Shown: positions 1 through 64,000 of the stretch, piece by piece
Layout: the number at the start of each line of letters is the position of its first letter
Position numbering within the stretch: the stretch's first letter is position 1
Origin: Octopus vulgaris
Taxonomy: Eukaryota
Direction: 5' to 3'
NCBI GenBank assembly: GCA_951406725.2
Contig: OX597841.1
Span: 12,214,001-12,278,000, forward strand
DNA: 64,000 nucleotides
Position numbers and translations under genes: made by a program
Notes under the pieces: model-generated
Told to the model about the DNA's origin: nothing
Seen by the model: only the letters and a program-made list of their open reading frames with translations
Databases searched by the model: none

Positions 1-136
1 CAAATCTTACTGTCTTAAAAAAATGATAACACAATCTTAGGTACACTATGCCTGAATAAAAGATGGAATGGTCATGGTTGGAATATGTGGAGGTGAGGGG
101 GAGGAGCAGCACAATATGAAAAATCTGAAAACTCAC

Positions 137-219
137 CAAACTAAGGCCTGTAGAAGATTTCTTCAGTTTATGCTCATAAAGGTTGGCAGATTCAAAAAAG
201 TTCTTCACACATGTAAACC
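137..219 (-). CDS. USP24: USP24 exon 19, 83 nt
   Basis: gctag|(G)FTCVKNFFESANLYEHKLKKSSTGLSL|gtgagt. Confidence 0.93.
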
Positions 220-3200
220 CTAGCAATTAAGACAAAGACAATGAGGTTCACACAATATATATTCACACACATACATGCATATAAATATAATACATACACA
301 CACAAACATATATGCAGACAAACAGATATTCACACACACATATATACATGCATATACACACACAATGTTCATTGAATTTAGTTCATGTGAAGTGGACTTC
401 ATATGTAGCACTCAATACATGCTACAAATTGGATTGTTTTTTTATTATTTCATTTAAGGAGAGGCAAACAGGAGGCTGTGGGGAAGAAGAAATAGATGGA
501 GCCCCATGAGGTAGCAGTGTTGATAGGGGATTCACCACTAGCTCACTGCAGCCCCGGGTGTTACAGGAAAACAATGAAGGCACCCTTAGGCCAGCAGTGT
601 TGATAGGGGATTCACACACTTGACATGGGGCAAAACTCAGCTGATGTCAAAAGCAACAACACTGGTTTCATCAGATCTCTCAAGGTCAAGCAGTGGATGA
701 AGTAGTAATGGATTTGAAACCATATTGCCAGGCAGCTATAATGAGACCACTTTCATTTCACAGTATCAGCCGATTATGCAACTCATCAGTATCAAGCCAT
801 CGTGTTATTCAACTTTCTAGAACTTTCTCACTGAGCCCTATATAAAGGTGGGGGTTTTTATTTTGGCAAACGTTGAGGCAGCTGCTTGACATCTCCAGTC
901 TCATGGCAATTAGAAAACACAGATTTTGTCATCCTGCATATAGCAGGACTATTTTTCCTGTTGTGAGGGCCCAACCACACATTGCTTATACACCAGTTAA
1001 ATTGACATAGATCCCAGTAGTATGTGTCTCCACACGAGTAATTGTGGTTGTTAGTTTTGGTCAAGAAACCAACACAGAAAATACCATGGGCAGTAAATAA
1101 ATCTGTTAATTGTGAGTGTCGTTAATTACTTCTACACGCAGTCCTGGAAAACACCACTTCACAACAAGGTTTTATAGGATCTGCAATGGTGGTTGTTTTA
1201 GCAGAAAGAAACGTGTAAGGTATTGGAGAAGGTTGTTGTTAATGGCTGATCCATCACATTTAAGATGTAGGAAGTGAGTGTGGTAGTAAGAGAATGGTCA
1301 GGGTGTTGGACCCCTTGTGAAACTGACCCACCGTAGAGAGAGATTGAAGAGTTTGGTGAAGAAAGACTCAGGCATGGAATGGCTGGTTCAAGTGTAAAGG
1401 AAGGCACATGATCAGGGCCTTTTTGTAGCAACCAGAGGTATTTTCATACTTGGCCCATATATGTATGTATATAAAGTGATGAATCCCTGAAGTGTTTGAG
1501 CAGATTTAGCTAATGTGCACAGGATGCAGGTGGATGCAAAAATGGCAGGTTTCCATCATGGGATTATAGTATTACATAACCATTATATTTTAGGGATGTA
1601 AGGAAAAAGGGATTCAGTAAAGATGGAGGATATCCTTAAAACAAAGAACCAAAATCTTGAGCTGTAGTTTGGGAGGTAGGAAAGAGTGTGAGCATTATGA
1701 GGCACACAAGCACCCATCACATTGCAGGAATCATGGTGCAGTTGTTATTGTAAAAAGTGCAGTTGTTATTGTAAAGGATGGAACAAGAAGGTCATCTGTT
1801 GTTAAACTGTTGAAAGAAACCTGAGGAATTCATTTTAATAGCAAACTGTAACCAACCCATTCAAACCGCAAGGAAAAGTTGGATAGTAAGAGAAATTAAA
1901 AAAAAGAAAAAGAAATTATTTGAACGAAAATTACTGACCTTTTTCACTGAGAACCGAAGGATCTAATTTGAGCAGTTCTTTCTGGAACAACTGGCTGACC
2001 GCTTCAGAGTCTAAATCCTCAATTCCACGACTGAACCATTCGTAACATGTCTAAAACAGAGAGCCAACAGTCAGACAAATTGGTCATATTTATTGCCAAT
2101 GGTTAGATATACATAGACATCAAGGAACTATCTACAACATTGTTCCATCAGTCAACATATGGAGAGAAGTTACGCTTCTAACAACCTTAACAATGGAATA
2201 AAGGGAAGTGGGGAACACTTACTGAGAGAAACAGTATCCAAGTCTCCCTCAAATCACACCTGACTATTTTATGTATGTAGACATGTGTGTATGAGCTAAT
2301 GAGGCACATGGCTCGGTGATTAGAGCATCGGGCTCACAATCATGAGGTAGTGAGTTCAATTCTCGGATTGGGCTCTGTGTTGTGTTCTTGAGCAAGACAC
2401 TTTATTTCACATTACTCCAGTTCACTCAGCTGTAGAAATGAGTCGTGACATCACAGGTGCCAAGCTGTATCGGCCCCTTTGCCTTTCCCTTGGATAACAT
2501 CAGTCATGTGGAGTTAGGATACTGGTATGCATGGGAGACTGCTGGTCTTTCGTAAACAACTTTGCTCACACTCGTGCCTTGGAGAGGAACTTTCCAGGAG
2601 CAATCCCATGGTCATTCATGACCGAAAGGGTCTTTCTGAGCTAATAAGGTAGACTTCTACTAAGGAGCTAGACTTGGTAGAAATAGCAGCTAAATCTCCC
2701 CCAAATTACAAAGCAATCAGACAGAATGAAAATCTTCATCATGCTGAAACAATGTTATAAAAACAGAAACAAGAATCGCTATAAAATACAATATTTGTGG
2801 AGGTGGTGCCAGTGGCTTGTGGGATTAAGAAAGAGGATGGGATTAAGAAAGAGGATGGGATTAAGAAAGAGGATGGGATTAATATGAGAAAGTCTAATAA
2901 TGTGACTGGAGATGGGTAACAAGAGACCTGTGGAGTGTTGAGGAATAATGAACAGGATATTTAGGGGACAGGGGAGATCTATGGGGTGTATTGTGTAATG
3001 GAGGGCATCAACTGATGTAATCACAAGAGCTGAATGTCTTGGAAGGGGTCATGTATAGGGAAAGGTTGTCATGGAAACAGAGTGATTAATGAGAGAAAAA
3101 GGAACAAAAGAGTATGGGAGGAAGGGAACTGGTGGCATAAGATGTGAAAATGCTAGTAAAGGAGGGGGATGGCCCCTAGAGGTCACTCTGGCAGAGCTGA

Positions 3201-6200
3201 CCTCAAAGAGGTTATGGACACAACAGAAAATGGGGTGGGGTTAGAGAATTCTATGTTTGTAGGACACACAAAGCAAACAACAACAACTCACCTCCTTGTC
3301 CCAATCACAAGCCTCCACATTAGCAACCAAAGTACTCCAAATTTCCCGAGCTCGGTTCCAAGTTAAAGTCTGAATACCGACTTGAAGAATATACTGCAGG
3401 AAGTTCAGATGAGTTGACACATACTGGAGAGGAAGAGAGAGAGAGATCAGCATCATATTCATCATTGTCGTCATTTAATGTCTGTTTCCCAGTCTGGCAT
3501 GGGTTGGATGGGTTGATAGGAGCTGGAAGGCCTAAGAGCAACACTAGGCCCTAATTGTCTGTTTGGCAGGGTTTCTTCAGTTGGATGCCCTTCCTAACGC
3601 TAACCACTTTACAGAGTGGCACTGGGTGCTTTTTAGGTGGCACCAGATAGTTATATTAGGTTGTCTAGAAAGTTCTGAGCGTTTTTAAACTAAATCTTGT
3701 AACACTCCATTGAACACACCTGAAACTTAACACAGGTAAAACCTTGCCATTGCTTGAAGTGGTAGTGCATCACTTCTTTGTTCCTAACTAAAAATAGATT
3801 CATTTTTCATTCCGGTTACCCTTTTTTGATATTTGAAATGGAGAACCAAAAATTTCATATTCACGTTTAAATGCTTTTCTTTTTTAAAAAAAAGGAGAAA
3901 ATGTTGTAAAGACTTGCAAAAACATTTGTGAAGTTTCCAGTGATGATGTTGTGGGTGAATCAATTGTTTGAAGATGTTTGCAAAATTTAAAGCTGGAAAG
4001 TTTAACTTGGAAGTTAACAGTTGCAGTGGAAGACCTTCAAAATGTGGTGGAAAAAGGAAACTTAAATATGACAACTAGAGAACCTGCAGGGGAGTTGGAA
4101 GTTTCTAGAAGTATGGTTCATGAATTATATCCCTTTTTATATATTAAAAACTGCTCAGAACTTTCCGGACAACTTAATATTATTAAAACTATGATTAGCT
4201 GAAGCAAATAATTGAAACTGTTGAATAAGGTCAACCATTACAATTTGGCATTGGTCCTAAAATTGGTTTCAGACTGGAATGCAATAATATATAAAGGCAG
4301 AGTGAAAGGCCATGACTCAAAACTGTTTTGTATTGTGTGCTAAGTCCATCAGGGCTGTCCTTTCTGTCTCCCTTATGTGCAACTTAACATTTGAAGAAGC
4401 AAGTTCTGTGCCACAGAACAGTGTCGAAAAGGGAGTCACTAGAAAGATGGACCTGTCAAACTGTTCGGTGTCTGGATCAGTCTAGACCTGGAGATAGACA
4501 AGAACTAGCATATGGCTACAAGCAGTGAGACCAACTTTACTCAGAAATGGTTTGAGAAGAAGTTGTCCCTGAAATATTCAACTGAGGAAGAAAACAGCCA
4601 TGTTGTTTCTATTCTAATTGACTACTTGTCATGCTGTAATCCAGGTCCTACTCGACTAGATGGAGTATCTCTTGTTGTTTCCTGTGGAAGAGGAGTAAAG
4701 ATGTGTTTCACAAGTCAGGCAGACCATCTGTGGCCAGCACTCTTTGGACAGGGGACACAGCATGAGGTGGCCGTTTACATGCAGACATGTACTGCAGCTA
4801 CACCACCAGTACAGATTCCTGAATGGTAAACAGGTAGAGTCTCTGTTTGTAAGGCATACGTTTCACCAGCTCATCTCTTTGATGAAGCTGCTGTCCTGGT
4901 TAAAAAAACAAGATGAGAAGGAACTTAATATTTGAGAATACAAGTACTGACTGGGCAATGACAGCAATGGGAGTTCTATTTTTGCATTATATACAGAACT
5001 TGCAGTGAATAAGAGCAATGGCTGTCTTGGAGACACTTTAGGTATTGATGAGGACAAAATGATTGGTCTATCGCAAAGGACTTTTGGACCAAGGACTACC
5101 ATGGATAATTTCCAGCAATCCTTGACCTGGTAACACAATGCTACCAGTTCAAAATAAGCTCTATAGGCATTGAAGTGCTGCCACATGGGACTGTTGGAGA
5201 AGGACACAGAGAGACAAAATGATATTGCATACATTTGTTCAGTATCTGAGCATTGCTGAGATGAGGAGTTATGTCAAAAAGCTGGTGCAGACCCACCTAT
5301 TAGGTGAGTCCACTTTGAAGATCCCACCGACCTTCATTAACGAGACTGGACTGGCAGTTTTCCTCTGATAAATATGGTAAATAAAAGGTCATGTAGTAGA
5401 AAAAACTGAAAGAATTGAGGACAGACACCTTCTTCAGTCATGTTTTCATTCGACTTTATTTTTAAATTTCACATGGAAAGGAAAGGGAAGAACTCTTCCC
5501 CAGCAAATTTATCATAAGCTGGGGAGCTGTGGCAAAAATGCTAAGGGCAAATGAACCAACCCTAAAGGTGCAACAGATTGGAGGACAACACTTAGATAGG
5601 GGCATGTACCCTTAATGGTCAGAGTGATCCTAGATTGGCCCTAATAGGAGGTACAGGAAGACTGCATCACCCATGAAGTCACATATTTTGTACAGTTTGT
5701 ATCTCATCTTTCCCCACTCACTTGATTTTTCATGTTAACCCCCACAAAAACTGTAACCTGCCTTTTTAAATGTGCCCCTTCATGCAAAATGAAATTATTA
5801 TTCCCTCCTCCTCCATTTCTTTTCTGGATAACAATGCTGAGTGACATTCTGTACGACTTTACATTCTGAGTTCAAATTCTGTTACAGTCGACTCTGCCTT
5901 TCATCCTTACAGGAGTCGATAAAATAAGTGCCAATGGAGCACTGGGGTCGATATAATTAACTTACCACCTCCCACCAAATTTCAGGCTTTGTGCCTATAG
6001 TAGAAAGGATTATTATTATTATTACTATTATTATTAAGGTGGCAAGCTGGCAGAATCGTTAGCATGCTGGACAAAATGTTTAGCAATAATTTAACTGTCA
6101 CTACATTCAGAGTTTAAATTCCATCAAGGTCAACTTTGCCTTTCAACGTTTCGGGGTCGATAAATTAAGTACCAGTGAAACAGTGGGGTCAGTATAATCG

Positions 6201-6718
6201 ACTCATCCCCTCCAGGGTTAATAGAATAAAGTACTAGTCAAATACTAGGGTTATCTAAGCCCCTATAAAGGGTGATGGGCACTGCCTTCTCTACCCAGAA
6301 TCCAAAAAGAACAGAGTAATGAAATACCTCAGAGTGTGTATAGCGACCATCAACTATAGCGGCAGGGTTCAAGTTACCATCAAAACTTGCTGCCATCTTG
6401 TGGCATTTTAATAAACTTCCAGTCACTAATTTAACAACATCTTGATTGCGATTGAGTTCATAAAGGATGCCCTGAAAACAGAAAATAACAAAAAGGTCTT
6501 GGATTGGGTTTCCTTCTTCTTTTATGGAAATAATGGGGCAGAGGGTAAATTCAGAATTATTGTTGCAGTATAAAGTTATACAGAACACACATATATGTGT
6601 ATGAAAACCCACTAGAATGGGAGCAAGCGCTAATCCGAATGATATGATATATATGTAAAAAATGTAATATATAAATAAATATCTACAAATATGAACCATC
6701 TGATCTGATTACCTCAAT

Positions 6719-6780
<62 letters not shown>

Positions 6781-9700
6781 CGTATTAAATTAAGAGAAGA
6801 AAATGGAGAGTTAGTGGTTAATATTTATTTATTAATAAATTGATAATCATTTCTTCCTACAGCTGTTTCCTCTAACTTATATATATACTCCTATATATAT
6901 ATATATACATACTAGGCCTCGAAACCGGTTAAAACCAGTTTTATATTATGATCAGTAAAACCAAAATTGATTTGCCAAAACCGATTTTAAGGCTTGCTGT
7001 TTTGGATCTTTTCAATAAAAGATGTTTTATGTAACACATTCTACCAGTATACGGAGTTTAAAAGTGTTTAGTTACAAATAACTATTTTTTAAATGTGCCG
7101 GTCAAAGTGAAAAGATCCGCTCTTTCTTTCTTTTTTTTTTTTTTTGCAAAACATTTCTCCATTTTTTCTTTTCAAGAAATATCGTTGAAACTGAACTAAC
7201 TGAACTGTTGTTGGTCGCCTTTAGTTGAGAGTGCTGTCTGTTTCATTGAAACATATCGCAACATATCAATTCTCACCTTCTTTCCCCTTGAACCTTAGAT
7301 CAGCACCTTGTCATCTCCTTCGCTAACCCCTGGCTGACTCTTTGAATTTGCAGGTAACTGATTTTATTCATAGCAAGTCAAGGGATGCTGTTAGTCTTCA
7401 GTCGGGTGATCTTTCCCATTGAGCATATGTAATAACCAGTTCCAGATTCATTTCAAGGAAGTAACACTAAATTTTTTGATACAAAAAATGTAGAGATCGC
7501 TATAACAGACGACAGTGATCGCCATAACAGACGATAGTGATGATGAAGCTGACATAAGCCAACAAGACATACTTTGTCAAACAGATTGGTCACGAAAATG
7601 CTTGTTTTCCCCAGCTAAAACCTGAATTTAACAAAGTTTTAAATAAGGTAAGAAAAATTTCAAAACTTTTCTGTAAATCTCCTACAAAAAATGAAATTTT
7701 GCAAGATTTTGTATGAGCGAACTTTGATAACAGAGAATATAAACTTATACTGGATTGCAGAACTTGGTGGAATTGCACACATTCCATATAATTGAGAGAT
7801 TTTTGGAACTGAAAAGCTGCATTCCAAATGCTTTACGAGCAGAACTTTCCATAGATGCCGTCACTGACGAAGAATGGAAATCTCTCAATTTACCTATATG
7901 AAATTCTGCATTCAGTAGAAATTATTTTGAAGGCTATTTGCGCTGATGATACGGGTTTACTGAAAGTGGAATATTCTATAGAATTTTTATTGAATAAACT
8001 TAATATCGTCAGCAACCCTTTGGCTCTAAATCTTCGTGAAAGACTTATGCATAGATATAATAAGAGAAGAAATGTCGAAACCTTGACTCTCTTGAGGTAT
8101 TTACATAACCCAAGGAAATTTAAAGGTGAGTCAATTTCTGGACCTTTTCTATTTTTTAACGAAACAACATTTAAGGAAGTATGCTGAACAAACATATAGG
8201 AGATTATTTCCTGAACATGATGCTGAGAACACAACAGAATTATAGAAAGAAAATGAAATAGGAGGGAACCTAAAAACAAGTGTTACTGTTGCTCCATCTA
8301 CTTATGAAGGTACTGGACTCATTCGTGAATAAAACAAGCGCAATGAAGAAAATGAATGAAGAGCCCAAGATGGTAACAGATGGATTTGAAATCTCTAAAG
8401 AATTCGGATACTATTTAAAAAGAGTGGTCCCAGTGCGCGCACTCATGTACTCACGCTAGCTAGTCGTGACTAGTCGATCCAACGACTACCTAGTAAATAA
8501 AACAAAATAAATAATTTTTTTAGACAAAGTAAATAATTTTTTAAAAACAAAGTAAATAAAACACAAAAACACAAAGTAAGGATCGACTAGTCACGACTAG
8601 CTAGCGCGGATGCGCGAGTACGTGCACCGGGACCACTCTTCTTAAATAGTACCCGAATTCTTTAGAGATTTCTTAAGTAGTACCCGCGAAAACCGGTTTT
8701 GAGAATTACTTATACTTGAACTCGGTTTTGAGAATTATCAGTTTTTTGCGAGCCCTAATACATACACACACATCCATCTGCACATATATACATCCATCCA
8801 TACACACACACAACTCTTCATTCTGCCCTGGCACACAGCTTTAACCAAAAAATATTTCACTTACTTTGTCTGATTTGTTGAGATTCTGCTTGGAAATATT
8901 TTTACATAGATGCAGCAACTGTTTCAGGGCTGGCAACACCCAGGCACCCTGAAATACCAAATACACACAGACATCATCACAACCCAATGACCATACATCA
9001 TAACAGGCAGTTATAGGCACTAACTGAAGAGATGGCAGCAAGGGTTTCTGCCCCGACATCTGAAACTCAGAGTTTTATCATGGCTACCGAATAATTGTCA
9101 CATATTATATTTACAGATAAATTCCTCTATTTACATAATATCGAGGTCTCTTTTATTCTTTTGTTGTCTTACTATTTCTCAGGTGTGGAAGCAAGGATTA
9201 GAATCGAAGGGACTTAGAGTCAACCTAGCTAAAACCAAAGTCCTAATAAGTAGGAAGGTAGACAAATCACAAACGCCTTCAGGTAGATGGCCCTGCTCAA
9301 TCTGTAGAAAAGGCGTAGGTAGAAACTCTATAAGATGCACCAAGTGTAAGCTATGGACACATAAGAGGTGCAGCAATGTCAAAGGAAGGCTAACTAGGAA
9401 GATAGTTTTTGTATGTGGCAGATGCTCAGGAGCAATAAACACTGAAAATGCGCAGAGACCAACTTCCGCCACATTCCAGGGAAAAAAACTAGAAATAGTT
9501 GATAGCTTCTGTTACCTAGGTGACCAAGTCAGTAGCGGGGGTGGGTGTGCTGAAAGTGTAACAGTTAGAGTAAGAATAGCTTGGGCAAAGTTCAGAGAGC
9601 TCTTACCTCTGCTGGTGACAAAAGGCCTCTCGCTCAGAGTAAAAGGCAGACTGTATGACGCATGTGTACGAACAGCCATGCTACATGGCAGTGAAACATG

Positions 9701-10797
9701 GGCTGTGAATGCTGAGGATATGCGTAAGCTCGCAAGAAATGAAGCCAGTATGCTCCAATGGATGTGTAATGTCAGTGTTCATACTCGACAGAGTGCAAGT
9801 ACCTTGAGAGAAAAGTTGGACCTAAGAAGCATCAGTTGTGGTGTGCAAGAGAGACGTTTGCGCTGGTATGGTCATGTGGCGAGAATGGATGAAGATAGTT
9901 GTGTGAAAAAGTGCCACACCCTAGCGGTTGAGGGTACCTGTAGAAGTGGTAGACCCAGGAAAACCTGGGACGAGGTGGTGAAGCACGACCTTCAAACTTT
10001 AGGTCTCACCGAGGAAATGACTAGAGACCAAGACCTTTGGAAGTATGCTGTGCATGAGAAGACCCGGCAGGACAAGTGAGACCATAACCATGGCCTCTAC
10101 CTGGGATGTAGCCAGTCCACTTATGCATACCTTTCTTTCTTGGGATACAAAACTCTATTTGTGAAGACCTGTTGAGGAAAGTGAAAATCAAAATCAAAAT
10201 TGATCAACATCAATGGAAATTGTAGCTGTGATACCAGTGCCGGTGGCACATAATTGATCCATCCGAACGTGGCCGTTGCCAGCGCTGCTTTGACTGGCCT
10301 CCGTGCTGGTGGCACGTAAAAAGCACCATCCGACCGTGGCTGTTTGCCAGCTTCATCTGGCACCTGTGCAGGTGGCACGTAAAAAGGACCCACTACACTC
10401 ACGGAGTGGTTGGTGTTAGGAAGGGCATCCAGCCGTAGAAACATTGCCAGATCAGACTGGGCCCGGTGCAGCCTTCTGGCTTCCCAGACCCCAGTTGAAC
10501 CGTCCAACCCATGCTAGCATGGAAAGCGGACGTTAAACGATGATGATGATGATGATATATATATATACTTTTATTCTTTTACATGTTAAAGCCATTTGAC
10601 TGCAGCTATGATGGAACATCACCTGAAAGGGTTTTAGTTGAACAAATCAACAAACCCCAGGACTTATTCTTTGTAAGTCTAGTATTTATTCTATCGGTTA
10701 CTTTTGCTGAACTGCTACATTACAGTGATGTAAACACACCAACATTGGTTGTCAAGCAATGGTGGGGATACAAATAGACACAAAGACACACAAATAA

Positions 10798-10846
<49 letters not shown>

Positions 10847-13800
10847 TATACATATATACGACAGGCTTCTTTCAGTTTCCGTCTACCAAACCCACTCACA
10901 AGGTTTTGGCCAGCCTGAGGCTATAGTAGATGACACTTGCCCAAGATGCCACACAGTGGGACTGAACCCAGATCCATATTTGGAAAGTAAGCTTCTCACC
11001 ACACCACCATGCCTGTGCCTATAAATATAAAAATGACAGGCTTACAGTTTCCATCTCCCAAGGCAGTTGTTGGCCCTGGGTCCAAGGTGTCTTGCAGAGG
11101 GATTGAACATGATACCATGCTTTTGTGAACATTTAACCCTTTTATGGTTCACGGTGCAATGGTTCACGGTGCAATATGTACTTAAGACAAAATATCCCCT
11201 TTAATCATGTTCCAAACTAAATCTAGAGGAAGGTGCAACACACATGGCAGGTTTCTGAGGCCAAAGACATTCACATTTTGAAGAAGAGACATGTGCAGGG
11301 AGAGAATTCCAGAGGGATAATACTTTAGGGAAGAAGGACTGTGAACAGTGGTTAGTCTTGGATCAGTGGGTAAGGTTAATAGCACAAGTGATAGAAAGAA
11401 GAGAAAAGAATGAATGGCAAGGAAGAGAGGGGACAGTGTAAATATGACCCCAGACCAGCTCCCTGTAAGGAACAGAGACCAGAAGAGTAGCAGTAGAAAG
11501 GGGAAAAGGAAATGATGATGATGGTGATGGATAGTGTAAGGGCCTTCTAAACTACACAGCTACATACATAGGTAGGGTTTGATCCTACAATATCCTGGTG
11601 TAAATTTATACATACCTTCTTAATGTCTTCCACACACTTCATCACATAATGTCGCTTCACTTGTTCCTTGACGATGTAAGAATCACTGAGAATGAGCAGG
11701 TGCTCGTTAAGAGCTTGTTCTATGAGGTGGGTAGAAAGGGCAGGTAGGTGAGACAGGTCCCACAACAACTCTAACACCTGAAAGCAACAACATTAGAGAA
11801 ACATAAACAAAATGCATTTTATGTTGGGTTTGTGGTGAGGGTGAGGTGGTGTGATGGTGGGTGGAGGTGTGTGACAGTGAGAGCATTCGTGTGTTATGTG
11901 TAACCCTTATTTAGTGCACCTAGTCAAGACTGAGCCCAAAAGCCACTGTCACCACCCTAAGATCTGAAGGTCTCCCACAATTCATAACTCAAATCTCTGG
12001 AGATAATTAGAAATGAGTTTTGTGAAGTTTCCCATCAAGTCACTGACGTCTTCAAACAACAAATGCTGACCATTAGCCCACCTCTTGCTCAAAATCAGAG
12101 CCCATAAAATTGCTCCCTACATTACTTCGCTGTGAGATCAAATTGTTTTAGTGTTTCCTACAAAAGATTTTGTCCATTTTGTAGAAGCAAACCATAACAA
12201 CCATTTCATTATTAATCGAAGCCTCTTAAATAGTGTCCCTGCAGGTGAGGACACACAAGAACAACTGAAATATTTGCATTAGAAAGGATCAGCTTCAATC
12301 AAATGTCCAAATAATGGTTGTTTTCTTATAAACTAACCACATTTGTTGACATCCAGGTGAGAAAAGGCTTTTCTTCACCCTCATCACATATAAACCAAAG
12401 CATTTAAAACTCCTGTACAAAGTGTAAAATATTATCCCACACTCCGAAGCCTTGTTCATCCCTCACTATATTCAACCCTAACCCCATAGTCTCTGTTACT
12501 CCCCATTCACACTCTCATTCCCTTCCATGATCCACCGTCATCTCTTACAATCACCTTCCTGTTCCTTGTTCTTTGACAGTTTGCTCCAACACCCAATCGC
12601 TACCTTCCTCTCATCTCCGTCAGCCATTATTTCCCCCTTATAACATGATACCTGTGCTTGCCTTTCTATCATACCTCGTTAGCCTTTTGACACCTGGCAT
12701 TCAGTCATCTACCTCCACCTTCCCCTCTGCAATTCTTCCTCTTTGTACGGGGAGCAGTTTTCCCTTTCCTTATTCTATTGGTCTCTTTGGTCAAATCAAG
12801 TTAGAGATATAAACAAACCAACACCAGCTGTCAAGTGGTGATGGAGAGAAAAACACAAAGACACACACAGATATGTATATATATCTCTATACATATAAAA
12901 CTGAGAATGTGTGTCTGTCTGTCTGTCTGTGTGTTTCCCTAAAACTTGAGAACTACACAACCAATTTCATTCAAATTTTACACATGCCTTACTTAGGGTC
13001 CATGTAGTTTCATGGGAAAAAAAATGTTCAACTTCTTACCTAGAGCAAGCCCATAGCAATATCATATCATCTCCACTATTTCAGTATTACGTGTTAAAAG
13101 TGAAACAAAAACATTTCTCTATTTTATGTCAGATGCATTCACTTTAACAATAAAAATAATAACAATTGAATTATATGTAGTAAGTAATAATTAAAATCAA
13201 ACTAAAGTATAATATTATCGTAACATAACAAAAGTAAAAATAGCAATTGGTATAAAATTGCATCAATGACTTGAACTTGAATCAGTGGTTTCACATGAAT
13301 GGGAATAAATAAAAAATAAAATGAAGGTGTGCACGGCTTTTACATTAGATTATTTGCTAATTAGCTAGCATTAAGTATCTATATGAAGTTTGGCTGTATG
13401 TAATGTCTATTTTCTAGAAAGATGCTTCTACTGAGTACCGCTGTTGGTTTATTTCTGATCCATAAAAGCCTATAGCTTCAACAGAGTACTGCTTTTGGTT
13501 TACTGTAAGGTTTGTTGTTATTATTATTTCTGTTTAACTATTGTTATCACGTTTGTTGGTTCCTCGTAAGGGAAGCGTTGTTGTGTTGCATTTGTTAAAT
13601 AATTGTAAACCGTAATCCTCCCCCTTTGGGAGAAGGAGCTTTGGTTATTGTTTAAAAATTGAATTGTGTCCCTGTTTGGGGAAATTGACAATATTTTCAG
13701 TTTACACGGAAGCATTTTTGTTAAAATGTCTTCGATAGAAGAAAGTACAAAAATGAATTTCGCTGCAGCCATGGGCGGGCGGCGAACTCATTAAAATTGA

Positions 13801-16800
13801 AATAGAAGAAATACAAACCTATTTTGGATTGATCACCAACAAAGACGGTGAATCTAGGATAACACCACCAAACGAAATAAAAAATAAAATTAAAGAAAAG
13901 ACTATTGCCTATAAAGTATACAATCTAGAGAAAAAAAACGATTTGAACACCTGGAGGAAAGCACCATTGAAAAGTGTCTTGGTGCAACTATGAAAGATAT
14001 CAAGTATCTAACCAGAGGCGGTAAATTCGCCACAATAGAAGCAAGGTTCTCGAACCTTGCAAAGTGGAAATATTTTATTTTTACCTTTATATCTGGGACG
14101 TAGGACATCCCGAATAAAAATTAAAAATGTCCCCACCAGAAGTAGAGATAGGCTGGATTGTAGCCACACTTCTATACAAAAGGGAGGACAAGATACAATT
14201 GATCGAAATTGCAAGAGGGGGCCTACAATTCCAGTTTGTTATATATTTTGAGTATTGTTATCACTAGCGATATCAAGATATAACTTTGTATTTTATGTGT
14301 AGATGTATATATATATATATATAGATGTACATGTAATATGTAAACATATATATATGCACTTGTAGTATGACCCGGCAACGCCGGGTCATAATGCTAGTAT
14401 ATATATATACACATGCTTATGTGTACATATATCTATGTATTAATGTGTGTGTGTGCGTAGCATAAACAGCTGTAAACTAATGAAGTTCCTAACATAATTA
14501 TTTCCTTCATCGTCCCAATTATTACCATTCTGCATTTGACTGACGCTTCATACTAAAGCATGTGTATATTGGGTTCTAACACCAGGCTGTTAGCATCACA
14601 ATGCCTAAGTGAAAGGTTGAGATATAAATACACACACACACACACACACACACAAATATATTTCCATCTGCTGCTAATTTCTCATTCATTTCTTTTTTTC
14701 TCTCATCAACTTTTTTTCTTTTTCTCATCTCCTTCTTATGAAGGACTAATGAATGAAATGTCAGAAAACTCTTTCCTTTCTTTTAAACATTAAACTAATA
14801 CAGGATTTCTTTAACCATGTCCCTCTGTCTTGTCCTTTTCTTTCTTTCACGCTTCATTGCATTTGTGTGTGTGCGTGTGTGTGTGCATGTTAGTTTCAAT
14901 TTGCATTTCTCCTTTAAGCCCTGAACTGGGTCCTATGACACTGCTACCATTTCCCATCAACAAATCCCCTGCTCCCTTTGTGCTTTGAGAGAAATTTGGA
15001 GTAAGAGAACCTCTCCTTGCAAAACAGGTAAGGGTTAGCAACAGGAAGGGTCCCCTGTCAGTAAAACAATGCCTCCAATATTATGTTGGTCAACTCCATG
15101 CTAGACTGGAAGAGAAATAAACAAACGATAATTAATCTTGCAACAATGTGTAACAATTACTGACCCGTGTTGTAGTTTTGGTAACACGAGCGTCTTTACC
15201 AATCTTGCCAATGAGACTCAATAATTTCTCTCGGACACGGTCATTGTCGTCCTGCCATTTCTGTAAAAGTAGAAGGGAAGAAACAGAATACAGGACAGAG
15301 AGAAAACTGTGGTCATTTCAACGGAGATACATGGGAAGAAGAAAGACAGTGGAGCAAGTTGCTACATAGACACACAGTGGGGGGGGGGGAGACAACTGAA
15401 CAAGAAAGAGAGACAGACAGACAACTGAGAGAGAGAGAATGGGAGAAGGCAACTAACCTTTTGTATGAGGAAGAACAACTGTTCTAACTGTTGAGCATCA
15501 AACTTCACAGCTGCAGCGGCTATGATGGAGTAGATGTTCTCTATCACATTGTTAGACTGGCCATTCTGCAGCAATAACAACAAGATTATCACACATTATA
15601 TTTATCTATGCAGGGAAAATTTACTGGCATTATTTATTCACCATTACACACGTTTCATTTGCTAATAGGAGCTACAAGGTTTCTCATGTTAAACATATAA
15701 GGAATTTCCAATTAGACATTCTTCAGACAGAGAAATAACACTCACACACACACATATATTTGAATATTAACAAAATATGGGTGAAAATGCACAACTACAT
15801 TAAAAGAATTTGTAATACAAATTAGAGACAAAATCTGGTGTGATATTTCATCTAAATGTTACATCACTAGTTTCATCCAGGTGTGGCTGGTTTTATGAAT
15901 GACAATGTTTATAATGGTTGCAATACATAAGAATGAAGTGTTATAACTCATCAGAGAACTCGGGTATCAAATTATCAGACAAAAAAGTGACATTTAAACA
16001 GTAAGCTAGGGAGTGTATTTTCTATGTACAATATAACTTGTTCAAAAACCTCCAGCCATTTGACGTTATAGCTGTGAGAATCAGATTAGGCTGGGCAAAG
16101 TTTAGAGAGCTCCTGCTTCTGCTGACAACAAAGGGCCTCTCCCTCAGAGTGAAAAGCAGATTATATGGTGCCTGTGTGATTTGGCAGGGTTTCTATGGTT
16201 GGATGCCCTTCCTTACGCCAACCATTCTGAGAGTGTATTCAGTGCTTTTTATGTGCCACTAACGCAACACTGGCACCAGCCACAACCACAATCTCACTTG
16301 GCTCGACGGCTTTTCTCAAACACTAAATAAAGTATATCACCAAAGGTCTCGGTCACCTGTCACTGCCCCAAACTCCTTTCGTTTTCCATCAACCAAATAC
16401 AATTGCAAGGTTTTTCAGTCAAAGCCCACACTAGAAGAGACTTGCCCAAAATTCCATACAGTGGGATTGAACTTGAAACTATGAGGTTGGAAAATAAATT
16501 TCTTAACTATACACACTCATGTTTCTTTACAAAACAACACCTATAACTGTGGATCGTGTGAAGATTTCAGAAACTGACTCCAACATGTTAAAGGGTCCCC
16601 AAAACCCTGAAGATTTAGGACCAAGAAATGATAAAAAGAATTTGGAGACGTGTAAAGACACCACAAAAAAGAGGAGGGTGAAGCAAAGACAACAACTGTC
16701 AGGGTGACCATGAAATCTTGTCTATGTAACCAACAGATTTGTCTTTTCTTCAGGAGAATCACAAGACATCACAGACACTGTAAATAGGTGACAGTAAACA

Positions 16801-19800
16801 GTGGGAGCAGCATGAAATTGATGAGTGTTTTTTGTTTGAGTGAATTGGATATAACGAGGGATTTCAAAAGAGAGACAGAATTAACGAGATGAAACAAAAA
16901 CTAATGACATGGTGATGGTGGCAGTGAAACGCCACCCCTTCTATTTACCTGCATCTTCCAAATCATTGTCAGTTCATCCAAAGACAGTTTGGATCCTAAA
17001 AAGTCCACAATACCTTTCACTTTATCACAATATTGAGCTTGATCAATGTTTCCTGTGAAGAAAAATCAAATAAAAAAAAGTGTTAGATTCTCTCCTGAAA
17101 TAAGACTTAATATGTTTCTGGGGTCAATAAAATAAAGTACCAGTCACGCATAAGGGTCAATGACATTAATAAACACCTCCCCTCAAAACTGCTGTCCTAT
17201 GAACTTAAATTAGAAACAATCATCATCATCATCATCATCATCAAGGCAGTGAGCTGGCAGAATGGTTAGCACACCAGGCAGCATTTCGTCCAGTTTTAGA
17301 TTCTGAGTTAAAATTCCATGTAAGTCAATCTTTGCTTTCGTCCTTTCTGAGTCAACAAAACAAAAATCAGTTAGTATTGGGTTTAATGTAACTGACTTCA
17401 CCCTCCACCCCAATATTTCAGGCCTTGTGCCTCTACAGTAGAAAGGATTCTTCTTCTTCTTCTGGCAGAATTATTAGCATTTCCAAGCAAAAAGGCTGAA
17501 TGGCATTTCTACTGGTTCTTTACGTTCTAAGTTCAAATCCTACTGAGCTTAACCTTGCCTTTCATCTTTTCTGGGGTCAATAAAATGAAGTATCAGATGA
17601 AATTAGCCATGATAGTGTAGTCTTAAATACATTTATGTTGGAAAAAATGAGATAGTCATGGCTGGAACACCTTTGATCATGGGTCTGTTAGATAAAAACT
17701 GATCTAGGGCTAAACAACATCAACAACAAGGAAGGCCATATTAGATAATGTAGTTCTAGATACACTTATGTCTGAATAAAAGATGGAATGGTCATGGCTG
17801 GGTTGAAGAACAAGCAAAGACAGGGAACTTACCCTCTAGGGCGATGGCCAGCACACGTTTGTCAACCAAAAAGTTGAGAATTCTGTCCGAGTGAATGGCA
17901 GTCTTTAACTTACTGACTGTGGCATCGTCAATGAGTTTGGAGACCTGGAAAGGTAAGCAGAGGTAAGAACAGACTGTACCGGGGTTAGAGTCATGGTTGG
18001 GTTGTCAGGGTGTGTAGAGCTGTCACCTGAGATAGAGATAATAATACATCTACAGCAGCATGACATACTTACTTTTAATAATTACAAATGTAAATTAAGT
18101 AATATATGAATATATATTTAAATACACAAAAAGATGTTTCTGAAATTCACAGAAAGTTGAAAAGATTTAAATATAAAAAAAAACAACAAAAATACATTCC
18201 AGTTTAATGATTTTTTCCCCCCCTTCAAATGTCGTATTGCCACAGGAAGTGCTCTGATGAACTTCTTCCCTTAATTCCAGATCACTTTGGGCCATCTCAC
18301 CTGACTCAAAGCTCGTCTTCATGCAGATGCTGTTGTGCTTCCATGAATTATGAAAAATTTTTATTTGGTCATGGCCTCTTTCTCCAAACTGCCAGACTTT
18401 AAAACTCTCCCCCATCTCATTGTTTTCCTTCTCCTTTCAAGTCTTAACTAAATTCATTCCTTTCATCTTAATTTCTCCTTCTTTAGAGTCCCTTACACTA
18501 CATGGCTTCTTGCCTCTTCAGGACTTTTTTTATAAAATAAAAAAAAACACTCAGGTGTTTAGAAGGCCAACTGAGATCTTCATCAGGTCATCCTCAGCAC
18601 TTTATATGGCAAAACTCAGGGCTTCAGAATGCTACCATCACCAGGCCATGGGATCTAAACTTCTCTTCTTACTCCACACCGCAACTTGTATCAGAAGAAC
18701 CATCCCCAACATAACATTTATTTTTTTAAATCCTTATTTCTGAACTACAATAAATGATCTTCTAAAAAGGCTGTCATTTCTCTCATTATAAATTTCATTT
18801 ATTTGAATCAAATTAAAGAACAAAAGAATTTTAAGCTTCAGGTCAGCGGTTCCCACTGATTTAGACTTCAAAACACACTGGACAGAAAAGCAGTTCACAT
18901 GCGAAGATTCAGTTAAAAATTGTTTTAAAGTTTAAAATTTCATTAAAAAGAAATATAAAACTACACCTAGCATTGCTTTTTTAATGTCTGTGTGACAGAA
19001 ACTTACAATTATTATCATAATTATTTTAATTATTAAAATCATAATTTAAGGCATTAACAAGTCCTTAAATGACATTTGTCATTTTAGGACTTGTTAATGC
19101 CTTAAATTATTATTTTAATAATAATAAAAAAAAAGGCATTGGAGGGGGCAATGCATACCTTGCACACAGATAAATTTTTTTGCAAATTATAGTCTGGCTT
19201 ACAATGTGTTGCTTACAATGTGTTGCTTACAATGTGTTGCTTACAATGTGTTGCTTACAATGTGTTGCTTACAATGTGTTGCTTACAATGTGTTGCTTAC
19301 AATGTGTTGCTTACAATGTGTTGCTTACAATGTGTTGCTTAACCCATGCTTTTTAATTGAACTGAATTCATTTTTTTTTTTTAAGAATCACAATTATAGG
19401 CATTTATACTCCGGTGAAATTAAGAATTCAACTCATAAATAAACGAAACCCTTAAACCCATCAGTGTACACACACACAGAGTTGCATATCTATGTATGTA
19501 TTTATGTATGTTTGAAGATAAACCATTTCAAGCCACTCACCCAATAATTATTTCTGCCAAATTTGGTAAAAATCCATTTGACTGTTTTCCAGTAATTTTG
19601 CAAACACACAAAGATAAACAACCCTGCTTTTGCTTATGTGTGCAGGGAAATAATAATTATAATGATAATTTTAATAATAATCTTTAGCAGACCTTGTGAT
19701 GCACCATGGTGTCACATTGTATCAGTTATGAAAAACACCCTCAGACTATTGTGGAAAATTTAATGTGTTACCTCTTTTAGGGAATTCATTTTGGCATTAA

Positions 19801-22800
19801 AGTGAGGAGATTTGAGCATTCGGAGTGCCACATCCAATCGCAGATCATCAACAGCTTCCACATCCTGGGGCCACATAGTCATACATAAAAGCTTCATGGA
19901 AGCCAGTAACTCAGAAACACTGCCAACTTTCTGTGGACCAAAACGAAATTAATAAAAGTAATTAGCAGAAATTCTCGTTATATTCAAGTAAAACATGGAA
20001 AATAAGAGACAAGTAAAAGAAACGCAGACTCAAATGTTATTATAGTGTCCGTGCTCTGTGTCAGGTCAATAAATGTTAAAGATAGTATGGAATTACTATC
20101 TTTCATGGAATTAGCTGGACAAAATACTTTGTGCTTTTTGTTATAGCAACATCCTGAGTTCAAATCTGGCTGAGGTCAGCTTAACTTTCATTCTTTTCAG
20201 GAGTCAATAATATAAAGTAACATTTCTTCTGCACCAACCCTTTCCTTGTCATCGTTCCTCCTTACCCAACCTTCCCCACTGGTGCTTCCCTTTATTACCT
20301 GCACCCCCCCACTATCTCTCCCTCTCTTTCCACTGGTGGAACCTTTCTCAGCTAGACCCCCCCCAACTCAACTCTAGAAAAAGCTCGAACCGATCGTGAC
20401 CGATGCCGGACCCCCGGCCCCTGTGCAGGTGGCACGTAAAAAGCACCCAATCCACTCGCGGAGTGGTTGGCGTTAGGAAGGGCATCCAGCCGTAGAAACT
20501 CTGCCAGATCAGACTGGAGCCTGGAGAGGCCTCTGGCTTCCCAGACCCCGGTCAAACCGTCCAACCCGTGCTAGCGCGGAAAACGGACGTTAAACGATGA
20601 TGATGATGATGATGATTCCATGGCACAAGATTGACAAAATGTTGTCTGGTGTTTCTTTAGGTCCTTTACATTCTGAACTTTGTAGCAAATTGGTGAAAAT
20701 GTCTCTTTTTAGATGACAAGCTGGAGCAACAGATAAAATAAAAACTGAAAAGAAAACATCAAAAAATTCTCTTATCTTCTCTCAAAGACACACTACTTGT
20801 CTAGGGAGCTTGTTATTTAACCCAGCTATGACCATCCCATCTTTTAGTCAGTCATAATGTATCTAGGACTACATTATCTAAGATATCCTTCCTTGTTGCT
20901 GTTTAGCACCAGGTCGCACCTGATCCAACAGATCATGACCACGTTGTTTGTCAACTTGACAAGGCACACAAGAAGGAAACCCTTATCTTTTCCAACTTCT
21001 CACATCATAAACACTGACCCTTCTTTTCAAAGCCAATAAATGAACCCTCCACAAACGTTAGCTGAGGTCCACAATGAAGGACTGCTCCACAAACAAGTTA
21101 GATCCTTTCTGGACAAAAAACCAATGACTGATTGGTCAAACATCCTTCACCAACACACTTCAACATCTGGACCACACTCTTGCTGTGTCTCCTCGCTCTG
21201 CCTTTTCTACTGCTACTACAGTGGTTTCTGCTCCTTGGAACTTGCTCGTTTTGTGCAACATCCACTCAGATACTCTCAACCCACTTATTTTCCATCTTCC
21301 CGTGCCTTATATTGTGTCCACAACTTCCTAGGTCTTGCACTAACCACCAGGCCCAGTCCTTCCTCTTGTGAATGTCATCCTGCTGGAACTGCCTGCCACT
21401 TGGTGACCCATACCCAACAGATAAAGAGGAATGCTAACATCAACGTCACAGTATTGAAAGGAATTCAAAGGTTATAAGGCCTATCTAATTTCATTCAAAC
21501 CACACTAATGTAAAAAGAAAAAAAAACCACAATCAATTAATTAGCAGTAGGTAATTACGTTGTTAATGAGTGAGCCTCTATGTGGTTATTCAACCTGCTA
21601 GAAAGAACAGCCAAATTTTTATAAAATCACACCAAAAAGTTTCTAATGACAAAGGACACATTACATCCTGTCACCTTTAATACTCCTAAACGATGGGATA
21701 GTCGTGGCTGGCAAATCTTTCTTCAAAGACCTGTCTAATCACTAACGACCAAGAGCAAAACAACAACAATTACCCCTGTAGTTGAAGTCCTTCATGACCC
21801 CATCCATAAAAGGTATCCCCAATATGTGTAGGGACCACACACTGCCTGGTCATGCAATTCTCAGTCCTCATCTCAGGTCCTTCATTCAATCAGATGCAAA
21901 CAAGAGACTGACTTACCTTTTCTTTAAAGTCTTTCTCTTCCAAACTCTGAACATATTTGATGGCCTTCTTTAAACCTGGGGCCAGAATATCCAACATCAC
22001 CGAAGGGTTTAAAAAGTCTGCACAAGTACCAAATGGACGCAGAAGAGCTGCCATAGACTGAACAGTGGAAAGCGAAAAGGATATATGAAGGAATCTGTGT
22101 GTGCATGTGTACAGGGTGTCCCAGAAAGATTTATCCATGTTTAAAACTCTTCCTAAAGAATATATGGGTTCAAGTAATATTATCTGCATCTTTACATAAA
22201 GTTTTGCAAATGTCTTTTGTTAATGTGTCTCTTGTTTCATTCGTCTGGAATAGGTTTGTAAGCAAAGATGGTGTCGAAAGTGAAACATAACCAGATTGCT
22301 GCTTAGAAAACAGCTGGAGTGAGCAACAAGGACAGAACCAAACAGTTGAATGTGTGTTGTAAAACAGTGTCCAATATCTAGAAATGATATATGGAGTCCA
22401 CTACTACCTCTAGCAAGCCAATTCCTGGTAGGAAATGATCAATTGAAACCAAACAAACTGTTGAAGCTGTGAAGAAGCAAATGAACTGAAATCCCCAAAG
22501 GAGTTCAAAGAAAACTGCAATGGCGCTTGATATTTCGAAATTGCCAATGCACAGATTTTTAAAGAGAATTTAAAGCTAACTGCAAACAAGAAACAATCCT
22601 GGCAGTTAATTTCAGCAGCTTCTGAGAAGAAATGGCTCAACAGGGGGTAAACCCATGTTAAATGAGATGAAGAATGCCACTGACAAAGTGTTGATCTGGT
22701 CCAATGCGAAGATCTTCACCATGGAGGCAGTGACCAACAAACAGATGACAGGTTTTATGTACATAATGCAGGAGACTTGCCCAAAGGTAGCAGGAGTCAT

Positions 22801-24563
22801 TTATGCCGTCAGAAGCCAGCTTCACTCATGGTGTGGACTGCAGTTGCATCTGATGGGTCCAAGTCTCCTTTGACCTTCATCGATGCTGGCGTCATGGTCA
22901 ACAGTGAAGTTTATGAGGGAATGGTGAATGAGAACATGTTAATCTGGATCACAGAAACCTTTGGTGACCATTACATCTTCAGACAAGACAGGGCTCCAGC
23001 CCACATATCACATTTGACACAGAGGTTGTACAAAGAGCATTGCAATGGTTTTTGAGACAAGGCGATATGGCCTCCCTGAAAGTCCAAACATCAATCCCAT
23101 GGACTTTGCTATCTGGTCCAACTTAGGCAGAAATGTTTCTGTTTGTTCCTATTCAAATGTTTCAGATCTGAAGAAAGCTCTTCTGTCTTCATGAGTCAAG
23201 TTGCATGAAGAGGTAGTACAGCGCTCATTAAACCACTCGTTTGCAAGCTATGATCAAGTTGAAAGGTGGTCATTTTGAAATATAATTAGTGCAATGAATT
23301 GACAATTTACATTAGAATGGGTGTGCCAAATTTCATTATTCTACCTGACATTTATTTTGAATAATTAAGAAATATCAATGGGTAAATCTTTCTGGGACAC
23401 CCTGCATATTTACATGTATTAAAAAAATAATTCGCAGAAGAAAATACTTACAGAACTTTATCAGGGAAAACAGAAAGAAAATATATATAGTTTTGACTAA
23501 GCAGTTACCAGTTTCAATTAAGACCTCCTCTTCAGGTTGGATAAAATGGTAAAAAAAGCCAAAAAAGTACCAACTGAAATAATCTAACTTCCTTAATACC
23601 ACTTCTCAAAATGGCCATATTTTTCTTATGGTGCTGTATTTTATTTCCATCTGAAGTAATCCACACCCAGAAAAAACAGTTCTAGAGTGCACCAATACAA
23701 ACATCACTTCTTTTGAATACTTCTGTGACCCTTCAATAAATTTTCAACAGAAAGAATTCGAAGATTCCCCTAGTTTCCTTTTGCACAATTTCTTCAGCGT
23801 AAATATTTTCAAACAAAATTTTTTACTTATAAATTATAAGAGGTACAGCTCCCTCAAGTAATTCACCTGTCTGCAAATAACTTATTTTTATCACTGTTTA
23901 TCGTGAATTACAAAATTATTTTACTGATTGTAATTATCATGATTTATTATTAAGTAAAAGACTATTTGGTACAAACGAGACAAATACTCCAGCCCACTGC
24001 GGCCGTATAACTTATGGTGTCTAGTAAGTCACAGAAGGTTTTTGCTTCTTGGTAATGAACAGGACAAGGAATCATCAACAAGCAAAATGGTAAGAAGTAG
24101 ACTCTGTCAGGAGGTATTTCACAGGTGAAATGACATATCAATGACCTATATTTGACAGCGAGAAGAAAGTCTAAGATTAAAAATAGTGACGGCCTAACTT
24201 CGTCAAACAAACCACTTACCGGTGCATCTAAATCATCACTCTCCAAATGTTTTTTCACATATTCGAAGCCCTTTTTGTAGGCAAACTAAAACAAACAGAA
24301 GAGAGAAAGAGAAACAAAGATTTAATAGACAGAATATGGTAGTCCACAACAACACCTACTCCCCTCTTTGGACTGGATGAAGACAGTTGTGTCTTGAATA
24401 CAACTAGAACTGGGGAGCTATTCCAGGGGTTTCTAGTGTAAGATCAAAGACGGAGTAAATAGACACAGCCATACATGAATCTGTCTATATATAACATATA
24501 TATAAATATATATACTTGCACTTAATAGTTTATATATAAAATACAACAGTTACATATATATAC

Positions 24564-24594
<31 letters not shown>

Positions 24595-27500
24595 CATACA
24601 TACTCTCTTTACTCTTTTACTTGTTTCAGTCATTTGACTGCGGCCATGCTGGAGCACCGTCTTTAATCGAGCAACTCGACCCAGGGACTTGTTCTTTGTA
24701 AGCCCAGTAATTATTCTATCGGTCTCTTGCCGAACCGCTAAGTGACGGGGACATAAACACACCAGCATTGGTTGTCAAGCAATGCTAGGGGGACAAACAC
24801 AGACACACATATATATATATATATATATATACATATATACGACGGGCTTCTTTCAGTTTCCGCCTACCAAATCCATTCACAAGGCTTTGGTCAGCCAGAG
24901 GCTATAGTAGAAGACATTTGCCCAAGGTGCCACGCAGTGGGACTGAACCCGGAACCATGTAGTTGGTAAACAAACTACCTCCTGCGCCTTTTATATATAT
25001 ATAAAACAGTGTTTATATATATCATGGACTCTCCTATTGTAGACAAGAGATGCGGGGATTTCTGCAATTTTTTTACTGAACAACCTCCAAAGATGATTTG
25101 TTTTTTGTAATCAAATGTTTCTGCTGCACGTTAGCCCATTTCCTCCATCTAATCAATGTTGCCTGTACAGGTGCACAGTGTCCCACACATCAGGTGTTGA
25201 AGTGATTGCAGAGCAAGGTGAGATGATGAAGTGCTTTGCTCAAGAACACAAGACATCGCCTTGTCCAGGAATCAACTTGCAATCATGAGTTCAACACCGT
25301 AACCACAAGGCAATATACCCTCACTCATACATAAAATATATACACAACTATATACATACATATAACAGTGTATATATATCATCATCATTTAGTGTCCGCT
25401 TTCCATGCTAGCATGGGTTGGACGGTTCAACTGGGGTCTGGGAAGCCAGAAGGCTGCACCAGGCCCAGTCTGATCTGGCAATGTTTCTACGGCTGGATGC
25501 CCTGTATACATATAATACCATAACAACTATATAATTACACCTAACAGATTAAACTATGAGATTGATTATAATACAGACCCAGAAAGGGCAGATCAGGTCC
25601 ATCGGTGAAGGTTAAAGAAGACTTGACAAGGTACTTACCCTGTTAATGAGGTTGGTGAGCCAGCCATAAGGGTCCTACAAAGAAAGGAAAAAGGTATCAG
25701 TTTAACCCTTTAACATTTAATCTGGCCCCAAATATGCTCCCTGTTTTATGTTCAAACTGATCAGATCCAGTCTCTCACACCTACCCTACAATGTCATTAA
25801 AAAATATTCAAACACACCACTGAAATCTTGAAGATATGGAATAATACATTCAACATATTCAAAACAACGTGAATAAATAAGTCCCATGTTTGACGAAGAA
25901 ATGTGAATGCTGAAAGGTTAAAGAAGTATATTGGGGAGGAAGATGGTGCGGGGATGCAGTGGTGATGGTCATTTCTTATGATGGCAGCAAGATGGTGCAG
26001 GCAACAAAGGGTTCAATGGTTCAAACCCCACTGTCACAAACACTGACATATATGTCCATGACCAACACATCTCTAAAATGGATCAGTCCACCTAGCTGCG
26101 AATAGGCACCACAGCTTGGTGGTTTATGACCAACATGTCACTAAACAGATCAGTTTGTTTACTTCTAAATAGGTACCACAATATAGGAACAGTATGGTAC
26201 AATAAGCTGTGGTAGCACAATAAAACTGCCAACTATTTAGTTGTGTTGCAGATCTGAGTTCAAATGCTACTCTGGGAATTGGTAGGAGAAAGCTGAGATC
26301 TGCCACACTGAGATGTCGCACACCCACTACCCAACCCATTACACAAAGGGATATTTTCTGTAAAGCCTTCTTTCTACCCCCAACAAACAAAGAAAACATT
26401 GAGTGGTGAAGATCCCCTCCATTTTACAGAGTAGAAGACACCAGCATTAGTGTTGGGGCCACAATAAAAATGCCCAACACCGTCCGTAATGCGAAAGGCA
26501 AATGGGTGAGGACAATGTTTAAGCAGAGGAGATGTCATTGAAGACTTGATGTGTAGAAGCAATGCTAGGCAGTAACCAGAGAGTAGAAAGTTGGTGATAG
26601 GAACAAGATGGTAGTCAAAGAGCCCTGCCCACTCGCCTCAAACCTAAAACAGAATGTATGAGTGAGATGTGGTTTGTGGGAGATGAAAGAGCGCAAAAAC
26701 AGGAAGTAAGAATTGACTGAAACAGGACAGTGATGACCAGTCCAACCCTCACCACACTGGAAATGTAAAATCAAGATGGCAATGAAAGTAGTATTTGCTC
26801 TGATACCTCTCACCCCCACCAAAAAATAAATGGACTCTACCATTAACCAGACCCATATTTTAAGACCAGACAGAGAAGTGGCTGGAGAATGAAACTGTGA
26901 CGTTTTCACCTTCTGTATTTCACGAAATGAAGCGAAACATTTATATCCAGGAGCTGTAATTAGGCATAAGGGTACATCTTTTAGAGAAGGGGATTAACGT
27001 TCTTAGACGATTTCTATAAACGCAGTTAAGACCATGACATTTCAGTCAATATGACTTCGATACATGTAACACACACAAGAGTGGCTGCGTGGTAAGAAGC
27101 TTGCTTCCTAACCACATGGTTCTGGGCTCAGTCCCACTGCGTGGAACCATGGGCAAGTGTTTTCTACTATAGCCTCAGGCCAACCAAAGGCTTCAGAGTG
27201 GGTTTCGTAGACAGAAATGGAAAGGAGTCCGTCGTATATATGAGAAGAGCTGAGTGAAGAAATGTCACACCCTAACAATGGAGGGAATCTGTGGAAAAGG
27301 TAGACTCAAGAAGACATTGGATGCGGTGGTGAAGCACAACCGTCGAATGTTGAGCCTTACAAAGGCAATGACAAGCAACTGAGACCTCTAGAGATATGCC
27401 TGAGAAGACCAGGCAAGCCAAGTGAGATTGTAGCTGTGGTCAGCGCCAGTGACACATGCCTGGCCCATTTCAAAGCACCTTCCAGTCATCAGGTAATAAA

Positions 27501-30500
27501 CTGCGCTTGAGAAGACCCGTTGAACCAAGTAAAACCGTAGTTGTGGCTGATGCCAGAGCAACCTGACTGGCTCCGATGCAGGTGACATATGTAAAAAGCA
27601 CCATTCGAGCGTGATCAATGCCAGTGTCACCTGACTGGCCACCGTGCTGGTGACACATAAAAGGTGCCCACTATACTCTCAGAGTGGTTGGCGTTAGGAA
27701 GGGCATCCAGATAGGTGAAACCTTGCCAGATCAGATTGGAGCCTGGTGCAGGCTCCTGGCTTGCCAGTCCTCAGTCAAACTGTCCAACCCATGTCAGCAC
27801 GGAAAGCAGGCGTTAAATGATGATAATAATGATATATGTGTATGAATTTGTGTGTCTGTAATTGTCCCCCAACAATTGCATGACAACTGATGTTGGTGTG
27901 TTTACCTCCCTATAACCTAATGGTTCAGCAAATGAGACCAATAGAATAAATACTAGTCTTACAAAGAATAAGTCCTGGATTCGATTTGTTCAACTAAAGG
28001 CGGTGCTCCAGCATGGCTACAGTCAAATGACTGAAACAAGTAAAAGAATAAAAGAATACAGACACACAGTATATGGAAATTGGTGCAGCCCTTCAGATCA
28101 CCAGATCCTACCAAGCCACCAAGCCCATATTTCAGCATGGAAAACCGATGGTAAACAACCAAGATGATTATGATGAAGAAGATATATGAATGTGTGTGTG
28201 TGTGCTTGAGTGCAAACTTAAAAAAGTAAACGGATGATGATGATGATACATATATAGGTGTGTGTGTGTTACTACCCTTGTCTTGACATCATGTAATGAT
28301 TGCAAAAGAGCAACCCCGTCACAATCAAACCCATATCAATCTCATTTCAAGTCCACTTTTCCGTGCTTGCATGGGTCAGATAGAATTCACAGAGGCAGAT
28401 ATTTTTCTATAACCAGATTCCCAAGTGCTTGTTCACATCTAAGTAACACATAAAAATCGAACATGCAGACTTTATAACAAACTTCTATCATCATTGTTTA
28501 ATGTCAATGAAAATGCATTTCAGGTTTGTCGATTCAAAATTGGGGCGCTGCACTCCACCTTGTTGGGCGCTTCAATGGAACATAGAAACAACATGGGAAT
28601 TTACACAATAGAGAAGGGATATCAGGCATGGAGAAGTGATGTAGTCTTACGTTTTTTCCTGCTCCGGAACAATTGACAGCATAAAGCTCTCCATTTGGAA
28701 ACTTGTCCTTCCAGTAGGTTTTGTCACATTGTCGGGCCCGGTTCTTGAAGTGGAACACAGCATCTTGGTCAAACGCCTACAGAACATAAAAGAAGGGCAT
28801 TGAGAGGGTGAAGCTTAGTCTCCAACACATCAAATATATACATACACATATATACATTCAACTGTATGTATGTATATATATAAAATTTAAAGTAAACAGA
28901 AAATGGAGAAATATTGATCAACAACAATTGACTAACATCAATTATTACTTTTTAATTCAAGTAATAATTGATGTAAGTCAATTTTTATTGATCAATATTT
29001 CTCCATTTCCTGTTTACTTTAAATTTGACTCATGTTTATCTCTGTCATTACCTATAACCTATGAGCATAATGCTTGCATATGTATGTCCAGGGTTAACAT
29101 AGGTAATTATACCAATAGTATAACAGTTATTTTTATCCCTTAGACATTTATTCCAACCTCTAACTCTACTATATATATATATAGCAAATGGAAGATGGAA
29201 TATATGAGAATTTATTGTTAATCACGACAATTGTTTCAACACATCTAGCATCGATTCCTCTCGAGTGGGACACTCAACAACTGGTCCAGGAGCATCCGGT
29301 GGTGCAGATGTATCTCGTTGAATGATAAATAAATACAACTCATTAAAATGAGTGTTCCACAATGTAGCTTTCCATTTTGTAGAGAGAAAAGCAGCCAGAC
29401 AGAGGAAATATCTTCATTTATACAGAAGATCAAAAATAAAATCACAGATGGCAAAAAAAGGAAGTGAACAGGCAATCCAGCCGGAAAAGTATTATATATA
29501 TATATAATATACACACAAACATGTACAGTAAATGGGAGAGAGCAAAATAAATTCAGTACAGATAAAACAGAATAGTCCTCATTCCAACTCCTTCATGCAG
29601 GGCCAGGCCCATGCCATTGAAAGTGGCTAAGAAGAAGAGCAATCCAGATCAAGCTGTAATGTAGCTAAACATAGTCAGGTTTGGAGCAGGTTTCTAAATG
29701 GAGCCAAAAAAATACAGATTATAAACAAAAGTAAAAGCATATAATTAAAAAAACATTATGTAATGTCTTATCTTGACAGCTGTTTCAAGAGGCCAAACTT
29801 ATCTAATAATCATAATTTATAAGTGATAGATATGTGCACGATGTTGCAGGTGTGTAACCACCACCAACAAGAAACTGTTAAAGTAAGATAGGCCTTTTTA
29901 AGAGTAGAGTGGCAAGGATTTCATCTGCTGTTGTCATTGGTCGCACACACATGACATCCTGCACACCTGTATCACCTACAAATGTGATTATCACATCATA
30001 AGTTTGTCAAGACATCAAAGATTTTTCCATGAGATCTTTTTCTTTATTATATAATCTGTATTTTGTACTCCATTAAAATATATGCCCCGAGCCCGAATGT
30101 GCACGTCTACCTTATACCTCTATACAGAAATATATAACATCGTATCGAGTTCATATTCCAAGCTGGTATAGGTTACACACCCAGATAAGGCTGTGCATAA
30201 TTTTTTTTTTCAATCTACAGAGAAACAGTTAAATTTACCTGTTCATAGGTGACATATGTAACATACATACATGGGTGGGTATGTGTGTGTGTTTGTGTGC
30301 ATGCATGCATGTGTGGTAAAGCAGTTCGCTTTCCAACCCTGTGGTTTTGAGATCAATCTCACTGCATGAGAACTTGGCCAAGTGTCTTCCATCACATGCT
30401 ATAATGTCGCCCAACAGTGATCCATATGTTCTATGGTATACTATATGTTCTATAGAATGTTCTGGGTGTGCTACAATGTTCTGTAGTGCTGTATGATCTG

Positions 30501-31164
30501 TAGTATTCCACAGAGTACGAGATGAAACTCACCATCGTTAAGACATCAAGGAGTCCAATGGGAACAGGCAAATGTTTTAAACGAGCAACAACGAGGTCAA
30601 TGAATAACTGCAACATGTTGTTGATTCCTTCTTGAATCTCAGACGTCCACCGATGGACTGCAGGGTATGTCATCAGCTGCAACATAGAAAGAGACACATA
30701 ACTAGATGTACATAAATTTCTTTATTGCCCACGGGGGGGGGGGCTAAACGTAGAGAGGGCAAACAAGAACAGATAAAGGGATTAAGTCAATTACATCGAC
30801 CCCAGTGCGTAACTGGTACTTATTTAATCGCCCCTGAAAGGATGGAAGGCAAAGTCGACCTCGGCGAAATTTGAACTCAGATTGAAATATAAATTCTTAT
30901 ATGAGTGTGCATACGTGTGTGTGTGTATCACATGACCAACCAGATGTTGTTACACATTGCTGGTCACAATGCACTTTGCATCTTTTTGCCTTCAAATGAT
31001 GCCTCCCACCCACTGGCTAGGCAAGTAGGCCAGCATTACCCCTGATCAAAAGGGGTCCTAGAGCAATGTGAAATGAAAACCGCCCAATCTGGGAATTGAA
31101 AGCACAATCAAGTGATTATGAGTGGAAAAGCCTAACCACTAGACCATGGGTCTTCACATACACT

Positions 31165-31236
<72 letters not shown>

Positions 31237-34066
31237 GGGAGAGAGAGAGAGACGTTTTCGATCTAGTTTGGATTCTTTGTCTTCAAATTTGGATTTTTCA
31301 ATTGATGCTCAAGAGAGTTAAACTACATCAGCCCACCAATTGATATCTGAAAAGTTCGATGAAATAACTCATGAACACTGCTATAGCTTATATTTACGGT
31401 CTGAACAAGGGGAGATAATAGAAAAGAATCATTCGTTTATTATCTCCCCTAGTTCAGACCAGTCGACGACGTAAATATGACAGAAGCTATAGCAGTGTTC
31501 ATGAGTTATTTCATCGAACTTTTCAGATACCAATTGGTGGCCTCTACTGGACGAGTTAGATAAGATAGACATGTATTCCCTTACAAAGAATCCAAATTGG
31601 ATCGAAAACATCTATATATAGGCACAGGAGTGGCTGTGTGGTAAGTAGCTTGTTTACCAACCACATGGTTCCGGGTTCAGTCCCACTGTGTGGGACCTTG
31701 GGCAAGAGTCTTCTACTATAACCTCGGGCCGACCAAAGCCTTGTGAGTGGATTTGGTAGACGGAAACTGAAAGAAGCCTGTCGTATATATGTATATATAT
31801 GTATGTGTATGTGTGTGTGTTTGTGTTTGTCCCCCTAGCATTGCTTGACAACCGATGCTGGTGTGTTTATGTCCCCGTCACTTAGCAGTTCGGCAAAAGA
31901 GACCGATAGAATAAGTACTGGGCTTACAAAGAATAAGTCCCGGGTCGAGTTGCTCGATTAAAAGGCGGTGCTCCAGCATGGCCGCAGTCAAATGACTGAA
32001 ACAATTAAAAGAGTAAAAGAGTAAGAGTATATATATATAGAAAAAGTCTTTTTACGTTTCGAGCCTACACTCTTCTACAGAAAGGGACACAGAAAAAACA
32101 AGGAGAGAAAAAATGTGTGTAGTGGCTAACGATCTATCATATATACATGTCCTCATTTGTAAAGTGAATAACTAATCTAACATTATAATATCCGTAAGTT
32201 GATGAACAAACTAAATTTGTTTCTCCATTTTCTTATTTATATATATATATATACATATATATCATCATCATCATTTAACATCCGCTTTCCATGCTAGCAT
32301 GAGTTGGACGATTTGACTGAGGTCTGGCGAACCAGACTCCAATCTGATCTGGCAGAGTTTCTACAGCTGGACGCCAACCACTCCGAGAGTGTAGCGGGTG
32401 CTTTTACATGCCACCGGCACGAAGGCCAGTTTGGTGGTACTAACAACGGCCACGTCCAAATGGTGCTTTTTACGTGCAACCTGCACAGGAGCCGGTGCAG
32501 CAGCACTGGCAACGTCTTCGCTCGAATGTTTCACGTGCCACCAGCACAAGTGTTAGTAAGGCAACGTGTTAACGATCATGCTCGAATGGTGTACTTAATA
32601 TGGTGTGTTCAAATGGTGTGCATATATATATGTATATATATATACATATATTAGAAGGTTTGGAGATGATGTACAGGTATTATATATTTACAGATATTTA
32701 TTAGTATGTTACATGTTCTTATACATGGACAGGACATTCGAAGCCTTCAATCTTCAGTCAAGAACCGGATCATCCTCACAATTTCGGCTGAATAATCTTG
32801 AGATCACTCCGATCCGGCCAGCCCCAAGGAAAAACTAAGTTACGAGCATTAGATTTCTTGGAAAAAGGATTGAATGGATACGAAACAAGGACAGAAAAAC
32901 GGACGATGCCACATGAATATAAATACAAAAAACAATAATAGTAAAAACAGGACAAAAACAGCAGGTGTCTTACGACTATAGACAGTACAACTTAGTTTAG
33001 CTGGCGTATTTGGAAGAAAATGCCTTTTTTGGCAGATGAAGGCTGGTTGACCAGCGGTCACGTGAGAGGAGAAGAGAGAGAGAAAAAGAGGGACAAAGGC
33101 ACCAAAGGAAGGAGAAGAGAGAGAAAGAAGGAATTAAAGAGGGGAGAAGAAAGAGAGCGTGCCAAGGATTGGCTTGGCGACAGAATCAGTGAGGTGCAAA
33201 GTGAGAAAGACAGAGAAATATGAGAGAGTGGGGGAAGAGGAGACCAAAGAATCAGAAGCAAGAAAAGAGAAAAGGAGGAGGAGAAGAGAGAGAGAGAGAG
33301 AAAGAGACAGATCAAAGTGGAGTGCAAAGTGTGAAAGGCAGAGAAATGTAGGAGAGAGAGACAGTGTTATAGAGTCGTACCAAATTTAAAGAAATATGTA
33401 CTTACATACAAGACCAAAAGGGGTACGGGCGCCGCTATATAAATTATATGTAGAAAAATACAAACTGGGACAAGAACGTAAAACATTTAGAAAACGATAC
33501 AAAAAACACGGACGGGACATTCGAAGCCTTCAATCTTCAGTCAAGAACCGGATCGTCCTCGCAATTTCGGCTGATATGTATATATATATATATATTTTTT
33601 TTCTAGTTTCAGCTCAGAGCTGCGCCCATGCTGATGCACCGCTGTTTTGTGCTACACTGTTATTACGAAGAACCTCGTCTAATATGTGGCACTTGGTGAA
33701 GAATGGAGTTTGATATAGCTACTCTCATTTGCACCTCTTGCTGTGAGGTAGGTTCATTTGGGACTCTCGACAGGAAGATGTCCAGCTTTAATTTTAGTCC
33801 AACCCATGCTAGCATGGAAAGCGGACGTTAAATGATGATGATATATATACATATATATATATATACTCTTTTACTTGCTTCAGTCATTTGACTGCGGCCA
33901 TGCTGGAGCACCGCCTTTAGTCGAGCAAATCGACCCCGGAACTTATTCTTTGTAAGCCCAGTACTTATTCTATCGGTCTCTTTTGCCAAACCGCTAAGTG
34001 ACGGGGATGTAAACACACAAGCATCGGTTGTCAGGCAATACTAGGGGGACAAACACAGACACACAA

Positions 34067-34127
<61 letters not shown>

Positions 34128-37100
34128 CAAATAAGTCGATGGTTTTGACATCATTGCTTTATGATGCTGAAACATGCACCTTGTACCAAAAGCATACCAA
34201 CCAACTTGATGCTTTCCATATGCCAAGTTTGCATACAATCTCCAACATAAAACTGAGCGACCATATTCATAACAGTAAGGTGCTAGCATTTTGCAGTATG
34301 TCTGGTATTGAAGCCATCCTCATCAAAAGACAGCTCAGATGGTCAGGTCATCTCTCACATTTGAGTGATATCAGAATTCTGAAATAACTTCTCTTTGGCC
34401 ATTTCCTAACACGAAGGTCAGTTGGAAGGGGCCACTCTTGCCCTTTCAATGACAAACTAAAAGACAATTTGTAGCAATGCAACATTCCCTTTTCTTCCTG
34501 GGAAAACAACGCATCAGAAAAACCAAGCCTGGCGCAAGTCCTGCTTCTCCTCTGTTCAAAGATTTGAGTGAAGTCAACTCCAACATTGGGACCAACTTGA
34601 TGCAAGCTTAAAGGCTGTTCCTCTAAATGGAAACCTTAGCTGTTATTATCCAATGTTGTTCTCCTGCTTTTACAAATGTGATGTATCCTGGAAAATTCTT
34701 CCAAAATGCAAAAGTCTGTGACCTGAGTCCTATCCCCACCCCAGTGCCACTCCACCCATGACTTCCAAGTTACACAACAGAACTGGGTTGGTCTGGGAGG
34801 AATGCAGATCACAGCATGACATTGGTGGGGAGGAAGATGATTGGAAATATAGACAAGATGGTCGTGGTAGGAATGTCTGTTATGATGGGTCTGGTCAAAA
34901 CAACAAGAACAGCATCACAAATTAGATAAGTTATGAAAAATATAGTCAAAGCAGCTGGCAACAATGTTGATGGGATTTGGAGTACGTGGTGGGCACAGGA
35001 TATAACAAGAGAGAGGGAGGAGGGGGATGGAAAGAAGGTATAGAGACAGGCAGAGAGAGAAAGAGAAAGTTAGAGAGAGAGTGAGAGAGGTAAATAGATA
35101 GAGAAGATGAGTTTACCTTTTTAAAAGCTTCCGGCATACATTGTGTCATGAAGCGCTTACAGTGTTCATTGGTGTCAGCAAACCCTGGAATGGAGAAGAA
35201 TGAGGTGCAGGAGAGATAAATAGAATGGGGAGAGAGGAGGGATACCTTAGATGTAACCCTTACTATGATGGTTAAAAGGGTTTTGAGGACTGGAAGGACA
35301 TCTGGCCTTGAAACACTGCATCAGAGAAATCGTCCAACCCCTGCCAACAAGAAAAACAGAGATAAAATACAAATGACTTCAATGATACATACATATGGGC
35401 CTCATGGAGGCAAAGTGGCTGAGTTCCTTTCAAGTGTTGGGCCTCACGGAGGCAATGACCAACACCTTTGGCATTATGTCGTGTTTGAGAACAAGACCCA
35501 TCAAGCCGAGCAAAAGCACAGTTCTGGAAGATACCGGTGTCAGGTAAATGGCACCCATGCCAATGGCACATCAAAGGACCCATTACACTCTCAGAGGGGT
35601 GGGCATTAGGAAGGGCATCAAGCTGTAGAAAACCATACCAAATCAGGATGGAGTCTGGTGCAGCCTTCCAGCTTACTAGCTTTGGTCAAACTGTCCAACC
35701 TACGCCAGCATGGACAACAGACGTTAAATGATGATATGTATGAGAGTGTGTGCTGCATGTATATATATATGTGTGTGTGTATGCTGCATGTATATATATA
35801 TAGTTTCTATTATGATAAAAATGTCAGATGTCCAAAACATTACTTTTTCAGAAAACAAAAAATAGTTCCACCATTCCATTTCGTTTTATATTAGCAACAG
35901 TTTCAGCTTAAAAATAATACTTTGTCAGGCACATAAAATCCTAACTCCATGCACGTATATTTTCAGTGAGAAATATCTTTGCAAAACTATCGTATGTGGG
36001 ACTTACTACACTTTTGAAAAATGCTAAACCGTTGTACTATATCATCGTTGTCGTTTAACGTCCGCTTTCCATGCTGGTGTGGGGTGGACATTTTGACTGA
36101 GGTCTGGCAAGCCAGAAGGCTGCACCAGGCTCCAATCCAATCTGGTAAACTTTCTACAACTGGATGCCCTTCCTACGCCAACCACTCTGAGAGTGTAGTG
36201 GGTTCTTTTTACGTGCCACCAGCACAAGGACCAATCAGGTGGTACTGGCATCGACCACACTTGAATAATGCTTTTCACGTGCCACTGGCATGGGACCAGT
36301 CAGGCAGCACTGGCATCAACCACGCTTGAATGGTGTCTTTTACGTGCCACCAGCATGGGTGCAAATCAGGCAGTACTGTCATCAGCGATGACAACGACTT
36401 CACTTGCCTCAACAGGTCTTTGCAAGCACAGTTTATTGCCCAATGATTGAAAGGCTGGTTATGCTGCACTGGCACAGGCTACGGTTACAGTCGCACTTGG
36501 TTTGCCAGGTCTTCTCAAGCACAGCATATCTCCAATGGTCTCAGTCACTTGTCATCACCTTGGTGAGGCCCAACGTTTGAAGGTCGTGCTTCACCACTTC
36601 ATCCTAGGTCTTCCTGGGTCTACCTCTTCCACAGGTTCCCCTCTACTGCTAGGGTGTGACACTTTTTCACACAGCTGTCCTCATCCATACACAACACATG
36701 ATCATACCAGCGCAGTTGTCTCTCTTGCACACCACAACTGATGCTTCTTACATCAAACTTTTCTCATAGGGTGCTTACACTCTGTCGTGTATGCACACTG
36801 ACATTACACATCCAGCGGAGCATACTAGCTTCATTCCTTGCAAGCTTACACATGTCCTCAACAGTCACAGCCCATGTTTCACTGCCATGTAGCATGGCTG
36901 TTCGTACACAGACATCATACAGTCTACCTTTTACTCTTAGCGAGAGGCCCTTTGTCATTAGCAGAGGTAAGAGCTCTTTGAACTTTGCCCAGGCTATTCT
37001 TATTCTAGCAGCTACACGTTCAGCGCACCCTTCTCCACTACTGACTTGGTCACCTAGGTAACTGAAGCTATTAACTACTTCTAGTTTTTCTCCCTGAAAT

Positions 37101-40100
37101 GTGGTGGAAGTTGTTCTCTGCCCATTTTCAGTGTTTATTGCTCCTGAGCATCTGCCACATACAAAAACTATCTTCCCAGTTAGACTTTCTTTGATATTGC
37201 TGCACCTTTATGTATCCACCCACGCCTTTTCTACAGATCGAGCAGGGCCATCTACCTGAAGGGATTTGTGGTTTGTCTGCTTTCCTACTTACTAAGACTT
37301 TGGTTTTTCCTAGATTGACTCTAAGGCCCTTTGATTCTAGACCTTGCTTCCACACCTGAAACTTCTCCTCTAGTTCTGATAGTGACTCAGCTATTAGAGC
37401 AAGGTCGTCAGCGTAGAGAAGCTCCCAGGGGCATCTTGTCTTGAATTCCTCCGTTATTGCCTGGAGGACTATAATGTATAAGAGGGAGATGAGGACTGAT
37501 CCTTGGTGGACCCTTACCCCTACCTGGAATTCTTCACTGTACTTGTTGCCAACCCTCACCTTACTAACAGCTTCTCTGTACGTGGCTTGTACAGCTCTCA
37601 CTCACCACTTTTCTATCCCTAGTTTCAGCATTGACCACCAGATAAGGGATCGGCAGACCCTGTCAAAGGCTTTCTCCATATCAACAAAAGCCAGGTACAG
37701 AGGTTTATATTTGGCTAGGTATTTCTCCTGCAGCTATCTTACCAGAAACATAGCATCAGTGGTGTTTTTCCCTGGCACAAACCCAAACTGCATCTCATCT
37801 AGACTAACTCCCTTCCTAATTAGTTGGGCTATGACACTCTCCATGACTTTCATTACCTGATCCAAAATTTCCATATCTTGGCATCTGAAGCAGCTGGACA
37901 TAGAATAGCTTGACCAAAAGAACCAGCTATTGCATGCTAAATTAAATATAGAGAAAAACGCATTTGGCCAAATTTGGACATACAACAGTTTAACATAATA
38001 GCAACAATATAAATATATATATATATATATATATGCATACACACGCACATCATTAGCATCATTTTATAACTTCTCTGGCGTTGATGCCATGATAAAATGC
38101 ATCCAAAACACTCATTTTGGAGCTAGGAAAGACCAAATCACAGAAAGCAGAGCAAAAATGAGACCTGGCAGCAAGCTCTGATCGTCATCAGATCCTCCTT
38201 TCACATCCGATGCATGCCAGACATAAATAATAATGACAACGACAAGAGATAATTTACATAATTTCTTTCTCTTGCTTATCCAAGCTATTTGACTTCTCTT
38301 ATCTCGTGCGTCTAATGTCTGACCTCCTTCAACGACTGATTTCCTGCCCACTGTATCTAGCACAGACTGAACTCCTCAGCTCTGACGCTACAGATATCAA
38401 ATGGGTGGGGCAGAAATCAATGTACACACTTCAGATATAAAGTGACAATGAAGGAGGAGAACTCTATATGGGAGATAGGCCTGGTATAAATAGCAGTCAA
38501 ATCTTCCTCATATCACAGCCTGCTGTCTTATGTATGTATGAGCCAATGAGGGAGAATTCTACATGGCAGCTGGACCTGGCAGAAACAGCTACCAAATCTC
38601 AACAGAAAGAAAAAGTTCATAACCAGTGGAGTAGAAACTCCAGACATTTAAACTTGGTGCAAGTATTCAATGTGTCCCCATTAGATATGAAAATTCTGTA
38701 ATCCCAATTGTGGTTGGAGATAAGAAGTGCATTCAACTATGGAAACCATGCTACAAGCAAGATCAGGTGGATAGTAACTTTTAATAACAACAAATTAGAA
38801 CTGTGATGACGTGTCCAGTCAATGCCTGTACAGAAACTGATTGGAAGACAAGATGATGGTGAAAAGATTCTCAGGGTTCATAAACAGATCAATGGATTAA
38901 TGACTCACAGAGACACTGCAGTTTGTTATGCAACCATAATATACAACAAAGTATATTAAACACTTTATAAGTCAATACTATTTTCTACTGTGTTAGCAGT
39001 GCTATTAAATCACAGGTTAAGGTTATCCGTACAGATTTTCTATAGAAATTATAGCCAGCACATATTTGTTATGAAGTTTTGTATCCGACTACTTAACCCT
39101 TTCATTACCAACCTGGCTGAAACCGGCTCTGACTCTGTAGTACAAATGTCTTGTTTTCATAAATTTTAAATTAAAATCTTCCACCAAACCTTAGACACAA
39201 TTTATGTTCCTAACACTAGCTAAATGATAACTAAGTCATTTTACTAAATTCTTTGTTATATTTAAAATAATTGAAAGAAACACAGAGCATCTCAAAATAA
39301 ATACAGTAACGAAAGGGTTAAATATACTTTGTAGCATATTATGGTCACATAATGGAATAAGGTATCTTTATAAGTCATTAATATGCACATACCAGCTGCC
39401 AAGAAGGTGTTTAATGTATGAAATTAGTGTATCCAATAACGTTACACTGCTGTATTTAGTGGTTATTTAAGTAATGACTTTGTGGATGGTTGATGCGCTG
39501 GAGGATATGGTGCTGATGAAATATGGCATATATACACCCATTAACCATTTTTCCCATTTTTGATCTCACTGTTTGTTAACATCTCACGTCTCAGATAGAA
39601 AATTCTGTAACCAAATCAGTGCTGGTTATAATTTCAATAAAAAATCTGTTGAAAATCTTAAGTGAAGTCAACAGATATGAAGGTAGATAATGTTTAATAA
39701 ATCCATAATTACGGAAGAGTAAGGATTCTTACAACTTGAGCTTTTTCACAAAGAAGTTAAGGTTATTTTAAATAATATCTCCCAAAGAAAAAAGTCAGGA
39801 TGGCTACATTTGGAGCCATGATAAAATATACGAACCATTGAAACTATGCTTAAAGTAGAATCCATGAGAAGTCCTCTGACCTATCTACTATGGCAATAAT
39901 TACGACAAAGAACTGACTGAGATCATGATAACCCAGCAAAGCCAGATAAGCATGGGAAGCAGAGACCTGAAACAATAACAAAAGTGTTCATTTATACTGA
40001 CCTGCTTCTGCAAAATAAGTGGAAGCAAGGAGACATTTGCCGAGGGATTCTTCTTTACGATACGGGATTGACCATTGATCCACAAACACTCGACTTTCCA

Positions 40101-43100
40101 ATTCATAGAGATTAGTGACAGGAAACTCATAGTTTGTTTCTTCTTCAGCAGTGAGTAAAGGGGGCACAGAATCAATTGAAGGGTCTTTAGCAGATTTCTA
40201 GAAAAACAAAAAAACAATGGTAAAATGTCTAATGACTGGGCTGACAAACAAAGAATTATTATGACTGATGTACAGGGATGAGCTAGGATTGAGCTACAAG
40301 GGCCAGATTACATGCCTTTTAAGGGCCTCATTCTATTATCTTTAGTTTTCAATTTGGGCCACTTACTGCTTCAAGGGGGGAGGGATACTTCACTCTATTT
40401 TTCTACTGGAAACTCATATTTTCATCCAATCAATAAAATTTAGAAAGAAATTAAATGAATTTAGTTTTGCTGTTCTTAAATTCTTTGATTCTCATTCAAT
40501 ATTTGATGTACCATGTTTAAAAAAAGTACTAATCACAAGGAAACAATAATTATTTGGGAATGAAATGACTTGATAGAGTAATTAACCAATGGCAATCATT
40601 AATTTATAGATTGAAAACAGCCAGTAATGAGCAATTCCACAGGCTTTTATTTCCTCCTGAAATCCATTGCATTATTGATTACATACAGCTGATTATCTCA
40701 TACAAAAGCAAACCACAATATTACCAATTACATTTTTTATGTTCTGAACAAACTGTTTAAGTAATGATTACACTTGTGTTTTAATGTTTTAATATTTGTT
40801 CAATATTTCCTTCAATATAAAATTGAAATACTGCTTAATATTAATTCTAAACCAAAAATAATTAAAAGTTTCTTCCATTGACATTCACAGAATTGTAACA
40901 CCAGTGGCCCCCAGTATATCTGTAGAGAGTGGATTCATCAGAGACAAGTTTCACTGATGTATATTTATTTATACATCTTGAAGATCTAATTGTTTTAGTG
41001 TATTTTTTCTTAATTTAGTTAGTAAGGGACATCTGGCTACTATGTAGATGCTCCCTGGTATGGTAAGGTAAACTAATTATTGTTAACAGCAGTTAATCAC
41101 AATTGACAAAGCAAAGTATTTATTAAGTTCTCGACTACAGGTATCTGCATTTATCACCAAATATTTAATTCCACAAATGATAAGTTGTTTTGTTAGACTG
41201 AAACTAAGCACTCTTCTGTATGAGAAACAAGTCTAGAAAGCACTTCCTGTCAGGTGACAACTTGTTCACACCACGGATGTTTATTTTTGAGATTTATCCA
41301 ATTAATTTCTCCAATTCTTGAGCTTAATGTTCGTTAACACCTCTAACAGTGAGTCAGAATTTGGTGATATTTATTAATCATTTATAACTTTATTTATGAT
41401 TTATTAAGAAATTGATGACCAGTAATTAATATCTTGTAAATATAAGTGAAAATACCTAAAACACCTACATGTAATGAACTTACCTGTATTCAGCCCTACC
41501 TGGGCAGGTGAGGGTAACATGACAACAGGTAAACTCTGCACTCGCACTGTACACCAACAATTATTTTATTGTATTAACAAGTTTCATTGAAATTCATGCA
41601 ATAATTTATACATTTTGATGCTGCTAGTAGGGTGAGGGTTGGAAACGAGTACAGTGAAGAATTCCGGGTAGTGGTAGGGGTCCACCAAGGCTCAGTACTC
41701 AGCCCCCTCCTATTTATCATAGTCCTCCAGGCAATAACGGAGGAATTCAAGACAGGATGCCCTTGGGAGCTCCTCTATGCTGATGACCTTGCTCTAATTG
41801 CTGAGTCGCTATCAGAACTGGAGGAGAAGTTTCAGGTGTGGAAACAAGGATTAGAATCGAAGGGCCTCAAAGTCAATCTAGCTAAAACCAAAGTCGTAAT
41901 CAGTAGGAAGGTAGACAAATCACAAACGCCTTCAGGTAGATGGCCCTGCTCGATTTGTAGAAAAGGTGTAGATAGAAACTCTATAAGATGCACCAAGTGT
42001 AAGCTATGGACACATAAGAGGTGCAGCAATGTCAAAGGAAGGCTAACTAGGAAGATGGTTTTTGTATGTGGCAGATGCTCAGGAACAATAAACACTGAAA
42101 ATGCTCTGAGACCAACTTCCGTCACTTTCCAGGGAGAAAAACTAGAAATAGTTGATAGTTTCCGTTACCTAGGTGACCAAGTCAGCAGTGGGGGCGGGTG
42201 TGCTGAAAGTGTAACTGCTAGAGTAAGAATAGCTTGGGCAAAGTTCAGAGAGCTCTTACCTCTGCTGGTGACAAAAGGCCTCTCGCACAGAGTGAAAGGC
42301 AGACTGTATGATGTGTGTGTACGAACAGCCATGCTACATGGCAGTGAAACATGGGCCGTGACTGCTGAGGATATGCGTAAGCTCGCAAGAAATGAAGACA
42401 GTATGCTCCGATGGATGTGTAATGTCAGTACTCATACTCGGCAGAGTGTAAGTACCTTGAGAGAAAAGCTGGACCTAAGAAGCATCAGTTGTGGTGTGCA
42501 AGAGAGACGTTTGCGCTGGTATGGTCATGTGGCGAGAATGGATGTAGATAGTTGTGTGAAAAAGTGCCACACCCTAGCGGTTGAGGGAACCTGTGGAAGA
42601 GGCAGACCCAGGAAAACCTGGGACGAGGTGGTGAAGCACGACCTTCGAACTTTAGGTCTCAATGAGGAAATGACTAGAGACCGAGTCCTCTGGAAGTGTG
42701 CTGTGCGCGAGAAGACCCGGCAGGACAAGTGAGTCCATAACCCGTGGCCTTCTACATGTGATGGAGCCAGCCTACGTATGCATACCTTCCCTTCTTGGGA
42801 CACAAAACTCTACTTGTGAAGACCTGTTGAGGCAAGTGAGGATCAGAATCGAAATCGATCAATGGAAATTGCAGATGTGTTACCAGTGCCGGTGGCATGT
42901 AAGAGAACCTTCCGTTTCGCGACCGTTGCCAGCACCGCCCCGTTTCGTGTCCGTTGCCAGCCTCGCCTGGCCCTCGAGCCGGTGGCACATAAAAAGCACC
43001 ATCCGTTCGTGGCCGTTTGCCAGCTCTGTCTGGCACCTGTGCGGGTGGCACGTAAAAAGCACCCACTACCCTCTCGGAGTGGTTGGCATTAGGAAGGGCA

Positions 43101-44454
43101 TCCAGCCGTAGAAACACTGCCAGATTTGACTGGGCCTGATGAAGCCTTCTGGCTTCACAGACCCCAGTAGAACCGTCCAACCCATGCTAGCATGGAAAAC
43201 GGACGCTAAACGATGATGATGATGATGATGATGATTTTCATTCTGGACAAATTACATTTCATCCAAGTGAAAAGCACCCAGTCCACTCTGTAACGTTGCC
43301 GGTATTAGGAAGAGCATTGAACCATATGAATGATGCCAAAACACAGTGGAGTTTAGTGCAGTCCTCTTGTTTGCCAGCTCCGGTCAAATTGTCCATCTCA
43401 TGCCAACACGGAAGACAGACGTTAAATGATGATGATGATGATGATGATTACAAGAAAGGCACGAGTGGACTTTAAGGGTAGAGAATATTCATAATTTCAA
43501 ATAAATTGATTGTTTATCAATATATTGATAACATAGGAAGGATTTATTCCAACAGACACGACTGTAGGATAATTTTGCTTACCAGCTACATGGTTCTGGG
43601 TTCAGTTCCAAGCGTCTTCTACTACAGCCTTGGGCCGACCAAAGCCTTGTGAACAGATTTGTAGACAGAAACTGAAAGAAACCCAGCACACACACCTTCA
43701 ACTGACAACTGGTGTTGGTGTATTTATATCCCTGTATTGTAGCAGTTCAGCAAAAGAGATTGATAGAATAAGTATCAGGTTTTAATTAAAAGAAAAAGAG
43801 TTAAATTGCTTGAGTAAGATTCTTCAAGGTGGTTCCCCAATAAAGCAACAGGAATAATAACCAAATAACAGCCTTAACCCTTTTGCTAGCAGATTTCTGT
43901 TGCAATCCAAGACTTTTGATTCAATAAAATTTCAAAATAATGAAAAATTTTAATTAAATAACCTTTGCCATAATTAAGGTGGTGTTTGGAACATCAATTA
44001 ACATAGAATTTTGATGGAAGGTTTTAATTAAGATTTCTGCAAGAGAGGAGGTTTGTATCACAGAACCAGAGGTGGCCTCAGTCGTGTTGCAAGTGAAAGG
44101 ATTTCATTTCCAAATTTTACTTCTGTCTCATTACACCAACCCATCCACCTCACCCACACACACACACACACACATGTTTGGAAATTTTGTAATGATCAGG
44201 TACCCTAACAGGATGACAGATGTTTGATGAAACAGAACTGACTGCAGAGGGCAGCACCATATCACATAACCTGCACAACAACATTCACCACACTTCAGTC
44301 ATCTTGATAGAAACAACAGTCAGATCACCCTCGTATGTGATTATTAAGAAAGAGAATGAGGAAAGACTTTGAACAGAGAAAACTTACATAGGTAGGATGG
44401 TCATGGCAGGAAGGGTTTCAACCACAGACAATCATGATTGACTTGAAGTTAAGC

Positions 44455-44494
<40 letters not shown>

Positions 44495-44712
44495 GGAGGC
44501 ACATGTGTCAGTGTGGTGGTGCTGAAATTTGGTTACTATTTCTACCAGGTCCAGGTACCATGTAGAAGTCTCTCATTAGCTCATACACACACAGATAAGA
44601 AAGTAGGGTGCGATTAGAGGGTGATTTGGCAGCTATTTCTACGATATCTAGCTACCACATCCATTTCTTTTGTTGATTTGGGTGTTCTGCAGTGGTGGTG
44701 ATAGTAGTAGTT

Positions 44713-44767
<55 letters not shown>

Positions 44768-46560
44768 AAGAGAGTGAGCAGAGAGAAACAACTTAGATTT
44801 CTCTGTTATTACATAGCACTGCCCCTGCCCCTGCCAACATCCTGGGTTTATATTTATAACTTGTAGATAGCATCTGGTGGTGGAGGGAGTGGTTGAGCAG
44901 CAGCAGCAGATGATGATGATGATGGTAGTTGTTAGATGCTCTGCCCCCTCACCATCACATGTACTCTTAGGTCAATGACTTAGACATTCTATAAATATTG
45001 TTGTTCTTGGTGGTGTATATGATCCAACAGACTTATTACAATTAAAAGCAACCCAGCCATGACAATCCAGTCATTTTCACAGGTATCTAGGAAATTCATT
45101 ATCCAGGACTGTGTTTACTTCACAAAACTGGCATGGTTGTGATTCGAGGGAGACTGGACTGTTATTTCTAGTGAAACAGCCACAGACAAGCCCTCCCTCT
45201 CCCCTTCATTGGCTTATGTTCAACAAGTGGGTTTCAAATGCATTAATGCTAAAGTGTGTGTAAACAAACACAGGAGGAATTACAACAGTGTTTCGTGGTC
45301 TGCTACCACAACAGCTCCTTTATAGGATCCAGTTAGCTCAAGACATCGTCAGGAGGAACCACGTCCAGTTTCGGGCCCCTATTCCTCTACCGTTTTGACG
45401 TGGTGGGGCCCCTATTTCGGAGGTGTCTTCAGCTCTGGTGTTGGGTGCATGTCTTCTTTCTTCTGTTCCCTGGCCTCTTCGATGTATCGTCAGCGAGTGT
45501 CAGCCGGTGACTGACTGTCTTGTCAAATTTCTCCCTTTAAATACTTGCCGCATAGGCTCCAGCAGGCAGCCCCAGCAAGTTGTCACATGACACTGTCTCA
45601 CCTTAACTGACTAGTGAAGGCACATAGTTTTAGCCCACGCATTCTCTAAACGACCGTCACCTGTCAGTCAGCTTGTCTCACCTAATGATGTTATTTCCTG
45701 TCGGCGTGTTTAAGACTTTCAAGCCATTTTCGGTCTTCCCGCTTCAGCCATATATAGAATCTGGCTTTTTCGACCGCCTCCTGTACTCTCCTTATTAGGT
45801 CACGCAGCTCGAGGCTAGAAAAAACAAATCTTCTTTTGAAAAGCGCTGACATTTTCCTTTCAATGAAGCCTCTAGCCCCCACTGCCAGGTGATAATATTC
45901 GACATTCCATCCCTGTTCTCTGCATTCTTCGATTAGCTTTTCATACCTCTTCTCCTTTCGTTCCTCTGCATTGCCAGTGTTCTCTTCCCAAGGTACTGTT
46001 AGTTCTAGTAAAATTCTCATTCTCTGGTCTCTGTTCCATAGAACTAAATCCGGTCTTTTTGTTGTTTTTATTAGTGGAAATATTACTTGTCTTTCCAAGT
46101 CCGTGGCCACCTCCCAGTATCCCTTCATCTTTCGTCTATCTCATATACTATACTTGTATGCCTGGTTTTATATCCTTTTACCTCCTTGTGGAAGTATACT
46201 TTCCTGCACTTTTCTACTTTTGGGTACTCTCCCCGATTGTACCTCTCGATCTTATCCTTGAGTGCTGCGCTTATGATGCCGAGGACTTGATTATGCTGAC
46301 ATGTATATCTTTCTAGTGCTAGTCGGCAACCTGACAGAACATGTCTAACCATCACTTTCTCTCCACATCTACACACATCGGTTGTTTTTATGTTCCACCG
46401 GAGTAAGTTCGCCGGTGAGGGTAGAACGTCAAAGGTAGACTTGATCAAGAAGGATGTTCTTGCTTGTTCCCAAGCCCAAAGTTCCTTCCATGATATTCTG
46501 CGGTTGATCACATATTCCTCCCGCACGTGCACACTCATATTTTATTTCTTTATCACTTTA

Positions 46561-46595
<35 letters not shown>

Positions 46596-49500
46596 ATACA
46601 TATTTATGTAGCATGTTTTTCAAACAGGAAGATTACTAGTCTGATTTGTAAAGCTTTATATATGATTAGCAGTGAGATTTGGTTGGAATGCAGCTCCCAG
46701 ATGCCAGCCACTGAGGAGACAGGGCATGTTGAAATCATGCGATCTGGCAGTTCTGGTGCCTGTAGCAGATGATCTTTGTCTGCCAGCAATAGAAATATGT
46801 GTGCTTTTAGGCACCATTTGTCCATATGAGAGACCCTTTCATGGTAAATAACACAGTACTCAGTATTCTAGTAATAAATTCAAGTTAAGTTGGCTATAAA
46901 GATTGACTTGTAGATTTGAATATTTAAGGGGAAAGAAAGTCGATTTATCAACTCCAAAACATAACTGGTATTTTATTTGATTAGCCCGGAAAGGATGAAA
47001 GTTTAAACTGGCCACAGCTGGATTTGAACTCTCTAACCTTTCTGATATCAAACACCTGAGGACTACCTTTGATTCTATGTAACAAATTAGCAGTTTTACT
47101 GTCATCTTAATTAAAACCTTCCATCGAAATTTCACATTAATTAATGCTCCAAACACCAGATTAATTATGATAAAAATATTTTACTAAATTCTTCCTCATT
47201 TTCAACATTAAAACAAAAACAATGAATTTCAACTGAAATATTTTAAGAAAAGGATTAACCCTTTAATGTTTAAACCGGCCATATCAGGCTAAAATTGTCT
47301 TTCTGTTATAAGCTCAAACCAGCAAGCTCTGACCTCTCACACCTACCCTACAAAGTCATTCTAAAAATAAACAGGGACATCATCAAAATCCTAGAGTTAC
47401 AAGATGCTGTACAATTAATTTAAAACAATGTGATTAAACAGGCTTTACATTTGACAGAGTAATCTGAATGCTAAAGGGTTAAATTACAGAAAAACAGTTT
47501 CTGCTGCCTGTTGTCTGTTCATGTTATTTATTTCACATTATATTCTTCCTGTGGGGCAGAGCAACACTGGCCAGACATGACAAAAGGGTGCAATGAAAGA
47601 ACCAGTGCCTTAGAAATTCCAAACTGATTTCTGTTTTCCTTGTTGCAACCAATTGTGTGTAAACTGATGGAAAGCTTAAACTGGCCACGGCTGGATTTGA
47701 ACTCTCTAACCTTTCTGATATCAAACACCTGTATTGTCATTTCGTATCGTATGCCTCAACCACATTCATGAAACTACAACAAAAATCTTCCCTATTAAGC
47801 ACAAGATCTCCAGCTTCCTTGCTACTCTTATCCAACCAGCTCTTGATATTGTCCGCCCATTGCCTTCTTAGCATGACTCTTCATATACTACACTCTACTA
47901 TTTCCTCTATGACCATCTTTTCCAGACCTTTCTTCCTTTGACCACAGCCATAGATGATCAGCCTCTCTTTTCCCCACAATGTTCCGGAGTTGCTGTCTTT
48001 CATTGCTTGTGGTTGTAACACAACTAATTTGTCCTTCTGTTGTTGGTCCTAGATTGGAGGGGAGGACTCACTGAGCAATCATAGACAGCAAACTGACAGA
48101 GTTGTTACAACACTGACCATAATACCATAACATGTTCAGGTTTCTTGAATTTCGGGTTCAAATCCTGCCATAGCGTACTTGACATTTTGTCCTTCAAGAG
48201 TTAGTAAAATAAAACAGCAATCTAGAGTGATAGGTTGCAAGAGTTGTTACTGCACTGGACGAGGTGCCTTACACTTTCGATTTCAGATCTTTGCATTGTG
48301 AGATGGTGTGTTTTGTGGCTACTGAGTTGTTTTGACTCTTATTTCTAGCGATACTGGTGCCGATTAGTGCCCTTGTTCACTTTAGTGTATATATATATAC
48401 ACACACACACACACAAGGGTATTTGAGGACACTAAGATGTCAGTATATTACTCTCTTCAAACCAATTAAAAGGTTTTAATTTCTTTCGGGTCCCCCATGG
48501 CAGATAAAATGCTAACACCAGAAACAAAAAGAGATGCAGTCGTTGCCAAATGTGCAGATTAAAGCAATTTAGAAATTGTCAACTTTCGCAATGTTGGAAA
48601 ATCTTCAGATGGAATTGAAAGCCTCTGACAGGAATGTTTCCATTGCATCAAAGAGAAAAAAGGAAAAAATATTGTAAACATTCGAAGACAATAAGGACAC
48701 CCCCATTCATCCAATATTGATGATAATCCCAGAAAATCAATGATGACCATCACCAAAGAACTTCAAGTGTCGGAGTGAATTGTAAGAACTGAGGACATTT
48801 GATAGAAATTGTATGAACTGATGAAAAGCCAATTCATGTCTGCAAAGACACAAGAAAACCATTTGATTGGTGCCAAGCGTTTATTTAGATTAAAATCCTT
48901 GACGAATATGGCATGTTTTGGCTCTTCTCAGATGAGGAAAACTTCGATCAAGACTGAAAGTCTAACAGGAGAAATGACAGATGGTTATGTGCTGACCCCT
49001 CTGGTGCACACTAACTTCTAGGGTCAAGAAAGAAACACTGGCATAGATTTAGTCTGTAAGTCATGCAGGGGTCAGTGTTTTTTCCACAAAGGAGAAAGGG
49101 CAGTCTCAAAGGACAGTTATATACTCAAGCCACATTGAGAATGGAATTAGCAGAAGTTAAAGAAACAATCATATACAATGCAGCCATTAGTAAAAAATAT
49201 GCATTTTTTTTTTTTGCATTCCATGTGATAGTCTTTTCAAAAAGTTAACACTATTAACAACGCTGATTGTGGAGTGTTCATTGATGCCTATTTCAAATAT
49301 ATCATTTGAGATGTCTTCATTTTCCTTTCCCCATACACAATAGTTTGAGAGAATGAGATCTATCTATCATCATAATCATCCTCATTATGAGTTACAAGAG
49401 GCTTGTTGTGGAAGTGTTCCTCTGTTGGGGGCCCTTTCTATTGCCAACCTTGGCTTCCTGCTGTTCTTCACATGGTGAACCCAACATCCAACTATTGTTG

Positions 49501-50970
49501 TTGCTGACAGGAGACACAAACATGCTGTTGCTCAAACAATATCACACATGGCCATAATACTCACATCAACACATACACACACACATATATATATGACAAT
49601 CAATACAGAGACTTGCAAATACATAAACAAACATATATACATGGATGTATATGAGGTTGGGCTGGAAGTTTATTGGCTGGTTATGAAGGAGTGATGCTAG
49701 AGCTGTGAAATCTTGAATGTATTAATTTCTCCTCTCTTGTTATTCATAACTGCATTGTTTCTTTCCAGGTAAACTGACATCTGACTGTTCAAAGACATCA
49801 GATGTAACTAGTAACAACTTCTCTTGAAAATGGACAAAATTTGGCATTTTGGTCTTATCAAGTACCAGCAGAAAAAGGGTTTAGACCCCCAAAGACGTTC
49901 ATACTAACATGGTTGCTACATTAGGTGATGGACACTCAAACTTTATCAACAGTGCAAAAGGGGACAGCTGAATTTAGGAGAGAAAAGGAGAGTCTTGAAA
50001 ATGACCCAATGTCAGGACATCCTGAAATGGCCACCGCCAAGGTAAACATTGATCATGTTCACCACATAGTGATGGATAACAAGCGATTGATTATAACTCA
50101 AATAGCCAATGCTGTTAGCCATATCCTGTGAGGGAGTAGAGAATATTCTGCACAATGAACTTGGCATGATGAAGGTTTCTGCTTGGTGGGTGCCACATCT
50201 TCTGACATCTGACCAAAAGTGCACCAGGCCAATCACATCATGGGAAAATTTGACAGGGAACATCCAGCTGGTTTTCTTGAATGTTTCCTAATGCAGGGTG
50301 TGTGTTGGGTTCATTACTTTGAGCTAGAGAGACAACGAGACAATCCGTGCCATAGAAACACCTCTCCTCACCTGCTCCAAAAAAGGTCAAGGTCGTTTCA
50401 CCTGCAGGGAAGCTGATGGCCTCAGTTTTTGGGGATGCAAAAGGCATTGTGTTTATTGACTATTTTCAAAAGGCCCACATTATTAATGGAGAGTGCCATG
50501 CCAACTTGTTAAGGCATTTACAAAAGGCTATGAAGACCAAACAGCCAGAAAAACTAACAAAAGGGGTCTTGTTTCATCTGGACAATGCCCCAGCACATAA
50601 ATCCTTGGTTTCGATGGCTGTTGTGCATGTTTGTGTCTTTGAACTGGTTGTTCATCCTCCCTATTCTCCTTATTTGGCCCCTATCTGACTATCATCTGTT
50701 TGCCAACAGCAAAAACACTTGGCTGGGAACCAGTATTGCAGGGATGATGATGTTGTTTGTGCTGTTGATGACCTTTTTTTGACCAGCAAGATGAATGCTT
50801 TTTCATCAATCAGATCCAAACAGTGCAACATCATTGGAAGAAGGATGGGCACAACAAGGGAGACTAGGTTGAAAAATAGACCTCATTTGGTCGAATTCCT
50901 TGAGAATATCTTGGTCATCCTATGAACTATTCAGCCAACTCTTGTACATTCATGTATATGTGTGTGTATA

Positions 50971-51037
<67 letters not shown>

Positions 51038-51514
51038 TTGACTAATAATTTTCCTTGAATATTTTCTTTTCTTATCTTAAACTTTGTACATTCTTTAACC
51101 ATCTTAACTAATAAGATTTGTCTGAAATAATGTTAGTTAAATATTTATTCACAGAGGCAACATGGCTGAGTTCCTTTCGAGCGTTGGGCTTCACAAAGGC
51201 AATGAACAAGACCTTTGGCAATAAGTCATGCTTGAGAAGAAGATCCATCAAGCCAAGCAAAATCACAGTTGCAGCAGATACTGGTGTCATGCAAATTGGC
51301 ACATAAACGCACCCCAGTGTCACGCAAAAGGCACTCATGCCAGTGGCAGATAAAAGCACCCATTACACTCATGGAGTAGTTGGCATTAGGAAGTGCATCC
51401 AGCTGTAGAAAACCATGCCAAATCATGCCTTCCAGCATGCCAGCCCAGTCAAATTATCCAACCCATGCCAGCATGGACAACAGATGTTAACTGATGATGA
51501 TGATGATGATAAGG

Positions 51515-51547
<33 letters not shown>

Positions 51548-54500
51548 AATTAAAATATATATATAAATCAAATTAAAATAAAATAAAATCAAAATCGATG
51601 AACATCAATGGAATTTGTAGTTTTGTGGTACCAGTGCCGGTGGCACATAAGAAAACCATCCGTATGTGGCCGTAGCCAGTACCGCATCGACTGGCCTCCG
51701 TGCAGGTGGCACGTAACAAACACCATCCGATCATGGCCGTGCCAGCCTCGCCTGGCCTCCGTGCCGGTGGCACGTAAAAAACACCATCCGAGCGTGGCCG
51801 TTCGCCAGCCTCGTCTGGCACCTGTGTCCGTGGCACATAAAAAAACAACATCCGAGCATGGCCGTTCACCAGCCTCATCTGGCACCTGTGTCGGTGGCAC
51901 ATAAAAAGCACCCAGTACACTCACGGAGTGGTTGGCGTTAGGAAGGGCATCCAGCTGTAGAAACACTGCCAGATCTGACTGGTCTGGTGCAGCCTCCTGG
52001 CTTCCCAGACCCCAGTTGAACCGTCCAACCCATGCTAGCATGGAAAGCGGATGAAACGATGATGATGATAAATTAGAAATATTCCCTCATATCATTACTA
52101 TTATATATATATCATCATCATCATCGTTTAGCATCCGTTTTCCATGCTAGCATGGGTTGGACGGTTCTACTGGGGTCTGTGAAGCCAGAAGGCTTCATCA
52201 GGCCCAGTCAAATCTGGCTGTGTTTCTACGGCTGGATGCCCTTCCTAACGCCAACCACTCCGAGAGTGTAGTGGGTGCTTTTTATGTGCCACCCGCACAG
52301 GTGCCAGACAGAGCTGGCAAACGGCCACGAACGGATGGTGCTTTTTATGTGCCACCGGCACGAGGGCCAGGCCAGGCTGGCAACGGACACGAACGGATGG
52401 TGCTTTTTACGTGCCATCGGCACGAGGCCAGTCGGGGCGGTGCTGGCAACGGTCCCGAAACGGAAGGTTCTCTTACATGCCACCGGCACTGGTAACACAT
52501 CTGCAATTTCCATTGATCGATTCCAATTCTGATCCTCACTTGCCTCAACGGGTCTTCATATATTTTTTCGAGTTTCTTCTACATCTTTTGCCCTCTGGAA
52601 TCTGATTCTGAACGAATAGCTTATGTCTTTCAAATCCAGATATTGTCTTACAAGTTTTGTGACATCTGACACAAGTTGTAAGAGGCAGTTGGGGTTCAAG
52701 ATTATTAGAGTGTAAGCATCTTAAGAGAAGAGTTGGGCATAAGTGGAATTTACAAGCATATATCTGTCCGTGTGTCTGATGAGGAGGATGTAGTCAATCT
52801 GGCTGGTATGCACCCCGGATTGATAAGTGATCAGATGGTTGGCAGGTTTTCTGAAGTTAGATGAGCATCACAAAACTCCAGCAGCCTTATCCCCTCATCA
52901 TTTCAGGAACCAAAGCTGTAGCCTTCATGCACACCCTGGAATCCATCAGAGTGTTTTCCAACATGTCCATTGAAGTCCCTTGCCATAATGAGAACATCAT
53001 CTTTTGTCATCAAAGTAGTCCTCAGAAGGGGTTCGCAGAAGTAGTCCTTCTGAGCATTCGCATGCCCAGTGTGTGGAGCATATGCAGAGATAACTGACAG
53101 AGTTACATCAAACAAAGGTATCCTAAGATTAATAATCCTATCACATACCCTGACTACCTTGATCACCTTATCCGCCCATTTCTCTGCTAGTAAAATACCC
53201 ATACCTCCTAGGCCATCATTTTTGCCTACCCCAAAAAATTTGTATCTGTGTCCTTTGCCCATAAGCATTTTAGCTGAGGCTCCCCACCATTGTACTTCTT
53301 GGACACAGCATACATCTACATGTCTGCACTCAAACATCTCAACTATGTGTGTCTGTGTGTCTTTTGTCTGTGTTTGTCCCCTACCACCGGTTGACAAATA
53401 GTATTGATCTGTTTACATCTCTGTAACTTAACAGTTCAGCAAGAGACTGATAAAATAAGTACCAGGCTTATTGACCTGGTACTTATTTAAGTACTGGGGT
53501 CGATTTGTTTGATTAAACCCAATAAGGTGGTGCCCCAGCATGGCCACAATCTGATAACTGAAACAAGTAAAAATAAAAGATATAATCACCCCTGCAAAAC
53601 ATTCCCCTACCCCAATCTCCCTGGATCTCTTTCTCACCTCCAAACTCCATTTAACCTAAACTACAAACCTCTCATCTCCTCCCTAAACATCATCCAACCC
53701 CAAAATTCTGCCATAGTCTGCAGCACCCTGTGGAACTTCAGGTCAGATGACTTGTGGGTACTCCACTGGTTTTATCGTAACTACCCCTATCATCATTTAA
53801 CATCAGTTTTCCATGCTGGCATGGGTTTGACCAGAGCTGGTACAGTCAGGGCCCACATGAGGCTCCATGGTTAATGCCCTTCCTAATATTAAGAACTTCA
53901 CAGGGTGCACTGGGTGCTTTTTACGTGGCACCAGCACTGACGGGGGTCATCAAGTAACTTGTAAGACAAAAACCTCTTCAGCTGGGAAGAGGAAAAAGCT
54001 TGGCAGCTTACCAAAACTAGCACTCTGGGCATGTCCCTCCACAGCCCTGACCCAACAAAAAATTCTATGCCGCAAGAGGTCCACTCATAATTCAAGTTAC
54101 TTAAGCAAAAAGCAACATCTGGCAAAACTTACCCATCACCCACCCAACTGGATGGCATTTACCCAGCAACACACATTTGCAAAGTCACAATCCAATTCAC
54201 AAAACATGACTTAATATGTTTAACAGCCCTCAACTATTTCTACCTTTCAACCTGCAACCAATCCCTTGGGTTCTTTACCAAAAATATTTCCACCCTTTTT
54301 ACAGAATTTTTTTACCTCCAATATCACAACTATGATATTTCTGTGAGCAGAAACCCCATAGAGGAAGCTTCCATCTTCACTCCCTGATTCCCAGCCAACT
54401 CCACACAACACAGATTTCACAAGTGTCCAACAATTCTATCTTCTGTTCCACCCTGCATACACACAAGTCAAGTAGAGAAGTACCTTTGGTCACCAGTCCT

Positions 54501-56120
54501 GATGGTGTCCTTTTCCATGAGTCACAAACACTATATCCCCAGACATAGCCCCTACACATACCAAACTCAACAATCTCTCCCTTTAGACAGGGATCAACCT
54601 TAATCTTTGGAAACAGTGTACCCATCTCCAAGAAGGGCAACCCATCTGACTCCTGCTAATTATTGGTTTCAAATTTTAGCACAAGTCCAGCAATTTTTTT
54701 TTTGGTGGGGGGGCAAGTCAACCATAGTGATATGAACCAAAGGTGTGCACAGGTGACAGTTTGGCACAAAGAGTTGCTAGAAGACTGTTGAATCACCAGA
54801 ACACATTAGGGACCTCCTCTAATTAAGGCAGTGAGGTTAGGCTGTATACCCCTTGCTGGGGATCCATTACCCAGGACAGGGGACTACATTAGGTTCTGTG
54901 AGTCAGAACCAGCTGGGCTTGATGGACTTTTCATGCCTTAAAGCAGTGACAGATCCCTCCCACATTTAAAACCTGCTTCACTCATGAACGAACATGAAAG
55001 TCTGCAGCTGTAAAGTCCTTCAGGGACAGACCTCCATAAAGCTTTTTGTGAAACACCATCAAACTGGCAAAAGAACTGGCATTTCAGATAGAACGCTTTT
55101 CTATGTTCTCAGTTCAAATTCCACCAAGGTCAACATTTCCTTCCATCCTTCCCTGGTCAATATAAAACTATACCAATCTAGAGCAGTGATTGGGGGAACT
55201 GGATGCCTTAGGGTTCATTCCAACCCTTTGCATCCCAAGTTCAAATTCCCCCCCTGGCCCACATGAGAGGGAGACAATTTATCATCAGGTATTTTTAGCA
55301 GAAGAGTCTAGGACTCCAACTGACTCCATTTCTCTTTGACCACTCACCACACAAAAAAAAAAAAACAATCAAAGAGACCCTGTAATGGGTCGGGAGCACT
55401 GCCTTCCTTTCTGACTTGAATGTCAGTCTCCTGTCTGTGCGTCACTGATGATGTCGGAGAGGAAAGCAAAGCTGGTCCCAGTGTCATCAAAGGCATTAGT
55501 CAGAATAAATATTGCAAAGGCAACTAACCTGACCCTGAAACAGGTCCACCAATTCGCTGCTCTAGATTGGGGCCATCAACCCCTGAAAGGAAGAGCAGCA
55601 AAGTTTATCACAGCAAGATTTGAACATTGAGTTTAGAGGGTTGGAGTTAATACCAAAAGGTATTCTATTTGACACCCTAATGATAGCTACTTCACACTCT
55701 CACCCTCAATCCCAGTAAATACAACAAAAGGGCTGATGACAGGAGGGGATAGTGAGACACAGAATCCCTGCTATCCACAAAAAAGTTGGTAGTTTGCTCT
55801 GTTTGATTTTATAATAAAGGGCTGCAACCAACATATTGGAGGAGAGGAGTCATAAAGTCAGAAGCAAGCATTGAGTTCCTAGAGTCAGAGTCTATAAAAT
55901 TGTATTGACTCCAACTTAATGTAATATAAAGTAGGAAAATTCCTAATTTCACAGACAGGCATGAGCATGGTTGCTTCCAAACAACATGGTTCTGGTTTCA
56001 GTCCCACTGGATGGCACTATGAGAAGGTATCTGCTACCATAGCCCAGGCCAAGCAAAGCATTGCTTTCATGGATTTAGTAGATGGAAACCAAAAGAAACT
56101 CTTCATATACGTGCATACAC

Positions 56121-56151
<31 letters not shown>

Positions 56152-59100
56152 TCGCTTCGATCTGACATCATGTGAGAGTTGTAAACAAGTGCCACCATCC
56201 CTGCAAGTGAGCATTAAATGATGATGATAACATTTGAATTTGAAAATAAATTAAATTTAAGGGCTTTTATGAAAGACAATCTGACACAAGTAATTCTGTT
56301 TCTAAGAACAAGATGTTGATTTTGGGCGAAGGTCTTTGATTTAACGTCTGCTCAATAGATTGGAAAGGCTTAGTGTAGCTTAGTGATTTGGAAATTCGGC
56401 TCACAATCATAAGGTTGTAAATTCGATTCCCAGTGGAACACTGTGTCCTTGAGCGAGTCACTTTATTTCACATTGTTTCAGTCCACTCAGCTGGCAAAAA
56501 TGAGTTGTACATCATCATCGTTTAACATCTGCTTTCCATGCTGGCATAGTTTGGACAGTTTGACATAGTATTGGCTAGCAGGGTGCTGTCCAGATGGCAA
56601 CTGTCTGTTTTCGCATGGTTTCTAGGACTGGATGCTCTTCTTAATGGCACCAGCATGGCTACTTTTTAACTGGCATCAGCAACTGAATAAAGGACAAGCA
56701 TGAAAGTGTGGAAGACAGCAATTTTACAGAGATTGACTCATCAAGTACAGTAAATTGCTACATCTCCTGGTCCCTTGCCATTTCTTCATTGAGGACCAGC
56801 ATCTGAAGACCCTGTCTTACCACTTCATCCACCATTAGAGTGCAACACTTCTTCACACAGCTGTCCTTGTCCATACACATGACATGACCAAACCAACATA
56901 GTCTTCTCTCTTGCACACAACATCTGATGCCTCTTACACCCAGTTTTTCTCTTAAACCATTTACATTCTGTCGTGCATGCACACTGACATTACGCATCCA
57001 GCAGAGCATTTCTAGCTTCGTTTCTTTGAAACTTTTGCAACTCCTCTGTACTCAAAGCACATGTTTCACTGTCATGTAACACGGCTATATATACACAGCC
57101 AGCATACAATCTGCCTTTCACCCTGTAATTCAATAAGTCTAGCTTTGTCATATTCTGTGCCATGTTGAATCCCCCTGAGAACTACGTTAAGGGTATGCAT
57201 GTATATGGAGTACTCAACCACTTGCACATTAATTTCATGAGCAGGTTGTTCCATTGACCGGATCAATGGGAACACTCATACTCATAACTGACAAAGTGAC
57301 AGTGTTCTACAGATACTGGGTTTCTGGACTTACAAGTTCACAGTTGTGTGAGGCAAGTAAAGGGCTATGGGCATGGACCTTCTCCCACCAAATAAATATT
57401 ATTTAAAAAAGCAACAAAACAAGATTTAAGCCCATCATTGCAAAATTTGGATTTGATCAGCAAGAGTACTAAGTGGTACTCTCTAGAGTACCTGAGTGTA
57501 TTTAGGATTAGTGCTACTGGACTCTAGTGATACTCAGCTATAGAACCTACTGGTACTCCCCGCAGTCCCTCAGAGTACTAACTACAGAATTTTAAGGTGC
57601 CACACATAGTAACTTAGGCTGTCATCCACAGAATAAACAAAGGGTCCTCTATGCAACTGTTTGTCTTGCAAAAAAATAGCAGCCAGATCTCCAAATTACA
57701 TCCAAACCATTTTAAATAAAAGGGCAAACAGGAAAATGTGGAAGTGGGTCCTAGCAAATTGGGGAGGAAGAAAGGGTGATCATGGCTTGAACATCTTTGG
57801 ATAAAGACTGACCTGGGACTAAACAGTTAGGAAGGACACATTAGATAATGTAGTCCGAGATACACTATGCCTGAATAAAAGATGGGAACGTAATGGTTGG
57901 AACATCTTTGATCATAAGTCTGTTTGGTGCAGGCCAGACCTGGGGCTAAACAACCACAAACTACATTATCACACATCTGCCACCTTCAGACAGTCATATT
58001 GTCCTGACTTTATTGACCCCAACACCAAGGGATCTTGGGGTCAATAAAGTGATCCCCAGAATCAAGTGGTGTTCGGAATCACTCTTGGAAATATTGGGGC
58101 CAAGTCATTGCCGTGGGGGTCGCTTCTGACCTCCCTCCTCCCTCTCCACCTCTACCCAAAATCCGTCTCGATTAAATCGGAAAAAATTAAAAGACCCTAC
58201 GGGTTGCCCTTCTTGCTTTGACTAAACAATAAATAGATAAATAAATAATAGGAGACCGCGAAGGAAATGAACTTTTTAAGGTATTGAAAAAGCGAAAATC
58301 TGCGAACAATCCCCGACTAAAACGAGAGAAGCAAAAAAAAATTGAAAGAAACAAGAATTTGTTGTTGTTTGGTCTAAGATTAATCTTGATTGGTAATTTT
58401 CCAGCCGTGGCCATCCTGTTATACTGTCGTTTATATTTTCAGTCGTTCAACGCTGTCGATTGCTATTTAAGACAATAGGGCGTGGTTTGAGTAAGATTTA
58501 GCTGTGATTTCTAGCGAGCTGCAAGACTAGGCTGATATTCCCTAGCTACATCATGGGGCTAGGAACAAGTTCGAAGACAGGATTTCAAAAGAAACAGGAA
58601 CCAAAATCCAGGGATCGAAGTGGAGAGAAAAAAAAAAAACACCGTTTGATGGGTGTGTAATATGTACACACACACACACACACACGCGCGCCATGTGTGT
58701 AGACAGGCATTGACCAAAGATGGAATTATCGACACTTGCGTACACACAGTCAGGTGTATAGTATAAACAGCTATATATTAACACACAAATACATATATAT
58801 ACACCCACACAGCTCGGCATATAATTTATACAGCTATATATAAAAAAGACATTCTATATATATATATATACACACACACACAGCCAGTTACGTTTACAAT
58901 TAAATAGAAGCACATACACACGCGCACAAATAGCTAGGTATATAGTCTACAGTTATTAATATATACATAAGCATACACACACACAACTATGGAGTTATAT
59001 AAGCACATACATATACACACATACATGCACAAACTAGGTATATAGTTTATACAGTAAGTGCACTTAAAGACAGCTAGTTATATGTGCGTATGTATGTGTA

Positions 59101-59934
59101 TATATGTGTGCGTATACACATACACATTATATATAGTTTATATAAGCACACACACACGTGTGTATACAGCTGTTTGCCAACATATTTATACTTAAAAACA
59201 CAAGCGTGCATAATTAAATGTGTACACAATTATTTGACACAGCACATGCACCTAAGTATATATACATCATTATATATCTACAAAGACAGCATAATTACGC
59301 ACCTACAATTTTTACACACACACACACGTGCGTATATATATATATATATACAGGCGCATACGTTAGAAATGTATATTTTTCTTCCTTTTCCAAGTGATTG
59401 AAGAAGCCATGCTGCTGTTTAATGTAAATAGTGAGGGGGGGTTAAGATGGTAGGGGAGATCGAGGAGAGAGGGAATCAGAATGTGTTTATGAGAGGCAGA
59501 TTGATAGGGAGAGCATTGGAGAGGTTATTGGGAAGAGAGAGAGAGAGAGAAAGGGGAGATGAAGAGAAATGATGATGGTAATAAAAGGGGGTACTGACCT
59601 CAGGTCCGGTGAGGATATCATCCGAGTGTTCTGAGGGAGGTTTAAAGAAATCGAGGCCCGAGAGTCGGTTGTGGGGCAAAAGCTGGTCACCGCCGCCGCC
59701 GCCACCTCCACCACCGCCGCCGCCGACCAAAGACGACTCAGGAGACGTACGAAGTGATGACAGTTGTAATTGTGTGTCCAAATGGTCGTAGTTGGTGGTG
59801 GAGTGGTCATCGGTGAGGTAGGCGACCGCATCGTTCAGATCGTTCTTGCTGAAACGAAGAGCGTGACGGATGTCGGTTTCGCTGGGGAAACCCATGTTCA
59901 GCAGGGTGTCGACATGAGCTTCGTTCACCTCCAT
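137..59934 (-). CDS. USP24: Ubiquitin carboxyl-terminal hydrolase 24 orthologue, N-terminal 803 aa in 19 coding exons; gene continues beyond the left edge
   Basis: Spliced translation follows the USP24 N-terminus in order: UBA domain (LLNMGF...NDLNDAVAYL), EFPVTNLYELESRVF..WSIPYRKEESLGKCLLASTY, CMPEAFKKL, LRMLKSPHFNAKMNSLKEV, GNIDQAQYCDK, IIAAAAVKF, WNRAREIW. All 18 introns are GT-AG and phases close without a stop. Confidence 0.96.
1939..2050 (-). CDS. USP24: USP24 exon 18, 112 nt
   Basis: tttag|TCYEWFSRGIEDLDSEAVSQLFQKELLKLDPSVLSEK-G|gtcagt. Confidence 0.95.
2303..2635 (+). mobile_element. tRNA-derived SINE, family B
   Basis: Head TGGCTCGGTGATTAGAGC (A-box-like) and GAGTTCAATTC (B-box-like), then GTGTTCTTGAGCAAGACACTTTA; related copies near 25040-25320 (-), 30930-31145 (-) and 56368-56510 (+). 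Confidence 0.75.
2820..2882. repeat. 18-bp tandem repeat, about 3.5 copies
   Basis: (TGGGATTAAGAAAGAGGA)n. Confidence 0.9.
3292..3423 (-). CDS. USP24: USP24 exon 17, 132 nt
   Basis: tccag|YVSTHLNFLQYILQVGIQTLTWNRAREIWSTLVANVEACDWDKE|gtgagt. Confidence 0.95.
3656..4177 (+). mobile_element. Internally deleted mariner element
   Basis: TIRs TTAGGTTGTCTAGAAAGTTCTGAGC / GCTCAGAACTTTCCGGACAACTTAA, TA on both sides, remnant of the transposase N-terminus (MENQKFHIH..MLFFFKK). Confidence 0.85.
4330..5800 (+). mobile_element. Decayed L1/Tx1-type LINE ORF2 3' fragment; boundaries approximate
   Basis: Broken reading DGPVKLFGVWISLDLEIDKN followed by WFEKKLSLK, resembling the ILGVWF...W..R.LSL region after the RT core. 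Confidence 0.55.
5830..6215 (+). mobile_element. Two tandem SINE copies, family C
   Basis: GAGTTCAAATTC B-box followed by GTCGACT(C/T)TGCCTTTCATCC..GGGGTCGATAAAATAAGT body, joined by a (TTA)n tail; further copies near 17243-17600, 20110-20220 and 30715-30880 (-). Confidence 0.75.
6328..6471 (-). CDS. USP24: USP24 exon 16, 144 nt
   Basis: ttcag|GILYELNRNQDVVKLVTGSLLKCHKMAA...VDGRYTHSE|gtattt. Confidence 0.95.
6913..8757 (+). mobile_element. Defective hAT DNA transposon
   Basis: Perfect 8-bp TSD ATACATAC (6905-6912 and 8758-8765); TIRs TAGGCCTCG / CGAGCCCTA; broken transposase KVRKISKLFCKSPTKNEILQ...LILDCRTWWN (hAT LD.xTRWNS motif). Confidence 0.92.
7004..7118. mobile_element. Small TIR element nested in the hAT copy
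   Basis: GGATCTTTTCA ... TGAAAAGATCC terminal inverted repeats. Confidence 0.65.
8865..8948 (-). CDS. USP24: USP24 exon 15, 84 nt
   Basis: ttcag|GAWVLPALKQLLHLCKNISKQNLNKSDK|gtaagt. Confidence 0.94.
9179..10556 (+). mobile_element. 5'-truncated RTE-clade LINE (RT C-terminus, 3' UTR, (GAT)n tail)
   Basis: 298-aa open frame GLRVNLAKTK...YLGDQ...LHGSETW...RLRWYGHV...GRPRKTW; (GAT)n tail; near-identical to the 41617 copy. Confidence 0.95.
10568..11020 (-). mobile_element. tRNA-derived SINE, family A
   Basis: Same layout as 31621-32028: head with GGTTCAGTCCC B-box, internal (TA)/(CA) microsatellite, A-rich tail. Confidence 0.85.
11616..11777 (-). CDS. USP24: USP24 exon 14, 162 nt
   Basis: ttcag|VLELLWDLSHLPALSTHLIEQALNEHLLILSDSYIVKEQVKRHYVMKCVEDIKK|gtatgt. 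Confidence 0.96.
12884..14397 (+). mobile_element. Non-autonomous Helitron
   Basis: 5' TC after A; (GTCT)n near the 5' end; 3' hairpin TATGACCCGGC-AAC-GCCGGGTCATA (14366-14390) then CTAG before T; no TSD. Confidence 0.85.
15165..15260 (-). CDS. USP24: USP24 exon 13, 96 nt
   Basis: tacag|KWQDDNDRVREKLLSLIGKIGKDARVTKTTTR|gtcagt. Confidence 0.95.
15458..15565 (-). CDS. USP24: USP24 exon 12, 108 nt
   Basis: tgcag|NGQSNNVIENIYSIIAAAAVKFDAQQLEQLFFLIQK|gttagt. Confidence 0.95.
16949..17052 (-). CDS. USP24: USP24 exon 11, 104 nt
   Basis: cacag|(G)NIDQAQYCDKVKGIVDFLGSKLSLDELTMIWKMQ|gtaaat. Confidence 0.96.
17833..17944 (-). CDS. USP24: USP24 exon 10, 112 nt
   Basis: ttccag|VSKLIDDATVSKLKTAIHSDRILNFLVDKRVLAIALE-G|gtaagt. 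Confidence 0.95.
19197..19341. repeat. Perfect 14-bp minisatellite, 10.4 copies
   Basis: (GCTTACAATGTGTT)10 GCTTA. Confidence 0.97.
19772..19930 (-). CDS. USP24: USP24 exon 9, 159 nt
   Basis: cacag|KVGSVSELLASMKLLCM...DDLRLDVALRMLKSPHFNAKMNSLKE|gtaaca. Confidence 0.96.
20385..20616 (+). mobile_element. RTE 3'-end-only copy with (GAT)n tail
   Basis: GGCGTTAGGAAGGGCATCCAGCCGTAGAAAC...CGTTAAACGATGATGAT shared with the RTE LINEs; similar pieces at 25378-25503 (-), 32262-32600 (-), 35395-35735 (+) and 51150-51510 (+). Confidence 0.9.
21917..22057 (-). CDS. USP24: USP24 exon 8, 141 nt
   Basis: ttcag|SMAALLRPFGTCADFLNP...YVQSLEEKDFKEK|gtaagt. Confidence 0.95.
22112..23404 (+). mobile_element. Full-length decayed Tc1/mariner element, DD37D (maT)-type
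   Basis: TIRs CAGGGTGTCCCAGAAAGATTTAYCCAT; left TA; IWSNAKIF...QDRAPAH...WPP...NPMD with 37 residues between the last two Asp after correcting one frameshift. Confidence 0.88.
24220..24285 (-). CDS. USP24: USP24 exon 7, 66 nt
   Basis: tttag|FAYKKGFEYVKKHLESDDLDAP|gtaagt. Confidence 0.92.
24601..24989 (-). mobile_element. tRNA-derived SINE, family A
   Basis: Reverse complement aligns along its length with 31621-32028. Confidence 0.9.
25639..25674 (-). CDS. USP24: USP24 exon 6, 36 nt
   Basis: tgtag|DPYGWLTNLINR|gtaagt; corresponds to the EPHGWVVDLVNK segment of vertebrate USP24. Confidence 0.92.
25706..25917. mobile_element. TTAA-flanked MITE (piggyBac-like ends)
   Basis: TTAA|CCCTTTAACATT ... 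AATGCTGAAAGG|TTAA; same family as 47259-47478. Confidence 0.8.
27075..28056 (+). mobile_element. Family A SINE split by an inserted RTE 3' fragment (about 27243-27832)
   Basis: SINE head 27075-27240, RTE GRLKKTLDAVVKH remnant with 3' UTR and tail, SINE body resumes near 27835. Confidence 0.8.
28651..28776 (-). CDS. USP24: USP24 exon 5, 126 nt
   Basis: tgtag|AFDQDAVFHFKNRARQCDKTYWKDKFPNGELYAVNCSGAGKN|gtaaga. Confidence 0.94.
30533..30676 (-). CDS. USP24: USP24 exon 4, 144 nt
   Basis: ttgcag|LMTYPAVHRWTSEIQEGINNMLQLFIDLVVARLKHLPVPIGLLDVLTM|gtgagt. Confidence 0.95.
31621..32028 (+). mobile_element. tRNA-derived SINE, family A, near full length
   Basis: GGCACAGGAGTGGCTGTGTGGTAAG head, GGTTCAGTCCC B-box, central microsatellite, (AAAGAGT)n tail. 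Confidence 0.9.
32650..33575 (-). mobile_element. Non-coding retroelement-like repeat with a partial tandem terminal duplication (unit about 780 nt); Penelope-terminal-repeat or retrozyme-like
   Basis: 32725-32791 is repeated at 33508-33574; flanked by (TA)n; same family at 63333-64000 (+); carries a hammerhead-type core. Confidence 0.7.
32746..32817 (-). ncRNA. Predicted pseudoknotted hammerhead ribozyme, second element family
   Basis: CCGGAUC gga GUGAU-C^UCAAGA uua UUCAG CC GAAAUUGU gaggau GAUCCGG UUCUUGA CUGAAGA UUGAA. Confidence 0.62.
33865..34080 (-). mobile_element. Family A SINE, 3' half
   Basis: Matches 24601-24810. Confidence 0.85.
34130..34600 (+). mobile_element. Decayed RTE-type LINE fragment from a different family
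   Basis: VLTSLLYDAETCTLYQKHTNQLDAFH...QLRWSGHL. Confidence 0.8.
35117..35184 (-). CDS. USP24: USP24 exon 3, 68 nt
   Basis: ttccag|(G)FADTNEHCKRFMTQCMPEAFKK|gtaaac. Confidence 0.95.
36040..37865 (-). mobile_element. 5'-truncated, frameshifted RTE LINE
   Basis: QFGFVPGKNTTDA, VHQGSVL, ELLYADDL, LHGSETW motifs plus 3' UTR and tail. Confidence 0.93.
39097..39317. mobile_element. TTAA-flanked MITE, second family
   Basis: TTAA|CCCTTTCATTAC ... GTAACGAAAGGG|TTAA; decayed relatives near 43874-44100 and 47075-47258. Confidence 0.85.
40002..40197 (-). CDS. USP24: USP24 exon 2, 196 nt
   Basis: ttctag|KSAKDP...EFPVTNLYELESRVFVDQWSIPYRKEESLGKCLLASTYFAEA-G|gtcagt. Confidence 0.93.
41617..43234 (+). mobile_element. 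Young 5'-truncated RTE LINE
   Basis: Uninterrupted 366-aa frame with GVHQGSVLSPLLF, YADDL and a Cys-rich insert; 3' UTR; (GAT)n tail; possible ATTTT target duplication. Confidence 0.96.
45270..46540 (-). mobile_element. 5'-truncated RLE-type non-LTR retrotransposon, HERO-like
   Basis: WKELWAWEQARTSFLIKSTFDVLPSPANL, zinc knuckle CRCG...HVLSGC, and restriction-like endonuclease RPDLVLW...ELTVPWEE...RKEKRY; one frameshift near 46126; about 420 nt of 3' UTR. Confidence 0.88.
45340..45404 (-). ncRNA. Predicted pseudoknotted (non-circularly permuted) hammerhead ribozyme in the HERO-like 3' UTR
   Basis: CCACGUC aaaa CGGU-A^GAGGAA ua GGGGC CC GAAACUG GACGUGG UUCCUC CUGACGA UGUCUU; intact CUGANGA, GAAA and GUA elements with helices I, II and III pairable. 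Confidence 0.62.
47259..47478. mobile_element. TTAA-flanked MITE
   Basis: TTAA|CCCTTTAATG ... ATGCTAAAGGG|TTAA. Confidence 0.85.
48415..49020 (+). mobile_element. Decayed Tc1/mariner (maT-like) fragment
   Basis: Remnant SDEENFDQD..SNRRNDRWL around 48925-48990; begins next to a (CA)n run. Confidence 0.65.
49652..50944 (+). mobile_element. Full-length decayed mariner
   Basis: TA-flanked decayed TIRs; WVPHLLT, MASVFGDAKG, HLDNAPAH and HPPYSPYLAP..DYHLF motifs. Confidence 0.9.
51575..52069 (+). mobile_element. RTE 3' UTR copy
   Basis: Aligns with 10185-10556; (GAT)n tail. Confidence 0.9.
52111..52558 (-). mobile_element. RTE 3' UTR copy, inverted
   Basis: Reverse complement nearly identical to 42817-43225. 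Confidence 0.92.
52765..53345 (-). mobile_element. RTE apurinic endonuclease domain fragment
   Basis: VDVCCVQEV...GILL...VISAYAP...DFNGHVG. Confidence 0.85.
54200..54665 (+). mobile_element. Decayed CR1/Jockey-type RT fragment; boundaries approximate
   Basis: SPDGV ... WK ... PISKKGNPSDSC-NY pattern resembling the GPDG...PI.KKGD...NY RT N-terminal motifs. Confidence 0.55.
56512..57125 (-). mobile_element. Decayed RTE LINE 3' fragment
   Basis: MLCWMRNVSVH...RRLCWFGHV...SCVKKC. Confidence 0.85.
57630..57960 (+). repeat. Dispersed repeat family ending in CTGGGGCTAAACAAC(AAC)n, two tandem units
   Basis: GATAATGTAGTC..GATACACTATGCCTGAATAAAAGATGG body recurs at 25-85, 17605-17800, 20810-20930 (-) and 21565-21770. 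Confidence 0.75.
59599..59934 (-). CDS. USP24: USP24 coding exon 1 (UBA domain plus Gly12 tract), 336 nt
   Basis: MEVNEAHVDTLLNMGFPSETDIRHALRFSKNDLNDAVAYL...DILTGPE; start context ACAATGG; donor GAG|GTCAGT. Confidence 0.92.
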
Positions 59935-60250
59935 TGTCCTTGTTGATGCTTTAATGTCTCACCGACAGCAATGGACGATTAACTGAGTTTAATGTCGTCG
60001 TTGTTTTGTGGTTTTAAAATGAAGTAAAACAGAGAAACCCATAAAAATTCCATCGTAAATCTTTTTCTTCTTCGCAGACAAGGTTGCCGCCATTCCAGGC
60101 GCAACGTTAAAGAGTGACACAACCAAGGGACATAACTGAGACGAGTTTTGTTTGTTTTTGGTTTTTAGAGACTGCTACTTTCCAAGGGACACAACTCTGC
60201 TATTCAACTACTTTTGTGACCCAATTTCGGGATCATCTTTGCGGTCACCT
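59935..60250 (-). promoter_or_regulatory. Probable USP24 5' UTR and core promoter region
   Basis: Repeat-free, CpG-retaining stretch directly upstream of the ATG; YY1-like GGAATGGCGGC near 60086-60096; duplicated CCAAGGGACAYAACT motif. The TSS cannot be located from sequence alone. Confidence 0.55.
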
Positions 60251-62783
60251 AGATTAAGTGTCATTTAGCGCTAGGTTTTCATTAGGAAAGATGATATCAT
60301 TTTATTAGCGTATTAGATCTGTCAGGTGAAAAGGAACAGTTTTTATAAGTAAATAAACCGTGAGAAGATTATGGAAATTAGTAAATAAACACGAGATATT
60401 CACAATCCTTCCATTATCGATCATATTAGAGGTCACTGGGGATATCCTCCAAAAATTTGGGGGAAACCCAAGACATTCATGGCCTGACCAACGGTAATGT
60501 TGGGGCTGAGATGCTGGAGCAATCAAACATCGTCGAATACTTTGATGAGGCAGGACACGAAAACGACTAACATTTCTTGTCATTTTAAAATGAAACAAAA
60601 CGAATAAACGTAATTTTTAAAAAAAGCTATGAATTCGTTACGGAGATATTGTTTCACATCACCTTCATTTTTTTTTCCAAGTTATATATTGTCAGGATTT
60701 TACAGACATATTTTTACTGGAGAAAAGAAGGAAAAAATACTAAAAGTACGAAACTCGAATTATTGAGTAAAAAAAAGAGCCATAACGACCTCACCAAGGA
60801 AACAAAGTAAACGTCAAAAATGTGAAGGGATTAAATAATAAATATGAGTGCAAAGTTGTTGCTGTAGAGAATGGCCAGCGACACTAACTGCAACAGCCAT
60901 TGCTCCTCATTTTTCATACAGGTTGCAGTTTGTTCTGATTTTATGGAGGATGTGAGAACAGCTGAGGTCTCAATGACAACCAGCATATGCTGATAGCGGC
61001 CAGTCAGGCTCCTTTCTCTTCTCTGTGTTACAGTAGGTGATACCCAGGTTTGCAACGAGGTTGGAGCTGAGGACATGGCACAAAATGTCATGTCCTAAAT
61101 CAGAGATCTGCCTCCCTCTTCCTGATTTCAGTGAATCTCTGAGATAGTTCTTACTGATTTCATACACAAAACAGGCTGCAGGATTGTTAAGGTTTGTAAA
61201 ACTTTCATGACTAAACCCTGCAAATCTTATTGGACAAGAATTCTCAAGGTGGGACATAGAACTGACTGGTGGGGGAGGAGGAGAATATTATTTTTGTGGG
61301 TTATGGGACTTCAAAATCAGGTGTGAGTAACAAGAAAACCTCTTTTCATCATATCTCACCTTCATCATTTAACATCTGTTTTCCTTGCTCACATTGAACA
61401 GTTTGACAGGATCTGTTGAACCACAGGGTTGCATCATGTCCTTGGCCTCGTTGCTCTTCCTAACACTGACCACTTTACAATGGACACTGGGAGCTTATTC
61501 TGTGCCACTGGCACTGGTAACTTACAAGACTGAGAAAGAACAAAAATAAAAGCCTCCTTGATTAGAAGTAGCTGAGGCAGAGAGAGATAGTTTATGCCAC
61601 CAAGAAGCAGAGGTGTTTCATTACAGAAAAGTTATCCTGTATTATATAAAGGCGGCTTAGAGTATCTGGAATAAGGTGCTAGAGCAAACCCTCAAATACT
61701 GGCAGTGGATCAGGAGGTGGGGAAGGCAGTTATAAGACTGTGAAGGGAAAGAGATGATTAGGGATGGAGCTAGATATAAATGTAGTGGGTAATGAACAAG
61801 AGTGAGGGTGCAGCCTGATGGACAGGGAGGAAGGGGTAAGATGAGAGAGACAATGGTTCAGGGCCGATAGATGAGGAAGTAGGGTATGATGATCAAAGTG
61901 GAGGAGTGGCAGGGAGGGAGATGTGGTAGATAAAGTTGGCTATAATGAATGGGCAAAGAAGTGGATAAGAGAAGGCCCTGAGAATGATAGCTGATATGAG
62001 AGATATTAAGATGAAGCAAGGTAGAGAAGGGGGAAATAGCTGGAGGCACGTGGGAAGGAATAATAATGAGAATGAGGGATGAAACAGTGACTGGTAACAG
62101 AAAGAGTCAGAAGGTGTAAGATGTTTCAAGGAGGAATGGATGTTGGGTAGGGAGATGAGATGTGGGAAATGCTTGACAGAGCAGAGTCCCATTTGCACAG
62201 GCAGAAACGAAGGACATCATTTTTGGTTTGATGGACGAGTTTTCTCAAGCAAAGTAAATCACCAATTATCTTGATCCTTTGTCATCTCCCCCATGACAAT
62301 CAGCATCTCAAGATCAACCTCCACTACTTTGTCCTATGTCTTCCAGAAATATATATATATATTAACCAAAATGTACAGTAAAATATACCATTTCAGCTGA
62401 TCTTACCAATCGGTTTCACACTAGGGGTTCAACAGAATGTTGGGTAACGGTCTGATTATGTAACCTTGCACTCTTCAGAGGTAGCACTTATAAAAATGAA
62501 ATATGGCAACTGCTCTCTTTTGTTGGAGGTGAATAGACACATCTGGTTTGTAGTTGCTATGAAAATGATGATGAAATGAATCAAGCAGGAAATTAAGTTA
62601 AGAGTTATGTCCCTTGATATCAAAAAACCATCATCTCTGGGGGTGGTTTTGTTGCAAGACAGCAAAGGTTTTCTGGAAAAAGTTTGAGCTTTTCTCTCAT
62701 GGTAACTACCGCAGCAAAATTTGTTCTGAAAGAACACCTGTGTTTAAGTGGGGATAAATATTACCACTTGATATGTGTGTGTG

Positions 62784-62816
<33 letters not shown>

Positions 62817-62933
62817 GTGTCAGGTAATGCTGAGTAAGTGCTATGGACAGATTATATAGTTAAGCTCCAGGTTCGGTGATTATGTGAATGAGGTGTCCAA
62901 CATAGGTCATACATCAGCATGCGTATATATAAA

Positions 62934-63304
62934 AAATTAACAGAATAAGATAAAAATCCAAGGCTGTGAAAGATTTCAGAACATTTATAAAGAGAAGGTC
63001 TTACAGCTGTTTCTGGGATATTTCATATATCCCTTCATCGAAGACAGTGTGAGAAAATGGTTAAGCAATAGTTATTCTAGATAAGATATGAAATAGAGAG
63101 TGAAGTGGAGGAATGAAAATCTCATGTTTATTTTCATTCCTCCACTTCATATCTTATCTAGAATAACTATTGCTTAACCATTTTCTCGCACCATCTCCGA
63201 TGAAGGGATATACAAAATATCCCAGAAACAGCTGTAAAACTTTCTCTTTATAAATGTTCTGAAATCTTTCACAGCCTTGGATTTTTATCTCATTCTGTTA
63301 ATTT
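62934..63304. repeat. Long fold-back (about 370 bp) in (TA)n context, Penelope-terminus-like
   Basis: Arms of about 180 bp are near-perfect reverse complements around a 9-nt loop at 63121-63129. Confidence 0.92.
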
Positions 63305-63332
63305 ATATATATAAATAAATATATATATATAT

Positions 63333-64000
63333 AGTGGCGTATGTACACTTTGTTCTCTTATATGTAAGTACACATTTTACAAAATCTTCTATCAGCCCTT
63401 TCACACTTATTCATTCATTCCACCCTTCGTTCTTTTGTTCCCCTCGCTCACATTTCTTTGCCTTCTCTCCTTACTCACTTTCCCTCCACTTCTTACTTCA
63501 CTGTATCCCTGTCAATTTTTCTCGCCCCTCCTTAATTCTTTTGTTCCTCTGCTTCTATTTTTCTCTCTCTTCTCTTCCCACATGACCGATCAGCCAGCCT
63601 GCGCTCTCTCTTTCTTGGTCTGACCACGGTCCAACCAACATCAATATTCTTCCCCGTGTTTGTGAAATTTTTGTATCTTTGCCTTAAGGCTTCATTTCCA
63701 TACATGCCAGCTTAATTCAATTCGTCCTTAGTCAAAAGACACCTGTTGTTATGTCCTGTTATTATTTCTATTGTATTTATATTTGTGTAACATTGGCCGT
63801 TTTTTCCATCCTTGTTTTCGTATACATTTGCTGCTTTCTTCCAAGGAATCTAATGCTCTTAGCTTAGTTCTTCCTTGGGGCTGGCCAGATTGGAGCAATC
63901 TCAAGAATAATCAGCCAAAATTGCAAGGATAATCTGGTTCTTGACTGAAGATAGAAAACTTCGAATGACCCATCCTTGTTTTCTTTGTATTGTCTATCTC
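63333..64000 (+). mobile_element. Second copy of the 32650-33575 family; runs off the right edge
   Basis: Colinear similarity to the reverse complement of 32725-33440, including the CT-rich block and the hammerhead-type motif. Confidence 0.75.
63885..63956 (+). ncRNA. Decayed pseudoknotted hammerhead (GAAA box changed to AAAA)
   Basis: CCAGAUU gga GCAAU-C^UCAAGAA ua AUCAG CC AAAAUUGC aaggau AAUCUGG UUCUUGA CUGAAGA UAGAA. Confidence 0.55.

What the first reader, a model, noticed from the sequence alone, without database searches (positions are those of the whole stretch)
32746..32817. The same pseudoknotted hammerhead layout in an unrelated repeat family, with different helix sequences
Minus strand: CCGGAUC-gga-GUGAU-C^-UCAAGA-uua-UUCAG-CC-GAAAUUGU-gaggau-GAUCCGG-UUCUUGA-CUGAAGA-UUGAA. 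Every element of the 45.3-kb motif recurs: A-C-B order, a 2-3 nt I-to-II crossover, CC before GAAA, U after CUGANGA, and a 7-bp P0 that starts CC, ends GG and abuts helix I'. The paired sequences differ (P0 CCGGAUC/GAUCCGG vs CCACGUC/GACGUGG; helix I UCAAGA/UCUUGA vs GAGGAA/UUCCUC). This cross-family covariation within one window is the strongest argument that the fold is real. The predicted cut is AUC^ between 32802 and 32801. Helix III is G-U rich in this copy, but sister copies give GCAAU/AUUGC.
Basis: partly seen in the sequence, partly recalled or inferred. Interest (0 to 1): 0.9.

Follow-up and report, generated by a model that had tools for sequence, protein, structure and literature searches.

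The report
Split-core hammerhead ribozyme in jumping genes
The motif is one worn copy of a repeated RNA fold that has all the catalytic letters of a hammerhead ribozyme in a scrambled order; it likely cuts the RNA of Penelope-like jumping genes that were reported to lack such a ribozyme.

Summary
Core, AUC site, helices I, III and P0 are present; a strict descriptor hits this motif and the 45.3-kb one, and nothing in 300 shuffles. The order is type SGC (Eckert 2023), known only from metatranscriptomes. Its true partner is the strand just upstream of P0 (GGCUGG, 32823-32818), giving canonical G10.1-C11.1 with different Watson-Crick pairs in four genome families. The chain is thus open between CUGANGA and helix II, an order outside Eckert's six. 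The P0/helix III loop fits the kink-turn consensus. The host is a ~865-bp non-coding, (TA)n-inserting, partial-tandem repeat, likely a non-autonomous Naiad. Published Naiad consensus ends, said to lack hammerheads, show this layout (9 records) or its CSG circular permutation (6 nematode records), read by eye. Copy 5' ends pile up at or just after the predicted cut (30 of 59), indirect support for cleavage. Against: no cleavage assay; most 45.3-kb-family copies have lost the upstream strand; this copy is CpG-decayed. No earlier scan note matched.

The parts
32722..33575 (-). Family A element: non-coding, pyrimidine-rich ~865-bp unit in partial tandem (5'-truncated upstream pseudo-LTR, body, downstream pseudo-LTR whose 3' end is lost at ~32722)
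   Evidence: 1711 exact hits of a 25-nt 3' tag in G000
33445..33575 (-). Upstream partial pseudo-LTR; begins after (TA)n 9-10 nt 3' of the predicted cut, so it lacks the cleavage-site strand
32818..32823 (-).
32811..32817 (-). P0 5' strand (= 3' strand of the I-II interaction helix of type-SGC hammerheads)
32808..32810 (-). GGA: 3n, 2n, 1n of a predicted kink-turn between P0 and helix III
   Evidence: 94/100/94% conserved; k-turn definition
32802..32807 (-). Helix III 5' strand and cleavage triplet AUC; predicted cut between 32802 and 32801; GUGAU here is CpG-decayed from GCRAU
32796..32801 (-). Helix I strand 1.1-1.6
32786..32791 (-). Helix II 3' strand UCAGCC (11.6-11.1) after a 4-nt crossover
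32778..32785 (-). GAAA core box and helix III 3' strand (UUGU here, UUGC in 98% of sisters)
32772..32777 (-). GAG-GA-U: 3-nt bulge, 1b, 2b, 3b of the predicted kink-turn
   Evidence: bulge letters vary (G69/T28, A98, G70/A24), G-A-U 96/98/100%
32765..32771 (-). P0 3' strand
32750..32763 (-). Helix I strand 2.6-2.1, CUGAAGA core box and the following U; 3' end of the predicted ribozyme
45345..45411 (-). Family B motif, same layout (7-bp upstream helix II in this copy, AAAA bulge instead of a k-turn), in the 3' UTR of a retrotransposon
45691..46541 (-). Broken ORF end upstream of family B with a CCHC-type knuckle and a PD-(D/E)xK-like endonuclease motif: RLE-type non-LTR retrotransposon (HERO-like; label recalled)
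   Evidence: Pfam no significant hit; unnamed eukaryotic clusters, nearest named zf-RVT at 0.77
63879..63951 (+). Diverged family A copy: P0 with two changes on both sides, but GAAA mutated to AAAA (predicted dead)

Best explanation
The motif is a CpG-decayed copy of a predicted hammerhead ribozyme with the non-circular type-SGC fold, whose chain is open inside the core between CUGANGA and helix II, carried in the pseudo-LTR of a likely non-autonomous Naiad-type Penelope-like retroelement. SHOWN (sequence): the order II5'-P0-III'-AUC^-I-II3'-GAAA-III-P0'-I'-CUGANGA; helices I, II and P0 close a three-way junction; a k-turn-consensus loop joins P0 to III; 5' ends of copies are enriched at and just 3' of the cut. 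INFERRED: the RNA first folds the P0/k-turn/III hairpin, whose loop shows the cleavage site, helix I and II strands and GAAA. The two arms at the hairpin's base (G10.1 strand; I'-CUGANGA) then dock on such a loop. Because P0 and III are tied by 0-7-nt linkers, docking more likely (about 55:45) occurs between two copies (tandem pseudo-LTRs of one transcript, or a swapped oligomer) than within one; the kink, possibly helped by an L7Ae-family protein, supplies the bend. Cleavage would be partial and would cut tandem precursors to unit length. Internal reverse transcription from the pseudo-LTR end would then give ~135-nt solo copies starting at the cut (cleaved template) or longer and partial-tandem copies (uncleaved or circular template).
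For: Descriptor null 0 hits in 38.4 Mb. All core letters 96-100% conserved in 54 sisters. Families A, C, D, E keep G10.1-C11.1 and U16.1-A15.1 but use different Watson-Crick pairs at 10.2-10.5, 1.1-1.5, 16.2-16.4 and P0. The upstream strand beats the downstream one in A (-8.3/-3.0), C (-8.1/0.0), D (-4.6/-3.1) and E (-5.4/-2.2 kcal/mol). Family C equals the 3' end of published Octopus Naiad consensuses (248 exact hits, 0 control). The same layout, read by eye, is in Naiads of Acropora (3 near-identical records), Morbakka, Pomphorhynchus, Eulimnadia and Beroe, where the downstream strand does not pair; six nematode Naiads carry the intact CSG circular permutation with the same P0. SGC and CSG hammerheads cleave in vitro and need the I-II interaction helix. 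5' ends: 30 of 59 ends between -140 and +45 lie in -3..+17 (hazard 0.0159/nt vs 0.0013-0.0057 elsewhere; scan p 5e-5; also enriched at non-AT/TA starts, p 4e-4); 28 of 30 (TA)n junctions lie at or 3' of the cut. (TA)n insertion, partial tandems and inverted 5' pieces match Naiad traits.
Against: No cleavage was measured, and an open chain between A9 and G10.1 has no precedent in the papers read; Eckert et al. assumed this block cannot be split. Within-family covariation is not significant (55 of 500 shuffles reach it), so the case rests on a few families, and D and E look related. In family B only 13 of 45 copies keep >=5 upstream pairs, the downstream strand scores as well there (-3.5 vs -2.6) and only 1 of 64 copies ends near the cut. 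In D and E a 4-bp G-U-rich downstream helix is also possible. Only 12 of the 30 clustered ends lie within -3..+5; upstream tandem copies show no clear enrichment (2 of 9), nor does family D (5 of 25 at +6..+17, 3 at -13..-21, by eye); stalling on structure could contribute. One P0 pair is an A-C mismatch in 59% of family A copies. No autonomous partner of family A was found. The k-turn is absent in B and in several Naiads.
Confidence: 0.72

Rival explanations
1. One reading: an ordinary type-SGC hammerhead with helix II made by the strand after CUGANGA and CC bulged before GAAA; the upstream strand is an alternative (off-switch) pairing.
For: Keeps block C intact as Eckert assumed. 4-5 pairs are possible in A, B, D and E in some register, and in B the upstream strand is mostly lost. 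Two pairings could be a switch.
Against: Needs C11.1 unpaired or a U-C at 10.1-11.1 in A and B, whereas G10.1-C11.1 is highly conserved in PLE hammerheads. The fifth pair in this copy is a private mutation. No usable downstream pairing in family C (duplex 0.0 kcal/mol) or in the Acropora, Pomphorhynchus and Eulimnadia Naiads.
Confidence: 0.1
2. The fold is real but no longer catalytic: a hammerhead-derived protein-binding or RT-recruiting structure at the pseudo-LTR; the pile-up of 5' ends is reverse-transcriptase stalling plus TA microhomology.
For: PLE hammerheads are weak in vitro, and in PAc are dispensable for insertion and protein-assisted. Ends are spread over 20 nt, 18 of 30 at +7..+17. 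Family B shows no ends at its site.
Against: Every catalytic position and an NUH site are kept across families with unrelated helices. The end density drops at the cut rather than at the 3' edge of the structure (hazard 0.0022 at +18..+45). Enrichment holds at non-microhomology starts.
Confidence: 0.13
3. Minimal type I PLE hammerhead (Cervera and De la Pena 2014) using CUGAAGA with the downstream UUC-GAAU-GUC; the upstream pairings are incidental.
For: A core-like spacing and a near-palindromic GAAGGCUUC follow CUGAAGA; one variant reads GAAA-GUC.
Against: No helix I after that GUC, U instead of A15.1, GAC in the 63.9-kb copy, no equivalent in B-E; the upstream helices have a null of 0 in 38.4 Mb.
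Confidence: 0.03
4. Chance arrangement of short complementary strings in repeats.
For: The nested MFE is not better than shuffles; Rfam is silent.
Against: and the Naiad records; neither tool models this topology.
Confidence: 0.02

Closest known systems
Type-SGC hammerhead ribozyme / HRIMA-1 (Eckert et al. 2023, PMC10085705)
   Same: S-G-C order, short I-to-II crossover, helix joining the other sides of stems I and II (P0), full core.
   Different: Known only from metatranscriptomes, none in genomes of known organisms. There CUGANGA is joined to helix II and the chain is open between the interaction helix and block S. Here that link is closed and the chain is open between A9(U) and G10.1; k-turn-like loop; retroelement host.
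Type-CSG hammerhead (same paper; two metagenomic sequences)
   Same: Same circular order of strands; six nematode Naiad consensuses show it intact (by eye).
   Different: Opened between helix III and P0; block C intact.
Minimal and canonical type I hammerheads of Penelope-like elements and animal retrozymes (PMC4209133; bioRxiv 10.64898/2026.07.22.740005)
   Same: Located in pseudo-LTRs or tandem units; extra nucleotide after A9; G10.1-C11.1; proposed dimer action and processing of tandem precursors.
   Different: Type I circular permutation, short or absent helix III, no pseudoknots.
Naiad Penelope-like elements (Craig et al. 2021, PMC8557442)
   Same: (TA)n targeting, partial tandems, inverted 5' pieces; family C is the Octopus Naiad 3' end.
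   Different: Described as lacking canonical hammerheads (only HHR_core / HHR_half_core notes). Family A has no ORF and no sequence link to a Naiad was shown.
Standard kink-turn (Huang and Lilley 2016, PMC5061560)
   Same: 3-nt bulge followed by G.A and A.G between two helices in families A and C.
   Different: Predicted from sequence only; 2-nt or reversed in D/E, absent in B.

Membership tests
Hammerhead ribozyme | CUGANGA and GAAA boxes, NUH site with U16.1-A15.1 | tested here: met
   96-100% in 54 family A copies; also B-E
Hammerhead ribozyme | Helices I, II, III next to the core, G10.1-C11.1 | tested here: met
   with helix II from the upstream strand; not met in most family B copies
Hammerhead ribozyme | Site-specific self-cleavage | not testable with these tools
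   only indirect: 5'-end pile-up
Hammerhead types I-III (Rfam models) | Circularly permuted order of the three blocks | tested here: not met
   order is S-G-C; no Rfam hit
Type-SGC hammerhead (Eckert 2023) | S-G-C order with ~3-nt I-to-II linker | tested here: met
   linker 1-5 nt across families
Type-SGC hammerhead (Eckert 2023) | Helix binding the other sides of stems I and II | tested here: met
   P0 follows the helix II 5' strand and precedes I'
Type-SGC hammerhead (Eckert 2023) | Block C uninterrupted: helix II strand within 1-2 nt after CUGANGA | tested here: not met
   0-2% pairing at 10.1-10.5 without a bulge; with a 1-nt bulge 10.1 fails; so works like SGC but is not a member as defined
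Standard kink-turn | 3-nt bulge, tandem G.A/A.G, flanking helices | tested here: met
   families A and C against the definition; 3b.3n is U.G in A, U.U in C
Standard kink-turn | Folds into a ~50 degree kink, binds L7Ae-family protein | not testable with these tools
   needs FRET, probing or binding
Naiad Penelope-like element | N-terminal GIY-YIG, CxC, RT ORF | tested here: not met
   family A unit is non-coding, so at most a non-autonomous derivative; a Naiad-type N-terminal fragment exists in G000 but is interrupted
Naiad Penelope-like element | Partial tandem (pseudo-LTR), inverted 5' copies, (TA)n insertion bias | tested here: met
   traits
Animal (non-LTR) retrozyme | Type I hammerhead in each unit of a 150-400-nt-scale tandem repeat; circular RNA | tested here: not met
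   not type I; unit ~865 bp, mostly solo or partial tandem (the retrozyme size range is recalled); circles not tested
HERO clade RLE non-LTR retrotransposon (family B host) | RT phylogeny plus CCHC and RLE domains | tested here: inconclusive
   C-terminal motifs seen, label recalled; no RT tree; Pfam silent

The most novel reading that the evidence does not exclude
Naiad Penelope-like elements across ctenophores, cnidarians, molluscs, crustaceans, acanthocephalans and nematodes carry non-circularly permuted hammerheads. The form seen here is a seventh natural permutation, broken inside the catalytic core, that assembles from two or three RNA copies through a protein-bindable kink-turn, so that cleavage senses tandem copy number. 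The module has also been captured by an unrelated RLE retrotransposon.
Probability: 0.35. Interest if true: 0.92.

Novelty: new variant of a known kind. Interest (0 to 1): 0.8.

Why it matters
It would move non-circularly permuted ribozymes from a curiosity of unassigned metatranscriptome contigs to thousands of copies in animal genomes. It breaks the stated rule that CUGANGA must be joined to helix II, and explains why Naiads seemed to lack hammerheads, which bears on whether Penelope-like elements need their ribozyme. It hands over short, directly testable constructs and a search descriptor. The 5'-end pile-up is a genomic footprint of cleavage of a kind that was not seen in RNA-seq for the one PLE tested.

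Tried and rejected
Rfam at E<=1 (window) and E<=10 (32600-33700): only microsatellite-driven miRNA hits. Nested folding: uninformative for a doubly pseudoknotted fold; the window copy prefers a hairpin that buries the cut. Within-family pair counts on 10 copies (9 distinct): 99% paired, covariation not above shuffles. GIY-YIG loci (30 of 148 matches fetched): a young C-terminal-EN PLE family without this motif in the flanks held and without a link to family A. Search for an autonomous family A parent: 22 long copies gave only a second non-coding subfamily. Linking family C to an ORF inside G000 failed: 2 of 20 fetched flanks were checked and the one Naiad N-terminus found is interrupted. RNA: no RNA holder listed; four contig sets guessed to be RNA cover the stretch, with a dip at 32797-32807 that coincides with this copy's private changes, and contigs cannot show ends, so nothing is drawn from it. 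One search used wrong coordinates and is void. Lünse et al. 2017 was not held. Literature: 9 answered searches (one search was for k-turn rules) found no report of SGC/CSG or split-core hammerheads in retrotransposons or animals. Subscription journals, Repbase reports, the supplement of Eckert et al. (not opened) and bioRxiv supplements (closed) could hold one. Scan notes: none by place or sequence.

Full report
OBSERVATION. The quoted strings are all present on the minus strand. The strict version gives 0 hits in 300 shuffled windows (38.4 Mb over both strands) and 0 in 741 kb of reversed loci; without the helix II demand it gives 2 hits in the shuffles. Rfam has no hit and nested folding is not informative, as expected for a doubly pseudoknotted fold.

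WHAT CARRIES IT. The motif belongs to a repeat, family A: 2367 first-look candidates and 1711 exact hits of a 25-nt tag in a 2.8-Gb genome. The unit is about 865 bp, pyrimidine-rich, non-coding, ends about 95 nt after CUGAAGA in (TA)n, and often stands as a partial tandem. In the window the upstream partial copy starts at 33575, 9-10 nt 3' of the predicted cut. Several copies have inverted 5' pieces. These are the traits Craig et al. 2021 list for Naiad Penelope-like elements (PMC8557442, passages), so family A is inferred to be a non-autonomous Naiad-type element; no autonomous parent was found. The 45.3-kb family (B, 1113 exact tag hits) is the 3' UTR of an unrelated retrotransposon whose broken ORF ends in CCHC-type and restriction-like-endonuclease motifs (HERO-like is a recalled label; searches do not prove it).

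CLOSEST KNOWN FOLD. Those RNAs cleave in vitro, need a helix joining the far sides of stems I and II, and were found only in metatranscriptomes. The authors assumed CUGANGA is always followed directly by its helix II strand.

HELIX II IS ELSEWHERE. The six letters just 5' of P0, GGCUGG, pair with UCAGCC right up to GAAA at 87-98% per position, with canonical G10.1-C11.1. The descriptor turned up two more families by chance in fetched flanks: D (638 tag hits) and E (2706 candidates). A fifth, C, came from the published Octopus Naiad 3' end (248 hits, control 0). A, C, D and E all keep G-C at 10.1-11.1 and U-A at 16.1-15.1 while using different Watson-Crick pairs elsewhere: at 10.3 CG, CG, AU, GC; at 10.4 UA, AU, GC, CG; likewise in helices I, III and P0 (9, 14 and 16 gapless rows for C, D, E, of 15, 27 and 22 found). 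D and E have similar flanks and count as less than two independent cases. Against this: in family B only 13 of 45 copies keep five or more upstream pairs, most having a G run there, and the downstream strand is as good; in D and E a 4-bp downstream alternative exists; covariation inside family A is not significant.

TOPOLOGY. With helix II upstream, P0 follows the helix II 5' strand and precedes I', which is the SGC interaction helix. The motif is therefore the SGC circle opened at a new place, between A9 (plus the usual extra nucleotide, which Cervera and De la Pena note in PLE hammerheads, PMC4209133, first two parts read) and G10.1.

NAIADS. I read by eye the last ~300 nt of 46 of the 54 Naiad consensuses in Craig's supplement, plus core-box hits. 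Nine records show the split-core layout: Obim, Ovul, Amil, Aacu (one mismatch in helix II), Anas, 2_Movir, Plae, EuTe, and Bfor (helix I only 2 bp). These are six distinct sequences; Esco is a partial tenth. Six nematode records (1-, 2-, 3_Nbra, Hcon, Hpol, Asuum) show the intact type-CSG order with the same P0. The other displayed ends showed neither, though the motif may lie outside what was displayed. Craig et al. state that Naiads lack canonical hammerheads and marked some of these only as core or half-core. Helices I and II of family B are letter for letter those of Naiad_Plae, which suggests B's host captured the module; that is inference.

KINK-TURN AND ASSEMBLY. The loop between P0 and helix III in family A is GGA opposite NAN-GA-U: a 3-nt bulge whose letters vary, then G.A, A.G, U.G and Watson-Crick pairs. 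That is the standard k-turn of PMC5061560 (passages); 3n=G permits ion-induced folding according to the abstract of PMC4382518 (search listing). Family C has the same with U.U, which I recall as box C/D-like; box C/D k-turns fold only with L7Ae (abstract of PMC5689011). D and E have k-turn-like variants; B has a plain AAAA bulge. By A-form dimensions (about 2.8 A per pair, my estimate, not modelled), a monomer must bring the base of P0 some 40 A back to the tips of helices I and II. That is marginal in A even with a kink, and seems out of reach where helix III is 10-13 bp and one linker is 0-1 nt (Acropora, Eulimnadia). Docking of one copy's arms on another copy's loop removes the problem and parallels the dimeric action proposed for other PLE hammerheads. 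Eckert et al. flag the same geometric puzzle for some SGC RNAs.

FOOTPRINT OF CLEAVAGE. For the first 100 tag hits on contig C1 (96 distinct anchors), 30 of the 59 5' ends between -140 and +45 lie in -3..+17 of the predicted cut. The hazard is 0.0159 per nt against 0.0013-0.0057 in the six other bins; a scan over all 21-nt windows gives p=5e-5 (the simulation floor), and the excess holds for starts with and without AT/TA (p 5e-9 and 4e-4). Independently listed (TA)n junctions agree: 28 of 30 loci at or 3' of the cut, 2 in the 19 nt 5' of it (by eye). The simplest reading is reverse transcription to the end of a cleaved template with loss of a few bases on joining. Limits: only 12 of the 30 are within -3..+5; upstream tandem copies (2 of 9) and family D (5 of 25) are too few or unclear; family B has 1 of 64, fitting either its decayed helix II or the lack of a second copy. 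Internal initiation at the pseudo-LTR is taken from PAc (PMC11167929, passages), where the hammerhead was protein-assisted and dispensable in vitro.

THIS COPY. Two CpG changes leave helix III with three consecutive G-U pairs and weaken the k-turn's C helix, and the 3' end is lost, so this copy is probably weak or inactive. The 63.9-kb sister has lost G12.

VERDICT. Observation real, helix II corrected. Odds: hammerhead-derived fold about 0.95; helix II from the upstream strand about 0.85; self-cleaving in source elements about 0.72 with that fold. It works like a type-SGC hammerhead but fails that type's block-C definition: a new variant. Not found in print in the searches (listings; passages; part 1 of the retrozyme preprint). 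Interest 0.8.

Noticed in passing
window 32735-32750 (-): After CUGAAGA a near-palindrome GAAGGCUUC and CGAAU-GUC look like the remnant of a minimal type I PLE hammerhead; a variant in L021 reads GAAA-GUC. No helix I supports it.
   Followed up: partly
window 45405-45500 (-): Family B carries two further CUGANGA boxes upstream, one followed after 7 nt by GAAA (Craig's HHR_core pattern).
   Followed up: no
G000:C28:24554175-24554735: Family B 3' ends in a ~260-bp tandem array, retrozyme-like.
   Followed up: no
L057, L062 and others: Young Penelope-like family with many 781-aa open frames ending in GIY-YIG; no CUGANGA...CGAAA on the sense strand in the flanks held.
   Followed up: partly
window 62934-63304: 165-nt inverted repeat, 93% complementary, 41-nt spacer (MITE-like), directly before a family A copy at 63325-63995.
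   Followed up: no
window 10287-10556, 42944-43236, 51634-52489 and others: Abundant SINE-like family with ~64-bp internal tandem units and (ATG)n tails; an inverted pair at 52018-52167 gives a spurious mir-2513 hit.
   Followed up: no
window 9179-10101, 36471-37574, 41617-42742: Copies of a LINE 3' region (RTE-like by recalled peptide motifs seen in L280).
   Followed up: no
Craig 2021 supplement, bivalve and arthropod Naiad 3' ends: Bivalve Naiads share a different conserved 3' motif without a hammerhead core; spider and ostracod ones have CUGANGA after a CCCC run in another context. Possibly further ribozyme types.
   Followed up: no
L068:1500-1650: GIY-YIG hit that looks like an exon of a host SLX1-type gene (label recalled), not a transposon.
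   Followed up: no
window 19197-19341: Perfect 14-bp minisatellite, 10.4 copies.
   Followed up: no

Follow-up and report, generated by a model that had tools for sequence, protein, structure and literature searches.

Insertions of a non-coding octopus retroelement begin at or just after the predicted cleavage site of a permuted hammerhead motif

In a 64,000-nucleotide stretch of Octopus vulgaris DNA (hereafter, the window) we found a copy of a (TA)n-targeted, non-coding tandem retroelement whose genomic copies have their 5' ends at the predicted cleavage site of a permuted hammerhead motif or a few nucleotides beyond it. From comparisons of these copies we consider it likely, with a probability of roughly 0.82, that self-cleavage of tandem transcripts makes the 5' end of the RNA template from which they are synthesized. 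(Features are listed in Table 1. Within the element, which reads on the minus strand, q+1 denotes the first base of AUCAGCC, at 33575 in the window and at 32792 in the internal copy, q0 is counted, and the predicted cut falls between q-9 and q-8.)

Table 1. Features of the window, with predicted pairings of the internal motif (hammerhead numbering follows standard usage)
Feature	Position	Strand	Remarks
Non-coding retroelement copy	32723..33575	-	one 783-nt unit plus ~69 nt of a second unit
5'-truncated motif copy	33506..33575	-	starts at q+1, 9 nt past the predicted cut; 2 nt (AT) common to the flanking (TA)n run
(TA)n target run, 5' junction	33576..33601	.	
(TA)n run, 3' side	32622..32654	.	
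Internally deleted 3' tail of another (TA)n-associated repeat	32655..32725	-	in place of the family's own 70-nt tail; 639 candidates, 68 matches
Complete internal motif	32735..32877	-	predicted pairings and core
Helix X	5' strand 32877-32867 with 3' strand 32745-32735	-	predicted
Hairpin Y	32861-32824	-	predicted
Stem II	5' strand 32823-32818 with 3' strand 32791-32786	-	predicted, 6 bp
P0	32817-32811 with 32771-32765	-	predicted, 7 bp
Stem III	32807-32803 with 32782-32778	-	predicted, 5 bp
Stem I	32801-32796 with 32763-32758	-	predicted, 6 bp
Core strands	GAAA 32785-32782; CUGAAGA 32757-32751	-	
Predicted cleavage site AUC^U	32801..32802	-	C at 32802; 3' product begins at 32801 = q-8
Unrelated repeat family, same wiring	45329..45438	-	H17 at 45388, CUGA at 45352; 3' UTR of an RT element
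Older, diverged family copy	63696..64000	+	78% over 296 nt, with weaker similarity extending to 63316; AAAA in place of GAAA, through decay

The copy in the window begins at 33575 on the minus strand with AUCAGCC-GAAAUUGC, immediately after a (TA)n run, and carries a terminal duplication in which 33506-33574 repeats 32723-32791 (69 nt, 94% identity, spacing 783). The upstream copy of the motif retains the GAAA and CUGAAGA strands and is without the cleavage triplet. All of this agrees with a preliminary description of the window, which had also put the 5' end about 10 nt downstream of the predicted cut; the distance is 9 nt (the equivalent of 32792 as against 32802^32801). That description had bounded the element at 32650-33575 and given it a unit of about 780 nt. 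The start at 33575 stands, but the end at 32650 does not: homology to the family ends at ~32723, the normal family 3' end lies ~70 nt further on, and the rest belongs to another repeat. Because of this foreign tail the window copy is a chimera, made via template switching or later deletion. Similarly, the unit measures 783 nt here but is not constant, being 830-832 nt in a tandem array and 857 nt in the family majority, from which the window copy differs by 23 mismatches and 74 gap positions. Note that the repeat that supplied the fused tail is also found at 6659-6755 in the window and at L431-L449; it is (TA)n-associated, and head-to-head inverted copies of it are frequent.

In the host genome a 28-nt motif pattern for the family has at least 2,061 exact matches (a control pattern has none), and a DNA search with the family gave 4,859 candidates, the best 40 of which were scored. 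The 3' end of the family is fixed: 82 of 91 copies stop at q122-141, ~148 nt past the cut, where an internal TA tract passes into flanking (TA)n or (CA)n sequence, and short copies of ~148 nt are the commonest single class. Insertion into (TA)n, 5' truncation, and tandem and inverted copies are all present in the family (inversions were flagged at L039, L065, L106 and L107). The longest sense ATG frame in the family unit is 44 aa. On C6 (L029, L030; C6:85539783-85545743) approximately seven near-identical units with intact motifs form a tandem array whose longest ATG frames are 44 and 81 aa; the five units that were compared measure 830-832 nt (one is deleted to 655) and differ from one another by 0-4 mismatches. 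This array is a candidate source locus or rolling-circle product. The second, older family copy is not confined to the window; past the edge it leads into an end rich in TA (L390). (A long, near-perfect inverted repeat at 62934-63304, with 165-nt arms of 93% identity, adjoins that copy, and a perfect 14-nt minisatellite of 10.4 copies lies at 19197-19341.)

The hammerhead core is complete in the internal copy of the motif (CUGAAGA, GAAA and AUC, which conforms to NUH), and stems I, II and III lie in register with it. Across 90 family copies, 96-98% of the cells of these stems are paired, as are 97-98% of those of two further helices, X (8 bp) and Y (5 bp), and 91.6% of those of P0 (92-98% over all helices). 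In the window copy stem III of the internal motif is probably weakened, because it contains three G-U pairs. The blocks occur in the order cleavage strand, GAAA strand, CUGAAGA strand (S, G, C), and stem II forms 6 bp with a strand upstream of P0 and 0 bp directly downstream of CUGAAGA. (An alternative 4-bp stem II, downstream after a 5-nt insert, is possible in the family; by eye, none is present in the Naiad examples described below.) The position of the cut (AUC^UCAAGA) was derived from the structure alone, that is, from the full core together with stems I, II, III and P0, according to the rules for the hammerhead core (PMC10085705).

Subfamily variants mostly preserve pairs by one-sided change (32 in stem III, 22 in Y). 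Double-sided covariation is nearly absent among the 90 copies, being limited to four cells in P0, a helix in which a common variant breaks a pair in 29 of the 90. The main structural support is for this reason the comparison across families with unrelated stems. A strict descriptor found two motifs in the 64-kb window, the internal one and an unrelated one at 45388, and had no match in 30 Markov shuffles of 64 kb each. MFE folding leaves pseudoknots out of the model and is therefore uninformative here; its z scores were 0.63 (internal motif) and -1.62 (motif at 45.4 kb). An Rfam scan of the window returned no ribozyme or hammerhead match at E values up to 1, the only matches being microsatellite-driven ones to miRNAs. 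Assignment to hammerhead types I, II or III failed on their circularly permuted strand order, the order here being S, G, C. The minimal type I hammerhead and the twister, pistol, hairpin and HDV ribozymes were dropped by eye, since pairings or the order expected from their consensus features are missing.

The type-SGC hammerhead described by Eckert et al. 2023 (PMC10085705) resembles the motif in its block order (cleavage site, GAAA, CUGAnGA), in its short link between stems I and II, and in an extra helix that joins the other sides of these stems and to which P0 would be equivalent. (Here and below, comparisons refer to the accessible parts of the cited papers.) The difference is that CUGAnGA and the stem II strand are assumed to be inseparable in type SGC, whereas here no stem II strand directly follows CUGAnGA, block C is not intact, and helices X and Y are predicted to bridge the gap. 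With its stem II 5' strand upstream, the motif is a permutation variant of type SGC and not a strict member. Type-SGC motifs were, according to the accessible text, not found in known organisms' genomes, with the exception of one GCS candidate (PMC10085705). We found no print report of the present arrangement in the literature on type-SGC hammerheads or on Naiad and Penelope hammerheads, in a search that left subscription journals mostly uncovered.

We compared the 5' ends of family copies with the predicted cut in three samples. The first, not chosen by 5' end, comprised 92 of the first 100 C1 matches listed (90 loci, 91 distinct copies). Copies dropped off at 2.07% per nt in q-8..+12 (31 ends in 1,499 nt at risk; n = 91), compared to 0.26% per nt in q-125..-9 (14 in 5,433) and 0.43% per nt in q13..28 (6 in 1,401), and the rate in this zone differs from those upstream (p = 1.5e-11) and downstream (p = 5e-5). 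(Note that rates were computed only down to q-125 because subfamily divergence partly accounts for what look like 5' ends at q-521 and around q-154.) Within 20 nt on either side of the cut, 29 ends fell after it and 2 before it. Read-through is common, with 54 of the 85 copies that reach the zone continuing past the predicted cut. The idea, put forward in the preliminary description, that the ribozyme cuts transcripts to unit length is not supported in that form; copies run from the cut to the TA tract ~148 nt downstream, or they read through.

The second sample consisted of (TA)n-flanked copies anchored at q99, collected with two patterns that have 468 and 654 matches (100 listed for each); keeping the range common to both lists (C1, C2, and C3 to 84 Mb) gave 124 sites among the matches listed. 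Note that the first two samples, which cover C1-C3, overlap at some C1 sites and thus lack full independence. Within 20 nt on either side of the cut, 74 ends lay after it and 4 before it (n = 124, binomial p = 1e-17). By interval, 7 ends were located in q-49..-9, 71 in q-8..+8 and 41 in q13..98. Twelve copies start exactly at q-8, where 0.37 would be expected, and q-9 to q-11 account for 2 starts in total. The predicted cut is the sharp upstream limit of the family's 5' ends, and the pile-up at or just after the cut that had been anticipated is present. A further proposal, that the template began at the cut and that 9-10 nt were lost on insertion, is in keeping with this limit and with the exact starts (12 of 124), but a loss of ~9 nt is only one among several preferred results. 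The tallest peaks, at q-3, q-1 and q+1 (10, 10 and 17 ends), lie on AT or TA dinucleotides, and the 9-nt loss therefore looks like trimming to microhomology.

Two further families in the host genome share the wiring and have unrelated stem sequences. A motif derived from Naiad_Ovul has 127 exact matches; among the 69 that were examined there was no pile-up, with 20 ends within -46..+28, 3 of them within 17 nt on each side and none at the cut. (In these copies the register tried for X was poor, at 64%, and Y held, at 92%.) The second family, in which helix X holds, is that of the 45.4 kb motif, where 45329-46541 (minus strand) is the 3' end of an RT element; homologues of this element carry PF00078, the host genome contains 1,553 candidates, and it is not (TA)n-targeted. 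We take it to be an element of the HERO type with a restriction-like endonuclease. Pfam and PDB searches of the frames at 45.7-46.5 kb gave nothing significant, and a pattern that enriches for truncated copies of this family revealed no clear pile-up (by eye, 1 of 11 matches starts at the cut). A candidate explanation for the difference is that autonomous elements may mainly copy their own uncut RNA, whereas the non-coding family may be copied in trans.

By eye, the wiring is present in 9 of 53 published Naiad consensus 3' ends (for most, the last 330-420 characters, in which deeper motifs would be missed). These are Naiad_Ovul, Obim, Amil, Aacu, Anas, 3_Chem, 2_Movir, Bfor (stem I of 2 bp) and Esco (stem II weak), which represent approximately six independent lineages, including a ctenophore, cnidarians and cephalopods; Naiad_Smim resembles, by eye, an intact SGC motif. 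A further repeat family (L047:971-1040 and L075:2236-2330, both plus strand) has the SGC order with its stem II strand downstream, as is canonical, and L075 has a 10-bp P0 with its 5' strand upstream; this family possibly represents an intermediate wiring. For still other Naiad ends we use the labels HDV-like, twister-like and long-insert hammerhead, by which we mean presumed resemblances. Viewed by eye in the supplement of PMC8557442, the 3' ends of several molluscs and hemichordates look HDV-like, that of Naiad-1_Movir looks twister-like, and those of nematodes have hammerhead cores with a long insert.

Four other explanations for the pile-up were weighed. If the hammerhead were inactive or incidental, the template 5' end could be set by a transcription start site that coincides with q-8 by chance; it would likewise produce a sharp edge, and the two families that share the fold and have no pile-up speak in its favour. 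Nevertheless, the edge agrees to the base with the cut position that structure predicts, out of ~150 nt that were scanned, and we regard a coincidental start site as improbable. Alternatively, (TA)n microhomology, or stalling of the reverse transcriptase at structure, might generate the pile-up with no RNA end involved, as the three tallest peaks (37 ends, the window copy among them) could suggest. However, positions matched for TA microhomology predict 6.8 ends in q-8..+8 as against the 71 observed, the upstream AT sites at q-11 and q-20 have 1 end and 0 ends, and the enrichment is present in every microhomology class; a stall at a helix would moreover not be expected, with the strands 3' of the zone already copied. 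Thus, this explanation is very improbable, and for short copies it is largely refuted. That the commonest single class is short, at ~148 nt, might also reflect a single founder, truncated at q-8 and serving as a short SINE-like master whose descendants form the pile-up, but the 12 exact starts carry five marker variants, all of which are found in long copies too, and we give this scenario very little credence. Equally hard to credit is a protein nuclease that cuts the folded RNA at the predicted site: a protein may be involved, given that the Poseidon hammerhead cleaved only with protein present, but that cleavage was still RNA-catalysed (PMC11167929), and the full hammerhead core is conserved across unrelated families.

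The third sample bears on long copies like that in the window. It consisted of 26 near-full copies among the best 40 of 4,859 candidates (the window copy, one unanchored locus and two array loci were left out) and was ranked by score, hence downstream ends are under-sampled. Seven ends fell in q-8..+12 (345 nt). The 922 nt upstream had 9 (p = 0.12) and the 1,434 nt downstream had 6; for the zone against both sides, p = 0.016. None of the 26 ends is at q-8 and four are at q+1. A junction pattern for long copies had 8 matches, of which 6 were new and 4 lay in the zone by eye. The enrichment is suggestive only for long copies, and the preliminary prediction accordingly holds strongly for the family and more weakly for the long copy in the window. 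In a separate observation, at L275 (near 1470) and at L206 a different segment of the element itself is fused no more than 2 nt from the predicted cut, which points to template jumps at a cleaved end.

Self-cleavage by the predicted hammerhead could account for these patterns as follows. Tandem transcripts would be cleaved, and a reverse transcriptase borrowed in trans from a Penelope-like, probably Naiad, element would use nicked (TA)n DNA to prime on the internal AU tract, and would run off at the cleaved RNA end; the cDNA would then anneal to the target via AT microhomology, with the loss of 0-16 nt. A monomer extending from cut to cut and primed at q140 gives only ~148 nt, and longer copies would therefore need uncut multimers or circles, that is, templates in which the junction was never cut or was religated. 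On this view the window copy is a read-through product that was halted at the following upstream cut or at that site's AT hotspot, which is the weakest step of the scheme. A search for an autonomous partner with a Naiad C-terminal peptide gave 136 matches, and the 50 loci examined had two short family fragments nearby and no common 3' end.

The family resembles the Naiads (Craig et al. 2021, PMC8557442) in its (TA)n targets, heavy 5' truncation, partial tandems and inverted 5' pieces. It differs in that it encodes no protein, and hence no ORF with an N-terminal GIY-YIG and an RT, and has no sequence in common with the Naiad loci examined and no link to loci with Naiad ORFs. (In the accessible text of that paper no canonical hammerhead is reported for Naiads, only 'core' or 'half_core' notes, and the role of hammerheads in Penelope-like elements is called unclear.) With non-LTR retrozymes (PMC7229834; bioRxiv 10.64898/2026.07.22.740005) it shares non-coding tandem repeats, one hammerhead per unit and a proposed Penelope-like mobilisation; those elements have a type I hammerhead and units of 150-450 bp, whereas here the motif is permuted and the units are 783-857 nt. 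R2 (PMC3774820) is similar in that the position of a ribozyme cut (here a predicted one) determines where genomic 5' junctions fall, with variation from chance microhomology, but R2 is an autonomous element with an HDV-like ribozyme and an rDNA target. The family works like R2 or a retrozyme, yet fails the type I and size tests of non-LTR retrozymes. The anole Poseidon PAc (PMC11167929) is similar in reverse transcription from an internal site and in its AT-rich targets; in that element the site where synthesis starts lacks homology to the target, and the main template is uncut RNA, whereas here the 3' TA tract matches the target. Note that for anole Poseidon, as far as the accessible text goes, insertion in vitro did not depend on hammerhead cleavage and the RNA-seq had no reads with an end at the cut (PMC11167929), which counts against a role for cleavage in the octopus family.

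We regard the base-precise insertion edge at the predicted cut as indirect evidence from living cells that the template end is made by cleavage in one family at least. With moderate confidence we suggest, from sequence comparison, that a core-opened, non-circularly permuted hammerhead cleaves in animal cells and has left a base-precise footprint in thousands of insertions, that it may be the ribozyme thought to be missing from part of the Naiad clade, that it would support a class of long (~830 nt) retrozymes, and that the same fold would be present in an unrelated RT element. The wiring contradicts the assumed indivisibility of the CUGAnGA block, and because the block is split here, descriptor searches probably overlook such ribozymes in animal genomes.
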